A stretch of DNA of 64,000 bases, taken from an uncultured Gammaproteobacteria bacterium (lineage in GTDB: Bacteria > Pseudomonadota > Gammaproteobacteria > DRLM01). This document shows, in pieces, positions 1-64,000 of the stretch (its first letter is position 1; each line of letters opens with the position of its first letter). The stretch lies in assembly GCA_963729605.1 (NCBI GenBank), contig CAVSNY010000002.1, forward strand, positions 96,001 to 160,000. Reading direction: 5' to 3'. A program made the translations under genes and the position numbers. The notes beneath the pieces were generated by a model that saw only the letters and a program-made list of their open reading frames with translations, searched no databases and was not told the origin of the DNA.

Positions 1-7
1 CGATAAA

Positions 8-46
8 AATTAAGCGCGCGCCGCCCGCCGCGGCGCGCGCTTAATT
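8..46. terminator. GC-rich hairpin with AT flanks, possible bidirectional terminator
   Basis: AATTAAGCGCGCGCCGC...GCGGCGCGCGCTTAATT inverted repeat. Confidence 0.45.
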
Positions 47-73
47 AAGCCGATTGACATGATGAACTAAGTT

Positions 74-159
74 CCCCTCTCCTTCTTAGGGGCAGGATCG
101 GGGTGGAGGTAGAACGCTATTTCACCCCCATCCCGATCTTCTCCCGAAAAGGGGACGAG
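74..159. repeat. Inverted pair of degenerate BoxC-like palindromic repeats
   Basis: CCCCTCTCC..GGGGCAGGATCGGGGTGGAGG (74-110) and an inverted copy (123-159); similar to the copies at 11020 and 39037. Confidence 0.5.
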
Positions 160-225
160 CTGTTCGCTTCATCTCTGCAATTGCCGGGTTAATTAAGTGA
201 ATGGGTGAGTGACGGACACGGCCGG

Positions 226-618
226 TCAGTGACGGGAACCGTCATGCGCGCCGGTCCCGCGCAGCAGGCGGGGGATGAGCGAACTGAAACCTCGGCGGTG
301 GCGATAGGCGCGCGGCGAACAGCCGGCGGCGCGTTTGAAGGCGCGGGAAAACACCTCCGGATTGCTGAAGCCCACTTCATAGCCGATGAGTTTCACGCTC
401 TTGGGCGACCCCAGCAATAATTGTTTGGCCTTTTCAAAACGCCGCCACAGCAAATAATCATGGAGGCGCATCCCCACCTCGATCTTGAAACGCCGGCTCA
501 AATAATCGGGATGCACGCCCAGTTGCGCGGCCAAGCCCGCCAAACCCACCGGCTCGGCATAATGACTGTCGATGTACACCCGCGCTTTGGCGATCTTGGT
601 ATTCATCGGACTCCTCAT
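226..618 (-). CDS. AraC-family regulator consisting of the DNA-binding domain only
   Basis: LAAQLGVHPDYLSRRFK and IGYEVGFSNPEVFSRAFKRAAGCSPRAYR are the two AraC HTH motifs; start may be 606. Confidence 0.85.
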   Translation of the reverse strand: MRSPMNTKIAKARVYIDSHYAEPVGLAGLAAQLGVHPDYLSRRFKIEVGMRLHDYLLWRRFEKAKQLLLGSPKSVKLIGYEVGFSNPEVFSRAFKRAAGCSPRAYRHRRGFSSLIPRLLRGTGAHDGSRH

Positions 619-814
619 GTGAGTCGGTGCGCGGGGCGGCGGGTGTCTGCCGGTGAAGGCCGAAGGAAGGGCGGACCAGGTTGGCGCTAAGGGCCGCGGC
701 GGCGCGCTAAGCTTTCTCTATAGGCGAGGACCGCCGTGATGTCAATTCGCGCGGCGGCACTTTGGAGAAAAGACGGTTTGAGTCCGTAAAAATCCGGATT
801 GCAATTCGCCGCGG

Positions 815-1387
815 CTAACCCTTGATCTGCAGCAAAATCGCGTTGATGTTGTTATTGAGCAGGCGGGTGCGGATCTTGTTCACCTCGCGCGGATCGGTAT
901 ACGGGCCCACCCGCACCCGGTGCCAGGTGTCGTTGTCGGCACCGCTGACGGTTTCGATGCGCGATTCCACGCCCAGCAGCGCCAGCTGCGCCTTGAGACT
1001 GTCCGCCTCGGGGTAGGCGCGGAAGGAACCCACTTGCAGCAGATAGACGGCGGGCTTGTCGGTGGAAGGAGAGGTGCGCCCGCCCTTGGGCGCGTCGGGT
1101 ACCACCACTTCCATCTCGGGCAGAATGGTATAGAAATCGAAACGCGGTTTGGTCGCCTGTTCATCCTTGCCATCGGTTTTTGCGGCCGGTGATTTTTTTT
1201 CCGCGGGCGCCGCCGGGGCGGGCGGCGCGTCCGCCGCCGGCCCCGGCGCGCCGGGGGCGCGCCCTTGCAGATAAAAATAGGCGGCGACCGACAGGCCGAT
1301 CAGAAGACCGATCACCAGCCACAGCCAGCCCGGTACCGGCGTGCTGGCTGTGGTTTTTTTGCGGCGCTTCTGCGAAGCCTGGGGCAT
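815..1387 (-). CDS. SPOR-domain cell division protein (FtsN-like)
   Basis: N-terminal TM, FDFYTILPE motif, C-terminal YLLQVGSF...WHRVRVGPY SPOR domain; downstream of argS. Confidence 0.88.
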   Translation of the reverse strand: MPQASQKRRKKTTASTPVPGWLWLVIGLLIGLSVAAYFYLQGRAPGAPGPAADAPPAPAAPAEKKSPAAKTDGKDEQATKPRFDFYTILPEMEVVVPDAPKGGRTSPSTDKPAVYLLQVGSFRAYPEADSLKAQLALLGVESRIETVSGADNDTWHRVRVGPYTDPREVNKIRTRLLNNNINAILLQIKG

Positions 1388-1390
1388 GAA

Positions 1391-3151
1391 TTACATACTC
1401 TCCGGCGCCGACACGCCGAGCAGGGCGAGGCCGTTGCGGATCACCTGGCGCGTCGCCTCGATGAGATTGAGACGGGCGTCGCGCAGCTCCGCCGAGTCCA
1501 CCAGAAATTGGTGGGAGTTGTAATAGGTGTGAAACTCGTAGGCGACTTCGCGCAAATAATGGGCGACCAGATGCGGCTCGTGGCTGAGCGCGGCGGTCTC
1601 CACCACTTCCGGATAACGCGACAGTGTAATCAGCAGCGACTGTTCGTGTTCTTCGTGCAGGAGATGCAGATTGGCCGTGCCGCGCGCGGTGTCGCGCGCG
1701 AGATTCTTTTCGCTCAATTGCCGCAGCACGCTGCACACCCGGGCGTGGGCGTACTGGATGTAATACACCGGGTTGTCCGCCGACTGGGACTTGGCCAGGT
1801 CGAGGTCGAAGTCCATGTGCTGTTCGCACTTGCGGGTCACGTAAAAGAAACGCGCCGCGTCGTTGCCGACTTCCTGGCGCAGTTCGCGCAGGGTGACGAA
1901 TTCGCCGGAGCGGGTGGACATCTGCATGCGTTCGCCGCCTTTGTACAAGATGGCGAATTGCACCAGCAACACATCGAGTTTGGCCGGGTCGTCGCCCATG
2001 GCCTGCAAGGCGGCTTTGACGCGCGGCACGTAGCCGTGGTGGTCGGCGCCCCACACGTCGATGACGCGCGCGTAGCCGCGCTCCAGCTTGTCCATGTGAT
2101 AGGCGATGTCCGAAGCAAAATAAGTGGTCTGACCGTTGTCGCGCACCAGCACCCGGTCTTTTTCATCGCCGAAAGCGGTGGCGCGGAACCACAGCGCGCC
2201 GTCTTTTTCATAGGCGTGGCCGCTGGCCTTGAGCCGTTGCAGCGCGCGTTCCACCGCGCCGCTCTCGGTGAGCGAACGTTCCGAGTACCACAGATCGTAA
2301 GTGACGCCGAACTCCTGCAAATCCTGGCGGATGTCGGCGAGCACGATGTGCAAACCCGCGTCGAACACCGTGCGGTAATCGTCGGCGCCGAGCAGTTGCC
2401 GCGCGCGCGCGATCAGGGCGTCGATGTGCTGTTCCTTGTCGCCGCCCGCCGGCTCGTCGGGCGGAATGCCGTTCATCACCTGCGCGGCGTCGCGCCGGAA
2501 TTTGTCGCCGTGAATCTGCCGCAGCGAGGCGGCGATATCGCGCACGTAGCCGCCTTTGTAGCCGTTGATGGGGAAGGTGAAACGCTCGCCCAGCGCTTCC
2601 AGATAACGCAGCCACACGCTGGCGGCGAGGATGTCCATCTGGCGGCCGGCGTCGTTGACGTAGTATTCGCGGTGGACGCGGAAGCCGGCTGCGGCTAGCA
2701 GATTGGCCACCGCCGCGCCGTAGGCCGCGCCGCGGCCGTGACCGACGTGCAGCGGTCCGGTGGGATTGGCGGAGACGAATTCCACCTGCACCGCGAGTTG
2801 ATTACCCGCCGTGCCGCGGCCGTAGGCGTCGCCCGCCCGCAAAATCTCGCCGACGGTCTTTTGATACGCGTCGGACGGCAAGAAGAAATTGATGAAGCCC
2901 GGCCCGGCGATCTCCACCTTGCTCACCAGATTCGAGGGCGGCAGCGCCGCGACGATGGCCTCGGCCAGCTCGCGCGGTTTGCGCTTGAGGGCCTTGGCGA
3001 GGCCCATGGCCACCGCGCTGGCGAAGTCGCCGTGCTGGCGGTCGCGGGCGCGTTCCACTTTGGCGGTGACGCTTTCCGTGGCGGGGAGCGTGCCGTCGGC
3101 CTGCAACTGGGCAAGGGCCTGGGCGAGTAGGGACTCGAGGTGATTTTTCAT
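1391..3151 (-). CDS. argS: Arginine--tRNA ligase
   Basis: [20 protein letters not shown] (HIGH), [22 protein letters not shown]. Confidence 0.98.
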
Positions 3152-3347
3152 GCTGGTTACCGCGTTGGAATTCTCAAAGGGAGGCGGGTGGTTTATCGCT
3201 GCGCGTATTATCCGGGGTCCGGGCCCGCTTGCAAAGGGCGAGGCGCGGGTATCCCTTATCGAAGGAAAAATTTCATAGGGCTGCCCCCCTTTCCCGCGAG
3301 CGGGGAGCGCGCGGCGCGGGGGCGCGGCCGTCAGGGTGCATACAGCG

Positions 3348-5570
3348 TCAAGTCAAGTCCATCGGATCGACGTCGATGGACCAGCGCACCTTGCGCGCCA
3401 GCGGCAGAGCGCCGAGTTGCGGCAGCCAGGCGTCGAGCAGGCGGTGCAATTCCGTCCGCGCTTCGGCTTGCAGCAAGAGTTGGGCACGGTAACGGCCGGC
3501 GCGCCGTTCCATCGGCGCCGGCACCGGGCCGAGCAGTTCGACCCCGCGATGCCCGATGTGATGGGCCAAGGCCGCCGCCTCGGTCAAAAAATCCCGCGGC
3601 AATTCCGCGGCGGTGGCCTCGGCCCGCAACAGCGCCATATGGCTGTAAGGCGGCAGGCAGGCCTCGCGCCGCTCCGCCAAGGCGGCCGCGGCGAAACGCG
3701 CGTAACCCTGGGTGATCAAGGTGTGCAGCAGGGGATGATCCGGGTGATGGGTTTGTATCACCACCTCGCCGGCGTGTTCGGCGCGGCCGGCGCGGCCCGC
3801 CACTTGGACGATGAGCTGGGCGAGGGTTTCGCTGGCGCGGAAGTCGACGCTGAACAAGCCCTGATCGGCGTCCAAGATGGCGGCGAGGGTGACTTTGGGC
3901 AGGTGATGGCCTTTGGCCAGCATCTGGGTGCCGATCAAAATGGCGTGTTCGCCGCGCAGCGCCTCGGCCAACAATTGTTGCAGGCTGCCTTTGCGGCGGG
4001 TGCTGTCGCGGTCGATGCGGGCGATGGAGCAGTCGGGGAAACGGGCGCGCAACACTTCTTCGACCCGCTCGGTGCCGTGGCCGAGCGGCCGCAATTCTTC
4101 GCTGCTGCACGCGGGGCAATAAGCCTCGGCCTTTTGTTCGCCGCCGCAGTGATGGCAGCGCAGGCGGCGCTGGGCCTGGTGATAAATCAGATGGGCATCG
4201 CAGCGCTGGCAGCGCGCGACCCAGCCGCAATCGTGGCAAAGCAGCGTCGGCGCGTAGCCGCGCCGGTTCAAGAACAACAGTACTTGATGGCCGCGCGCCA
4301 CATGTTCCGCCAGCATTTTCAACAAAGGATCGGATAGCGCGCCGTTCAATTTTTTGTGGCGGACGTCCATGGTGCGGATGCGCGGCGGACGGGCCTCGCC
4401 GGCGCGCTCCGGCAGGTGCAGGCTTTGATAACGGTCGCGCTCCACGTTGTACAGCGTTTCCAGCGACGGCGTGGCCGAGCCGAGTACGATGGGCACGCCG
4501 AGCCGGTTCGCGCGCCACACCGCGACGTCGCGGGCGTGATAACGAAAGCCGTCCTGCTGTTTGAAAGAGAGGTCGTGTTCTTCGTCGATGATGATCAGCC
4601 CGGCCTTGGGCAGCGGCGTGAAGACCGCCGAGCGCGTGCCGATGATCACCTTGGCTTCACCCGTCGCGGCGGCGGCCCAGGCCTGCAAGCGCTGCCGGTC
4701 GGTCAGCGCCGAGTGCAGCACCACCATGGGATGGGCCAGCCGCGCCGCGAAGCGCGCCAGCAATTGCGGGGTGAGGCCGATCTCCGGCACCAGCACCAGC
4801 GCCTGCGCGCCGGCCGCCGCCACCCGGTCGATGAGTTCCAGATACACCTCGGTCTTGCCGCTGCCGGTAACGCCTTCCAATACGAAGGGGGTGAATTGAT
4901 CCAGCGCGGCGCAGACCCGGTTCACGGCGGCGCTCTGCGTGGCGTTGAGATCGAGGCTTGAGGTGGGCTCCGTTCCCGCGTGCTGGAAGAGGGGCGGCGC
5001 GGCGTAGTGTTCCACCCAGCCTTTCGCCAGCAGCGCGCGCAGCGCGGCGCGCGCGGTGTCGCCTTGTTCGGCGAGTTGCTCGGCGTTGGTGCCGCCGTTG
5101 GGTTGTTGCTGCAGCCAGCGCAACAGCGCCGCCTGGCGTGGCGCCCGTGACAAGTGCGCCGCGTCCGCCGCGTGTCCCGCCGGCGTCAGTCGCCAGTGCG
5201 GGTCGTTGCCTTCTTCGGGACTTTTGCCCTGCCGCAATAAAGTGGGCAGCAGCGCGCTGAACACCTCGCCGATGGGGTGGTGATAATAGTGCGCGGCCCA
5301 GTGCCCCAGCGCGAGTAGGTCCGCACCGATCACCGGTCGAGTATCGAGCAGCTGTGAAGCCGGCCGCAGGCGGCGGACCTCCACCCGGCTTTCCCCGCTC
5401 ATCCCCAACAACACCCCGGTGACCTGGCCGCGCCCGAAAGGGACCTTCAGCCGCATCCCCGCTTGCAGGGTGGCGGGGTCGCAGGCGCGCGGCGGCAGAT
5501 AATCGAAGCTGCCGTAAAGCGGGGTCGGGACGGCGATTTGCAGGATGGTGGGCGGGGCCGCGGCTGGCAT
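3348..5570 (-). CDS. priA: Primosomal protein N' (replication restart helicase)
   Basis: [16 protein letters not shown], four CxxC zinc pairs, [23 protein letters not shown]. Confidence 0.98.
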
Positions 5571-5692
5571 GGCGCTACTCTATCAAGTCTCGAAATAATC
5601 CGAAGTGACAATAGCTCTCAGTTAGCGCCGCGGATTAAACCGCGACGTAACCAAATCTCCGTAACTCATTCAATGGGCAAGGGGTCTATCCC

Positions 5693-5904
5693 TTATCCAC
5701 AAAAGCTGTGGATAACTTTGTGGAAGAAGTGGGATCAATCGCCGTGAGCCCGCGAATTTATTGGACTTGTGACAGATTGGTGACAAATTCGCCTCATTGT
5801 TAATTTTATAAAAAACAATAACTTAAATTATTCTTGACTTGCGCCGGCAGTTTGTTGGCGCTTTGCGGGCGGCCGCCTCGGGCTGGAATCGTCGTTGTGT
5901 ATAA
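5693..5904. promoter_or_regulatory. DnaA-box cluster (DARS-like) with IHF-like site and AT-rich tract
   Basis: TTATCCACA 5693-5701 (+), TGTGGATAA 5707-5715, degenerate TGTGGAAGA 5719-5727, TGTGTATAA 5896-5904; AAACAATAACTTA 5813-5825 resembles the IHF consensus. Confidence 0.72.
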
Positions 5905-5988
5905 GCAAGTTTAAATGGGGAGCTCGGCGCTGCGATTTAATGGCCTTTATATATAGAGAATCGCGTCCCCCGGCCCCTCTTTTAGGGC

Positions 5989-6414
5989 TCAAAAAGGCCT
6001 TACTACCACCAAGATCGTGATCACGATAAGGATCAATACCGGCAACTCGTTGAGCCAGCGGAAGAACACATGGCCGCGGCGGTTGCGGTCGTGTTTGAAG
6101 TCCAGCAGCAGCTTGCCGCAATAGACGTGATAGACGGCCAGTAACGCGACCAGCGTCAGTTTGGCGTGCAGCCAGCCGTTGTGGGAATAGGCCTCCCAGG
6201 CGTAATCCACCAGCAGCCACACGCCCAGCGCGATGGTCAGCACCGCGCCGGGGGTCATGATGCCGTAGAAGAGTTTGCGCTCCATCACCTTGAAGCGTTC
6301 CCGGCCCAGCGCGTCGTCCGCCATGGCGTGATAGACGAACAACCGCGGCAGATAAAACAGACCGGCGAACCAGGTCACCATGAAAATGATGTGAAAGGCC
6401 TTGACCCAAAGCAT
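5989..6414 (-). CDS. hemJ: Protoporphyrinogen oxidase HemJ
   Basis: LWVKAFHIIFMVTWFAGLFYLPRLFVYH, WLHAKL, FRWLNELP. Confidence 0.92.
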   Translation of the reverse strand: MLWVKAFHIIFMVTWFAGLFYLPRLFVYHAMADDALGRERFKVMERKLFYGIMTPGAVLTIALGVWLLVDYAWEAYSHNGWLHAKLTLVALLAVYHVYCGKLLLDFKHDRNRRGHVFFRWLNELPVLILIVITILVVVRPF

Positions 6415-6592
6415 GTGTTGTTCCCGTGTGAGTGGCGCCGCCGGAATCAGCGGGCCGATGAATGATGCGCGCCACTATGCCAAAATTTTCCGCAAAGGAC
6501 CACGCCACGCCGCGACTCTCTTTGGCGAGGGACGGCCGCGGAGGGTAACATCGCCGGCATGAAAAGGCGGACGGGTTAGCGATGGGGGCGGC

Positions 6593-7024
6593 GTGATCGA
6601 GCAGTTGTCCGGCGAGGCCGGCTGGTGGGCGTTATTCGTCAGCGCCTTTATCTCGTCCACGTTATTGCCCGGCGGTTCCGAGGCCTTGTTGCTGTGGCTC
6701 GCCTCGCAGCAGCCGCAGGACAAATGGCTGTTGCTGGCGGTCGCCGGCGCCGGCAATACCCTGGGCGGCATGAGCTCGTGGGCCATCGGTCGTTTCATCG
6801 CCTGGCGTTTTCCGGCGCGGGGTCTGCGCGGCGACAAGGAGCAGCGCGCGCTGGCGCGGGTGCGCCGTTGGGGCAGTCCGTTGCTGCTGTTGTCGTGGCT
6901 GCCGCTGGTGGGCGATCCTTTGTGCGTGGCGGCGGGCTGGCTGAAGCTGCGCTGGTGGCCGGCCCTGATTTTCATCGCCCTGGGCAAAGTCGGGCGCTAC
7001 GCCGTGTTATTGATATTCACCTAA
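6593..7024 (+). CDS. yqaA: YqaA/DedA-family membrane protein
   Basis: FISSTLLPGGSE, GNTLGG, LLSWLPLVGDPLCVAAGWLK. Confidence 0.85.
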   Translation: MIEQLSGEAGWWALFVSAFISSTLLPGGSEALLLWLASQQPQDKWLLLAVAGAGNTLGGMSSWAIGRFIAWRFPARGLRGDKEQRALARVRRWGSPLLLLSWLPLVGDPLCVAAGWLKLRWWPALIFIALGKVGRYAVLLIFT

Positions 7025-7113
7025 GCCGGGGACGCGAATGACGCGCCCGCGCCATGTTACAATCCGCCTCCCTTGTGTTGGACGCGCCTCGACGGCGCCA
7101 TCGCCCGAAATCC

Positions 7114-10100
7114 ATGACTGCACACAGCGCCAGCCGTATCCGCGAGATTCCCTATAACTACACGTCGTTCTCCGACCGGGAGATCGTCAAGCGTTATCTC
7201 GGCCCGGACATGTGGGACGTGCTCAACGAGTTGCGCGGCACGCGGCGCACCGGCCGTTCGGCGCAGATGCTGTTCGAGGTGCTCGGCGACATGTGGGTGG
7301 TGGCGCGTAATCCCTATATTCAAGACGACCTCTTGGAAAATCCCCAGCGGCTCACCTCGCTGTCGGTGACCCTGCATCAGCGCCTCGATCAAATCGTCAC
7401 GCGCGCGGACAATAATCCCTTGGCGCTGCAATTGGTCGAGCGCGCCCGCGCGGCGGTGCGTGAGTTCGAGGGCTGGTTTCCCGAACAGCGTAGTCTGCGG
7501 CAACGCGCGCTGCGCCGGTTCGGCAAAGTCACCCGGCGCGACAACATCAGCTTCGACGGCCTGGCCCGCGTCTCGCACGTCACCGACGCCACCGACTGGC
7601 GCGTCGAGTTTCCCTTCGTGGTGCTGCATCCCGACAGCGAAGAAGAAATGGCGCCGCTGGTGGCGGCTTGCATCGAATTGGGCCTGACCATCATTCCCCG
7701 CGGCGGCGGCACCGGTTACACCGGCAGCGCCGTGCCGCTGTTCGCCGACACCGCGGTGATCAACACCGAAAAGCTGGAAGGCTTGGGCAAGGTCGAGCGG
7801 CGCATCCTGCCCGGCTTGAGCGAGCCGGTGCCCACCGTGCGCGCCGAGTGCGGCGTGGTCACCAAGCGGGTGGCGGAAGTGGCGGAGGCCAACGGCCTGG
7901 TGTTCGCCGTCGATCCGACTTCGATGGACGCCTCCACCATCGGCGGCAACGTCGCCATGAACGCCGGCGGCAAAAAGGCCGTGTTGTGGGGCACCGCGGT
8001 GGACAATCTGGTGTCGTGGCGCATGGTCACGCCGGACGCCGAGTGGCTGGAGATCGAGCGGCTCAACCACAACCTCGGCAAGATCCACGAGCAGGAAACC
8101 GTGGAGTTCCGCCTCACCCGGTATCGTCCCGACGGCAAGACCCGCAGCGGCGAGCCGGAAATCCTGCGCATGCCCGGCCGAGTTTTCCGCAAGCAAGGCC
8201 TCGGCAAAGACGTCACCGACAAATTTCTCGGCGGCCTGCCCGGCGTGCAAAAAGAAGGCTGCGACGGTTTGATCACCTCGGCGGTGTTCGTGCTGCACCG
8301 CATGCCGAGCTGCACGCGCACCGTGTGCCTGGAATTCTTCGGCAACGACATGCGCCGCGCGGTCTCCGCCATCGTCGAAATCAAGGATTACCTCGACGCC
8401 AATCCCAAGGCGGTACTGTCGGGCATGGAGCATCTCGACGAACGTTATCTGCGCGCCGTGAAATACAGCACCAAGGCGCCGCGCCGCGAGCGGCCGAAAA
8501 TGGTGTTGCTGGTCGATGTCTCCGGCGACGACGATCACGCGGTGGCCGAGGCCGCCTCGCAGGTGGTGCGCTTTGCCAATGCCCGCGAGGCGGAAGGCTT
8601 CGTCGCGATCAGCCCCGAGGCGCGCCGCCGCTTCTGGGTCGACCGCGCGCGCACCGCCGCCATCGCCGCCCACACCAACGCCTTCAAGATCAACGAAGAC
8701 GTGGTGATCCCGCTCGACCGCCTCGCCGATTACAGCGTGGGCATCGAACGCATCAACATCGAACAGTCGATTTCCAACAAGCTGCGCCTGCTCGACGCGG
8801 TGGAAGCGTATCTCGCCGGCGAATTGCCGGAAGTGCGGCAAGTCGCCGAATACGAGGCCAGCGCCGAAGACAGCGCCATCGTCGCCGCCAAGCAGCAGGC
8901 CGCCCGCGATCATCTCGCCGCGGTGCGCACCCGCTGGTCCACTTATCTCACGCGGATGGATGAAACCGCCGCGCAGCACCAAAACCTGCTCAGCGACGAA
9001 TTGCGCGCGGGTCTGCAGGCGGGCGACACCTTGTTGTCGCTGCTGCTGCACCGCGCCTTGCGGGTGTCTTATCGCGCCGAGGTGGAGCGGCCGCTCAAGG
9101 AGATCTTCGGCGGCCAGGCCTTCGAGCGGGTGCGCGGCCGCCTCGATGAAATTCATGCCGGGATCCGTTCCAGCCGCTTGTTCGTCGCGCTGCACATGCA
9201 CGCCGGCGACGGCAACGTGCACACCAACATCCCGGTCAACTCCAACGACTACGAAATGCTGCAAGAGGCGGAGCGGATCGTCGACCGGGTGATGGCGCTG
9301 TCGCTGTCGCTCAACGGGGTGATCTCCGGCGAACACGGCATCGGCATCACCAAGATTCAATACCTCGCGCCGAGCGACATCGCCGCCTTCGCCGGCTACA
9401 AACAAAAAATCGATCCCGAAGGCCGCTTCAACCGCGGCAAGCTGCTGGCGGGCGCCGATCTCACGAATGCCTACACTCCTTCGCTGCGGCTGGTGCAGCA
9501 AGAGGCGCTGCTGCTGGAACAGAGCGAGCTGGGCGCGCTCAACGACGACATCCGCCACTGCCTGCGTTGCGGCAAATGCAAACCGGTGTGCAATACGCAT
9601 GTGCCGCGCGCCAATCTGCTTTATTCGCCGCGCAACAAAATCCTCGCCACCGGTCTGATGATCGAGGCCTTCCTGTACGAGGAGCAGACCCGCCGCGGCA
9701 TCTCGATCCGCCACTTCGACGAGATGAACGACGTCGCCGATCACTGCACCGTCTGCCACAAATGCTTGAACCCCTGCCCGGTGGACATCGACTTCGGCGA
9801 CGTGTCGATCCGCATGCGCAAGATTCTCAAAGACCGCGGCCAGCGCCACACCAACGTCGGCGCCTGGGCCTCGATGGCCTTTCTCAACGTCACCGATCCC
9901 TCGACCATCAAGCTGATGCGCAAGGGCATGATCGAATGGGGCTACGCCGCGCAGCGCACCGCCCACGGCGTCGCCAAGAAATTGCACCTGCTGGGCGGCG
10001 CGCAGGAACGCCCCGCCGCCACCACCGGCAAGCCGCCGCTCCGCGCGCAGGTGGTGCAGTTCATGAAAAAGCCGTTGCCCAATAAACTGCCGGCGCAGAC

Positions 10101-10974
10101 CATGCGCGCCTTGTTGGGCGTGGAGGACAGCAAGACCATTCCGGTGCTGCGTGATCCCGCCAAAGTCACCGAAGACAGCGACGCGGTGTTTTATTTCCCC
10201 GGCTGCGGTTCCGAGCGGCTGTTCAGCCAGATCGGCCTCGCGACGCTGGCGAGTTTATACGAGGTCGGCGCGCAGACCGTGTTGCCGCCGGGTTATCTGT
10301 GCTGCGGTTATCCGCAGACCTCCGGCGGCGACGCGGCCAAAGGCCAGCAGATCACCACCGAGAACCGCGTGTTGTTCCACCGCGTCGCCAACGCGCTCAG
10401 TTACCTCGACATCAAGACCGTGATCGTCTCCTGCGGCACCTGCATGGATCAATTGCTGAAATACGAATTCCAGCAGATATTCCCCGACTGCCGGTTGCTC
10501 GACATCCACGAATACCTGATGGAAAAGGGCGTCAGCCTGGAAGGCGTCAGCGGCGTGCGTTACATGTACCACGACCCCTGCCACTCGCCGATGAAGACCC
10601 ACAACCCGGTCAGCGTCGCGTCGAAATTATTGGGCGGCGCCGAAGTGAAACTCTCCGACCGCTGCTGCGGCGAGGCCGGCACCTTCGCGGTGGCGCGACC
10701 CGACATCGCCAGCCAGGTGCGCTTCCGCAAGGAAGAAGAGCTCAAAAAAGGCATCGAGCAACTCACCGGCCAACCGATCGCGCAGGACGGCAACGTCAAA
10801 ATGCTCACCTCCTGTCCCGCCTGCCAGCAGGGCCTCTCGCGTTACCGCGACGATACCGGTCTCGACACCGACTACATCGTGGTCGAACTGGTCAATCAAT
10901 GGCTGGGCGACGGCTGGCAGCAACGCTTCATCGACCGCACCAAACAGGGCGGGGTCGAGCGGGTGTTGTTGTAA
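7114..10974 (+). CDS. Large FAD-linked oxidase / Fe-S / CCG-domain oxidoreductase (DUF3683 family)
   Basis: [19 protein letters not shown]-terminus, [13 protein letters not shown] loop, [28 protein letters not shown] motifs; ATG at 7114 preferred over TTG/ATG at 7054. Confidence 0.88.
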
Positions 10975-11019
10975 GCGGCAAGCGCGGCCGTTTTCGGGTC
11001 CCACCGCGTCCGCCATCAG

Positions 11020-11053
11020 CCCCTCTCCCCAGGGAGAGGGCAGGGGTGAGGGG
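11020..11053. repeat. BoxC-like palindromic repeat
   Basis: CCCCTCTCCCCAGGGAGAGGGCAGGGGTGAGGGG. Confidence 0.7.
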
Positions 11054-11170
11054 ATTATTCGACCACCCCCTTTCCCGCTCTGACACCCCGCCCCGGTAAT
11101 CAGTTGCAGCCGCTCGTCCAAGAAATTCGCGGTCGGCTGCTCGCCGGTCTGCCGGCGTCGCCCGCCGCGG

Positions 11171-11371
11171 TCAGCGCCGGAACAACCAAAACAACAGCGT
11201 CAGCACCAGACTGATGATGATGGACGTGACGATGGGGAAGTAGAAGCTGAAGTTTTCCTTTTCCACCACGATGTCGCCGGGCAAGCGGCCCAGCCCCAGT
11301 TTTTGAAACAGCGGCCAGAGCAGGCCGAGCACGACCAGGATGATCCCGACGATGATGAGTAGTTTGGCCAT
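11171..11371 (-). CDS. DUF2905-family small membrane protein
   Basis: LGLGRLPGDIVVEKENFSFYFPIVTSIIIS. Confidence 0.85.
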   Translation of the reverse strand: MAKLLIIVGIILVVLGLLWPLFQKLGLGRLPGDIVVEKENFSFYFPIVTSIIISLVLTLLFWLFRR

Positions 11372-11553
11372 GGAGGCGCCCTTCATTGTCCGGCGCTGAT
11401 TCTGTGTCGAGTGGTCGGCGGATTTACGAAGCCGCTCCCGTCGACCGGGACCGAACGACCTGGGCGCCGTGGGCAGGTCGCGTCGGCCATTTTAAATCCA
11501 TTCATCCGGCTGGGCATGGCGGCGCCTTTTGTTGGGTTGACGCCGCCCGGCGC

Positions 11554-12210
11554 TCAGGTGAGGGTGCGCACGCCCTGCGCGGTGCCGAGGAGTAACACGT
11601 CGGCGGGACGCAGCGCGAAGATGCCGTTGGTGACCACGCCGGGGATGTTGTTGAGCTCGCTTTCCAGTTTCGCCGCTTCCATGATTTGCAGGTTGCGCAC
11701 GTCGAGGATGATGTTGCCGTTGTCGGTGATGAAACCCTCCCGCAATATCGGTTGCCCGCCCATTTTGACGATTTGGCGCGCGACGTAGCTGCGGGCCATG
11801 GGGATGACTTCGATGGGCAGCGGAAAGCTGCCGAGGATGTCCACCAGTTTGGTTTCATCGGCGATGCAGACGAAGCGTTTGGCCACCGCCGCCACGATCT
11901 TTTCGCGGGTCAATGCGCCGCCGCCGCCTTTGATGAGTTGCAGATGGCGATTGGCTTCGTCGGCGCCGTCCACGTAGAGGGCCATGTCGTCCACGGTGTT
12001 GAGGCTGAGCACCGCGATGCCGTGTTTCTTCAATCGCTCGGCGGAGGCGACCGAGCTGGCCACGGTGCCTTCGATTTTATGTTTGACGGTCGCCAGGGCG
12101 TCGATGAAATGATTGGCGGTGGAACCGGTGCCGATGCCGATGATGGTGCCCGCTTGCACGTAGTCCAAGGCCGCTTCCGCCGCCGCCTTTTTGAGTGCGT
12201 CCTGAGACAT
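11554..12210 (-). CDS. rpiA: Ribose-5-phosphate isomerase A
   Basis: [27 protein letters not shown]. Confidence 0.98.
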
Positions 12211-12325
12211 GTTGCTTCTCCCTGGTGAGTGCGTTAATGGGCCCGATCATACCCGATCTTATCCAGTAAAGTCATACGCGGCCGCCGGCTAGGCAGTGAT
12301 GGGGAGAAGCTGTTAATGTAACCGG

Positions 12326-13840
12326 ATGCCAAAGAAATACCTGGAAAAAATTCTCAAAGCGCGGGTTTACGACGTGGCGATAGAGACGCCGCTCGATCTC
12401 ATGCGCGCCCTTTCCGCGCGACTGGATAACCAAGTGTGGTTGAAGCGGGAAGACTTGCAACCGGTGTTTTCGTTCAAGCTGCGCGGCGCCTATAACAAGA
12501 TCGTGCACCTCGATGCCGAGCAGCGCGCCAGAGGGGTCATCGCCGCCTCGGCGGGCAATCACGCGCAAGGCGTGGCCTTGGCCGCCGGCCGCTTGGGGAT
12601 ACAGGCGCTGATCGTGATGCCGCGCACCACGCCGGATATTAAAGTGCAATCGGTGCGTAAATTGGGCGCCAAGGCCGTGCTGCACGGCGACACCTACGAC
12701 GAGGCCTACACCCGCGCGGTGAAACTGGCGGGTGAAAAGGACATGGTGTTCGTCCATCCTTACGACGATCCCGAGGTGATTGCCGGGCAGGGTACGGTGG
12801 CGATGGAGATATTGCGGCAGCACGAGGCGCCGCCGCACGCGATCTTCGTGCCGGTGGGCGGCGGCGGTTTGATCGCCGGGGTGTCCAGTTATGTGAAGGC
12901 GCTTTATCCCGAGGTGAAGGTGATCGGTGTCGAGCCCGACGACGCGCCCACCTTGCAGCGCGCCTTGCAGAAAAAGAAACGGGTGGTGTTGGAGCAGGTG
13001 GGCATCTTCGCCGACGGCGTGGCGGTGCGCCAGATCGGCGCGGAGCCGTTCCGTATCGCCCGCCAGTGCGTGGACGAGGTGATCCTGGTCAGCACCGACG
13101 AGATCTGCGCCGCCATCAAAGATATCTTCGACGACACCCGCTCCATCGCCGAGCCGGCGGGGGCGTTGGCGGTGGCGGGGATGAAGCGTTACGTGGAGCG
13201 CACCCAGCTCAGCGGCCTGCAGCTGGTGGCCATCGACAGCGGCGCCAATATGAACTTCGACCGGCTGCGCCACATCGCGGAACGCGCCGAGGTAGGCGAG
13301 CGCAACGAGGCGATCCTGGCGGTGACCATTCCCGAGCGGCCCGGCAGTTTCCGGTCTTTTTGCGAAGCCCTCGGCGCGCGCAACGTCACCGAGTTCAACT
13401 ACCGTTATTCCGATGCCACGGCGGCGCACGTATTCGCCGGCATTCAATTGCGGGGCGGCGAGGCGGAGCGGCTGGAGATCGTGGAGCGGCTGCGCGCCGA
13501 CGGTTATCCGGTGCTGGATCTGACCGAGAATGAAATGGCCAAGCTGCACATCCGCCACATGGTGGGCGGCCATGCGGCCGCTGTCGAGGACGAGGTGTTG
13601 TACCGCTTCGAATTCCCCGAGCGGCCGGGCGCCCTCTTACGCTTTCTGACCAATATGGGACAGCGCTGGAACATCAGCCTGTTCCATTACCGCAATCACG
13701 GCGCCGCCTACGGCCGGGTGTTGGTGGGTATTCAAGTGCCGGCCAATGATCGCGAACGCCTGCGCCAGTTTCTCACCGACCTGGGTTATGCCTACCAGGA
13801 AGAGACCGCCAATCCGGTCTACGGGTTGTTCCTGCGTTGA
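12326..13840 (+). CDS. ilvA: Biosynthetic threonine ammonia-lyase
   Basis: KREDLQPVFSFKLRGAYNK (PLP Lys), SAGNHAQG, two C-terminal ACT-like domains. Confidence 0.98.
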   Translation: MPKKYLEKILKARVYDVAIETPLDLMRALSARLDNQVWLKREDLQPVFSFKLRGAYNKIVHLDAEQRARGVIAASAGNHAQGVALAAGRLGIQALIVMPRTTPDIKVQSVRKLGAKAVLHGDTYDEAYTRAVKLAGEKDMVFVHPYDDPEVIAGQGTVAMEILRQHEAPPHAIFVPVGGGGLIAGVSSYVKALYPEVKVIGVEPDDAPTLQRALQKKKRVVLEQVGIFADGVAVRQIGAEPFRIARQCVDEVILVSTDEICAAIKDIFDDTRSIAEPAGALAVAGMKRYVERTQLSGLQLVAIDSGANMNFDRLRHIAERAEVGERNEAILAVTIPERPGSFRSFCEALGARNVTEFNYRYSDATAAHVFAGIQLRGGEAERLEIVERLRADGYPVLDLTENEMAKLHIRHMVGGHAAAVEDEVLYRFEFPERPGALLRFLTNMGQRWNISLFHYRNHGAAYGRVLVGIQVPANDRERLRQFLTDLGYAYQEETANPVYGLFLR

Positions 13841-13994
13841 AGTTGCCGAGCCCGCCGCAAGTGGCCGGGTGGCGAGGTGTCTTTGGTCGGGTCGAGACGG
13901 GGTGTGAGCTTCAAATACACGAAGGGCCCGCCATCGCGAGCCCTCCGTACAGCACTGCAAAAGCCGAAAACCGCTGCTGTTTTCGGCGGCTTGC

Positions 13995-14297
13995 TTAAGC
14001 CGGCATCGCGGAAGTGGCCTTCTTCTTGGAGGCTCTCTTCTTTGAAGCAGCTTTCTTTTTGCCAGCCTTTTTCTTGCCGGCTTTTTTCTTGCCGGCCTTC
14101 TTTTTTGAAGCGGCTTTCTTTTTGCCGACCTTTTTCTTAGCGGCTTTTTTCTTACCGGCTTTTTTCTTACCGGCCTTTTTGCGGGTGGCCTTTTTAGCGG
14201 TGGCCTTCTTGGCTACCACCTTTTTGGTGGTCGTTTTCTTCGCAGCTGACTTCTTCTTTGAAGTCACTTTCTTCTTCGTGGCTTTCTTTGTTGCCAT
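13995..14297 (-). CDS. Histone H1-like Lys/Ala-rich nucleoid protein
   Basis: MATKKATKKK... with tandem KKKAG/KKKAA repeats; GGAGG RBS upstream of ATG 14297. Confidence 0.8.
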   Translation of the reverse strand: MATKKATKKKVTSKKKSAAKKTTTKKVVAKKATAKKATRKKAGKKKAGKKKAAKKKVGKKKAASKKKAGKKKAGKKKAGKKKAASKKRASKKKATSAMPA

Positions 14298-14616
14298 TGT
14301 GATTCCTCCGTTGTGAACGTAGCGTTCGCTACTAAGTATAAACAACTTCTTTAAAAAACAAAGAGTGTTTATTCCAAAAGACTATCGAACGAATTTGAAC
14401 ATTCCTTTAGGGGCCGGCGGCGCATGCGATGCGTTGGCTTGAGAGGGCGGTGGTGTGCGAGTGATTTTTCACCCTCATCGCGACCTCGGAAACACTAACC
14501 AGCCGCGTGTGGGCGAGGTGAAAAATGCCATGTGAGACGGTTGGTGACGCCGGCGCGGCGCGGTGATCGAGTTGTGGGTTTTTCTCGAGAAAAACGCCGT
14601 ATTTTTAATACGACGC

Positions 14617-15075
14617 TTACTCCAGTTTCAGGATGTAGCGCCACGCTTCGGCGTTGATCGGCATGATGGAGAGCCGGTTGCCTTTGCGCAGCAGAATCAA
14701 GTCGGCGAGCGCGCGGTGATCTTTGAGTTCGGCGAGGGTGATGGTGCGTTTGAGGCGCCTCCGGAAGCGGACATCGACCATGTACCAGCGGGGCGCCTCC
14801 GGTGTGCTCTTGGGGTCGAAGTGGGGGTTTTCGGGGTCGAAGGCGGTGAAGTCGGGATAGGCTTGCCTGACTATCTCGACGATGCCGACGATGCCCGGCT
14901 CTTCACAACTGGAGTGGTAGAAGAAGGCTTGGTCGCCCTTTTTCATCTGGTCGCGGAGCATGTTTCGCGCCTGGTAATTGCGTACGCCGTCCCAGTGTTC
15001 GGTCTGTCCGGGGCGGGCTTGCAGGTCGTCGATGCCGAAGGTGTCCGGTTCTGATTTCATCAGCCAGTAATGCAT
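14617..15075 (-). CDS. EVE-domain protein
   Basis: YWLMKSEP, WDGVRNYQARN, FFYHS, RLSIMP. Confidence 0.93.
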   Translation of the reverse strand: MHYWLMKSEPDTFGIDDLQARPGQTEHWDGVRNYQARNMLRDQMKKGDQAFFYHSSCEEPGIVGIVEIVRQAYPDFTAFDPENPHFDPKSTPEAPRWYMVDVRFRRRLKRTITLAELKDHRALADLILLRKGNRLSIMPINAEAWRYILKLE

Positions 15076-15127
15076 GGATGCTCCTTGAGATGCGGGTGGC
15101 GAACGGTTCGGTGAAGCGTGGCGGGCG

Positions 15128-15787
15128 TTAAAACAAATAAATTTGTTGTTCGGTGGCGACAGCATCCAGCGGCACGTCCCAACTTTGGGGGGCGAGCGCT
15201 TCGACGCGTTGCAGTGCGTGGGCGATGCCGAGCAGGCGCGGTTTGCGCCAATGGCGGCGCTGGCGCAGGAACGACAGGCTGCGATCGTAAAATCCGCCGC
15301 CCATGCCGAGCCGGTTGCCTTGGGCGTCGAAACCGACCAAGGGCATCAGCAGCAGGTCCAATAACCGCGCATCGACGCTGCGCAGTCCCGCGCCGACCGG
15401 TTCGGGAATGCCGAAGAGGTTGGGCGCGAGCGGGTCGCCGGGATAATAAGGCGCGAAGCGCAAGCGGCGGTCCGGGGTGATGACCGGCAGGTAACAGGTT
15501 TTGCGCATGGTCCAGGCGTGGTGCAGCAGCGGGGTGAGATCCGGCTCGCCGTCGTTGGCGAGATAAAAACCAATGTGCCGGCTGCGGCGGAACAGCGCTG
15601 AACCGTGGATCAAGCGGGCCAGCTGGTGCGCGGCGCGCCGTTGTTGGGTCTTGTCCAGTTGCCGGCGTAGATCGCGCAGCCGGCGGCGTAAGGCCGGGCG
15701 GTCCGACAAAGTAGCGACTACGGGCGGGCCGGGGAGGTCGCTGAGCGCGGGGGTGGTGATGGGCGCGGGCGGTGTGTCGTCATTCAT
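15128..15787 (-). CDS. ygfA: 5-formyltetrahydrofolate cyclo-ligase
   Basis: PLVGFDAQGNRLGMGGGFYDR, WDVPLDAVATE; directly downstream of 6S RNA. Confidence 0.93.
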   Translation of the reverse strand: MNDDTPPAPITTPALSDLPGPPVVATLSDRPALRRRLRDLRRQLDKTQQRRAAHQLARLIHGSALFRRSRHIGFYLANDGEPDLTPLLHHAWTMRKTCYLPVITPDRRLRFAPYYPGDPLAPNLFGIPEPVGAGLRSVDARLLDLLLMPLVGFDAQGNRLGMGGGFYDRSLSFLRQRRHWRKPRLLGIAHALQRVEALAPQSWDVPLDAVATEQQIYLF

Positions 15788-15815
15788 TCCGGGGATGAGT
15801 CCGCGGTGAAAAAAA

Positions 15816-16000
15816 GCACCCTCCGCGTGAACCGTCGCGGGCCATCGCCCTTGAACCATTCGGTTCAGGTGGGGACACAATCAGTGTTTTTAGGCTTTCC
15901 GGCGCAGCGGACATGCACACCAACACTGGCAGGGTCCCCAAGGGTAATGAAATAGGGTCAAGGAGTAACTTGGCCCGCTAACGGGAACCGCAGAGGATGC
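15816..16000 (-). ncRNA. ssrS: 6S RNA
   Basis: Canonical zapA-ssrS-ygfA position; complementary ends (GCATCCTCTGCGG/CGCGGAGGGTGC); conserved CCTGAACC...GGTTCAAGGG 3' segment; about 185 nt. Confidence 0.9.
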
Positions 16001-16055
16001 GTTGTCGATTCTATCGTGAAACAGGGGGAAGAGAAACAAGCGGGCCCGAAGCCGA

Positions 16056-16370
16056 TTACAGGTCCATCTGGCGCGAGTCGTGGAGGGCGGCGTCGATTTT
16101 ATTTTGCAGGCTGCGGATGCGATGGCCGAGATTGTCGGATTGCGACTCGACCTCGTTGCGCGTCTTGAGCAGTTCATGGGTGATGTTGAGGGCGGCCATG
16201 ACCGCGATGCGGTCGGCGCCCACCACTTTGCCGCTGTCGCGGATTTCCTTCATTTTCTTGCCGAGGTAGGCGGCGGCGGCCAACAGGGCGTCGCGTTCAT
16301 CGTCCGGGCAGGCGATGCGGTATTCTTTTTCGAGAATGTGGACGATGGTGGGGTTGGTCGGATTGGTCAT
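16056..16370 (-). CDS. zapA: Cell division protein ZapA
   Basis: ILEKEYRIACP, RIAVMAALNITHELL. Confidence 0.93.
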   Translation of the reverse strand: MTNPTNPTIVHILEKEYRIACPDDERDALLAAAAYLGKKMKEIRDSGKVVGADRIAVMAALNITHELLKTRNEVESQSDNLGHRIRSLQNKIDAALHDSRQMDL

Positions 16371-16600
16371 GCTTCGGTTTCCAGCGATTTAAGGCGCAGT
16401 AACAGCATTTCCGTCTGGGTGCGCGCCAAGTCTGTTTTGTGCTGCAGCTTGGCGCGCTCGGTCACCAGCATGGTTTGTTGCTGGCGGAGCAGGCGGTTTT
16501 CTTCCTTGAGGCGCTGGCAGGTGCGGATGAGTTCGTCGAGCCGAAGATCGAGGCTGCGGATGTCGGTTTCGGTGATGCGGTTGGGTTTGTCGGTATTCAT
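16367..16600 (-). CDS. TIGR02449-family coiled-coil protein (ZapB-like)
   Basis: LDELIRTCQRLKEENRLLR...LKSLE; overlaps the zapA start. Confidence 0.82.
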   Translation of the reverse strand: MNTDKPNRITETDIRSLDLRLDELIRTCQRLKEENRLLRQQQTMLVTERAKLQHKTDLARTQTEMLLLRLKSLETEA

Positions 16601-16831
16601 GGGACATCAATATAGAGCGGCGCCGAAACGGGGTCAATCGCCGACTTTGGTAGTGGCGGTTTGGGCAGGCATGATAGCATAGCCTGCTTCTTAGGGTGCG
16701 TTGAGTAGGAGGGCGGCGGCATTCCGTTTCCGCGCCATGCAAGGCACGGCGGGATGGCGTTGAGTCAATTCAACAAGCCGTAAGTAAACGGCTATCCTCA
16801 AAGTGGATTTGTCACTTTATGTTATCGATCG

Positions 16832-17440
16832 ATGGAGAATGCCTTGAGTTCAGCGCCCCCGCCCTTTGATTATGATGCCTACGCCACTCTGTTTGAGGGG
16901 CTGGGTTTGGAGCTGGCGCCGGCGGAGGCCCATGGCGGTTTGGCGGGTTTGTTGTGCGCCACCGACACCGTCACCGTCGAGCAGTGGATCGCCGAGTTGA
17001 TGGCCGGTAAGCCGACCATCATGTTGGCCGACGATGGCGTGGCCGGGGCGGACGACGATACGCCGACCTTGCGGCGTCTGTATGAGCTCACCACCGATCA
17101 GTTGGAAGACCCCGATTACGGTTTTACTTTATTGTTGCCTGACGATGCTCATCCTCTGGCGGAGCGGACCGAGGCCTTGTCGCAATGGTGTCAGGGTTTT
17201 TTGTGGGGCCTGGGCCTGGGCGGCATTCAAGACGAGGCCAAGCTGCCGGGCGACGTGAATGAAGTGATGCGGGACATGTCGGAGATTTCGCGGCTGCGTT
17301 TCGCCGACCAGGGCGGCGGCAATGAAGATGAAACCGCCTATGCCGAGATCGTGGAATACGTGCGCATGGCGGCCTTGCTGGTTTACGAAGAATTACGCCC
17401 GCTGCGGGTGGCGCGGCCCGACGGGGATGTTGTGCACTAA
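16832..17440 (+). CDS. ygfB: UPF0149 (YgfB/YecA) family protein
   Basis: AEAHGGLAGLLC, LLLPDD, WCQGFLWGLG, EIVEYVRMA; upstream of pepP. Confidence 0.88.
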   Translation: MENALSSAPPPFDYDAYATLFEGLGLELAPAEAHGGLAGLLCATDTVTVEQWIAELMAGKPTIMLADDGVAGADDDTPTLRRLYELTTDQLEDPDYGFTLLLPDDAHPLAERTEALSQWCQGFLWGLGLGGIQDEAKLPGDVNEVMRDMSEISRLRFADQGGGNEDETAYAEIVEYVRMAALLVYEELRPLRVARPDGDVVH

Positions 17441-17455
17441 TCGAGGACTCGCCGG

Positions 17456-18799
17456 GTGTTGGATAACAGGGAATTCGCGAAACGCCGCAAGCAATTGATG
17501 CGCATGATGGGCGAGGACGCCATGGCCATCCTGCCCGCCGCGCCGCAGCGTCACCGCAATCGCGACAGCGAGTATCCGTACCGCCAGGACAGCGACTTTT
17601 TCTATCTCACCGGTTTCGGCGAGCCCGAGGCGGTGGCGGTGCTGGTGCCGCAGCGCGAGCAGGGCGAATACGTATTGTTCTGCCGCGACCGCGACCCGAT
17701 GATGGAAATCTGGAACGGCCGGCGCGCCGGACCGGACGGGGCCCGCGAGCGCTATGGCGCCGATGACGCCTATCCCATCGGCGATATCGACGACATCCTG
17801 CCCGGCCTGCTGGAAAACCGCGAGCGGGTTTATTACAGCATGGGTTACAGTCCCGAGTTCGATCAACGGCTGATGGCCTGGGTCAACCGGGTGCGGGCGC
17901 GTTCCCGCGGCGGCAGTCACGCGCCGGTGGAATTCGTCGCCCTCGAACATGTCCTGCACGACATGCGGCTTTATAAGAGTCCGGCGGAGATTAAAGTCAT
18001 GCGCCGGTCGGCGAGCATTGCCGCCGCCGCCCATCAACGCGCCATGCGCATGTGCCGCCCCGGCATGATGGAGTATGAAATCGAGGCGGAGTTTCTCCAC
18101 GAGTTCCGCCGCGCCGGGGCCTGGGTGTCGTACAACCCCATCGTCGCCGGCGGCGGCAATGCCTGCATCCTGCATTACACCGAGAACAACGCGCCGCTGC
18201 GCGACGGCGATCTGCTGCTCATCGACGCCGGCGCCGAGTTGCACGGCTACGCCTCCGACATCACCCGCACCTTTCCGGTCAACGGCCGCTTCAGCCCCGC
18301 CCAGCGCGCGCTGTACGAAGTGGTGCTGGCGGCGCAGCAGGCCGCTTTCGATTGCATCCGGCCGGGCAGTCATTGGAATGAACCGCACGACGCGGCGGTG
18401 CGCACGCTCACCGCGGGCCTGGTCGAGCTGGGTTTGCTCAAAGGCAAGGTCGATGATTTGATCGCCGGCGAGGCCTATCGGCGGTTTTACATGCACCGCA
18501 CCGGCCACTGGCTGGGCATGGATGTCCATGACGTCGGCGATTACAAAGTGGGCGGCCAGTGGCGGGTGCTGGAGCCGGGCATGGTGCTCACCGTGGAACC
18601 CGGTTTGTACATCGCCGCCGGCAGCAAAGGCGTGGCGAAAAAATGGTGGGACATCGGCATTCGTATCGAAGACGACGTGCTGGTCACCAAGCAGGGCCAT
18701 GAGGTGTTGACGAAGGCGGCGCCCAAGACCGTCGCCGAGATCGAAGCCTTGATGGATGGTGCGCGGCCTGAATCCACGCCGCGGGCGCGGCATGCTTGA
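17456..18799 (+). CDS. pepP: Xaa-Pro aminopeptidase
   Basis: [46 protein letters not shown]. Confidence 0.96.
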
Positions 18800-20042
18800 G
18801 CCGGTCGATCACGATGTGGTGATCGTCGGCGGCGGCATGGTGGGGGCCAGCCTCGCCATCGCCTTGAGCGCCACGCCGCTCAAAGTGGCGTTGTTGGAAG
18901 CGGTGCCCTTCCGTTCGCAGAGCCAGCCCAGTTACGACGACCGCGCCATCGCCCTCGCTTACGGCACGCGCCGCATCTTCGGCGGCATGGGCCTGTGGCC
19001 GGCGCTGGCGCCGCAGGTCACGCCCATCGAACGCATTCACATCTCCGACCGCGGTCACTTCGGCGCCACGCGTTTGGATCGCCGCGATGCCGAGGTGGAG
19101 GCGCTGGGTTACGTGGCCGAGAGCCGGGTGGTGGGCGCGGTGGTGGCGGAACGTTTAACCCAGCTTTCCAAGCTCACCGTACTGTGTCCGGCTACTGTCA
19201 CCGACGTGGTATTGGGTGGCAACGGCGCCGAGGTGGTGGTGAAAGAGGGCGAGCTGCAGCGGCGTTTGCGCTGCCGCTTGGTGGTGGCCGCCGACGGCGC
19301 CACCTCCACGGTGCGCGAGTTGTTGGGCATCGCCATGCAGCGTTGGGAATACGGCCAGACCGCGATCATCACCAATGTCACGCCCGACCGGCCGCACGGC
19401 AATCGCGCCTATGAACGTTTCACCGACAGCGGGCCGCTGGCGCTGCTGCCCATGTCGGACAACCGCTATTCCGTGGTGTGGACGGTGCGCGCCGATTACG
19501 CCGCTCGCGTGCTGGCCATGGATGACGCGGCCTTTCTGGCGGCCTTGCAGACGCGCGCCGGGCGGCGGATCGGTCACTTGATCAAGGTGGGGCGCCGCCG
19601 CGATTATCCCTTGGCCATGGTGCGGGCGCGCGAACATGTGCGGCCGCGGCTGGCCTTGATCGGCAACGCCGCCCACACCCTGCACCCGGTGGCGGGCCAG
19701 GGTTTCAATCTCGGCGTGCGCGACGTGGCGGTACTGGCCGAGGTGTTGAGCGACGCCGCGGCGGCGGGACAGGACATCGGCGCCTTGGAGGTGTTGCAGC
19801 GTTATGCCGCTTGGCGGCAGCGCGATCATCTCAAAATGATCGCCTTCACCGACGGCTTGGCGCGGGTGTTCGCCAATCCGCTGTGGCCGGTGCGCGCCGT
19901 GCGCAACATGAGTATGGTGATGGTCGATCTGCTGCCGCCGCTGAAACACATGTTGACCCGCCACACCATGGGCCTGGCCGGCAAGCTGCCGCGCCTGGCG
20001 AGGGGTTTGTCATTGCAAGGGACGCGCGATGAATCGGTCTGA
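18792..20042 (+). CDS. ubiH: 2-octaprenyl-6-methoxyphenol hydroxylase
   Basis: [32 protein letters not shown]; pepP-ubiH-ubiI synteny. Confidence 0.9.
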
Positions 20043-21252
20043 GCAATACGATGTGCTGATCGTCGGTGCCGGCATGGTCGGCGCCACCCTCGCCTGCGCC
20101 TTGGCCGGCTCGTCGCTGCGGGTCGCGATCCTGGAAGGCGTCACGCCGCGGGAGGTGAACGCCGCCGATCCGGTCGATCTGCGCGTCTCCGCCGTCACCC
20201 GCGCTTCGCAAAATATTTTCACCGCGCTGGGTGCCTGGGAAGGCATGGCGGCGCGGCGGGTGAGCCCCTACCGCGAGATGCATGTGTGGGACGCCGGCGG
20301 CGACGGCGTGATTCATTTCGACAGCGCCGAGGTGGGCGAGGCCGAACTGGGGCACATCGTCGAGAACCGCGTGGTGCAAATCGCTTTGTGGGAACAGCTG
20401 CAGCGTGCGGAAAATATCAGCGTCTTTTGTCCCGCCGCCTGCGCCGAGTTGCGACGCGAGGCCGAGCACATCAGCGTGCGGCTGGACGACGGCCGGCTGC
20501 TCGGTGCGCGGTTGGTGGTGGGCGCGGACGGCGCGCAGTCGCGGGTGCGGCGCTTTGCCCGCATCGCCGTGCACGGCTGGCAATACGATCAACACGGCGT
20601 GGTGGCGACGGTGCGTAGCGAACGCGGTCATCGCGAAACCGCCTGGCAGCGTTTTTTGCCCGACGGTCCGCTGGCGTTTTTGCCGCTGCATGACGGCCGT
20701 TGTTCCATCGTCTGGTCCACGTCGCCGGCGCATGCCGCGCGTTTGCTGGCCATGGAGGACGCGGCGTTTTGCGAAGACCTCACCCGCGCCTTCGCCGGCA
20801 CGCTGGGACGGATTGAAGCCACCAGCGAACGCGCCGCCTTTCCGCTGCACTTGCAACACGCGGAACGTTATGTGACGGCGGGTCTGGCCTTGATCGGCGA
20901 CGCGGCGCACACCGTGCACCCGCTGGCGGGGCAGGGCGTTAATCTGGGCATACTCGACGCGGCGGCCTTGGCGGAGGTCTTGCTCGATGCCCGCGCCGCC
21001 CACAAAGATATCGCGAGCCTCGCGGTGCTGCGCCGTTATGAGCGCTGGCGCAAGGGCCACAATCTGTTGATGATGGCCAGCATGGACGGCTTCAAACGCC
21101 TGTTCGGCAGCGACTGGTGGCCGCTGCGGGTCGCGCGCAATGCGGGGCTCACTCTCACCGATCGGCTGAGTCCGGTCAAACATCACATCATGGCGCAGGC
21201 CATGGGCCGCGGCGGCGATCTGCCGCGCTTGGCGCGGGCCGTGATTCTTTAG
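20029..21252 (+). CDS. ubiI: UbiI/VisC-family FAD hydroxylase
   Basis: DLRVSAV, GHIVEN, GDAAHTVHPLAGQGVNLG. Confidence 0.82.
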   Translation: MNRSEQYDVLIVGAGMVGATLACALAGSSLRVAILEGVTPREVNAADPVDLRVSAVTRASQNIFTALGAWEGMAARRVSPYREMHVWDAGGDGVIHFDSAEVGEAELGHIVENRVVQIALWEQLQRAENISVFCPAACAELRREAEHISVRLDDGRLLGARLVVGADGAQSRVRRFARIAVHGWQYDQHGVVATVRSERGHRETAWQRFLPDGPLAFLPLHDGRCSIVWSTSPAHAARLLAMEDAAFCEDLTRAFAGTLGRIEATSERAAFPLHLQHAERYVTAGLALIGDAAHTVHPLAGQGVNLGILDAAALAEVLLDARAAHKDIASLAVLRRYERWRKGHNLLMMASMDGFKRLFGSDWWPLRVARNAGLTLTDRLSPVKHHIMAQAMGRGGDLPRLARAVIL

Positions 21253-21511
21253 CGCAATGCCGCCGTGCCTCGTTTGAACAAGCCTCGATAAAACCCGCGC
21301 GCCGTTCAGGCGTGAAGACATCAGAGCGGATTGCTCAAACGAATTTCGAGTGTCTCGTAGGCCGGTGGATTCAGCGTGAATTCAGGGTGGGCGCATTAAG
21401 CTCGACCCGGCATGCGGTTTTATACCCGGCGTTCACGGCCGCTGAACGGGCCGATTCTTCGATCTCCGCTTTTTCCATGGTGTCCGTCAGCATTTCCGCA
21501 AAGGTTTTGCT

Positions 21512-22738
21512 ATGACTCTGTTTCAGATTATCGCGATATTGGTGGTACTCGCGGCGCTGTTCGGTTATCTCAATTACCGTTATATCGGGTTGCCGTCCAC
21601 CGTCGGCTTGATGGTGATGGCCCTGGCCTTGTCCGGTGTTTTGGAAGGCTTGGGCGCGCTGGGATTCGGCATGGAAGAACGCGCCGCGCATTTCCTGGCG
21701 CGCATCGATTTCAATCAAACCGTCTTGCATGGGATGTTGGGCTTTCTGCTGTTCGCCGGGGCCTTGCATGTCAATTTCGAGGAGTTGGCGCAACAGCGGT
21801 GGGCGGTGATGCTGCTCGCGACGCTGGGCGTGGTGTTGTCTACCTTGATCATCGGCGTCTTGTTGTGGCTGGTGTTGGGTTGGTTGGGTATTCCTCTGTC
21901 GTTTATCTATTGTTTGATTTTCGGCGCCCTGATCTCGCCGACCGATCCGATCGCGGTCCTGGCGATACTCAAAGGGCTGGACGCGCCCAAGGGGTTGGAG
22001 ATGAAGATCGCCGGCGAGTCCTTGTTCAATGACGGCGTGGGCGTGGTGCTGTTTTTGGTCCTGATGGGGCTCGCGACCGGTAACGGCCACCTTGCCGCAA
22101 CCGACATCGGCTGGCTGTTGGTGAAGGAATGGCTGGGCGGCGTGGTGTTCGGGCTGGTCAGCGGCGCGACGGCCTGCTGGTTGTTGGCGCGCGTCGATGA
22201 TTATCAAGTCGAGGTGCTGATCACCCTGGCGCTGGTGATGGGCGGTTTTGCCCTGGCCGAGGCCTGGCAGTTGTCGGCGCCGCTCGCCATCGTGGTGGCG
22301 GGTTTGTTGATCGGTAATCGCGGCCGTCGCTTCGCCATATCGGCGCAAACCCGCCAGCGCTTGGATACGTTCTGGGAATTGATCGACGAAATCTTCAATG
22401 CCGTGTTATTCGTGCTGATCGGTTTGGAGGTGTTGGTACTGGTGTATACCTGGAATTATTTGCTCGCCAGTCTGGTGGCGATTCCTATCGTATTGCTGGC
22501 GCGTTTCATCAGCGTCGGCGTGCCGGTGGGCTTGCTGCGCAGCGTGCAGGTCTTTGCGCCCAACACCGTGAAGATTCTCACCTGGGGCGGTTTGCGGGGC
22601 GGCGTATCGGTGGCGTTGGCCTTGGCCTTGCCGGCGGGCCCCGAGCGGGGTGTCATTCTGCCGGTCACTTACGCGGTGGTGGCCTTTTCCATCATTGCGC
22701 AGGGCCTCACCGTCGGGCGCTTGCTGCGGAGGGTTTAA
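21512..22738 (+). CDS. CPA1-family Na+/H+ antiporter (NhaP-like)
   Basis: FGALISPTDPIAV, GESLFNDG, WGGLRGG; multi-TM. Confidence 0.92.
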   Translation: MTLFQIIAILVVLAALFGYLNYRYIGLPSTVGLMVMALALSGVLEGLGALGFGMEERAAHFLARIDFNQTVLHGMLGFLLFAGALHVNFEELAQQRWAVMLLATLGVVLSTLIIGVLLWLVLGWLGIPLSFIYCLIFGALISPTDPIAVLAILKGLDAPKGLEMKIAGESLFNDGVGVVLFLVLMGLATGNGHLAATDIGWLLVKEWLGGVVFGLVSGATACWLLARVDDYQVEVLITLALVMGGFALAEAWQLSAPLAIVVAGLLIGNRGRRFAISAQTRQRLDTFWELIDEIFNAVLFVLIGLEVLVLVYTWNYLLASLVAIPIVLLARFISVGVPVGLLRSVQVFAPNTVKILTWGGLRGGVSVALALALPAGPERGVILPVTYAVVAFSIIAQGLTVGRLLRRV

Positions 22739-22885
22739 AGGCTGTCCGCGCGAGGGCGCGCGCACTATATATATAGAAAATCAGCCTCAACTCCGTTGCG
22801 GCATCTACTCATTGATTCAACTGATTTTAAGGGGGCTCTGGAGCCGCCCCGGGGCGAGGCCTCTCCGCGGGCGCTTGCGATAAAT

Positions 22886-22904
22886 AATGATAATGATTAT
22901 CATT
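22886..22904. promoter_or_regulatory. Fur box
   Basis: Perfect 9-1-9 palindrome AATGATAAT-G-ATTATCATT just upstream of an Fe(III)-binding protein gene. Confidence 0.9.
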
Positions 22905-22950
22905 TTTTAAACTTCGATCCATCATCCGGATTTGGCAAGAGGAGCGCGAA

Positions 22951-23964
22951 ATGCTTAAACGAGTAGGCTTGACTTTGATGGCGGCGCTGATGGGTTTGGG
23001 CGGCGCCGCGAGTGTTGCCGTGGCCCAAGACGAGTTGGTGGTGTATTCGGGCCGCAGTGACAGCTTCGTCAAACCGGTCGCCGAAGAATTTACCAAACGG
23101 ACCGGGACCCGGGTGATCCTGCACAACGCCAGTTCCACCGAGTTGTTGAACAAGCTGCGTGTCGAAGGCGAGCGTACCCAGGCCGATCTCTACTTGAGCA
23201 ACGACGCGGGCAATTTGCAGCTGGGCAGCGAACTGGGATTGTTCCAGCCTCTGCCGGAGGCCTCGGCCAAACTGGTGGATGCCCGCTGGCGTGCGCCGGA
23301 CAATACGTGGGTGGGCTTGTCGGCGCGGGCCCGGGTCTTGGTGGTGAACAACCGGGCCAAAGACCTGGGGTTCATCAAGTCGGTGTTCGATCTCGCCGAT
23401 CCGCGTTTGAAGGGGCGGCTCGGTATCACCAACAGCGCCAACGAGAGTTTCGTGGCGGGCGCCACGGTGTATATGCTGGCCGCCGGCAAGGAGAAGACCC
23501 GCGATTGGTTGCAGGGTCTGAAAGACAATGTGGGCAAGAGCGTGTTCGATAAACACGGCCAGATCGTCAGCGCGGTGGCCGCCGGCAAGGTGGACGTGGG
23601 TCTGGTGAATCACTATTACATCTACCGTCATTTGGATAGCCAGCCCAATGCGCCGATCCGCATCCTGCTGCCCGATCAGGGCGAACAGGGCATGGGGGTG
23701 GCGTGGAATGTCGCCGGCGTGGCGGTGAGCAAACACACCCGCAAAAAAGAAGCGGCGGAAAAATTCGTCGCCTTCCTGGTCTCGGAAGAAGGACAGAAGA
23801 TCTTCGCCGAGGTGAACGAGGAATATCCGACCCGCGCCGGCGTACCCGCCGCCGCGCGTCTGCCGGCGCCGGCCAGCGTCAAAGTGGCCAACGTGCCCTT
23901 GTCCAAATTGGGACCGGAGCGGGGTGCGACCCTCGACTTGATCGACGCGGTGGGCATGCCTTGA
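22951..23964 (+). CDS. Fe(III) ABC transporter substrate-binding protein (FbpA/FutA-like)
   Basis: Signal peptide, LVVYSGR, WVGLSARARV, VNHYY iron-ligand Tyr pair, EYP; Fur box upstream. Confidence 0.88.
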   Translation: MLKRVGLTLMAALMGLGGAASVAVAQDELVVYSGRSDSFVKPVAEEFTKRTGTRVILHNASSTELLNKLRVEGERTQADLYLSNDAGNLQLGSELGLFQPLPEASAKLVDARWRAPDNTWVGLSARARVLVVNNRAKDLGFIKSVFDLADPRLKGRLGITNSANESFVAGATVYMLAAGKEKTRDWLQGLKDNVGKSVFDKHGQIVSAVAAGKVDVGLVNHYYIYRHLDSQPNAPIRILLPDQGEQGMGVAWNVAGVAVSKHTRKKEAAEKFVAFLVSEEGQKIFAEVNEEYPTRAGVPAAARLPAPASVKVANVPLSKLGPERGATLDLIDAVGMP

Positions 23965-23992
23965 ATGGCGTGAGCCGGGTGTTGGGAGCGGG

Positions 23993-25561
23993 ATGATCAA
24001 AAGCAAATTCGGTCCACTGGGAACGGTGGCGGGGATGGTCGTGTTGGCGGCGGCCATCCCCTTATTATTTGTTATTTACAGCAGCGGGCAACTCAGCGCG
24101 GCGCAGTGGGCCGGGCTATGGAGCAGCCGCTTGCCGGTATTGCTGGGCAATACCTTGTCCTTGTCGGCGCTGGTCAGTGTCGGTTCGCTGGTGCTGGGCA
24201 TCTCGTCGGCCTGGTTGATCGCGCGCCGCGAGTTCCCCGGCCGCCGTCTCGCCCTGTGGTTGATGGTGCTGCCCCTGACCATTCCCACCTATGTGTTCGC
24301 CCATATCTACACCACCTTGTTCGAAGAGCAGGGCTGGCTGGGACGCTTGTGGCGCGCGCTGTTCGGCGAGGCGATCGCCATTCCCGATTTATACAACGTG
24401 TTCGGCGCGGCGTGGATATTGTCGCTGGCGAGTTTTTCCTATGTGTTTTTGCTGGCCCACGCGGCGCTGATCCACTCCAATCGCGCGCTGGAAGAGGCGG
24501 CGCGTATTCAGGGCGCCACGCCCTTGCGGGTGTTTTGGCACGTGACCCTGCCGCTGCTGCGGCCGGCCCTCGCCGCCGGGCTGGCGGTGGTGGTGCTGCA
24601 TGTCTTGTCGGACTTCGGCGCGGTGAGCATGCTGCGTTATCAGACCTTCACCTTGAGCATTTATCTGCAGATGAGCGGGCGTTTCGATTATCAAGGCGCC
24701 GCCGGTTTGAGTCTGGTGCTGGTCATGTTGTCGCTCACCTTCTTGGCGATGGAGCGTTTCTTCCGCACCCGCCAGCGTTATTACGCGGGCGCGCAAGGCG
24801 CCCTCATCAAACCCAAGCGGGCGCGGCCGTGGGAACTGGTATGGATAGGCCTGTGGCTCGGTTCCATCGTCTTGTTCGCTTTCGCCTTGCCGCTGTGGTG
24901 GATGTTGGAGTTGAGCTGGACGGCCTGGCACACCGGCGCGCTGGACGAGCGTTTCTGGGGTTATGTGTTCAATTCGCTGCTGGTGGCGTTTTGCGCGGCC
25001 ACCGCGGCGATGCTGGTCGCCTTGCCGATCGGTCTGTTTCACGTGCGCCGCCCCACCTGGCTCAGCGGCGGTTTCATGAATCTGTCCAGCGTCGGTTTCG
25101 TATTGCCCGGTCCGGTGATCGCCTTGGGCATGGTCACCTTCATGCTGGCGGCCTTGCCGGTGTTGTACGGCGGTCTCGCCGCCTTGGTGGCGGCGCTGGT
25201 GGTGCGTTTCCTGCCGCTGGCGGTGCAGGCGGAGGAGGCGGCCATGCAGCAGCTCACGCCGTCGGTCGAGCAGGCGGGCCGCGTGCACGGCGCGGGTCCC
25301 TTGGAGAATCTGTGGCGGGTGACCCTGCCGATGATCCGCGGCGGCCTGGCGGTGGCGTGGGTGCTGGTGTTCATCGATGTGCTGAAGGAATTGCCCGCCA
25401 CGCTGATTTTGCGGCCGATCGGTTTCGATACCCTGCCGGTGCGGATCTGGATCGAGGCCAGCGAGGAAATGCTGGAGCTGGCGGCCCCCGCCGCGTTGAT
25501 GCTGGTGGTGGCTTCGCTGCCCGCCTTGTGGATCCTGATGCGCGGCAAAAAAGGCCGTTAA
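23993..25561 (+). CDS. Fe(III) ABC transporter permease (FbpB-like)
   Basis: Two EAA loops (LEEAARIQGA, VEQAGRVHGA), DFGAV, KELPATLILRP. Confidence 0.9.
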   Translation: MIKSKFGPLGTVAGMVVLAAAIPLLFVIYSSGQLSAAQWAGLWSSRLPVLLGNTLSLSALVSVGSLVLGISSAWLIARREFPGRRLALWLMVLPLTIPTYVFAHIYTTLFEEQGWLGRLWRALFGEAIAIPDLYNVFGAAWILSLASFSYVFLLAHAALIHSNRALEEAARIQGATPLRVFWHVTLPLLRPALAAGLAVVVLHVLSDFGAVSMLRYQTFTLSIYLQMSGRFDYQGAAGLSLVLVMLSLTFLAMERFFRTRQRYYAGAQGALIKPKRARPWELVWIGLWLGSIVLFAFALPLWWMLELSWTAWHTGALDERFWGYVFNSLLVAFCAATAAMLVALPIGLFHVRRPTWLSGGFMNLSSVGFVLPGPVIALGMVTFMLAALPVLYGGLAALVAALVVRFLPLAVQAEEAAMQQLTPSVEQAGRVHGAGPLENLWRVTLPMIRGGLAVAWVLVFIDVLKELPATLILRPIGFDTLPVRIWIEASEEMLELAAPAALMLVVASLPALWILMRGKKGR

Positions 25562-25623
25562 AAGCCGGCGGGGGGAGCTTGGTTTCCGCCGCCGCCCTCG
25601 GTATAGTGGCGCCTCAACATTGT

Positions 25624-25788
25624 CCCCCGTGGGAGAGGCCCCGTTCAGTCGGGGCGCCGAAGGCGCAACCAGCCCGGAATCGCTCAGGCAAAAGGACCGC
25701 AGCGGGACGTTGACTCTGGAGAGCGGTCGCTGATGCGATCCACCGAAGGGGCTAAACGCTCTCAGGTACCCGGACAGAGGGGGCAACG
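25624..25788 (+). ncRNA. Tandem glycine riboswitch
   Basis: Two aptamers: GGGAGAG..CGCCGAAGGCGCAA..CTCAGGCAAAAGGAC and CTCTGGAGAG..CACCGAAGGGGC..CTCTCAGG..GGACAGAG; upstream of the gcv operon. Confidence 0.93.
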
Positions 25789-25824
25789 CTGGCGCGGCGC
25801 GCGGCGTTGCCCCTTTTTGTTTTT
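25780..25824 (+). terminator. Intrinsic terminator forming the riboswitch expression platform
   Basis: GGGGCAACGC..GCGTTGCCCC stem followed by TTTTTGTTTTT. Confidence 0.8.
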
Positions 25825-25873
25825 AGGACGGGACGAGCAACCAACCCAGGTTTGCTTCAGTAACGAGAACGCG

Positions 25874-26797
<924 letters not shown>

Positions 26798-26809
26798 GCG
26801 GGAGAAATC

Positions 26810-27907
26810 ATGGGTAAACGCACGCCTCTTTATGACACGCACCTCGCCGCCGGCGCCAAGCTGGTGGATTTCGGCGGCTGGGATATGCCGCTGCATTACG
26901 GCTCGCAAATCGAGGAACATCATCAAGTGCGCCGCGACGCGGGTATGTTCGACGTGTCGCACATGACCATCGTCGATCTGCGCGGCGAACGGGTGCAGGA
27001 TTTCCTGCGTCATCTGGTCGCCAACAACATCGACAAACTCAAACTCCCCGGCGGCGCGCTCTACACCTGCATGCTCAACGCGCAAGGCGGCGTCATCGAC
27101 GATTTGATCGTCTATTTCGTCGAGCCGCGCTGGTACCGCCTGGTGGTGAACGCGGCCACCCGCGACAAGGATCTGGCGTGGATCACCCAACAGGCCAAGG
27201 CCTTCGCGGTCGAGGTGCGCGAGCGCGCCGAGCTGGCAATGATCGCGATACAAGGTCCGCAAGCGCGCGACAAGACTCAGCGCGCCCTCGGCGATATCGT
27301 GCGCGCCGCCACCGCGTTGCAGAAACCGTTCACCTTCGTGGTGGTGGGCGACTTGTTCATCGCCCGCACCGGCTACACCGGCGAAGACGGTTACGAGATC
27401 ATGCTGCCCGCCGCCCAAGCCGCGACAGTGTGGCAAAAACTGGCGGCCGCCGGCGTGGTGCCCGCCGGTCTCGGCGCCCGCGATACCTTGCGTCTCGAAG
27501 CCGGCATGAATCTCTACGGCAGCGACATGGACGAGACCACCTCGCCCCTCGAATCGGGACTGGCCTGGACCGTGGCTTTCGAACCGGCGACGCGCGATTT
27601 CATCGGCCGCGCCGCGCTGGAGGCGCAGCGTCAGCGCGGCGCCGTCGCCGAGTTCGTCGGACTGGTGTTGCTCGACAAAGGCGTGTTGCGCAATCATCAA
27701 ACGGTGCTGCAAAACGGCGAGAAAATAGGCGAGATCACCAGCGGCGGTTTTTCACCGAGCCTGGGCCGGGCGATCGCGCTGGCACGGGTGAACGCTTCGG
27801 TGAGCGGCGATTGCCAAGTCGAGATCCGCGGCAAGTTGCTGGACGTGAAGGTGGTCAAGCCGCCCTTCGTGCGCAACGGCAAGATTTGCGTCGCGCTGCC
27901 CGCGTGA
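26810..27907 (+). CDS. gcvT: Glycine cleavage T protein (aminomethyltransferase)
   Basis: [38 protein letters not shown]. Confidence 0.97.
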
Positions 27908-27947
27908 ACGTTTGCGATATTCAAATTCAAATGATGAGGATGGACTC

Positions 27948-28343
27948 ATGAGTAATATTCCCGTTGATCTCAAGTACACCAAATCCCACGAATGGGTGCG
28001 CCGCGAAGCGGACGGCACCGTCACCGTGGGCATCACCGACCACGCCCAGGATTTGCTGGGCGATATGGTGTTCGTCGAATTGCCCGAACCGGGCCGCGCG
28101 CTGAAGGCGGGCCAGGAATGCGCGGTGGTGGAATCGGTGAAGGCCGCTTCCGACGTGTACAGTCCGCTCGCCGGCGAGGTGGTGGCGATCAACGACGTGT
28201 TGAGCGACAGCCCGGAACTCGTCAACAAGGCGCCTTACGGTGAAGGCTGGATGATGCGCATCAAACCCGCCGCCGCCGCGGAGATCGACGACCTGCTGGA
28301 CGCCGCCGCCTATCAGGCCCAGATCGAGAACGAGGCGGAGTGA
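27948..28343 (+). CDS. gcvH: Glycine cleavage H protein
   Basis: [23 protein letters not shown] (lipoyl Lys), PYGEGW. Confidence 0.97.
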
Positions 28344-28355
28344 CCGGAGCAGTGA

Positions 28356-28473
28356 ACCACGGAGCGCGCGGAGTACACGGAGGAAGAAATGGATGTGTGC
28401 ATTGTCATTGGCGCGCAGCGGCGCTGATTCATCCACGTTGATTTTTATTTGAGTACGCCATGGCCTCCGTGGT
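28356..28473. repeat. CACGGAG-type REP-like inverted repeat element
   Basis: ACCACGGAG..CGCGGAG..CACGGAG and distal CTCCGTGGT; a related remnant lies at 56257-56352. Confidence 0.55.
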
Positions 28474-28493
28474 GACAATTTTTGGAGTGTGTT

Positions 28494-29852
28494 ATGCCGT
28501 TTATTCCACATACTGAGCAGGAAGTCCGCGAAATGCTGGACGCCATCGGCGCCCGCAGCATCGACGATCTCTTCGACGAGATTCCTGCCGATTTACGCGC
28601 CGAATTGAAAGACGTGCCGCCCGGCCTGCCCGAGATGGCGGTGATGCGGCTGATGGCCGCGCGCGCGCAGCAGGATCACTGCGATTTGTGTTTCATCGGC
28701 GCCGGCGCTTACGAACATCATATTCCCGCGGCGGTGTGGGAGATCACCACCCGCGGCGAATATTACACCGCCTACACGCCTTATCAGGCCGAGGCCAGCC
28801 AAGGCACCTTGCAGCTGCTCTACGAATACCAGACCATGATGGCGGGGCTGACCGGCCTCGACGTGTCCAATGCGTCTTTGTACGACGGCGCGTCGGCCCT
28901 GGCCGAGGCGGTGTTGATGGCGGTGCGCGCCAACCGCCACTCCAAATCCAAGCGCATCCTCATGCCGGCGACGGTGCATCCGCATTACCGCCAGGTGGTG
29001 CACGCCATCGTCCGCAACCAGGGCGTCGAGCTGGTGGAGCTGGCTTATTCGCGCGACGGCGGCCACATCGATCCCGCGAGCCTGCAACAGTACGCCGGTG
29101 AGGATTTTGCCGCGCTGGTGATTCCGCAGCCCAATTTCTTCGGCGTGCTGGAAGAGGTGGATGTCCTCACCGATTGGGCCCACGCCCAAGGCGCGCTGGT
29201 GATCGGCGTGGTGAATCCCACCGCCCTGGCCTTGCTCACGCCGCCGGGGGCATGGGGCGCCAAAGGCGCCGACATCGCCTGCGGCGAAGGCCAACCTTTG
29301 GGTGCGCCCTTGTCGTCGGGCGGCCCGTATTTCGGTTTCATGTGTTGCCGCCAGGAATGGGTGCGGCAAATGCCGGGCCGTATCGTCGGCCGCACCGTCG
29401 ATCGCGACGGCAAACCCGGTTTCACGCTGACCTTGCAGGCCCGCGAACAACACATCCGCCGTTCCAAGGCCACGTCGAATATCTGCACCAACCAAGGTTT
29501 GGTGGTGACCGCCGCGACGATTTATACCTCGCTGCTGGGCGCCGAGGGGTTGGAGCGAGTCGCGGCCGCCAGTCACGCCAATACCTTGCGGCTGGCGGAC
29601 AAACTCTGCGGCGTGGCCGGCGTCGAGCGGGTATTCGACCGCCCGGTATTCCACGAGACCGTGCTGCGCCTGCCGCGGCCGGTGGAGGAGGTGCTGGCGG
29701 CCCTGGCCGAGCGCAGCATCGCCGGCGGCTTCAATCTCAGTGAAGCCTACCCGGAGTTGGGCGACGCGGTGCTGGTGTGCGCCACCGAAACCAAGAGCGA
29801 GGCCGATTTGGACGAGTACGCCGCCGTGCTGGGGGCTATACTCGGCCGGTAA
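28494..29852 (+). CDS. gcvPA: Glycine dehydrogenase subunit A
   Basis: [37 protein letters not shown]. Confidence 0.96.
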
Positions 29853-29889
29853 TTGTTCGATCTCAAGTGCGACAGCAAAGGAGTTAGCC

Positions 29890-30387
29890 ATGGCGACGAT
29901 CACTTTGAAGAGTAACGAGATACACACCAACGGCGAATTGCCGGCGGTGGGCAGCACGGCCCCGGATTTCCATCTGGTCGACAAAGACCTCAACGATGTC
30001 CGGCTCGGCGATTTCAAAGGCAAGAAGAAATTGCTGAACATCGTGCCGAGTCTCGACACCTCGGTGTGCGCCACCTCGGCGCGCAAATTCAATGAATACA
30101 TAAAAGGTCGCAGCGATTTGGTGGTGCTGACCATCTCCGCCGACCTGCCCTTCGCCCAAGGCCGTTTTTGCCAGAGCGAAGGACTCAGCAACGTGGTGAC
30201 CTTGTCGATGATGCGCTCGCGCAATTTCGCCAAGGACTACGGCGTGCTGATCCAGGACGGGCCGCTGGCCGGCATCACCGCGCGCGCCATCGTGGTGCTC
30301 GACGAACAGGACCGGGTGGTTTACACCGAACTGGTGCCGGAGATCGCCCAGGAACCCAATTACGATAAGGCGCTGGCGGCGCTGTAG
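29890..30387 (+). CDS. tpx: Thiol peroxidase (Tpx-type peroxiredoxin)
   Basis: [37 protein letters not shown]. Confidence 0.93.
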
Positions 30388-30459
30388 GAACAACAATGCG
30401 AGATCGGGCATCATAAAGAATCTTCGTTTCGAAGGCGTGAGTGAGTTAGACAGGCCAAA

Positions 30460-31188
30460 ATGTTTGAGAAGCTAAAGACGAAAGGCTTTCAAGTCATGAC
30501 GCTGCATCATGCGGAAGCTATTTTGAAGCATGATATGGCTGATGCCGTTACCGAGCTCGAAGCGATTCTGGTTGATGTCAAGATTCCCGCCGAGGAACTC
30601 ATCCGGGGCGGCGGTGGGGAGGGTGAACTCACCCAGCGCATGCGCCGTGCGCTGGCGGGTGATTATGGGTGGAAGAAGCACAATTTCGAAATCAAGAAGA
30701 TTGTCGACGGCGAGGAAAAGGAGTCCATCTCGCACGAAATCGATCACGTTAAGCGTTTCCCCGCCGGTACCTTTGCTCTTGAGATCGAATGGAACAATAA
30801 AGATCCATTTTTTGACCGGGATCTGGAGAATTTCAAACGCCTGCACGCCGATGGGGTGATTTCGATGGGCGCCATCATAACCCGAGGTGTTACGCTCCAA
30901 GAATCCCTGCGAGAGGTGGTCGCGCAGTTTGCGCGGAAGTACGGCATCAATGGACCGGACGCACTCTCGAAATACTACGCACCGACGGCGCGCCAGCTTT
31001 ATCTGATTCAGCGCGCGGCCAAGGCCAAAGGCTCCTTCGAGGAAGGCTGGGCTCATATGTTTGTGTCGGACAAATTTGGCGAGGCGACAACTCACTGGCG
31101 GAAACTTGAGGATCGAGTCCGGCGGGGCGTCGGCAATCCCTGCCCTCTGTTGTTGATTGGTATTCCCAAGCAAGTTGTGGTCGTATAG
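30460..31188 (+). CDS. BglII/BstYI-family type II restriction endonuclease
   Basis: HEIDHVK..ALEIEWNNKDPFFDRDLENF motif, GNPCPLLLIGI C-terminus; paired with a methyltransferase. Confidence 0.8.
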   Translation: MFEKLKTKGFQVMTLHHAEAILKHDMADAVTELEAILVDVKIPAEELIRGGGGEGELTQRMRRALAGDYGWKKHNFEIKKIVDGEEKESISHEIDHVKRFPAGTFALEIEWNNKDPFFDRDLENFKRLHADGVISMGAIITRGVTLQESLREVVAQFARKYGINGPDALSKYYAPTARQLYLIQRAAKAKGSFEEGWAHMFVSDKFGEATTHWRKLEDRVRRGVGNPCPLLLIGIPKQVVVV

Positions 31189-31206
31189 AAAACTAAGGAA
31201 ACAGTC

Positions 31207-31896
31207 ATGACGGCGAAAATCTACAACATCGCGGAACCCAATCCGTCGGAAGATCTCCTGGCTAAGATGGCCGGACAATACTCGACAATATTGGCCGATC
31301 CTCCTTGGCAGTTTCAGAATCGCACCGGAAAGATGGCACCCGAGCACCGGCGTTTGCTTCGATACCCGACCATGGAGTTGAAAGAAATCATGGAACTCCC
31401 CGTTTCACGCCTCGCCGCCGCAAAGTCGCATTTATATTTGTGGGTGCCGAATGCCCTTCTTCAAGAAGGGCTAAAAGTCATGGAGGCCTGGGGTTTCACC
31501 TACAAATCCAACTTGGTCTGGTACAAGATCCGAAAGGACGGCGGCCCGGATGGGCGTGGTGTCGGTTTCTATTTCCGCAACGTTACGGAATTGGTTTTAT
31601 TCGGTGTTCGCGGCAGTATGCGCACGCTTCCTCCAGGCCGAACGCAGGTTAACGTGCTGGCCACTCGTAAACGCGAGCACTCGCGCAAACCGGATGAAAT
31701 TTATGATCTGATCGAATCCTGTTCGCCAGGCCCCTATTTGGAGCTTTTCGCGCGTTTCCGCCGCCCGAGTTGGAATCAGTGGGGTAATGAAGACGTGGAG
31801 GAAAATTCGCATTATGGGGTGGCCAGACGAAAAGGACATGCCGATTCTCAGCTACGTCTTCTTGAAACGCCCCGTGGTTATGGTAATAAGAGATAA
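31207..31896 (+). CDS. MT-A70-family N6-adenine methyltransferase
   Basis: ILADPPW catalytic motif, LYLWVPN, WGFTYK, HSRKP, LELFAR. Confidence 0.92.
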   Translation: MTAKIYNIAEPNPSEDLLAKMAGQYSTILADPPWQFQNRTGKMAPEHRRLLRYPTMELKEIMELPVSRLAAAKSHLYLWVPNALLQEGLKVMEAWGFTYKSNLVWYKIRKDGGPDGRGVGFYFRNVTELVLFGVRGSMRTLPPGRTQVNVLATRKREHSRKPDEIYDLIESCSPGPYLELFARFRRPSWNQWGNEDVEENSHYGVARRKGHADSQLRLLETPRGYGNKR

Positions 31897-32034
31897 GGGT
31901 CCGATCTGATTTTTTGTGAAGATTTAACCTGTGAGTACAGTATCAGTCGTGTTCCAGTCCGGCCGTCCTAGCGCACAGGATTCGCAGTTTGTTTGTTGCA
32001 ATTACCTTGAAATTATTAAAGCGAGCGCCTTGAT

Positions 32035-33489
32035 ATGTTGATCTTCGAACATTCCCGTCCCGGACGCCGGGCTTACGCGCAAGCGCCGGCGGCCGTCGAG
32101 GCCGCGCCGGCGATACCCGCGCATCTGCGCCGCAAGCGGAGGCCGCTGCTGCCCGAGGTTTCGGAACTGCAAGTGGTGCGGCATTACACCCGTTTGTCGC
32201 AAAAGAATTTTTCCATCGACACCCATTTTTATCCGCTGGGTTCGTGCACCATGAAATACAACCCGCGGGCCTGCAACGGGGCGGCCTTGCTGCCGGGTTT
32301 CCGCAACCGGCATCCGCTGGCGCCGGAATGCATGGGCCAGGGTTATCTCGCCTGCCTGTATGAATTGCAGGAGATGTTGAAGGACGTCACCGGCATGCGC
32401 GGCGTGTCGCTCACGCCGATGGCCGGTTCGCAGGGCGAGTTCGCCGGCGTGGCGATGATCCGCGCCTACCACGACGCGCGCGGCGACACCGCCCGCAGCG
32501 AAATCCTGGTGCCCGACGCGGCGCACGGCACCAATCCCGCCACCGCGGTGATGTGCGGCTACACGGTGCGCGAGATTCCCACCGACCGTAACGGCGACGT
32601 CGACCTCGCCGCGCTCAAGGCGGCGGTGGGCCCGCATACCGCGGGCATCATGCTCACCAATCCCTCCACCCTCGGGGTGTTCGAACGGCGCATCACCGAG
32701 ATCGCGAAAATCGTCCATCAGGCCGGCGGCCTGTTGTATTACGACGGCGCCAATCTCAACGCCATCCTCGGCAAGGTTAAGCCGGGCGACATGGGTTTCG
32801 ACGTGGTGCATCTGAATCTGCACAAAACGTTTTCCACGCCCCACGGCGGCGGCGGGCCCGGCGCGGGACCGGTGGGGGTGAGCGAACGCCTGATGCCCTT
32901 CCTGCCTTTGCCGCGGGTGGGTTATGACGGCAAGACATACCGTTGGCTGACGGAAAAAGACAGTCCGCAAAGTATCGGCCGCCTGTCGGCGTTCATGGGC
33001 AATGCCGGGGTATTGATCCGCGCCTACGTCTACGCGCGTCTGCTGGGCCGCGAGGGCATGCAGCGCGTGGCGGAATACGCCACCCTCAATGCCAATTATC
33101 TGTTGGCCGAATTCGTGAAGCGCGGTTTCACGCCGGCCTTCCCCGCGCGGCGCGCCACCCACGAATTCATCCTCACCATGAAGGCGCAGGCCAAGGAGCT
33201 GGATGTGAACGCGATGGATTTCGCCAAGCGCCTGCTCGATTACGGCTATCACGCGCCCACCACGTATTTTCCGCTGCTGGTGCCCGAGTGTCTGCTCATC
33301 GAACCCACCGAGACCGAGGCCAAGGAAACCTTGGACGGTTTCGTCGAGGCGATGACCCGGATCCTCCGCGAGGCGGAAGTGGAACCTGAGAAGGTGAAAG
33401 GCGCGCCTTATACCTTGCCGGTGCGGCGCCTGGACGATGTGCGCGCCGCACGCGAACTGGACCTCACCTGGCGGCCGGCCGCCGAATAA
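32035..33489 (+). CDS. gcvPB: Glycine dehydrogenase subunit B
   Basis: [30 protein letters not shown] (PLP Lys), IEPTETE. Confidence 0.97.
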
Positions 33490-33495
33490 GTCGGC

Positions 33496-33858
33496 ATGAA
33501 CAAACCGGGGAATACGGGATTCAAGCGCATCGTTTGCGCCGCGACGTATTCCTTCGCCGGTTTGGCCTGGGCCTGGCGTCACGAGGCCGCCTTTCGTCAG
33601 GAGGTGCTGCTGGTCTTGGTGCTGGCGCCGCTCGGTTGGTACCTTGGCGACGGCGGCGTCGAGCGGGCGCTGCTGCTGGGTGTGTTGCTGCTGGTGCTGA
33701 TGGCCGAGTTGATCAATTCGGCGCTGGAGGCGGTGGTGGATCGTTTCGGCCACGAGCAACACCCACTCTCCAAGGCGGCGAAGGACATGGGGTCGGCGGC
33801 GGTGCTGGTCGCCTTGGTGAACGCGGCGGTGGTGTGGACGCTGGTGTTGACGGGATGA
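33496..33858 (+). CDS. dgkA: Diacylglycerol kinase
   Basis: HEAAFRQE, ELINSALEAVVDR, AKDMGSAAV. Confidence 0.93.
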   Translation: MNKPGNTGFKRIVCAATYSFAGLAWAWRHEAAFRQEVLLVLVLAPLGWYLGDGGVERALLLGVLLLVLMAELINSALEAVVDRFGHEQHPLSKAAKDMGSAAVLVALVNAAVVWTLVLTG

Positions 33859-33915
33859 AGGCGTTTGGCGAGCGCTGATGAAGATGAGCCGCCTAGCCCC
33901 CGTGTAAAAATAAAC

Positions 33916-34037
33916 GCAGGGCGGGTTCGCGCGGCGTGACCCACCGGCGCGCGCCGGCAGGCGCTCTTTGGAATCACTTTAGAGGCGCTACGCGGCGGCT
34001 GGCCGGGTACGCCGCTGACGCGGCGCATCCGCCCTGC
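33916..34037. repeat. Degenerate REPIN (inverted pair of GTAG-class REP units)
   Basis: GCAGGGCGGGTTCGCGCGGCGTGACCCACC ... GGGTACGCCGC..GCATCCGCCCTGC. Confidence 0.5.
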
Positions 34038-34162
34038 ATTGATATAAAGGCGGTCGAGAAATTTCCGCCTCACATTAATTTGCCGCTTTGCGGCACGATA
34101 TCGTTATCGTTTGTCGATGGTGGGCCTCGCCGCGACAGCGTCACAACTTACTGGAGATGTTC

Positions 34163-35095
34163 ATGTCCGCACTGATTTGTGGTTCCTTCGCCTTCGATAC
34201 CATCATGGTGTTTAACGATCAGTTCAAGAACCACATCCTGCCCGACAAGGTGCATATTCTGAATGTGTCGTTCATGGTGCCGGAGCTGCGCCGCGAGTTC
34301 GGCGGTTGCGCTGGAAATATCGCTTACGGTCTGAAGATGCTGGGCGGTGATCCGTTGCCGATGGGCACGGTGGGTAAGGATTTCGGCGCCTACGCGCAGT
34401 GGTTGCGCGATGGCGGTATTCGCCTCGACCACATCAAGACCATCGACTCGGCTTACACCGCCCAGGCCTTCATCACCACCGATATGGACGCCAATCAGAT
34501 CACCGCTTTTCATCCCGGCGCCATGAGCTACGCCCACGAAAATCGCGTGACGGACGCCGCGGGCGTGAAGCTCGGCATCATTTCGCCGGACGGCCGGCAG
34601 GGCATGGTGGAACACGCCGCGCAATTCGCCGAGGCCGGCATTCCGTTCATCTTCGACCCCGGCCAGGGCATGCCGATGTTCGACGGCGACGATTTGCTGC
34701 GTTTCATCGAGCAGGCCAGTTGGGTGACGGTGAATGATTACGAGGCGCAGTTGTTACAGGAGCGCACCCGCTTGTCGCCCCATGAAATCGCCGAACGGGT
34801 GGAGGCCTTGGTGGTGACCCTGGGCGCGGGCGGTTCGCGCATCTACACCCGGGGTCGCCGCATCGACATTGCTTCCGCCACGCCGGACAAGGTGGTGGAT
34901 CCCACCGGTTGCGGCGACGCCTATCGTGCCGGACTGCTCTACGGGCTGCTGAATGAAATGGATTTGGAAACCACCGGCCGCATCGCCTCGCTGATGGGCG
35001 CGATGAAGATCGAACGCCACGGTACTCAGAACTATCAATTCACCCGCGATGAATTCAAGCTGCGTTTTAAAGACAGCTACGGTTATTCTTTTTAA
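34163..35095 (+). CDS. PfkB-family sugar/nucleoside kinase (adenosine-kinase-like)
   Basis: GGCAGNIAY, FDPGQ, VDPTGCGDAYRAG. Confidence 0.9.
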   Translation: MSALICGSFAFDTIMVFNDQFKNHILPDKVHILNVSFMVPELRREFGGCAGNIAYGLKMLGGDPLPMGTVGKDFGAYAQWLRDGGIRLDHIKTIDSAYTAQAFITTDMDANQITAFHPGAMSYAHENRVTDAAGVKLGIISPDGRQGMVEHAAQFAEAGIPFIFDPGQGMPMFDGDDLLRFIEQASWVTVNDYEAQLLQERTRLSPHEIAERVEALVVTLGAGGSRIYTRGRRIDIASATPDKVVDPTGCGDAYRAGLLYGLLNEMDLETTGRIASLMGAMKIERHGTQNYQFTRDEFKLRFKDSYGYSF

Positions 35096-35106
35096 GTTCT
35101 GACTTT

Positions 35107-35357
35107 AGGGCAGTTGTGATTCATTCAGCGCTTCCCGCGGCGTACGGATGCGCCGCCGTTCTCAATGGCGCTAGCCGCGGCAGACGAAGGAAAGCGAAAA
35201 TCACATAGGCGCTTTTCCGCGCGCTGAAAATTTCAGGATGGAATTATCAGCGATTCTCCCAGATACGCCGCGTGCAAGAATGCCTCTCCCTGCTCCGCTC
35301 ACTTATGATCGGGAAAAACAAAAAGCCAGGGAATCTTTGACTAATTCAGAGCTTCCC
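35107..35357. repeat. Dispersed structured element copy A (MITE-like or ncRNA-like)
   Basis: Core 35137-35251 is homologous to 57171-57296; degenerate terminal inverted repeats GGGCAGTTGTGATTCATTC / GACTAATTCAGAGCTTCCC. Confidence 0.6.
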
Positions 35358-35363
35358 CGGGTT

Positions 35364-37022
35364 TCAGTTGAGGGTGTGTTCGGCGGAACGGCGGTGGTTC
35401 CACTGCGAGGCGCCGTAGAACCAGGGGGCAAAATCTTCCCCGCGCAACGGGTAATTGATGTGATACCCCTGCATGGCGTCGCAGCCGCGTTGTTTCAGGA
35501 GTTCCAGGGTCGCCGCATTTTCCACGCCCTCGGCGATCACCTGCAGACCCAGATTGTGGCCGAGGTCGATGGTGGCCTTGACGATGATGGCGTCGTTCTC
35601 GTTTTCGAGCATGTCCAGTACGAAACTCTTGTCGATCTTCAAATGGCTCACCGGCAGTTTCTTCAAATAGGAGAGTGAAGAATAACCGGTGCCGAAGTCG
35701 TCGATGGCGATCCGCACGCCCATGTCGGCGAAACGGCCGAGGATGTGCAGCGCGAGTTCCTGATCGAACATGATGCTGGATTCGGTGATTTCGAGGGTGA
35801 GCCGGTGCGGCGGGAGGTCGTAGGCCGCGATGAGGCCGGTGACTTGATCGGGAAATTCGGGATCGAGCAGGGTTTGCGCCGAAATGTTCACGGCGATGCC
35901 GACGTCGAGGCCGATCGCCCGCCATGCCGCCTGCTGAATCAGCGCGTGTTTGAAGACCCATTGGGTGATCGGATAAATGAGTCCGGTGCGTTCCGCCATG
36001 GGGATGAATTCATCGGGGGTCATGGTGCCGTGGACTTTGTGATCCCAGCGTACCAGCACTTCCACCTCGTGCACGCCGTTGGTGCGGTTGCTGACGATGG
36101 GTTGAAAACGCAAAGACAGTTCGTCGTTTTTGATGGCCTCACGCAGCTCGCTCATCAAGGTGAGGCGGTGGGGACTTTGTTGGTCGAGTTTTTCCGAATA
36201 GAGCACGAAGCTTTTTTTCTCCTGCTTGGCGGCGTACATCGCCACGTCGGTGCGTTGCAGCAGGGTGTCGGCGTCGGTGCCGTGTTCGGGAAACAGCGCC
36301 GCGCCGATGCTGGCCTCCACGTCTATCTTCAAACTGTCCAGCGTATAAGGTGGCGCGAGGGCGTTTTGAATCTTGTTTACCACGGTATGGACATCTTTGA
36401 GCGAGGTAAGCGGGTTGAGAATGATCGCGAATTCGTCACCGCCGAGCCGGGCCAGGGTATCGGCCTCGCGCACCACGTGTTTGAGCCGGTTCGCCACGTG
36501 TTTCAGTAACCGGTCGCCCTGATAATGGCCGAGGGTTTCATTGATGTCTTTAAAATGGTTGAGGTCGAGCAATAACACCGCCAACGCGCGTTTTTCGCGT
36601 TGCGCGCTGTGGATGGCCTGTTGCAGGCGATCGCGCAGCAAGACCCGGTTGGGCAGATCGGTGAGCGCGTCGTGCGTGGCGTCGTGCATGGCCTGGTATT
36701 CCAGCGCGGTGGTCTTGGTGCGCAGGTCCTGGGTTTGGTCGATCACCATCGCGCCGGCTTCGTAGGCGATCACCGAGCTGACGTATTGGCCCCAGAAGGC
36801 GAAAATAAACGGCATGAGATCCAAGGCCCACAAGGCCACGTTGCCGCGTTGCGCGGCGATGATGCCTTCGAGGGTGACTTCGCCGTAATTGATGAAGCTG
36901 ATCAGGATGGACGCGACCACGATGGCGCCCACCGCGATGGCGACGCCGTAGATCGCGGGCCGGGTGGCCTTGCCCTTCAGCAGGCGGACGTTGTCGCTGA
37001 GAATCTGACTGATAGGCATCAT
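35364..37022 (-). CDS. Membrane-anchored diguanylate cyclase/phosphodiesterase (GGDEF-EAL)
   Basis: Two N-terminal TMs, HDALTDLPNR, ARLGGDEF, EVLVRW, IDDFGTGYSSL, KIDKSF, AEGVE. Confidence 0.93.
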   Translation of the reverse strand: MMPISQILSDNVRLLKGKATRPAIYGVAIAVGAIVVASILISFINYGEVTLEGIIAAQRGNVALWALDLMPFIFAFWGQYVSSVIAYEAGAMVIDQTQDLRTKTTALEYQAMHDATHDALTDLPNRVLLRDRLQQAIHSAQREKRALAVLLLDLNHFKDINETLGHYQGDRLLKHVANRLKHVVREADTLARLGGDEFAIILNPLTSLKDVHTVVNKIQNALAPPYTLDSLKIDVEASIGAALFPEHGTDADTLLQRTDVAMYAAKQEKKSFVLYSEKLDQQSPHRLTLMSELREAIKNDELSLRFQPIVSNRTNGVHEVEVLVRWDHKVHGTMTPDEFIPMAERTGLIYPITQWVFKHALIQQAAWRAIGLDVGIAVNISAQTLLDPEFPDQVTGLIAAYDLPPHRLTLEITESSIMFDQELALHILGRFADMGVRIAIDDFGTGYSSLSYLKKLPVSHLKIDKSFVLDMLENENDAIIVKATIDLGHNLGLQVIAEGVENAATLELLKQRGCDAMQGYHINYPLRGEDFAPWFYGASQWNHRRSAEHTLN

Positions 37023-37240
37023 GGGTTATAGGATCTCCGTTCCGATTGCCAACGCCGGCTAAGTTCCTCTGGCGTGCGTGCCTCCAACATCCTTATTGGA
37101 GCACTGCGTATGGCCGGCGATGAGGCGCCAGTATACTCCGCGACTTCGCCGCTGCGAAGTTGTATCTTTGGTCCACGAAAAGCGTTACGAATCGATGCGG
37201 CAATGTCGCCGCGCGGCGACTGCGCGCGAAACGCCGTCCC

Positions 37241-38662
37241 TCAATTCCGGGATGACGGATCGTCATTGCGTTCGTTGACGCCGTGCCTGCGGCGCTTGGG
37301 CAAGATCACGTCGAAGATCACGCCGGCCAGGGCGTGGACGTGAGAGACGCGGAAGATCAAACCGCTCACCGACATGGGCGGCACTTCGCGCACCTCGCGC
37401 AATTGTGGGATGAAGGTGAGCGCGACGATCAGTCGCGCGAGCGACGAAATCAAAAAGACGCCCAATAAGACGCTGCCCCAGCGATACGTCTCGCCGCCCA
37501 GGGTGAGCTGGTCGGGCAGGATCATGCCCAAATAACCGCCGAGCAGTGCGCCGAGAAACACGCCGACGCCCATCAAGACGTTGTGATAGGCCACATAGGT
37601 GGCGCGCTTGGGGCTGGGGACCAGATCGTAGATGAAATTGCCGGCGCTCAAACTGAAACCCGCCCATATCAATCCGCCGAAGGCCTGCACCGCCAGCAGA
37701 TACCAGTAGTCGGTGGAGAACAACCACAGGACGGGCAGTAAAGGAATGATCAATCCGGTGGCGGCGAGTATCAGACGATTGCCGAAGAGGTCGCTGATGC
37801 GCCCCCACATGGTGAGCGTGAGAAATTGCGCCAGCACCGAGGCGGCGGTGTTGGCCATGAACATCAGATAGGTGAAATGCAGATCGCGCAACATGTAGAC
37901 CGTGAAAAACGGCGAGGCGATCGCCACCGAGAACTGCATGAAGGCGTAGAACAGCGAGAAACGCGCGAAGGCCGAGTGGCGGGCGCGCCGCAATAAATCC
38001 CGCGGCGCGGGCAGGTCGAACAGCGCGCCGGTGCGCGGCGGGTCGTACATGCGGCGCAGGTGGTGCGCCGACACCAGGCGCGCCACGGCGGCGATGGTGA
38101 AAATGGTCAGGTAACCGGCGATGGTGAGGGCGTTGCTGTCGAACACATGCAAAATCACGCCGCCGGCGATGAGGGCGATAAACGACATGACACTCGCCAC
38201 CCGGGTGCGCAGCGCGAAGAAACGGCCGCGGGTCTGTTCCGGCACCAGGTCGCCCATCATGCTGCTCCACTGCGGCGTGGCCAGATGGCCCGCGGCGTGG
38301 TAGACGATGACACTGGCGATCAGCAGGGGTACGGCATAGGCGGGGAACAACAGCGGCAATAACATCAGCGGCAGCCAGGCCGCGGCCTGCAGGTACACGC
38401 CGGCGAGGATGAGGGGTTTGCGGATACCTCGGCGGTGTCCCCACCAGGCCGACAGCAATTGCATGAACGAGCCCAGCAGCGGCGGCAGCGACGACAACAG
38501 CGCCACCTGGGCGGTGCTGGCCTTGAGGAAGACAGCGAAGGCGGAGAAATAGGTTTCGCCGGCGCCGGTCATCACCGAATACGCGGCGGCGTCGCGCACC
38601 GAATGGTGCAGCGAACGCTCGACGACCGGATCCGGGGCTGAGGTTGAAGTACGTTCCGACAC
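37241..38662 (-). CDS. MFS transporter
   Basis: About 12 TM segments, WSSMMGDLVP..RGRFFALR, WGRISDLFGNR. Confidence 0.85.
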   Translation of the reverse strand: MSERTSTSAPDPVVERSLHHSVRDAAAYSVMTGAGETYFSAFAVFLKASTAQVALLSSLPPLLGSFMQLLSAWWGHRRGIRKPLILAGVYLQAAAWLPLMLLPLLFPAYAVPLLIASVIVYHAAGHLATPQWSSMMGDLVPEQTRGRFFALRTRVASVMSFIALIAGGVILHVFDSNALTIAGYLTIFTIAAVARLVSAHHLRRMYDPPRTGALFDLPAPRDLLRRARHSAFARFSLFYAFMQFSVAIASPFFTVYMLRDLHFTYLMFMANTAASVLAQFLTLTMWGRISDLFGNRLILAATGLIIPLLPVLWLFSTDYWYLLAVQAFGGLIWAGFSLSAGNFIYDLVPSPKRATYVAYHNVLMGVGVFLGALLGGYLGMILPDQLTLGGETYRWGSVLLGVFLISSLARLIVALTFIPQLREVREVPPMSVSGLIFRVSHVHALAGVIFDVILPKRRRHGVNERNDDPSSRN

Positions 38663-38856
38663 AAACCTTTCCTGCGCGGCCGCCCGCCGTCATGATGGGT
38701 GCCGCAATGAACGCCACGATAGTATGATGTGACCAACAGGCCGCAAGCCGGTGGTCATTGTACTCCCAAGCCCGGCGCCGCGTTATGCGCCGCCGCGCTT
38801 GCATGAAGGCATGATTATGCGAGGAATTCCCGCCGGGCTGTCGGGGAAGGTGTGGT

Positions 38857-38978
38857 TAGAACTATCTCAAAATTGATTTTAAGCGTATTCGCCCCCTATG
38901 ACGCCTATGAACATTGATTATTTCCCGAGAAATACGGATAGGGAGCGCAAACGGTTCCCAGTTTTGGGATAGGTTCTA
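38857..38978. mobile_element. MITE-like element of about 122 bp
   Basis: Terminal inverted repeats TAGAACTATCTCAAAA / TTTTGGGATAGGTTCTA, TA at both ends, AT-rich non-coding interior. Confidence 0.6.
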
Positions 38979-39036
38979 TTAAAACAGGCATTGACCAAGC
39001 CTCATGTCTGGGGTCTACGCCATGGTTTTTTCAGCA

Positions 39037-39075
39037 CCCTCTCCCGCGGGCGGGAGAGGGTTGGGGTGAGGGGGG
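39037..39075. repeat. BoxC-like palindromic repeat
   Basis: CCCTCTCCCGCGGGCGGGAGAGGGTTGGGGTGAGGGGG. Confidence 0.7.
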
Positions 39076-39197
39076 ATTAACGATCATCTCCCTTCCTTGT
39101 TCACTTGTGGAAGAGGGAGCGTACTCGCGGGCTTTTCGTGCCTCTCGGTAGGCGAGGCGTGGTTTGTATGGTTCTTATGTAACAGGGGAGAGGCGAT

Positions 39198-39680
39198 ATG
39201 CCGTCATTCGACGTGGTATCGGAAGTGGATATGCACGAGGTGAGCAACGGGGTGGACCAGGCCAACCGCGAGGTGGGCACCCGTTTCGATTTCAAGGGCA
39301 GCAACGCCCGTTATGACCGCAACGAGGCCGAGATCACCTTGCACGCGCAGAGCGATTTTCAGCTCAAGCAGATGCTGGAAATCCTCAAGGACAAGCTGGT
39401 GCGCCGCAGTGTGGACATCGCCTGTCTGGAGATCAAAGACCCCGAGCTGTCCGGCAAGGAGGCGCGCCAGGTGGTGATCCTGCGCCAGGGTTTGGACGCC
39501 GCGCTATGTCGCGAGGTCGTCAAACTCATCAAGGACGCCAAACTCAAGGTCCAGGCCGCGATCCAGGGTGAAAAAGTGCGGGTGACCGGTAAAAAACGCG
39601 ACGACTTGCAGGAGGTGATCGCCCTCTTGCGCGGCGCCAAACTGGCGATGCCGCTCCAGTTCAACAATTTTCGGGATTGA
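39198..39680 (+). CDS. yajQ: YajQ-family nucleotide/c-di-GMP-binding protein
   Basis: [48 protein letters not shown]. Confidence 0.96.
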
Positions 39681-39839
39681 ATGGAAATACGCCGGCCGCG
39701 CGAATTGCCTGTTTTGATGCGGTCGGCCACCGCCCCTCACCCTGACGGCGCGCGCCTGCCTGCCGGTGAAGGGAAATTTTCAGCGGCGGATGGGTGATCA
39801 TGTTCGCCATGCTCGAAATCGCCGTCGAGATGGATTTGG

Positions 39840-41186
39840 TTACTCGGCCGTGTCCGCTTCCAGTTTGCCCACGAAACGGATGGTGTCGAAGCGGCGCTGC
39901 AATTGTTTGCTGAAGAAGTCCCGCATCAATATCCCTTCGCTGTAACGCACGCGGTCGCCGGTCCGAAACTCCATGCGGCCGGCGGCCAGCCATTCGCGGC
40001 CGTCGCCGTCGTCCACTTCCAGATAAATGTAGGTGCCGCCGTCCAGCGCCTCGGTAATCACCCCGGCGTGAGGGAGCTGCACGCGTTGGACGGGCACCGG
40101 CGCCGTGCCGCTCTTTTCTGAATTCAATGCCGCGCGCAGATCGCCTTGCGCATCGAAGGCGGCGACGAACGCGCTGTTGAAATAACCGTCTTGATTGGTC
40201 CCGCCGATCACGTAGAGCCGGTCGCGGACCACCAGCGCGCCGAAGTCGGCGAGAGGCAACGGCAGCGGCGTGGTTGCGCGCCAGGGTCCCGGCGCGCCGT
40301 CCGCGCCGTCCGCGCCGACGGCGCTGGTTTCGATGACGTCGTAAAAAGTGGCGCCGCTCAAACCGCCGAGGGTGTAAAGCCGGCCGCCGTGCGCGAGCGC
40401 GCTCAGACCATAACGGCCGTGTTGCAAGTCCGGTGCGTTTCGCCATTCGGCATCGCCATCGTCTTGCCGGAGCGCGCGCCATTCCACCGCGGTTTCACCG
40501 CCGCCGCCCTGCTGGGCGTGGCCGCCGGCGATATAAATGTGGTCGGCGGTTTGCGCCGCGCCGTGGATGTAACGGGGGATGGTCAAGGTTTGATCGAGCA
40601 GTTCCCACGCGCCGAGACTGCCGTCCTTGTGTATGCGCGCGCGTTCCACGCTGTCGAGCAGGGCGCCGCTGTAGCCACCGAAGGCGTAGAGGTAATCGCC
40701 GATCACCGCCACCTTGGCGCAACGGCGCGGCAGCCGCAGCGGCTGCGGTTCGGGTTGCCAGGGACCGAGCGCGCCGTCGGCGAGTATCGCCGCGCGTTCC
40801 ACGCTGCGTAATAGCGTGCTGCCGTTGGGGCCGTTGCCGCCGCCTACCGCGTAGATGAAATCGTTATGGGCCGCCACGCCGAAGAAACCGCGCGCCTCAT
40901 TCATCGCGCTGCCGGCGCGCCAGGCGGCGAGCGTGCCGTCGGCCTGCAACGCGGTGTACTCGCTGGTGTTCAAAAAACGCACGCCGTCCACGCCGCCGAC
41001 GGCATACAACATCCCGTTGACGGCGAGCACGCCCGCGCCGGCCCGCGCGGTGATCAACGGCGCGGTTTCTTGCCAGGCTTGGGTCGTGGCCTGGCCGGCG
41101 GTGACATTCATCATCAGCCCCAGGGCCAGCATCAGCAGCAGGGGCCGGTGAGTTTTGATACCCGCCTTGTGTGGTAAATGGTACAT
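39840..41186 (-). CDS. Exported Kelch-repeat beta-propeller with a C-terminal NrfJ-like OB-fold domain
   Basis: Hydrophobic signal segment; six Kelch blades (LYAVGG, IYAVGG, LYAFGG, IYIAGG, LYTLGG, LYVIGG); C-terminal GGTYIYLEV..WLAA..MRDFFSKQLQRRFDTIRFV. Confidence 0.75.
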   Translation of the reverse strand: MYHLPHKAGIKTHRPLLLMLALGLMMNVTAGQATTQAWQETAPLITARAGAGVLAVNGMLYAVGGVDGVRFLNTSEYTALQADGTLAAWRAGSAMNEARGFFGVAAHNDFIYAVGGGNGPNGSTLLRSVERAAILADGALGPWQPEPQPLRLPRRCAKVAVIGDYLYAFGGYSGALLDSVERARIHKDGSLGAWELLDQTLTIPRYIHGAAQTADHIYIAGGHAQQGGGGETAVEWRALRQDDGDAEWRNAPDLQHGRYGLSALAHGGRLYTLGGLSGATFYDVIETSAVGADGADGAPGPWRATTPLPLPLADFGALVVRDRLYVIGGTNQDGYFNSAFVAAFDAQGDLRAALNSEKSGTAPVPVQRVQLPHAGVITEALDGGTYIYLEVDDGDGREWLAAGRMEFRTGDRVRYSEGILMRDFFSKQLQRRFDTIRFVGKLEADTAE

Positions 41187-41188
41187 GG

Positions 41189-43270
41189 CTACGCCACCAC
41201 CTCGGTCTTGCCGAGTTCGGCCTCCAACGTGCTCAACTCCGTGATGGGCGCGGAACACTGAATGCCGGTGCAGACATACGCGGTGACCGTGCCGCGCGCG
41301 CCGCGTTCGGCGAGGGCGCCGGGCAGATTGCGCGCGTCGTTGGGAATGGCGATGGTGAAACGGCGCGGCGCGTAGAATCGCTGGGCCCGTGCCTGCCAGA
41401 TTTTCAGAGGTTCGCCTTCGCCGCGCAACACGATCAATTGCGGCGGATAGAGTTGATCCTCCAGCGCGGCGAGCAGGGAATCGTGGGCGTAGGGCAGATC
41501 GGACAAAGTGGTCCACGCTGCGTGCAGCGTATTTTCGGCGGCGGCGAGATAACGGTGGTTATTCAGCAAATGCCCCAGGCGGCCGAGCACCTGCGCCGCC
41601 ACGCCGTTGCCGGCGGGCGTGGCCTCGTCGCTATAGGGTTTGGGGCGATGAATGAGCGTTTCGTGATCGTCGGCGGTGAAGAAAAAGCCGCCGTGTTCTT
41701 TGTCTTCGTAATGCGCGAGCAGGCCGTCGGCCAAGGCCGCCGCGAACTCCAGATCGCCGTCGCGCCAGCGGGCTTGCAGCAATTCCAATATGCCGTCGAT
41801 GAGAAAGGCGTAGTCGTCGAGATAGGCGTTGAAGCGGGCGCGGCCGTCTTTGTACGCCGCCAGCAGGCGTCCGTCGCGCCAGAGTTGGGCGCGGATGAAA
41901 TCCAGCGCCCGCTCCGCCGAGGCGAGATAAGCCGGTTCGTCGAGCCGCCGCCCGGCGGCGGCCATGCCTTTGATCATCAGCCCGTTCCAACTGGTGAGGA
42001 CTTTTTCGTCGCGGCCGGGGCGCACGCGCCGTTCGCGCGTGGCGAATAACTTCGGGCGGGCGCCGTCGACGATCTTGAGGATTTCTTCCGGGGTCTTCGC
42101 AAAATTTTCCGCGAGGGCGCGCAGTCCCGTGAACACATGCAGGTGCCAATGGTGTTCAAAGTTGGGCGGACGGTCGAGGCCGTAGCGTTGCGCGATCACG
42201 GGATATTCCACGTCGTCCAACAGCGCGCGCGCCTCGTCGGGTGTCCACGCGTAAAATTTTCCCTCTTCGCCCTCGGAGTCGGCGTCCAAGGTGGCGTAGT
42301 AGCCGCCCGCCGGTGCCTGCATCTCGCGGACGGTCCAGTGCGCCGTCTCGTGGACGACGCGCAGGAACAGCGGATTGCCGGTGATCTGCCAGGCCTGCAC
42401 GTAGAGCGCGAGCAGCGGACCGTTGTCGTAGAGCATTTTTTCGAAGTGGGGAATCATCCACTGCTCATCGACGCTGTAGCGGTAGAAACCGCCGCCCAGT
42501 TGATCGTACAGGCCGCCGTCGGCCATCTTGATCAAAGTGGTGACCGCCATCTCCAGCGCTTGCGTATCGGCCTGGCTGCTCGATGACGTGGCGGCCCAGT
42601 GACGGAATAAACGTTCGAGATGGGTGGGATGGGGGAATTTCGGCGCCTGGCCGAAGCCGCCGTTTTGCGGGTCGTAGAGATGGCCGAGTTGATTGCGGGC
42701 GATGTCGAAGGGCGCGGGATTGATGGCGCCTTCGGCCGGCACCGGCGCGCCGAGGCTGTCCAGGACGCTCATCAGCTGCACGGTTTGTTTGTCGATGTCG
42801 CCGCGTTGTTCGCGGTAAAAGCCGGCGACTTGTTGCAAGACATCGCGGAACGACGGCATGCCGTAACGCGGCGTGTCGGGAAAATAGGTGCCGGCGAAAT
42901 ACGGCACGAGATCCCGCGGCAGGAGGAACACCGTGAGTGGCCAGCCGCCGCCGCGGCCGGCGAGGACTTGATGGGCGAGCTGATAAATCTTGTCGAGGTC
43001 GGGGCGCTCTTCGCGGTCCACCTTGATGTTGACGAACAGGCGGTTCATCAGCTCCGCGGTGGCGGGGTTCTCGAAGGATTCATGGGCCATCACGTGACAC
43101 CAGTGACAGGCGGAATAACCGATCGAGAGCAGGATCGGTTTGTCCTCGGCGCGGGCCCGCGCCAGGGCCGCGTCATTCCATGGGTGCCAGTCCACCGGGT
43201 TGTCGGCGTGCTGCAATAAATAGGGGCTGGTTTCCTGCGCGAGCAGGTTGCGGGGTCCGGACGGGTTCAT
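41189..43270 (-). CDS. YyaL/SSP411 (DUF255) thioredoxin plus alpha/alpha-barrel protein
   Basis: [51 protein letters not shown]. Confidence 0.95.
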
Positions 43271-43349
43271 GGTTTACCGCGACGAAGAGGGCTTGCCGCA
43301 GTATAACGCGTGGGGATGGAGGTGTCCCGCGCGCGGCGATCAAGGCGAT

Positions 43350-44267
43350 TTATTGCGAGGGCAGGAAGTCGACCGGCCAGGTGAAGACGATGCTGTCGAC
43401 GTTTTTGGCGCCGAATTGGAAGAGCTTGATGCGCGCCACCAGTTTGCGCACCAGATCGTCGTCCTTCAATTCCGAGGAGACCACTTTGCACTCGCTGACA
43501 TCGCCCGCCGGAGTGATGGTGATTTCCAAAACCACTTTGCCTTGCAAGGCCGGATTGGCGCGCAAGGCGCGGTGATACAGCGCGTAGATCGCGCCTTTGT
43601 TTTGATCGAGGATCAGTTGTATCTGTTCGGCGCTGCGGCCGGGCTTGCGGCCGTCGCGTTTGGGGTTGGCCTTTTGTTCGTCCTGCAAGGCCTGGCTTTC
43701 CACCACCGTGGTCTCGCGGGCGGCCAATTGGGCCTGCCCCGGCTCGCGAGCCAAGCTCGAGACGCTGATGCCGCCGCTGCCGCCGGTGGCGGTGGAGGTG
43801 ATGATGGAACGGCGGCCGCTATTTTGATCGCCGGCTTGCGTGAGCGGTTTGCCGGCCAGCACGCCGCTCAAGGAGTTTTGCCGCAGCGCGGCCAATTCAT
43901 TTTGCATGGCGAGCAAGCCGGTCTTGGCGGCCTTTTCGCGGGCCGCTTGCACGTCCGGCGCCGCCGCCTCTTTTTTCACCGCCGGCTTGGTCTCGTCGAG
44001 TTTTTTTTCCGGTTCGGGTTGGGGTTCTTCCAGCTTGGGCGGCGGCGGGGGCGGTTGAGGCTTTTCCTTGAGCACTAATTTCGCCAAACGCGGCGGCAGG
44101 CGTTCCGCTTCGACGCGATCGGGTTTGGGCACGTCCAACCACGCCACGACGATGCAGATGGCCAAAAACACCGCCAAGGTCACGCCGGTGATGAGGCGGA
44201 AGCGCTTTTCTTCCTCCAGCGCGGGGCTCCAAGGCAATTCCGTCGAGTGGTAGTAGGCGGCGCTCAT
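43350..44267 (-). CDS. TonB-like AgmX/PglI C-terminal-domain protein (GltG-like)
   Basis: LPW N-terminus, single TM, Pro-rich linker, C-terminal GAIYALYHRALRANPALQGKVVLEITITPAG..F. Confidence 0.82.
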   Translation of the reverse strand: MSAAYYHSTELPWSPALEEEKRFRLITGVTLAVFLAICIVVAWLDVPKPDRVEAERLPPRLAKLVLKEKPQPPPPPPKLEEPQPEPEKKLDETKPAVKKEAAAPDVQAAREKAAKTGLLAMQNELAALRQNSLSGVLAGKPLTQAGDQNSGRRSIITSTATGGSGGISVSSLAREPGQAQLAARETTVVESQALQDEQKANPKRDGRKPGRSAEQIQLILDQNKGAIYALYHRALRANPALQGKVVLEITITPAGDVSECKVVSSELKDDDLVRKLVARIKLFQFGAKNVDSIVFTWPVDFLPSQ

Positions 44268-44271
44268 GGGG

Positions 44272-44766
44272 TCAACCCGGCTTATTGTGCTTTTGCATCA
44301 CCGCCAGGGAGATGTTGGTGTATTCCGCCTGGGTGCAGGTGACCATGATTTTTTTCAGCAGCAGATAAGGTAGCTGCCGGTCGCCCATGATGGTGATCTC
44401 GCCCGCGCTCCGGCCGCCGTCTTGCCGTGAACGTTGGGCCTGATAACTCAGTTCCTCCAAGAGGCCGGGAATGAGGTCGTCCGCCGCGGCCAAGGATTCG
44501 GCGACGTCGGCGACCTTGCGGCCCTGTACCAGGATGTCCTGGTTATTGATCATCACCACGATGGTTTCCTTGGGCGTCTTCTCCGCGGTGGACACCGGCA
44601 GTTGCAAGGTTTTGCTGCTGGGCACGTTTTGCACGGTGGTGGAGTTGACCAGCAGGAAGAACACCAGAATGGTGAAGATGTCCATCAAGGACACCATGTT
44701 GATGAGGGCGACGCGTTTGCGCTTGTGATGGCGTTCCATGCGTTTGGCGCGGCGCGACATCTTCAT
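44272..44766 (-). CDS. ExbD/TolR-family protein (AglS-like)
   Basis: INMVSLMDIFTILVFFLL TM with the conserved Asp; IMGDRQLPY..IMVTC. Confidence 0.88.
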   Translation of the reverse strand: MKMSRRAKRMERHHKRKRVALINMVSLMDIFTILVFFLLVNSTTVQNVPSSKTLQLPVSTAEKTPKETIVVMINNQDILVQGRKVADVAESLAAADDLIPGLLEELSYQAQRSRQDGGRSAGEITIMGDRQLPYLLLKKIMVTCTQAEYTNISLAVMQKHNKPG

Positions 44767-45266
44767 GGGCGGGGCTCCGCGGGCCGTGGCGCATCGCCGA
44801 TGGAAATCTCGGGGAACAACTCCGCTTGTATCACTTCGCCTGCTTGCAGTACGGCGATGGAACGGGTGGCGTCCATCGCTTGAATGAGGACTTCATAAGG
44901 CGTGTTGTCTTCGGCGAGCAGGGTCGCGTCCAGTTTGTCGGGGAACCGCGCCTTGAGTTGCTGCAAGACTTCGCCGAGGAGTTTGAAATTATGGCGGCCG
45001 TTTTCGTTGTCGATGCGGCGGATCAGGCCGCCGCGGCGGTCCGCGACTTCCAGTGTGTCTTTGCGGATGACGATCTCCAATTGCAATGCCTTGCTCGGAT
45101 CGTCGGCGCTTTCCACCGCCGGCGGAATGTTGAGTTCCAGGATGCTGATATGGGAAAACACCGCGGTGATCAGCAAAAACGGCACCAGCGCCACCATTAG
45201 ATTCAGAAAGGCGGTGATATCCAGGTCGGGAGGAACCCGGGGATGGCGGTGGAAGCGGGCCCTCAT
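44763..45266 (-). CDS. ExbD/TolR-family protein (AglQ-like)
   Basis: LDITAFLNLMVALVPFLL TM; TPYEVLIQAMD; LFPEISIG. Confidence 0.85.
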   Translation of the reverse strand: MRARFHRHPRVPPDLDITAFLNLMVALVPFLLITAVFSHISILELNIPPAVESADDPSKALQLEIVIRKDTLEVADRRGGLIRRIDNENGRHNFKLLGEVLQQLKARFPDKLDATLLAEDNTPYEVLIQAMDATRSIAVLQAGEVIQAELFPEISIGDAPRPAEPRP

Positions 45267-45916
45267 TCCGGTGCGCCGTCCTTGTGGCGCTGTTCGCCGA
45301 TGATGTTAAGGAATTTCACCGCGGCCATTTCCAGGCTATCCACCAGTTCGGTGGTCTTGGTTTGCAGAAAGGCATAGGCCAGCAAGAGCGGGATGGCGAC
45401 GATGAGTCCCAGCGCGGTGGTGTTCATCGCCACCGAAATACTCGACGACAACAATTCCGCCTTCTGCGCCGGGTCGGCGCTGGCCACCGCGGTGAAGGCC
45501 TGGATCAAGCCGATGATGGTGCCGAGCAGGCCGAGCAGGGTGGCGATATTGGCGAAGGTGGCAAGATAGTGGGTGCGTTTTTCCAGGCGCGGCACCATTT
45601 CCATCATGCCTTCTTCCATGGCGGTTTCGATGTCGTCGCGTTGGCGCGCCGAGGTGAGCCGCGACAGGCCGTAGGCGAGGATTTTTCCCATGGCGGCGTT
45701 GGATTCGGTGGCGAGGGTCATGGCCTCGCGGTATTTGCCGGCGGCGATGAGCGGCAGCACGCCGTCCCACACCCGCAGGTTCAAGCGCCGGCTGTTGCTC
45801 AAATACAAAAAGCGTTCGATGGCGATGGCGAGGCCGATGGCGAGTACGATCAGGATGGGATACATGAAGGCGCCGCCTTCTTGTATGAATCGTACGATGG
45901 TGTTGAAACTGTCCAT
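45263..45916 (-). CDS. MotA/TolQ/ExbB proton-channel protein (AglR-like)
   Basis: IAIERF, ATLLGLLGTIIGLI, ISVAMNTTALGLIVAIP. Confidence 0.92.
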   Translation of the reverse strand: MDSFNTIVRFIQEGGAFMYPILIVLAIGLAIAIERFLYLSNSRRLNLRVWDGVLPLIAAGKYREAMTLATESNAAMGKILAYGLSRLTSARQRDDIETAMEEGMMEMVPRLEKRTHYLATFANIATLLGLLGTIIGLIQAFTAVASADPAQKAELLSSSISVAMNTTALGLIVAIPLLLAYAFLQTKTTELVDSLEMAAVKFLNIIGEQRHKDGAPE

Positions 45917-46267
45917 TCGAATCTCCTTGGGTCTTTATGTGCCAGTCAGCCGCCGCGCCGCGGGCCGGGCGGCGGCGTGCCATGCTAAATCCGGTCTGAA
46001 TGATGTCACTATTAACGGCCCTGGCCGGTGCTTCTTGATCGGAGCACTGCGCATTGCGAGCCATCCCGACATTTTGAACATTTTGAAATAGGGCTCCCGA
46101 ACCTACCGATACATTTTGCGCCTTGCCGCGGGCTTTCCCCGCCGTCAGCCGCTCGCCGAATCGCGATGGGGCCTTCAGGGCGGGCCGCGGTCGCCGGCCA
46201 ATAAGGCGTCGTCATGGGCGATCCCGCCCGCCGAATTCTCACCGCCTATTGCGAGATAGCGTGTACA

Positions 46268-46558
46268 TCACTTGCCGTTTTTAACGGGAGGGACGAAGTT
46301 ATGCAATCGTTCCACCTGCTGCGTCTTCAATTCATATACTGCGCGATCGATCGGCGCCAGCGGTTCATCCACCAAACGTTCCAGCGGCCAGTCCGGTATG
46401 GCGACATCGACGTCGCGCCAGGGAATGACGAAGGTGACCTTGGGCAGTTCGCGGTTGCCGAGGATGGTGGTGCGGTCCAATTCCAGGCGTTCTTCCGCGT
46501 GCGCCGGCGAGGTCAGCAGCGCGGCGCCCAATAGTAGCATGAGTAAGGCGTGCTTCAT
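46268..46558 (-). CDS. Small exported protein (GltF-like)
   Basis: Signal peptide plus ILGNRELPKVTFVIPW..LAPIDR motif; located between the TPR gene and aglR-like gene. Confidence 0.65.
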   Translation of the reverse strand: MKHALLMLLLGAALLTSPAHAEERLELDRTTILGNRELPKVTFVIPWRDVDVAIPDWPLERLVDEPLAPIDRAVYELKTQQVERLHNFVPPVKNGK

Positions 46559-47232
46559 GGCGAGGGTTGCTCCGTCGTTGAGCCGCTGTTGATGCGTTGC
46601 TGCAAATCCGCCAGCCAGCCCGCGAGCCGTTCATCGTCGGCGCCGTGTAATTGCTGGTAGCGCTGATAATGTTCGCGCGCCTTCAGTAGATCGCCTAGAT
46701 ATAAATCGTAGAGCATGGCCAGATTCAAATGCGCGTAGGCGTGATCGGGGCGGGCGGCGAGGGCCGCCTCGTATTCGGCGCGGGCGTCGTTGAATTTTCC
46801 TTGCTGGCGATAAAGGATGCCGAGGTAGTTGTGCGCGACGTAGTCTTTGCCGTTGATCGCGATCGCCTGTTTGAAAAACTGTTCGGCTTCCGCCGGCTGG
46901 CCGCGGCGAAAATACAAGATACCGAGATTGGTGCGGGGGCTCGCCAGTTGCGGATGGTCGTCGGCCAGCGCCTTGAACAACGTTTCGGCCTGTTGCTCCT
47001 GCCGGTCGTTCAGCGCGGCGATGGCTTGCTGGAGTTGCAGTTCGGCGGCGCTGGGCGGCGCCGGTTCTACCGGCGCGGCGGCGGGTGCATCGGTCTCGGC
47101 GGCGGGTGCGTTGACCACGCTTTCCACCGGCGGCGTAACGGGTTTGGGCGCGGGTGCGGCGCAACCGGCCAGCAGTGCGAGCAACAGCGCGGCGCCATGC
47201 AGGCTGGACGGTTTGTTAATAAAGCGTGTCAA
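46555..47232 (-). CDS. TPR lipoprotein (GltE/AglT-like)
   Basis: Lipobox LLAGC; TPRs (NLGILY, HNYLGILYR, HLNLAMLYDLYLG). Confidence 0.8.
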   Translation of the reverse strand: MTRFINKPSSLHGAALLLALLAGCAAPAPKPVTPPVESVVNAPAAETDAPAAAPVEPAPPSAAELQLQQAIAALNDRQEQQAETLFKALADDHPQLASPRTNLGILYFRRGQPAEAEQFFKQAIAINGKDYVAHNYLGILYRQQGKFNDARAEYEAALAARPDHAYAHLNLAMLYDLYLGDLLKAREHYQRYQQLHGADDERLAGWLADLQQRINSGSTTEQPSP

Positions 47233-50200
47233 GGTACGCCTCCCCCTGTTCCACTTTGGAATAACGCACGGGCAGCAGTTTGCTCAGCGCCGCGAAACTT
47301 TTCTGCACCCACTCGTCGTAAATATTCTCCGCGCTGCGGCGGGCGTTGGCTTCGTACAAGGCGATGGCCTCTTCCTCGAAAGGATAGGCCTGTTCCTCGA
47401 GCAGGACGTTGTATTGTTCGAGTTCTAGTTCACTCAAACCGGCGGGCCGTTCGGAATCGAGCAGGGCGGCGCCGAATTCGGCGTAAATCTCCGCGGTGTG
47501 ATGGGTGGCGGCGGTGGTGACGCCGGCCACGCCGTAATCGGCGGCCTGGCGATAGGCTTGCAACGCGTCTTCCATGGCCTTTTTCTTCAATTTCAGGCTG
47601 GCCTCCAGCGGCCGGGTGAGTTTGGCGCGCGCGAAGTCGTCGTAGCGGGTTTGCGCCAAGTTGAGCGCGGCATGGGCGGCGAGGAAACGAGTACGGTCGC
47701 TGCGCGCCGCGCCGCCCTTTTGTTCGGCGGCGACCAGTTGCGCCAGCCACCGCTGCCGTTGGTCGGCGTCGCCGCGCTGCGCGTACAGGTCGGCGATGCG
47801 CTGATGGGCCTCCACCGCGTCGTCCAGCGGTTGCGGATATTGCCGCACGTAGTCTTGGAAAATCCGTAGCGCGTCCTGCGGCCGTTCGGAGCGCGCGTAC
47901 AACTCCGCCGATTGCCACAAGGCGTCGCGCTTGAGTTCGGGATCGTCGCCTTGGGCGGCGAGTTTTTCCAGTTCGCCGGCCGCGAGTCCCCAGTCGCGGT
48001 TGTTTTGATAGGCCACCGCCAGCTTCGCGCCCAGGTCTTTTTGCAGGGGATGGGCCGGGTAGTCTTTGCGGAAACGTTCCAGTACCGCGATAGCGGCCGG
48101 CCAGTCTTCCAAGATCAGCAATTGCGCGGCGGCGTCGTAGTCGGCGTTGACGCGGCTGGGCGCGCCGGGCGCGCGTTGTCCCACCCGCAGGAAGTGTTGC
48201 GCCGCGGCGCGGTGCTCGCCGTTTTGCGCGGCCTGTTCGCCTTGTTTGTAAATGGCGGCGGCCAAACGTTCCTCCGCGTCGCGGTGATTGCCGCCGGTCT
48301 GAACGGCGAGGGTCAGCACTTCTTGATAACTCGTTTCGGCGGCGGCGTAGCGCTGCGTCTCGAATTCGCTGTAGGCGACGATGCGCCACGCGCCCAGACG
48401 GTATTCGGGCGGGGGCGGCGGCGTGCGCGCGATGATGTCGCGGGCGATTTTTTCGGCGCCGGGCAAATCCTGTCCGCTGAATAAAATCTGCGCCGCCTGG
48501 ATTTGGGTCGCCAGCGCGCGCGGGTCGGCGGGATACTCGGCGGTGAAATTCAGCAGGGCGGCGATGGTGCGTTGCCGCGCGGCGTCGCGTTCGGCGCCGC
48601 TCAGGTTCGCCTCGAATTTTTCGTGGGCGATGATCGCCGCGTAGGCGGCCTCGGCGCGTTTGGGATAAGCGGGATAGTCGGCGGCCACCCGCTGGTATTC
48701 GCGGATGGCGTCTTCATAAGCGCGGTTTTCGAAGAGCGACTCGGCCAGCAGGAAATGGGTTTCCGCGGCGGCGGGGTCGGCGGGGAAATCGTGCAGGAAG
48801 CGGCGATACCAGACTTCGGCGGCGCGGTAATCCTCGGCTTGCCCGCTGCGCTGGGCGCGGGCGTGATGATAGTGGGCGAGGTCCTGGATATAGCCGCGCA
48901 CTTGTTCGATGGTGGCGGTGCGTTCCAGCGCCGGATTGCTGGCCCAATAGGCGCTGTCCGCGGCATAGCGGTTCACGAATTCTTCCTTGTTGGCGAGGAC
49001 CCGGCTGGTGAAGCCGCCCTGTTCATACACGCTCAGCACATGGGCCTGGAATAGCGGCGCGCGCGGATCGTCCGGGTGCCGTTCGATGAAGGCGCGGTAG
49101 GCGCCGGCGGCGTCTTCGATGCGCTCCTGTTCCAAGTAAAGTTCGGCCAGCGCCGCGTAGAGGCGATGTTCGTAGGGGCGCGGCCCGGTCTGGGAGAAAT
49201 AGCGGGCGAGGGACTGCGTGCCGTTGAGTTGCGACAAACTCAAACTGACGACGCGCAGCACGTCGTTGACCATCTCGGCGTCGCCGCGGCTGAGGGCCGG
49301 ATCGGCGTTGACCGGCGCGGCGGCCTCCTCCTTGAATTTGCGTTCGAGCAGCGTGAGGAAGGATTCCAAGGCGAGGTTGTGGCGGTTTTCCTTGTAGAGA
49401 GACCAGCCGTGTTTGTAGAGGGCCTTTTCGTAATAGGGCGAGTTCGCGCCCAGCACCACCACGGCGCCGTAAGCCTGGGCCGCCTGCTCGGGCAGGCCCA
49501 GCGCGAACAGCAATTCGCCGCGGCGGAATTGTACCTCGTCGGCATAGGGGCTGGCCGGATATTCGCGGGCCAGGCGGTCGAGGGTGTCGAGCAGCGCGTC
49601 GGTTTCGCCGGCGTTGTAATAGACATTGGCCAACTGGTAGAGCACCCGGTCATTGTCGGGTTTGCCGGGGTAGGCGTGCAGCAAATGATTGTAGGCGGTG
49701 ATGGTGCCTTGGTAGAGCTGGTTCACCGCGGCGGCGGTGGCCTGCTCATTCGAGCCGGCCTTGGCCATCAGTTCGGTGTAACGGCCTTCCGCCTTGAGCA
49801 TCTCCAAATAGGCCAGGCGCTGCATGGCCTCGCGGCGGTGCGGCAGGGTGTTGCCGCCGTTGACGAAGTCGCGATAGGCGGCGATAGCCCGGTCGTAGTC
49901 GGCGGTTTTTTTATCGCCGCCGGTCGCCAGCCGGTCATAGGCCTGGGCGAGGCCCAGGCGGGCTTGGGCGAGATAGGCGGCGAGATTTTGTTTGTGCGTT
50001 TGCACCGCGCGGGTCAGGAGGGTGTGTAAATAATCGCGGTGCTGGGCCGCCAGCCGTTCGCTCTCCGCCAGCAACCGGGTCTGGCGGACGCGCATTTGGT
50101 TGAGGGCGTCGCTTTGGCCGCTGAAGTTATTCTTGGCCCGCTCGCTGATTTGGCGGAGCAGGTCCTGCATGCGCGCCGCGTCGGCCAATACCTTGTCGAG

Positions 50201-51826
50201 TTCGATGAAGGCCTTTTTGGCCTCCCACAGGCGGATGGGATAGGCCTTGCTCAAGTCGTTCAGCAGCAGGCCGCGCAGCAGGAGGTATTTGTCGTTCAAG
50301 TCCTGGTGTTCGGCCAGGATGTCTTTGTTGCGCTCCAAGCGTTGCTCGAAGCGGTGGAGGATGGCGAGCTGGCGTTTCTCCTTGCTATTGGCCAGCGCGG
50401 TGACGTCGCCGTCGTTTTCGGCGCGTTTCAATTCTTCTTGCAGGGCTTGGCCTTCGCTGAGCACGCCGGAGCGTTCGAGATTTTTTCGGTATTCGGTGAT
50501 CTTGGGCAGCAGGCGGTCATGATGGGCGCGTTGCGCGTTGAGCAGGCTCGCATAGGCCTCGATGTCGGCGCCGGCGGTGCGCATGGCGTTTTGCAGGTAA
50601 AGCAGGTTGCGATAATTTTTGAAGGTCTCCTGAAAGTCGTGGCGGCTGGAGGCTTCCGTGAAATAAATGCTGGCGGGATGATCCGGCAGGCTGTCGGGCC
50701 GCCAGGTCCAGCCGGCTTCTTCCCCGCCCGCGCTGGCGGCGAACAAGGCCGCGAAGTAGCTGCCGTCGCCGATGGCCGCCGCCGCGTCATCGAGCCGGCG
50801 CTGTTCGGTTTCATAGTCGCGCAGGGCTTGTTCATAGGCGGCGATCGCCGCGGGATATTCCTGCAACTGATAATGGGCGCGCGCCGCGCCGAGCGCGCCT
50901 TCCTGCGCCACCGCGCCGCGGCCGCCGCGTTGCGCCAGCGTCGTCCAGTTCTCCGCCGCCGCGCGGTAGTCGCCGCGCAGGTAATCGGCCCAGCCCGCGC
51001 CGAGCAGGGCCGGGTCGCTTTCGGCGCGGGCGAGGGCGGCGCATATCGAGGACAGGTTCGCGCACTGCACGGGGTCGCCGCTGATCCGCGCGAAGACCGC
51101 GCGGGCGCGCTCGAACTGGTTTTGTTTGAGGAAGTAATAACCCAGTTTTATATTGACGAGGTTGCGCAGGCTTTGGCCGCGGGACGTGTACGGCGCGCTT
51201 TGCGCCAGTTGTTCCAAGATCGCGAGACCTTCCGGCGCGCGGCGCGCGTCCAGCAGGGCGACGCCCAGATTGTAGCGGCCGAAGTCGCTCCATTCGTCCT
51301 GGCCTTGCAGGGTCTTGGCCGCCGCGATGGCTTCCTGATAACGCTTGCGCGCCAGCAGCAGGGTCGCGAGTTGGTAATCCCGTTCGCTTTGGATGGCGCC
51401 GGGCGTGAGGTCTTTAAGATTGGCGAGGGCGGCTTCCGCCTCGACCAGGTAACCGCGTTGGGCGAGCTGGCGGGCGAGGGTGAGCCAGGCGTCTTGACGG
51501 ATCGCAACGCCTTTGGCGCCGAGCTCGCGCAATAATTCGCCGGCCGCCTCGGGCAGGCCCAGGGCGAGATAGAGATCGGCGAGGGTGTGGGTGGCCTGGT
51601 CGGCGCGCGCGGCGATTTCCGGGAGGCGTTGCGCCTTTCGCAATTCGCCGAGGGCGGTGAAGTAGCGCCCTTGCAGGGAATAGTATTCGACCGGTCCCAA
51701 TTCGAGGTCGCTGACCGCCCGCGCGCGTGCCGCGTCCAGCGTTTCCGCGGCGTGCGGCGCCGTCGCCACGAAGGTCGACAGCGCGGCCGCGAGGCATCCG
51801 ATGAATAATGAACTGCGCGCTGCCAT
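47216..51826 (-). CDS. Very large exported TPR/coiled-coil protein (GltD/AgmU-like, probable two-gene fusion)
   Basis: Signal peptide, many TPRs, central coiled coil, EVQFRRGELLF, YKHGWS, C-terminal LDSERP..LEEQAYPFEE..WVQKS..PVRY. Confidence 0.8.
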   Translation of the reverse strand: MAARSSLFIGCLAAALSTFVATAPHAAETLDAARARAVSDLELGPVEYYSLQGRYFTALGELRKAQRLPEIAARADQATHTLADLYLALGLPEAAGELLRELGAKGVAIRQDAWLTLARQLAQRGYLVEAEAALANLKDLTPGAIQSERDYQLATLLLARKRYQEAIAAAKTLQGQDEWSDFGRYNLGVALLDARRAPEGLAILEQLAQSAPYTSRGQSLRNLVNIKLGYYFLKQNQFERARAVFARISGDPVQCANLSSICAALARAESDPALLGAGWADYLRGDYRAAAENWTTLAQRGGRGAVAQEGALGAARAHYQLQEYPAAIAAYEQALRDYETEQRRLDDAAAAIGDGSYFAALFAASAGGEEAGWTWRPDSLPDHPASIYFTEASSRHDFQETFKNYRNLLYLQNAMRTAGADIEAYASLLNAQRAHHDRLLPKITEYRKNLERSGVLSEGQALQEELKRAENDGDVTALANSKEKRQLAILHRFEQRLERNKDILAEHQDLNDKYLLLRGLLLNDLSKAYPIRLWEAKKAFIELDKVLADAARMQDLLRQISERAKNNFSGQSDALNQMRVRQTRLLAESERLAAQHRDYLHTLLTRAVQTHKQNLAAYLAQARLGLAQAYDRLATGGDKKTADYDRAIAAYRDFVNGGNTLPHRREAMQRLAYLEMLKAEGRYTELMAKAGSNEQATAAAVNQLYQGTITAYNHLLHAYPGKPDNDRVLYQLANVYYNAGETDALLDTLDRLAREYPASPYADEVQFRRGELLFALGLPEQAAQAYGAVVVLGANSPYYEKALYKHGWSLYKENRHNLALESFLTLLERKFKEEAAAPVNADPALSRGDAEMVNDVLRVVSLSLSQLNGTQSLARYFSQTGPRPYEHRLYAALAELYLEQERIEDAAGAYRAFIERHPDDPRAPLFQAHVLSVYEQGGFTSRVLANKEEFVNRYAADSAYWASNPALERTATIEQVRGYIQDLAHYHHARAQRSGQAEDYRAAEVWYRRFLHDFPADPAAAETHFLLAESLFENRAYEDAIREYQRVAADYPAYPKRAEAAYAAIIAHEKFEANLSGAERDAARQRTIAALLNFTAEYPADPRALATQIQAAQILFSGQDLPGAEKIARDIIARTPPPPPEYRLGAWRIVAYSEFETQRYAAAETSYQEVLTLAVQTGGNHRDAEERLAAAIYKQGEQAAQNGEHRAAAQHFLRVGQRAPGAPSRVNADYDAAAQLLILEDWPAAIAVLERFRKDYPAHPLQKDLGAKLAVAYQNNRDWGLAAGELEKLAAQGDDPELKRDALWQSAELYARSERPQDALRIFQDYVRQYPQPLDDAVEAHQRIADLYAQRGDADQRQRWLAQLVAAEQKGGAARSDRTRFLAAHAALNLAQTRYDDFARAKLTRPLEASLKLKKKAMEDALQAYRQAADYGVAGVTTAATHHTAEIYAEFGAALLDSERPAGLSELELEQYNVLLEEQAYPFEEEAIALYEANARRSAENIYDEWVQKSFAALSKLLPVRYSKVEQGEAYLDTLY

Positions 51827-51840
51827 GGCGGGGATCGGGC

Positions 51841-52374
51841 CTAATACTCCTTGATGGCCAGGGGACGGTCTTTGTTCGCCGGGCTGAGCTTGATTTCGAG
51901 GTATTTCGCGGTCAGGTCTTTTTCGAAGTTGCTGTTGAAGCTGTAATTGCGGTCCTTGCCGATGACGGTCACGCTGAGCTTGTGGTGACCCACCGCGACG
52001 TTGCCTTCATAGAGGCGCTGCACGCCGCCGCGGCGCAGGGCGTCCTGTTCCCTTTCTGTGTACAGGTAATTCACCACCGTGCGGTTGTCCAGTTGCAGTT
52101 GCACGGAGTCGATCGGCGTATTGTCCCGGTCGTCGAGGGAGAGGAAGATGTTCACCTTGGTGGTGGTGGGCGACAACAGGTCGTCTTGCAGGCGGAGCAA
52201 ATCCTGTTGCAGGTCGAGCATGTCTTTGCTGAGCGATTTCACCCGCTCCTCCAGGCTGCGGAAGTCCGGGTCCGGCTGGATGGTGAAGCGGTCGGGAATG
52301 TTGCCGTCGCCCAGCACTATGCCCGGCAACAAGGCCAGCAAAAAGCCGATGATTCGTCGTGTCAGCATGGTCAC
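51841..52374 (-). CDS. Conserved exported protein of Agl/Glt-like clusters
   Basis: Signal peptide, coiled coil, FLSLD..DSVQLQLD..YLYTEREQDALRRGGVQRLY. Confidence 0.7.
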   Translation of the reverse strand: MTMLTRRIIGFLLALLPGIVLGDGNIPDRFTIQPDPDFRSLEERVKSLSKDMLDLQQDLLRLQDDLLSPTTTKVNIFLSLDDRDNTPIDSVQLQLDNRTVVNYLYTEREQDALRRGGVQRLYEGNVAVGHHKLSVTVIGKDRNYSFNSNFEKDLTAKYLEIKLSPANKDRPLAIKEY

Positions 52375-52599
52375 CCCATTGGATCGTTTTTTACTCTACC
52401 CCCCGCTCCGTCCGCTCCCTATGTCGGGGCGGGAACCCGGGGGAATTTCGTCTTGATAATCGACATAACCGGCTTCTCGGTACCGCGTTGCGCTCGCCTC
52501 GCCGGCCCGATCCGCGCACAGGAGCGGATTTGTTCGGGCCGGAAGATGGGCGCGTTACGCGGAACGGCGGTGATGAGGCGCAGGCGTGCCGCCGGTTAC

Positions 52600-53157
52600 T
52601 TATTGCCACTCACTCAATAATTGACGCAGCTCTTTTTCATACTCCGCCTCGTCCGTATCGCGATAACCTTTATGAAGGAAGCGCTGTTTGCCATCTTTAT
52701 CGACCAGCACCAGGGCCGGCATAAGGTCGATCTGGTAACGCGGCGCGATCATCTTGTCGCGGTCGATGAGGATGGGAAAATCGAGACGCAGACCGGCGGC
52801 GGTGGCCTTGGCCTGGCCCAGATCGAGGTCGGTGGCCAGGGCGAAGACGCGCAAGCCTTGATCGGCGTAGCGCTGGTGCAAGGCATTCAAGGCGTGCAGT
52901 TGTTGTTCGCAGGCGCGGCAGCGGTTTTTCAGGAAGGCCAGCATCACCACCTGGCCGCGGTATTCCGCCAGGCGCAGGTTGTCGCCTTGGATGCTTTTCA
53001 GGGTGAAGTCCGGCGCGGGCGGAGTTCCCGGGAGCGGGGCGGCGGCCAGGCCCGGCGCGACGATCAATAGCAATAACACTACCCCGGCGCCCCACATGCT
53101 CAGCGGGGAGGGTGCGGTGCGCGGATGTGAGTGTCCTGCTGCTGGATTCATCGTCAT
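52600..53157 (-). CDS. TlpA/redoxin-family periplasmic thioredoxin-like protein
   Basis: APDFTLKS, RGQVVML, CRAC (CxxC), MPALVLVDKDG. Confidence 0.85.
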   Translation of the reverse strand: MTMNPAAGHSHPRTAPSPLSMWGAGVVLLLLIVAPGLAAAPLPGTPPAPDFTLKSIQGDNLRLAEYRGQVVMLAFLKNRCRACEQQLHALNALHQRYADQGLRVFALATDLDLGQAKATAAGLRLDFPILIDRDKMIAPRYQIDLMPALVLVDKDGKQRFLHKGYRDTDEAEYEKELRQLLSEWQ

Positions 53158-53356
53158 TTAGACTGTGGGGTTTGAATCAATTTTTCGCGCGGAGCGGTAG
53201 GCGGCGCGAGTTCGCTGGTTGCAGGCGAAGGCCCGATGCGGTGGCTAAGGATAACACCAAATTCGGAACGGGCGTAAGCGCGGCGCGCCATCCGCCGCGC
53301 GAGCGCGTGTTATGATGCGGATTCGCTTAAATCAGCCCCAAGGTTGATTATCCATC

Positions 53357-54130
53357 GTGATCGCATCTACTTCATCGCCGCGTTTCCCCCGCGATTACAC
53401 CGTCCCCACGGTGGCCTTGCTCTTGCTCGCCGCGCTGTTGTCGTCGGGCGGCAACATGCCGGTGTTTCTATTTTTCAATCAGCCGGCCTCGCCCGCCGTC
53501 GCCGCGCTGTGGGCGCATTGGACGGTGCTGGGCGATGCCCTGTTGTTGATGGTGTTGACGCTGGTCTTCGTGGGCCGTCGGCCCGACGTGGTGTGGGCGG
53601 TGTGGATCGCCGCCATCGTCACTACCTTGGCGGTACATGGTTTGAAGCTCTGGCTGGCCGTGCCGCGCCCGCCCGCCCTGCTGGACCCGGCGCACTTGCA
53701 GGTGGTGGGTCAGGTGTTGCGCGGCGAATCGTTTCCTTCCGGGCATACCACGGCGGCCTTCGCCTTCGCGGGAGTGCTGATCTTGAGCCTGCGCCGGGTC
53801 TGGGTGACGGTCTTGCTGTTGAGTGTGGCGCTGGGTGTGGGTATATCGCGGATGGCGGTGGGCGCGCATTGGCCGGTGGATGTGCTGACCGGTGCGGCAC
53901 TGGGTTGGTTGGGTGCATGCGCCGCCATGGTCTTGACGCAACGCTGGGCCTGGGGCCTGTCGCTGACGGCGCAGCGCATCATGGCGGCACTCTTGGTGAC
54001 GGCCGCGCTGGTGATGTTATGGGGGCATGACAGCGGTTATCCTCAGACCGCGATCATGCAGCGGGCACTGGCCCTGGTGGCCTTGGCGGCGGGTACGCCC
54101 GGCCTGATCCGCTTGGCGCGGGGCCGGTGA
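53357..54130 (+). CDS. PAP2-family membrane phosphatase
   Basis: K..RP, SFPSGH, SRMAVGAHWPVD. Confidence 0.9.
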   Translation: MIASTSSPRFPRDYTVPTVALLLLAALLSSGGNMPVFLFFNQPASPAVAALWAHWTVLGDALLLMVLTLVFVGRRPDVVWAVWIAAIVTTLAVHGLKLWLAVPRPPALLDPAHLQVVGQVLRGESFPSGHTTAAFAFAGVLILSLRRVWVTVLLLSVALGVGISRMAVGAHWPVDVLTGAALGWLGACAAMVLTQRWAWGLSLTAQRIMAALLVTAALVMLWGHDSGYPQTAIMQRALALVALAAGTPGLIRLARGR

Positions 54131-54160
54131 GCCGCGGGCGTGCCGATTAATCTCCACCGG

Positions 54161-54244
54161 ACCGCCCAGCCGCCGGACGTGCTTTCTGCTCTATCAATCC
54201 AATCGGTCCGGAAATTTTCCTGGCGTCCTTGGCGGCTGGGCGGT
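54161..54244. repeat. 14-bp perfect inverted repeat (REP-like or terminator) between convergent genes
   Basis: ACCGCCCAGCCGCC / GGCGGCTGGGCGGT. Confidence 0.55.
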
Positions 54245-54268
54245 TTACGATTTTCTTAACGCATTAGC

Positions 54269-55144
54269 TCAAGACCCGGAACGGCGCTTGTGTTCCATCA
54301 TGTCGTGGATGATGGGGGTGAGGATGATCTCCATCGCGAAGCCCATCTTGCTGCCCGGCACCACCAGGGTATTGGGACGCGACATCCACGAGTCGTGGAT
54401 CATCTGCATGTAATACGGGAAGTCGTGCTTCTTGGGATAGCGGAAGCGGATGACGATGAAGCTTTCGTCCGGGGTCGGGATGTCGCGGGCGATGAAGGGA
54501 TTCGAGGTGTCGACGATCGCCACCCGCTGGAAGTTGATGTCGGTGCGCGAGAACTGCGGGGTGATGTACTGCACGTAGTCCGGCATGCGGCGCAGGATGG
54601 TGTCGACGATGGCGTCGGCGGAATAGCCGCGCTCTTTGTTGTCGCGATGGATCTTCTGTATCCACTCCAAGTTGACGATGGGCACCACGCCGATCAATAA
54701 ATCCACCCATTGAGCGACGTCGATGCCGTCGGCCACCACGCCACCGTGCAGTCCTTCGTAAAACAGCAGATCGGAACCGGGCGCGATGGGTTCCCACGGC
54801 GTGAAGGTGCCGGGGGCGGCGTTGTGCAGCGCGGCTTCTTCGTCGTTGTGGATGTAATACCGTTTCTGGCCCGTGCCGGTTTCACCGTAGGTGCGGAACA
54901 ACTCTTCCAGTTTGTCGAAGACATTGGCCTCGGCGCCGAAGTGGCTGAGGGTGCGGCCCTCTTTGCGGGCCTTTTCGACGGCTTCGCGCATGGTGGCGCG
55001 GTCATAACGGTGAAAGCTGTCGCCTTCCACCACCGCGGCCTTCAAGCCTTCGCGGCGGAAGATGTGCTCGAAGGCGTTTTTCACCGTGGTGGTACCGGCG
55101 CCCGAAGATCCGGTGACGGCGATGACGGGGTGTTTCTTTGACAT
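54269..55144 (-). CDS. prk: Phosphoribulokinase
   Basis: HPVIAVTGSSGAGTT, EGDSFHRY, FYEGLHG, NLEWIQKIHRD, DTSNPFIAR. Confidence 0.95.
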   Translation of the reverse strand: MSKKHPVIAVTGSSGAGTTTVKNAFEHIFRREGLKAAVVEGDSFHRYDRATMREAVEKARKEGRTLSHFGAEANVFDKLEELFRTYGETGTGQKRYYIHNDEEAALHNAAPGTFTPWEPIAPGSDLLFYEGLHGGVVADGIDVAQWVDLLIGVVPIVNLEWIQKIHRDNKERGYSADAIVDTILRRMPDYVQYITPQFSRTDINFQRVAIVDTSNPFIARDIPTPDESFIVIRFRYPKKHDFPYYMQMIHDSWMSRPNTLVVPGSKMGFAMEIILTPIIHDMMEHKRRSGS

Positions 55145-55452
55145 AACGTGATCCCTCTTTAGTCTATAAATTAAAAATGAGATTAAGCCTTTTTATTGGA
55201 ATTCTGTTCTCGCGGCGCACGCGGCTGCTGCGGTGATTCGGGCGGGTTCGCGCGAGGAAACTTGTCAGGCCCGCGCGACCGGCGAAAGCGGCAAATTATA
55301 CTGAAGTTTGCCGTCTTGTGCGCGAGGCGGCGGCCGGGTGCGGCGGGGCGAGTGGAAAACGGGGGGACCACCGGGGTGCCCTGCTTGTAATTCCAGGGCC
55401 GGAATGCGATTATCGCCTTGTTTTTATTGAGCCGGGACGTGAGGGGACTTGC

Positions 55453-56055
55453 ATGTTGATGGCGCATAGGCAGGGCTGGACATGGGTGGCGTTGCTCGCG
55501 ATGCTGGGTCTGGGCGGTTGCGCTTCCATTTTTACTTCTTCTTGGGTGAGCGGTACCCAGGTGGATCGTAATCATCACCTGGTGAGCGCGTCCTCGGAGC
55601 CGTTGTTCGCCACGGTGTATTTCATCCGCCCGCAGACCGAAAGGGCCATGGGTTTTTCCGATAACGCCCTCACGGTCAAGGTGGACGGCCGCAAGTTGAT
55701 GACCCTTGAAAAGGGCGATTACACGCTGGTGTACATGCGGCCGCGGCTGAATACCACGGTGACCTTGGAGAATCGCACCGAGGTGGGGCCGACCAAGAGT
55801 TCGAACACCATGAGCGACGCCGATACCCCCAATTGGGTGCAGCGCGGTACCTGGCCCACCAAGATCATCGCCAAGAATTATCACTTTGATTTTGCCGCCG
55901 GCCAGAGTTATTTCCTGGTGCTGGAACCGGAAGACGGCGAATTCCGCGGGGTGCATTTCGTGGCCAAGAATGTCGATCTCTTTACCGCCAAGGAACAAAC
56001 CCGGCCTTTGCGGGCGGTGGGTTTGGCCGCCAATCAACCACTCGCCAATCTGTAA
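55453..56055 (+). CDS. Hypothetical lipoprotein (DUF2846-like)
   Basis: Lipobox LGGC; ATVYFIRP..VKVDG..L.KGDY..AGQSYFL pattern. Confidence 0.6.
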   Translation: MLMAHRQGWTWVALLAMLGLGGCASIFTSSWVSGTQVDRNHHLVSASSEPLFATVYFIRPQTERAMGFSDNALTVKVDGRKLMTLEKGDYTLVYMRPRLNTTVTLENRTEVGPTKSSNTMSDADTPNWVQRGTWPTKIIAKNYHFDFAAGQSYFLVLEPEDGEFRGVHFVAKNVDLFTAKEQTRPLRAVGLAANQPLANL

Positions 56056-56421
56056 GCCGCCGGTGTGAGGTCGAAGCCGCCGGTCCGCGCGAGGGCGGTT
56101 GGCGGTGACGTTGCAGGTCGCGTGATTAAATTCCGCTCAAGCTCCGCATCGACTCCGCCATTTCCCTTTGCCGAATACACGCCGCGTTGTATCCATGGTG
56201 GCCGCGGGGAGACCTTGCGTTCCTTTGATCGTGAGCGGTCGGCCGGGCGCCGAGTTCACGGAGGAAAAATAAAAATTTCGCGTCTTGCCGAAGTCACCCA
56301 ACGGGTGAGGCCGCCTAATGCCGCGGCATCCTGAGTCTCCGTGTCCTCCGTGCTTGGCATGCGGTTTTTAGATTGATACCGCTCGACGAGATTGGCTGAT
56401 GGGGCCGGCGGCGATGACGGG

Positions 56422-57120
56422 CTACGCGGTCTTTTTGCTGTGCAAGCCGCATTCTTTCGATTCCGGATTCTCCCACCACCAACGGCCGGCGCGGATGTCT
56501 TCGCCCACGGCGATGGCGCGGGTGCAGGGCGCGCAGCCGATGCTGGGATAGTGCCGGTCGTGGAGGGCGTTGTACGGCACGTTGAAATGGCGGATGTAGT
56601 CCCACACGTCGTGGTGGGTCCAGTCGATCAGCGGGTTGAATTTTTGCAGGCCGTTGCCGGCGTCCCACTCGGAGACGCCGAGGTCGGTGCGGGTGGGGGC
56701 CTGTTCGCGGCGCAGGCCGGTGATCCAGGATTTTTTACCTTGCAACGCGCGCTGCAGGGGTTCCACTTTGCGCATGTGGCAGCAGCTCTTGCGCAGCTCG
56801 ACGCTCTCGTAAAAGGCGTTCGGGCCGTGTGCGGCGATGTACTGTTCGACCGCCTCGTGCCTGGGAAAATACGGCGTGAAACGTCGGCCGTAACGGGCCA
56901 TGGCCGTCTGCATCAAGTCGTAGGTTTCCGCCGGCAGGCGGCCGGTGTCGAGCGTGAAGATTTCGATGGCGGGCGCGTGTTGGCAGATGAGGTCGGTGAG
57001 CAGCATGTCTTCGGCGCCGAAGCTGTTGGCGAAGGTCGCCGGCGCGTGCTCGGTGGCGATGGTGCGCAGCACCGCGACCGCCGCGTCGATTTTATCCTGT
57101 AAATCCGGGCGCAAACTCAT
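56422..57120 (-). CDS. cysH: Adenylyl-sulfate (APS) reductase, CysH family, 4Fe-4S type
   Basis: LDTG, CCHMRKVEPL, TGLRREQ, SIGCAPCT, ECGLH. Confidence 0.93.
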   Translation of the reverse strand: MSLRPDLQDKIDAAVAVLRTIATEHAPATFANSFGAEDMLLTDLICQHAPAIEIFTLDTGRLPAETYDLMQTAMARYGRRFTPYFPRHEAVEQYIAAHGPNAFYESVELRKSCCHMRKVEPLQRALQGKKSWITGLRREQAPTRTDLGVSEWDAGNGLQKFNPLIDWTHHDVWDYIRHFNVPYNALHDRHYPSIGCAPCTRAIAVGEDIRAGRWWWENPESKECGLHSKKTA

Positions 57121-57139
57121 CTCAACACTCTCCACTTAA

Positions 57140-57296
57140 GTGAGCCTCTGATTTTATTCGGGGGTTCCCTGCGGCACATGGATGTGTCGCCATTTTCAAT
57201 GGCAATCGGCCATTGAAATGAAGGAAAGCGAAAATCCCATGTTTCGCTTTCCTTGTCCCGGAAAATTCCAGGATGGAATTCTTCGGGGCCTCTTGA
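57140..57296. repeat. Dispersed structured element copy B (four hairpins)
   Basis: GCGGCAC-ATGGAT-GTGTCGC; TTTCAATGGC..GCCATTGAAA; AAGGAAAGCGAAA..TTTCGCTTTCCTT; AATTCC-AGGAT-GGAATT; homologous to 35137-35251. Confidence 0.65.
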
Positions 57297-57417
57297 GAAC
57301 CGCCGCCCCCGCAGTGGCCGGCGCTCCCGACGCGGGAAACGCGGCGAGGCGGTATTCTCGCCGATGCCGAGCCGCGTCAATGCGGCAGCCCACCGCCGCT
57401 CGGATGTCCGCGCCGCT

Positions 57418-59733
57418 TCAGCCCACCGACGCGTTCACCTCGTCGGCCGCTTTGCGGACCTTGATGCGGGTGGCGGTGCCTTGTTCCTCGAAGCTGACGA
57501 TCTCGTGGCCGTCGCTCTTGAGGCTGGAACGCACTTGCAGCGAAGGATCGCCGGACACGAACAGGAACTCCACTTCATCGCCGGCGCCGAACTTGCGCAG
57601 TTCGTTGCGGGCCTTGATGTAGTGCAGCGGGCAGCCGTAGCCGGTGAGGTCGATCACCGCCGCGGCGTTTTTCTTGGCGGCCGCGATGTTGGCGGGCAAC
57701 GACGCCGACAGGTCCAATTGGCGGTCGATGGTTTGGCAGGTCTCCGCCGCGGCGACCATCCACTCGTCCATGGCCCGCGAGAATTTGGCGAAGCTGTCGA
57801 CATCGGCCTCGTCGCGCTGGATTTTCAACTCGGCGTTGAATTGCTCCAATTGATCGGCGAGGGTCGCGCTTTGCGGCAGGTGCGCGCGGATCGCGGCGGC
57901 GATCTCGTTGAGGTCGGTGAGGGCCTTTTGCCCGGCGAGGAACAGCAGGGACTGGCCGATCAGGCGCAATGTGTGCTCGGCGCACTCGGCCGCTTCTTCG
58001 TATTTGCGTTGCAGGCCGAAGGCGTTGCGGTAGCTGCGTTCGTGGGCGGCCTCGGCGAAGTTGGAGGAGACCAGTTCCTGGGCCGCGCCGGCGCATTCGC
58101 CGCCGCCCAATTGCAGCACTTTGAACGAATCGGCCTCGCCGTGATCGCGGGCGACGCTCGCCAGTTCACTTTCCGCCACCGAGCACAACTCGGCCAGCAG
58201 GGTGTTGAAATAACCGGCCGGCTGGCGATGGGTCCACTGGAAGAAGCTCTCGTCGTTTTGGCGCGACGCGGCATAGGTGTCTTGCACCCGTTTCACCGCG
58301 CTTTCGATGCGGGCCGCCGGGACGGTCGGGCCCTTGATGGCCAAGGCGCCGCCGCCGCGGCCGTCGCCGCCGAAATAGGTTTGATAGTGCGGGATCAGTT
58401 TGCCGTGCAGACGCTTGCCTTCGCCGTAAATGCCGATGTCGCCGGTCTCCGGCTGGGCGCAGCCGTTGTGGCAACCGCTGGCGCGGATGCGCAGGTCGTG
58501 GACGCCACCATCGAGTTTGAGTCCGATGGTCTTCGACGAGGTGATGCCCAGGCGGCAGGTGGACGTGCCGGGGCAGGCCACCACATTGTCGCCGGTGACG
58601 GGTTCGCCGAGGCCGAGCGCGGTGACGGCGCTGCGCACCCGCGCGATCTGGGCGGTGGGCACATTGATCAGCATCAATTTTTGATCTTGCGTGGCGCGGA
58701 TCTCCGCGAGTCCCAACTCCTGCATGAGGGCGGCGAGGCCGCGCAGTTGCGGCGAGTTGATGTCGCCGATCGGCACGCTGATCGGAAAGACATGGAGGCC
58801 CGCTTGTTTCTGCGGGAACACGCGGCGCGGCGCGCCGGCGGTGGGGATTTCGCCAGTGGTGGCGCCGGCGGCCCACTGGCCTTGCGGATAGGGCTGGCCT
58901 TCATAGGCGGTGCGGGTGCGCGCCAGTTCTTCGCGGTATTTTTCCACGAAGCCTTCCGGGCCGAATTTGTCGACCAGGAATTTGATGCGGGCCTTGGCGC
59001 GGCGCTTGCGGTCGGAGTAACGGTTGTGCAGGGAGATCAGCGCCTCCATGCAGGGCAGCAGCTCGTTTTCCTCGACGAATTCTTCCACGGTGATGGCGTG
59101 GTGCGGCTTATGGCCGAGGCCGCCGCCCGCGAGGATTTTGAAACCGAAGCGGCCGTTTTTATTCACGGCGACCACGCCGAGGTCGTGCATCAGGCCCTGC
59201 GCGCAATCGGTCTCGCAGGCGGAGAAGCTCATCTTGAATTTACGCGGCAAATGCTGAGTCAGCGGATGGCGCAGGAAACGGTTGACCGCCGCTTCCATAT
59301 GAGTGGTGACGTCGGTGTGCTGACGGGGGCACATGCCGGTCAACGGGCAGGCGGTGACGTTGCGTACGGTGTTGCCGCAGGCCTCGCGGGTGGTGAGCCC
59401 GGCCGCGCCGAGACGGCGCATGGCGGCGGCGGTGTCCTTGGTGGGCACGTAGTGGACTTGGATGTCCTGGCGGGTGGTGATGTGCACCACGTCGTGCTGG
59501 GCGTATTGATCGAGGATGTCGGCGATCGCCACCATCTGTTCCGCGTCGAGGGCGCCGCCGGGGAGTTTGACGCGGATCATGTGCACGCCGTCCTGGCGTT
59601 GGCCGTAGATGCCGTGTTGCAGGCGGAAGGCCATGAAGCGGTCCGGGTCCATCTGGCCGCCGACGAAGGCCTGCACGCCCTCTTCGTAACGGTCGATCTC
59701 TTCGTGGTTGACCAGATTTCTAACAATACTCAT
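57418..59733 (-). CDS. Ferredoxin-type siroheme sulfite/nitrite reductase with a C-terminal TusA/SirA domain
   Basis: RLQHGIYGQRQ, HITTRQDIQ, LPRKFK, ACPGTSTC and SGCHNGC (siroheme/4Fe-4S), C-terminal IDLTGYGCPLHYIKAR. Confidence 0.88.
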   Translation of the reverse strand: MSIVRNLVNHEEIDRYEEGVQAFVGGQMDPDRFMAFRLQHGIYGQRQDGVHMIRVKLPGGALDAEQMVAIADILDQYAQHDVVHITTRQDIQVHYVPTKDTAAAMRRLGAAGLTTREACGNTVRNVTACPLTGMCPRQHTDVTTHMEAAVNRFLRHPLTQHLPRKFKMSFSACETDCAQGLMHDLGVVAVNKNGRFGFKILAGGGLGHKPHHAITVEEFVEENELLPCMEALISLHNRYSDRKRRAKARIKFLVDKFGPEGFVEKYREELARTRTAYEGQPYPQGQWAAGATTGEIPTAGAPRRVFPQKQAGLHVFPISVPIGDINSPQLRGLAALMQELGLAEIRATQDQKLMLINVPTAQIARVRSAVTALGLGEPVTGDNVVACPGTSTCRLGITSSKTIGLKLDGGVHDLRIRASGCHNGCAQPETGDIGIYGEGKRLHGKLIPHYQTYFGGDGRGGGALAIKGPTVPAARIESAVKRVQDTYAASRQNDESFFQWTHRQPAGYFNTLLAELCSVAESELASVARDHGEADSFKVLQLGGGECAGAAQELVSSNFAEAAHERSYRNAFGLQRKYEEAAECAEHTLRLIGQSLLFLAGQKALTDLNEIAAAIRAHLPQSATLADQLEQFNAELKIQRDEADVDSFAKFSRAMDEWMVAAAETCQTIDRQLDLSASLPANIAAAKKNAAAVIDLTGYGCPLHYIKARNELRKFGAGDEVEFLFVSGDPSLQVRSSLKSDGHEIVSFEEQGTATRIKVRKAADEVNASVG

Positions 59734-59790
59734 CGCAATACACTCCCGCGCTATTCGATATATTGAGCGCTACCTGTCTATGGGCACTAC

Positions 59791-60580
59791 CTACCAAACG
59801 AATTTTACCCCGATTAGCATGAGCATGCTTGCCAAAATGGGGCGCATTACCTTTTCCGGCACATGGTGGCTCAGCCGGCTGCCGAGATAAATACCCGGCA
59901 AGGAGCCGGGCAGCAAACTGCCCAGCAGTACAAAATCCACGGTTCCCATGTGGAGGTGACCCAGGCCGGCCACCGCGGTGAGCGGCACGGCATGGGCGAT
60001 GTCCGTGCCCACGATCCGTACGGTCGGCAGGCCTGGATCCAGAAAAAACAATATCGCCGCACCGAGGGCGCCGGCACCCACCGAGGTCAGCGTGACCAAT
60101 ATGCCTAACACCACACCGGCGGCAATCGTGATCGCCTCGCGCCACCGTTTCCATGCCGATAATTTTTGGCTGCTCAGGCGTTGCCCCAATTGCTGAAATT
60201 CGCCCTTGAAAAGCAAGGCGATGGAAGTCAGGATCAGGGCAAGACCCAGGGCGGTGGTAATAATAGTGTTTAGCCGTTCATTATGCACGCCTATTTGCTG
60301 TACCCCGTACGTGGTCAGCAGAGAGGCGGGAACGCTCCCCGCCGCCAATAAGCCCACGATCCGCCATTCTATGGTCTTCAGGCGGGAATGAATCCATACC
60401 CCGCCGGACTTGGTGATGGCGGCGAACAAGAGGTCGGTGCCCGCGGCCTTGACCGGCGGGATGCCAAACACGAATACCAGCAGAGGCGTCATGAGCGAAC
60501 CGCCGCCGACCCCCGGTGAGGCCTGCTAAGGCTCCGACTAATAATCTTGAAAGCGTGTCGCCCAATCCATAAAACTCCAT
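59791..60580 (-). pseudogene. TauE/SafE-family sulfite exporter with a +1 frameshift near the 5' end
   Basis: N-terminus (60580) LVGALAGLTG joins GGGSLMTPLL only if one C of the C5 run at 60510-60514 is removed; body has GTDLLFAAITK, TSVGAGALG, GTDIAHAVPL. Confidence 0.75.
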
Positions 60581-60717
60581 GCCGAATCGCGGTCGTGCAG
60601 CCCCGCCACCGCGAATTTCGCGGGGGCTTAAGCCTGGGGGTGGCTACTCTAACAAGCCTTGTATATCGTGAAAAATAATATAATATTCTAAAAATATCTT
60701 TTTGAGTTATATGAATT

Positions 60718-61641
60718 ATGAAGCTACAGCAATTGCGCTTCGTGCGGGAGGTGGTTCGCCGCGGTTTCAACGTTTCCACCGCCGCCGAGGCGCTCCATAC
60801 CGCCCAACCCGGGGTGAGTAATCAAATCCAGCTTCTGGAGCAGGAATTGGGCGTGCAAATTTTTGAGCGCAAGGGCAAACGTTTGACCGGTTTGACCCGG
60901 CCCGGGCAGGTGATCGTCGAGATGATAGATCGAGTACTGCGCGAGTCGGATAACATCAAACGGGCGGGGGCGGAATTTTCGAGTGAGGGCAATGGCACCT
61001 TGTCGATCGCCACTACCCATACCCAGGCCCGCTACGCCTTGCCGCCGGTGATCAAACGTTTCACCGAGCGTTTTCCCGCGGTGCGCCTGGACATTCATCA
61101 AGGTAATCCGACTCAGGTATCCGAGATGGCGGTGGCGGGGGTGGTGGATATCGCCATCGCCACCGAGGCGATCGACTTGTTTCCCCAGCTAGTGGTGTTG
61201 CCCTGTTACGAGTGGAATCGCTGCGTGGTCGCGCCGCCCGGCCATCCGATCCTGAATGAGCAGCCGCTCACCTTGGAGGCGATCGCCCAGTACCCCATCG
61301 TTACCTATGATTTCGCCTTCGCGGGGCGCTCCAAGATCAACAAGGCCTTCGAGGCGCGGGGTCTGCAACCCAACGTGGTGTTGACCGCCATCGACTCCGA
61401 CGTGATCAAGACTTACGTGGAGCTGGGCTTAGGAATTGGCGTGTTGGCGAAAATGGCCTTCGATCCGGAGCGTGACCGTAATCTGCGCATGCTCGACGCC
61501 TCTCATCTGTTCGAACCCAGCACCACCCGCATCGGCATCCGCCGCGGCGCCTATCTGCGCGGCTATGTGTATACCTTCATCGAGTTGTTCGCCCCCCACC
61601 TCAGCCGCGCCGTCGTGGCGGCGGCCATGGCCGAGACCTAA
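60718..61641 (+). CDS. cysB: CysB/Cbl-family LysR regulator
   Basis: MKLQQLR, IATTHTQARYALP, HQGNP, DSDVIKTYVELGLG. Confidence 0.92.
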   Translation: MKLQQLRFVREVVRRGFNVSTAAEALHTAQPGVSNQIQLLEQELGVQIFERKGKRLTGLTRPGQVIVEMIDRVLRESDNIKRAGAEFSSEGNGTLSIATTHTQARYALPPVIKRFTERFPAVRLDIHQGNPTQVSEMAVAGVVDIAIATEAIDLFPQLVVLPCYEWNRCVVAPPGHPILNEQPLTLEAIAQYPIVTYDFAFAGRSKINKAFEARGLQPNVVLTAIDSDVIKTYVELGLGIGVLAKMAFDPERDRNLRMLDASHLFEPSTTRIGIRRGAYLRGYVYTFIELFAPHLSRAVVAAAMAET

Positions 61642-61850
61642 TGCGGGTCTGATATAACCGCCGACTATATTTTCAGGCGTATCCCCTTTCTTCAAGACGC
61701 CGGTGGACTGGCGGCAGGGGATGATTGCGTGATCGTACTCGCGCACCGATCACGAGCTAGGGCAGGAAAAATTTCCGAAGGGCTATAAAGAAGTGAAGCC
61801 GTGTCCGCGCAAGGCATCGCGGCCTGACGGATAAGTTGGCGATGTGTTGG

Positions 61851-61883
61851 AATGACGAAAGGCGCAATCGCCCTTTCGTCATT
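61851..61883. terminator. Hairpin terminator between convergent cysB and topA
   Basis: AATGACGAAAGG..CCTTTCGTCATT. Confidence 0.75.
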
Positions 61884-61891
61884 TATGCGCT

Positions 61892-64000
61892 TCAGGAGGA
61901 CGGCGGTTCAGGCGCCAATTCCGGCGCGGGCGCGCTGTAGCCGCATTCTTTTTGCGGACAGACCTTTTCCGTGCCGCGCCGTTTGGTGGTCTTCAAGGTC
62001 AGGAACGGCCAGCTGCATTTCGGGCAGGCCTCGGCGATGGGTTCGTTCCACACCGCGTATTTGCAATCCGGATAACGCGAGCAGGAATAGAAAATTTTTC
62101 CGTAACGCGATTTGCGTTTCAACAGATTGCCCTGATGGCATTCCGGACAAACGACTTGCGTGTCGGCCGGTTTTTCCAGCGGTTCGATGTATTTGCACTT
62201 CGGGTAATTGCTGCAGCCGATGAACTTGCCGTAACGGCCCTGGCGGATGATCAGATCCGATTCGCACTGCGGGCAGTTGCGGCCTTCCACTTTTTCGGGG
62301 GCTTCCGGTTCCTTGTCGTCGCCGAGGCCGCGGGTGTAGTCGCATTCCGGATAACCGGTGCAGCCGACGAAACGGCCGCGCCGGCCCAGGCGGGTGGCGA
62401 GCGGTTTGCCGCATTTGGGGCAGGCCTCGTCCATCGCCTCTTGCGTCACATCCTTGCGCGCGACGTTTTGTTCGGTGTCATCCACCCGGTCTTTGAAGGG
62501 CTGCCAAAACGCGCGCAGCAGCGGCACCCACTCGCCTTCGCCGCGCGACACCGCGTCCAGGTCGTCTTCCAGCTTGGCGGTGAAATCGTAATCGACGTAT
62601 TGCGTGAAATAACCGGTGAGGAATTTATTCACCACCCGCGCCACGTCGGTGGGAATGAAGCGGCGCTTGTCCATGGTGACGTATTCGCGCGCCTGCAAGG
62701 TGGAGATGATCGCCGCATACGTCGACGGCCGGCCGATGCCATGTTCTTCCAGTGCTTTCACTAGGCTTGCTTCCGAATAACGCGGCGGCGGTTCGGTGAA
62801 GTGCTGTTCGGGACGGATTTGATTGAGCTTGATCTGCGCACCTTCGGTCAGCGGCGGCAGCAGGCGATTGTCGTCATCGCCCTTGCCGTCGTCCACGCCT
62901 TCTTCATACACGGCGAGGAAACCGGGATTGGTGACCGTGGAGCCGGTGGCGCGGAAAATATTGCCCTCGCCCGCGCTGAGGTCGGCGCTCACCGTGTCGA
63001 TGGTGGCGTGGATCATCTGGCAGGCGACGGTGCGTTTCCAGATCAATTCGTAGAGCTTGAGCTGGTCGGCGGAAAGATGGGCTTTCAACGAATCCGGCGT
63101 TTGCGCCGCCACGGTGGGACGCACGGCCTCGTGGGCCTCTTGCGCGTTCTTCGATTTGGTTTTGTAGGTGTTGGGCGTCGCCGGCAGATTGTCGGCGCCG
63201 TAACGTTGGGTGATGAGTTCGCGGATCTCGTTCACCGCTTCTTGCGCCAGATTCACCGAGTCGGTACGCATGTAGGTGATCAAACCCACCGTGCTGCCGC
63301 CGATGTCGATACCTTCGTACAATTGCTGGGCGATGCGCATGGTGCGCAAGGTCGTGAAACCCAGTTTGCGCGCGGCCTCCTGTTGCAGGGTGGACGTGGT
63401 GAACGGCGGCGCCGGATTGCGCTTGCGCTGCTTCTTTTCCACTTTGGCGACGACGAGTTTGCCGCCCGCCGCCTTGCTGAGCGCTTGCTCCGCGGCGCGG
63501 GCCTCGGCCTCGTTGTCGATGCTGAACTGGGTGAGCTTGTTGCCCTGGTAATGGCTGAGTTTGGCGGTGAAGGTCTCTTTCGCTTTACCGAGGTCGGCCT
63601 CGATGGTCCAGTATTCGCGGGCCTGGAATTTTTCGATTTCTTCCTCGCGCTCGACGATCATCCGCAAGGCGGGACTCTGCACCCGCCCCGCCGACAGGCC
63701 GGGCCGGACTTTCTTCCACAGCAGCGGCGAGAGGTTGAAACCGACCAGATAATCCAGCGCGCGTCGCGCCTGCTGGGCGTTGACCAAATCCATGGACACG
63801 TCGCGCGGGTGTTGCACCGCCTCTTGAATGGCGCGTTCGGTGATTTCGTGGAAGACCACCCGGCGGACTTGTTTGTCGCCCAGCAGTTTTTTCTCTCGCA
63901 GCAACTCGCACAAATGCCAGGAGATGGCCTCGCCTTCGCGATCCGGGTCGGTGGCGAGATAGAGCGTTTCGGCCTTGCCCATTTCCTTGGCGATGGCGGC
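61892..64000 (-). CDS. topA: DNA topoisomerase I (5' end lies beyond the window)
   Basis: LATDPDREGEAI, SAGRVQS, ITYMRTDS, GIGRPSTY, C-terminal zinc ribbons. Confidence 0.97.
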   Translation of the reverse strand, partial: AAIAKEMGKAETLYLATDPDREGEAISWHLCELLREKKLLGDKQVRRVVFHEITERAIQEAVQHPRDVSMDLVNAQQARRALDYLVGFNLSPLLWKKVRPGLSAGRVQSPALRMIVEREEEIEKFQAREYWTIEADLGKAKETFTAKLSHYQGNKLTQFSIDNEAEARAAEQALSKAAGGKLVVAKVEKKQRKRNPAPPFTTSTLQQEAARKLGFTTLRTMRIAQQLYEGIDIGGSTVGLITYMRTDSVNLAQEAVNEIRELITQRYGADNLPATPNTYKTKSKNAQEAHEAVRPTVAAQTPDSLKAHLSADQLKLYELIWKRTVACQMIHATIDTVSADLSAGEGNIFRATGSTVTNPGFLAVYEEGVDDGKGDDDNRLLPPLTEGAQIKLNQIRPEQHFTEPPPRYSEASLVKALEEHGIGRPSTYAAIISTLQAREYVTMDKRRFIPTDVARVVNKFLTGYFTQYVDYDFTAKLEDDLDAVSRGEGEWVPLLRAFWQPFKDRVDDTEQNVARKDVTQEAMDEACPKCGKPLATRLGRRGRFVGCTGYPECDYTRGLGDDKEPEAPEKVEGRNCPQCESDLIIRQGRYGKFIGCSNYPKCKYIEPLEKPADTQVVCPECHQGNLLKRKSRYGKIFYSCSRYPDCKYAVWNEPIAEACPKCSWPFLTLKTTKRRGTEKVCPQKECGYSAPAPELAPEPPSS

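Follow-up and report, generated by a model that had tools for sequence, protein, structure and literature searches.

Which machine is encoded by nine co-oriented genes that bring together a MotA/TolQ-type protein, two ExbD-like proteins, a TonB-like protein and a giant TPR protein is the question raised by this gammaproteobacterial locus, which was analysed within one stretch of 64 kb of DNA (the window). The Agl-Glt 'core complex', a widespread proton-driven envelope machine from which the gliding motor of Myxococcus is built, was described in 2011, and such a cluster in Gammaproteobacteria was described in the same paper (Luciano et al. 2011, PLoS Genet; PMC3169522). The function of the core complex in non-gliding bacteria is called unknown in statements from the literature of 2013 and 2020. 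The cluster described here is most probably a gammaproteobacterial copy of this core complex, an outer-membrane-directed machine driven by the pmf.

Layout of the cluster and its recurrence

An ORF check of the window found nine co-oriented ORFs on the minus strand at 43350-53157, confirming the run from TlpA to a TonB-like protein that the initial annotation had listed. They are lettered A to I:

A, 52600-53157, minus strand: 185 aa; AhpC-TSA (74.7 bits) and Redoxin (60.3 bits), CXXC at C80/C83
B, 51841-52374, minus strand: 177 aa; signal peptide, no Pfam or NCBIfam match
C, 47216-51826, minus strand: 1536 aa; TPR_6, TPR_14 and YfiO-type repeats
C, N-terminal part (about aa 1-642), 49900-51826, minus strand: GltC-like module, carrying a signal peptide
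C, C-terminal part (about aa 643-1536), 47216-49899, minus strand: GltD-like TPR solenoid
D, 46555-47232, minus strand: 225 aa; TPR protein with lipobox Cys24
E, 46268-46558, minus strand: 96 aa; signal peptide, no family match
F, 45263-45916, minus strand: 217 aa; MotA_ExbB (PF01618, 105 bits)
G, 44763-45266, minus strand: 167 aa; ExbD (PF02472, 47.3 bits)
H, 44272-44766, minus strand: 164 aa; ExbD (PF02472, 60.7 bits)
I, 43350-44267, minus strand: 305 aa; AgmX/PglI C-terminal domain (NF033768) and TonB_C

The ORF coordinates bear out the overlapping starts and stops reported earlier, with an overlap of 17 nt at C/D and of 4 nt each at D/E, F/G and G/H. The remaining junctions are gaps of 4 nt (H-I), 14 nt (B-C), 225 nt (A-B) and 351 nt (E-F). 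Since the last two are sizeable, a single operon is only putative; promoter and terminator scans of the cluster gave results at chance level.

Related loci of many gammaproteobacterial lineages show the order B-C-D-E-F-G-H-I again, all on one strand, and the arrangement is thus far beyond chance. In each of the 65 loci that extend 3 kb or further downstream of F, the next genes are G, H and I. Where the sequence reaches 9 kb or more upstream of F (46 loci), tblastn searches at 1e-5 detected D (45 loci), C (44), B (39) and E (35). A relative of F is encoded in at least 603 of 606 candidate stretches from species-representative genomes. Among the best 80 loci are those of Thioalkalivibrio, Cellvibrio, Marinobacter and Hahellaceae, all of them genera or families that are listed also in Luciano et al. 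(PMC3169522).

Motor, transducer and periplasmic proteins

F, with at least 8000 homologues at E<=1e-10, is classed from its sequence as an AglR-like MotA/TolQ/ExbB proton-channel subunit. G and H are assigned as the first and second ExbD/TolR-like subunits, in the AglQ and AglS positions respectively. The transmembrane Asp29 of H is found in all 53 aligned sequences; the position of this invariant Asp is occupied in G by the transmembrane Asn22, which is kept in 50 of 52 aligned sequences and replaced by Asp in the other two. As judged from the family, F would form a MotA/TolQ-type proton channel enclosing a G-H heterodimer in which only H keeps the transmembrane Asp.

I is assigned as a GltG-like TonB-type transducer. 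Its cytoplasmic N-terminus is short, only about 22 residues, and bears a conserved L-P-W motif; a single transmembrane helix, a Pro-rich region and a linker follow, and the protein ends in a domain of AgmX/PglI type (NF033768, 62.3 bits; cutoff 40). No conserved His was found in the transmembrane helix across 60 sequences; a His-bearing motif is described as the defining mark of TonB/TolA (PMC12204202).

C is identified by alignment as an in-frame fusion of GltC and GltD, lacking at the junction the signal peptide of GltD itself and a linker of about 50 aa. The giant TPR protein of the initial annotation is thus present, at 1536 aa, as a fusion rather than a single Glt protein. Fused forms of 1500-1694 aa with an identical junction make up 25 of the 27 best database matches to C, and the fused form is a clade marker. 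The GltC-like part stands alone in 38 loci, as an ORF of about 620 aa; in C this part agrees in size with Tgr7_0543 (620 aa), the GltC homologue of Thioalkalivibrio, and carries a lineage-specific insert of 15 aa with two Cys (255 and 262). None of the cluster proteins matched the NCBIfam models for GltC, GltD or AglRQS.

A complex model of C (residues 645-1440) with I (residues 105-305) supports the prediction that the linker of I sits in the GltD-type TPR groove of C. The model has an ipSAE of 0.61, against 0.00 for the best of three controls, and its interface joins C 814-1381 to I 146-200, 214-236 and 300. At least 69% of contacts are in common between runs, and partner pLDDT is at least 68. 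Among solved complexes 116 of 157 attain the score mark, as do 2 of 215 mismatched pairs, figures that apply only roughly to this model because it was built with alignments made for this analysis. A sequence search of the PDB found no solved relative of I or C, so the score is unlikely to go back to a complex solved before. A contact of this kind was proposed for GltG-GltD of M. xanthus in an AlphaFold study (PMC11761067), whose model the present one resembles.

D, which matches many TPR families, is assigned as a GltE-like TPR outer-membrane lipoprotein; a lipobox-like motif is found in 39 of 46 relatives, and its position is that of Tgr7_0541. E has no match to any family in Pfam and NCBIfam scans, and its own family comprises 54 ORFs from 54 loci with conserved motifs. 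It is the 'additional gene' of non-deltaproteobacterial cores, in gltF position, and its counterpart is the locus-tag gap (Tgr7_0540 etc.) in Fig. S1 and Table S3 of Luciano et al. (PMC3169522).

B, without match in Pfam or NCBIfam, belongs to a family of 1566 representative clusters at E<=0.001; in 39 of 46 loci its gene immediately precedes the GltC-like one. Its AF2 model (29-row alignment, pLDDT 86) combines an Ig/transthyretin-like beta-sandwich with a long helix (residues 36-67), and Foldseek with this model returned no PDB match at E<=0.001. B is a ninth, conserved gene beyond the published core and is proposed as its ninth subunit.

Comparison with the published Agl-Glt systems

The published core consists of aglRQS, gltC, gltD, gltE, gltG and one extra small gene, and GltF is given as restricted to Myxococcales and Bdellovibrionales (PMC3169522). 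For Thioalkalivibrio sp. HL-EbGR7 (Tgr7_0536-0543), Table S3 of that paper lists, as closest homologues of the M. xanthus genes, GltG (535 aa), AglS (170), AglQ (168), AglR (222), GltE (190), GltD (922) and GltC (620 aa), with an extra gene without listed size between AglR and GltE. The window shows the same order (GltC, GltD, GltE, extra, AglR, AglQ, AglS, GltG) with near-identical sizes, and both are single co-oriented clusters without Group A genes. This agreement in order and sizes means that a cluster of this kind has already been published; the putative homology to AglR/Q/S and GltC/D is based on the tables of Luciano et al. and on synteny. The 'aglRQS-gltDEFG' core of the initial annotation stands as an Agl/Glt core, but with aglRQS, gltC, D, E, G and the extra gene as its gene set; the small exported protein E, sitting at the gltF position, is this extra gene and not the GltF implied. 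In contrast to Thioalkalivibrio, GltC and GltD are fused without a GltD signal peptide, I has 305 aa instead of 535, and B and a TlpA neighbour lie upstream, outside the cluster of the paper. New here are the GltC-GltD fusion, the conserved B, the redox-module neighbourhood and the modelled groove contact between I and C.

The gliding (Agl-Glt) and spore-coat (Agl-Nfs) machineries of M. xanthus share three layers with this cluster. The pmf motor comprises one protein of MotA/TolQ type and two of ExbD type, the transducer is TonB-like and ends in an AgmX/PglI domain, and the periplasmic scaffold consists of TPR proteins of the GltC/D/E type. Unlike in M. xanthus, the GltA/B/H/K barrels, GltI/J, GltF, CglB and the cytoplasmic platform are not adjacent, the cytoplasmic part of I is short, and the equivalog scores are far under cutoff, both for D (NF033758 GltE, 41.7 bits; cutoff 225) and for I (GltG, 39.8 bits; cutoff 650). 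A gliding motor was rejected, as the Myxococcus-specific outer-membrane and cytoplasmic parts are missing from the cluster and its flanks; gliding by carriers of the core complex is likewise not expected according to Luciano et al. (PMC3169522).

Proposed working and alternative readings

Proton flow would drive the single-pass, TonB-like I, whose linker is predicted to occupy the concave groove of the GltD-type solenoid; the AgmX/PglI-type end of I is predicted to dock on C as well. The lipoprotein D, with E and B, probably keeps the GltC-GltD solenoid beneath the outer membrane, as suggested by the conservation and partial overlap of their genes. Energy from the inner membrane would thus reach an outer-membrane-associated TPR platform, and a cargo would be moved, exposed or assembled. 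This cargo would be encoded outside the cluster; no outer-membrane component or cargo gene was identified in the window. A tentative candidate is a component of the envelope or surface, perhaps linked to the TlpA/ApbE/DUF3570 redox module.

The place of A bears on this last point. A is classed as a TlpA/ResA-like periplasmic thiol-disulfide oxidoreductase, with its CXXC kept in 20 of 20 relatives and a ResA subfamily score of 75.1 bits, under the cutoff of 170. The initial annotation counted it in the gene run of the machine; it is indeed present and co-oriented, but lies outside the published core and looks like a redox-module gene. A is probably an accessory, or a member or remnant of the TlpA/DUF4266/DUF3570/ApbE module, which is known as a flavinylation cluster whose function is uncertain (PMC8238504). 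ORF coordinates show TlpA abutting or overlapping B in some lineages.

It is rather doubtful that the core is the mechanical partner of this extracytosolic redox module, with DUF3570 (OMP-like, flavinylated) as the missing outer-membrane endpoint that the motor would gate, insert or energise, for example in metal handling. Of the 46 upstream-complete loci, 30 have at least one of TlpA, ApbE and DUF3570 upstream of the core in the same orientation; TlpA is there in 26 and stands immediately before B in 18. In 3 of 54 loci ApbE follows closely behind I; depending on the lineage, the module is thus found on either side of the core. DUF3570 ORFs have an aromatic, OMP-like C-terminus. Against this, 16 of the 46 loci have no upstream module gene, the 64 kb of the window contain TlpA alone without ApbE or DUF3570, the cluster proteins of the window carry no [ST]GA[ST] flavinylation motif, and conserved Cys residues as TlpA targets are absent from the Glt-like periplasmic proteins. 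The adjacency may merely reflect inheritance within related lineages.

A second Tol-Pal-like system for envelope maintenance, without cargo transport, is rather unlikely. The motor and I would here pull an outer-membrane-tethered, CpoB/BamD-like TPR platform, keeping the outer membrane attached or coordinating growth of wall and outer membrane. C scores above cutoff for TIGR02795 (CpoB/YbgF, 108.1 bits; cutoff 90.1) and TIGR03302 (BamD, 84 bits; cutoff 81.4), so a Tol-like envelope role fits as well as transport, and relatives are labelled 'TolA-binding protein' or 'BamD' in databases; these scores are, however, repeated TPR units summed over 7-8 repeat stretches, unlike the architecture of CpoB. 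Tol-Pal (TolQRA-TolB-Pal-CpoB) shares the motor superfamily, a TolA/TonB-like transducer and CpoB-type TPR repeats with the cluster, and the nearest PDB relatives of F by sequence are TolQ (4e-9) and ExbB (9e-7). TolQ is also the nearest NCBIfam model for F, and TolR the best for H, but as true TolQ and TolR both were rejected, at 67.8 bits (cutoff 221) and 29.7 bits (cutoff 127.3). Moreover, the cluster has two different ExbD-like subunits, TPR proteins of about 1500 aa in total plus a separate lipoprotein, and an AgmX/PglI-type end on I. Neither TolB nor Pal nor a TonB-dependent receptor was found among the scanned ORFs of the window, as the initial annotation had said of the adjacent genes, or in 11 scanned conserved flank families.

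That the set is a specialised ExbB-ExbD-TonB energiser of TonB-dependent uptake, with TPR accessories and receptors elsewhere in the genome, is very improbable: the motor superfamily, the composition of one MotA/ExbB-type and two ExbD-type proteins, the TonB_C score of I marginally above the Pfam cutoff (25.0 against 24.6 bits) and a 2020 preprint calling AglRQS-GltG a TonB-like unit would suit it, but the ExbB (42.6 bits; cutoff 206.2) and ExbD (17.3 bits; cutoff 123.45) identities were rejected, no receptor gene is adjacent, I lacks a conserved transmembrane His, and its linker is predicted in a TPR groove rather than at a receptor plug. With the TolQ, TolR, ExbB and ExbD equivalogs all under cutoff, the reading as a pmf-driven core of Agl/Glt type, not a standard Ton or Tol system, is supported by the match to Luciano et al. 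and by the AgmX/PglI domain.

Gene set, layout and relatives of the cluster

The initial annotation described the region 43350-53157 gene by gene as the parts of an Agl/Glt-like machine, and this description is accurate: nine ORFs running in one direction are present on the minus strand, designated here A to I.

Genes of the cluster, with window coordinates
A: 52600-53157, minus; TlpA-like redoxin of 185 aa, AhpC-TSA/Redoxin fold, CXXC at C80/C83
B: 51841-52374, minus; exported protein of 177 aa, signal peptide, no Pfam or NCBIfam match
C: 47216-51826, minus; protein of 1536 aa with TPR repeats, GltC-like and GltD-like
D: 46555-47232, minus; GltE-like lipoprotein of 225 aa, TPR, lipobox Cys24
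E: 46268-46558, minus; exported protein of 96 aa, signal peptide, no family
F: 45263-45916, minus; AglR-like MotA/TolQ/ExbB protein of 217 aa, MotA_ExbB (PF01618) 105 bits
G: 44763-45266, minus; protein of 167 aa in the AglQ position, ExbD (PF02472) 47.3 bits
H: 44272-44766, minus; protein of 164 aa in the AglS position, ExbD (PF02472) 60.7 bits
I: 43350-44267, minus; GltG-like TonB-type transducer of 305 aa, NF033768 AgmX/PglI C-terminal domain 62.3 bits (cutoff 40), TonB_C 25.0 (cutoff 24.6)

The ORF coordinates overlap by 17 nt between C and D and by 4 nt apiece at D/E, F/G and G/H, with larger gaps between A and B (225 nt) and between E and F (351 nt). The E-F gap (45917-46267) is unusually long, as its relatives have about 55-200 nt; it contains no Rfam match and a promoter-like site at chance level only, and could hold an internal promoter. 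Scans of 42800-53600 returned 3 promoter sites against 2.1 expected and 20 terminator sites against 16.5 expected, both at chance level, so that the limits of the operon are not informed by them. No Rfam match was found at E<=0.1 in 42500-54500.

Homologues of F fall into at least 8000 protein clusters at E<=1e-10, and an F relative is encoded in at least 603 of 606 candidate stretches from a scan of one genome per species; the best 80 of these at least 603 were analysed as loci. These best 80 are distributed amongst Woeseiaceae, Steroidobacteraceae, Thiogranum, Thioalkalivibrio, Acidiferrobacterales, Thiodiazotropha, Cellvibrio, Marinobacter, Hahellaceae, Nevskia, Fontimonas and others. By tblastn with the window proteins, G, H and I follow F in all 65 loci with at least 3 kb downstream, and in the 46 loci with at least 9 kb upstream the genes D (45), C (44), B (39), E (35) and A (26) are recovered. 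The E family was recovered in 54 loci by ORF clustering, its divergence being beyond the reach of tblastn.

Four neighbours were considered as members and rejected. The downstream DUF255 (41189-43270) and Kelch genes and the upstream PAP2 and phosphoribulokinase genes recur in 0 of the best 80 loci and are therefore not part of the system. The DUF255 gene, on the minus strand directly downstream of the cluster, encodes a 693-aa DUF255/thioredoxin-like protein. The Kelch-repeat protein (39840-41516, minus) carries an S-G-A-T motif at about residue 387; the listed start of its ORF, which creates an overlap of about 330 nt with the DUF255 gene, is probably placed too far upstream. In two related loci the cluster is directly followed by another copy of itself, partial or complete (TlpA/B/GltC/GltD-like; L060:13023-19537, L074:12633-15970), and similar tandem duplications in Marinobacter and Saccharophagus are mentioned by Luciano et al. 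2011 (PMC3169522). A twin-arginine-signal protein of about 540 aa with no Pfam match also recurs near the core. By tblastn it is encoded upstream in 7 of 46 loci; upstream instances are L033:942-2585, L045, L068 and L070, and L030 and L035 have it downstream on the opposite strand.

Correspondence with the Agl-Glt core complex

The gliding genes of Myxococcus were divided by Luciano et al. 2011 (PMC3169522) into Group A (gltA, B, F, H, I, J, K), confined to Myxococcales and Bdellovibrionales, and Group B (gltC, D, E, G with aglR, Q, S). Seven Gammaproteobacteria, a betaproteobacterium and Geobacter were reported there to have Group B in a single cluster, and Fibrobacter to have part of it; this core complex was termed 'of unknown function'. 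The gliding and spore-coat machines of Myxococcus are presumed to descend from it.

Core cluster of Thioalkalivibrio sp. HL-EbGR7 as listed in Table S3 of Luciano et al. 2011 (PMC3169522)
Tgr7_0536: GltG, 535 aa
Tgr7_0537: AglS, 170 aa
Tgr7_0538: AglQ, 168 aa
Tgr7_0539: AglR, 222 aa
Tgr7_0540: extra gene, absent from the listing
Tgr7_0541: GltE, 190 aa
Tgr7_0542: GltD, 922 aa
Tgr7_0543: GltC, 620 aa

The gene order of Tgr7_0536-0543 is that of the window, and the 1536 aa of C are close to 620 + 922; the same order and a C about the size of GltC plus GltD identify the window cluster as a copy of the published system. The Thioalkalivibrio GltG has 535 aa, whereas the window's I is short (305 aa). 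The motor is represented by F and two ExbD/TolR-type genes, G and H, co-oriented and with 4-nt overlaps, and the transducer by the adjacent I, a single-pass TonB-like protein above the NF033768 cutoff. Against the GltG equivalog I reaches 39.8 bits (cutoff 650), the match being limited to residues 214-298. C and D are putative GltC-, GltD- and GltE-type proteins that agree with Tgr7_0541-0543 in architecture, order and sizes; the GltE equivalog gives 41.7 bits against a cutoff of 225, and no model of GltC or GltD gives a match. The extra small gene found between gltE and aglR in non-deltaproteobacterial clusters is also present, namely E (46268-46558), whose position corresponds to a locus-tag gap in seven clusters listed by Luciano et al. 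2011. In the Myxococcus G1 cluster this position is held by gltF. The putative grouping with M. xanthus Agl/Glt, and not with Tol/Exb, is based on the trees in Luciano et al. 2011 and on genera shared between that paper's list and the loci.

Systems of this kind have been known since 2011, and the finding as the initial annotation stated it repeats the literature. The GltC-GltD fusion and the short I are minor variants of the window's member; the leads that are new concern B, as a ninth gene, and the redox neighbourhood. No mention of six locus tags of the published cores and no later functional work on the core were found in the literature searched, which does not cover subscription journals and about 1.7 million PMC articles. 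For this widespread machine the same literature reports no function in any non-gliding bacterium. The conserved B, the single GltC-GltD polypeptide, the predicted seating of the transducer in a groove and the recurrent redox neighbourhood are testable leads.

Gliding (Agl-Glt) or spore-coat assembly (Agl-Nfs) of the Myxococcus type differs from the window's system in its Group A genes, as none of gltA, B, F, H, I, J, K or their nfs equivalents was found in the cluster or its flanks by Pfam and NCBIfam scans of the 64 kb. An ExbB-ExbD-TonB system fares no better. The ExbB equivalog is reached with 42.6 bits (cutoff 206.2) and the ExbD equivalog with 17.3 bits (cutoff 123.45), no TonB-dependent receptor is present among the window ORFs scanned, and the transmembrane helix of I contains no conserved His in 60 sequences, in contrast to TonB and TolA, which have one (PMC12204202). 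I carries a conserved cytoplasmic L-P-W motif (53, 50 and 59 of 60 sequences, respectively). For Tol-Pal, the TolQ equivalog (67.8 bits, cutoff 221) and the TolR equivalog (29.7 bits, cutoff 127.3) are likewise missed and neither TolB nor Pal is found among the window ORFs scanned; the one Tol-Pal model above its cutoff is that of the CpoB-type TPR repeat (108.1 against 90.1, in 7 stretches). The earlier claim that this is not a standard TonB or Tol system thus holds.

The two ExbD-like proteins differ at one transmembrane position. Asp D29 of H is found in 53 of 53 sequences, and the equivalent position of G is occupied by Asn N22 in 50 of 52, so that the pair is asymmetric, with a single protonatable Asp; a G-H heterodimer may be inferred. 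The parts list, export signals, conserved order, fusion and Asp/Asn asymmetry can be read from the sequences themselves. Judged by the protein families, the set would constitute a proton-driven motor acting via I on an outer-membrane-associated TPR platform, that is, a force-transducing envelope machine whose cargo would be encoded outside the cluster. A Tol-like tethering role is one of the two main alternatives to this reading. The other is coupling to a redox module.

The GltC-GltD fusion, its predicted contact with the transducer, and protein B

In 38 loci a GltC-like ORF (about 620 aa) is directly followed by a separate GltD-like ORF (about 935 aa), the two overlapping by 4 nt in 33 of them. 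The GltD-like proteins of nine aligned relatives start with their own signal peptide, with a lipobox-type Cys in eight. In the window C is one frame, in which the first conserved helix of the GltD-like part comes directly after the GltC-like end; according to the junction alignment, C lacks the GltD signal peptide and some 50 residues of linker. With this signal peptide/lipobox segment gone, D is the sole lipoprotein of the window's set. The junction lies at 49860-49960, about aa 625-655 of the ORF 47216-51826, and is the same in sixteen aligned fused proteins; 25 of the 27 best database matches to the junction region are 1500-1694 aa long, with identity from 97% down to 33%. An assembly frameshift was rejected as the source of the 1536-aa ORF, since the reading frame is kept across the fusion, the signal-peptide segment is missing and the fused form is seen again in proteins with as little as 33% identity. 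The fusion marks a clade and is an argument for GltC and GltD acting as a single unit.

A complex of C 645-1440 with I 105-305 was folded using a separate alignment for each. The complex score was 0.61, and the best of 3 controls 0.00; of 157 solved complexes 116 reach the score mark, as do 2 of 215 mismatched pairs, but these counts apply only roughly because our own alignments were used. At least 69% of contacts are common to the C-I runs, with a partner pLDDT of at least 68. In the model the linker of I (146-200) follows the concave side of the TPR solenoid (C 814-1381), which the end domain of I also touches, through residues 214-236 and 300. The model is support for, not proof of, binding of I to the GltD-like part of C, and the same kind of GltG-GltD contact has been proposed for the Myxococcus machine in an AlphaFold study (PMC11761067). 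Sequence searches of the PDB for solved relatives of I or C gave nothing meaningful.

Protein B is not in the published cluster as described, but its gene immediately precedes the GltC-like gene in 39 of 46 loci. The single-sequence fold of B is mediocre (pLDDT 68.6), and a fold with a 29-row alignment is confident (pLDDT 86, pTM 0.62), predicting a signal peptide followed by a helix of 30 residues and a beta-sandwich of eight strands. Foldseek against the PDB gave 0 matches at E<=0.001 for both models, the resemblances being to generic beta-sandwiches only, and no function was therefore deduced. The B family comprises 1566 representative clusters at E<=0.001 in a profile search, and the best 150 of these are nearly all proteins that stand alone, 150-330 aa in length. 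The small periplasmic protein E has two conserved motifs. A protein-atlas look-up of B and E returned family-less clusters only; the automatic name 'putative AraC family transcriptional regulator' on one of these was regarded as a mis-annotation of a signal-peptide protein.

The redox neighbourhood and other genes of the window

Among the conserved flank families of the related loci, ApbE and DUF3570 were identified by Pfam scans, and a small flank ORF with a Cys-x-Cys tail fits DUF4266. Meheust et al. 2021 (PMC8238504) described the combination of a thioredoxin-like protein with DUF4266, DUF3570 and ApbE as a flavinylation cluster whose function is uncertain. Of the 46 upstream-complete loci, 30 have one or more of TlpA, ApbE and DUF3570 upstream of the core and on its strand; ApbE occurs in 20, DUF3570 in 10 and the DUF4266-like ORF in 10 of 46 related loci, and TlpA directly precedes B in 18 loci. 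The DUF3570 ORFs have an aromatic, outer-membrane-protein-like C-terminus. In 3 of 54 loci ApbE is instead the next gene after the GltG-like I, at the other end of the core (L052:9495-10499, L061:12742-13845, L073:12901-13935; Thiodiazotropha and a Kangiellaceae MAG). The full module, or the module without ApbE, stands co-oriented directly upstream of B and the core in L004, L008, L013 and L043 (about 500-3700), and also in L010, L014, L041 and L058.

It could be proposed that the core is the force-generating partner of this TlpA-DUF4266-DUF3570-ApbE module and not a free-standing transporter, with the OMP-like flavoprotein DUF3570 as its missing outer-membrane endpoint and the beta-sandwich protein B as an unlisted subunit; we regard this as rather unlikely. 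If true, redox coupling would offer a first approach to the function of a machine that has gone without explanation since 2011, and would tie proton-driven force transduction to periplasmic electron transfer. Of the members of the DUF3570 flavinylation cluster the window holds only the redoxin A; tblastn with representatives found neither ApbE nor DUF3570 in the 64 kb. A search for a TlpA substrate gave no conserved Cys in the Glt-like periplasmic proteins. The mature Glt-like proteins of the cluster, which starts with a TlpA-like reductase, have a single Cys pair, C255 and C262; it lies in a private 15-aa insert of C (aa 250-265; 51040-51090), absent in 33 of 33 aligned GltC-like relatives. 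Nor was an [ST]GA[ST] motif, as an ApbE substrate would carry, found in the cluster proteins. With TlpA alone in the window, no conserved Cys and no flavinylation motif, A is treated as an accessory or a remnant of the redox module, and the link between core and module as a lead, not a result.

Genes beyond the cluster suggest that the host is an autotrophic, sulfur-metabolising gammaproteobacterium, because phosphoribulokinase (54269-55144, 516 bits), APS/PAPS reductase (56422-57135), sulfite reductase with a TusA domain (57418-59733) and the TauE sulfite exporter (59791-60492) are encoded nearby. The nearest relatives of F, from Acidiferrobacterales, Sulfuricaulis and Thiogranum MAGs, are consistent with such a host. 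In 17393-33762 most long ORFs of a crude gene call have no Pfam match at E<=1e-5; these may be wrong-frame calls in GC-rich DNA or an uncharacterised gene block.
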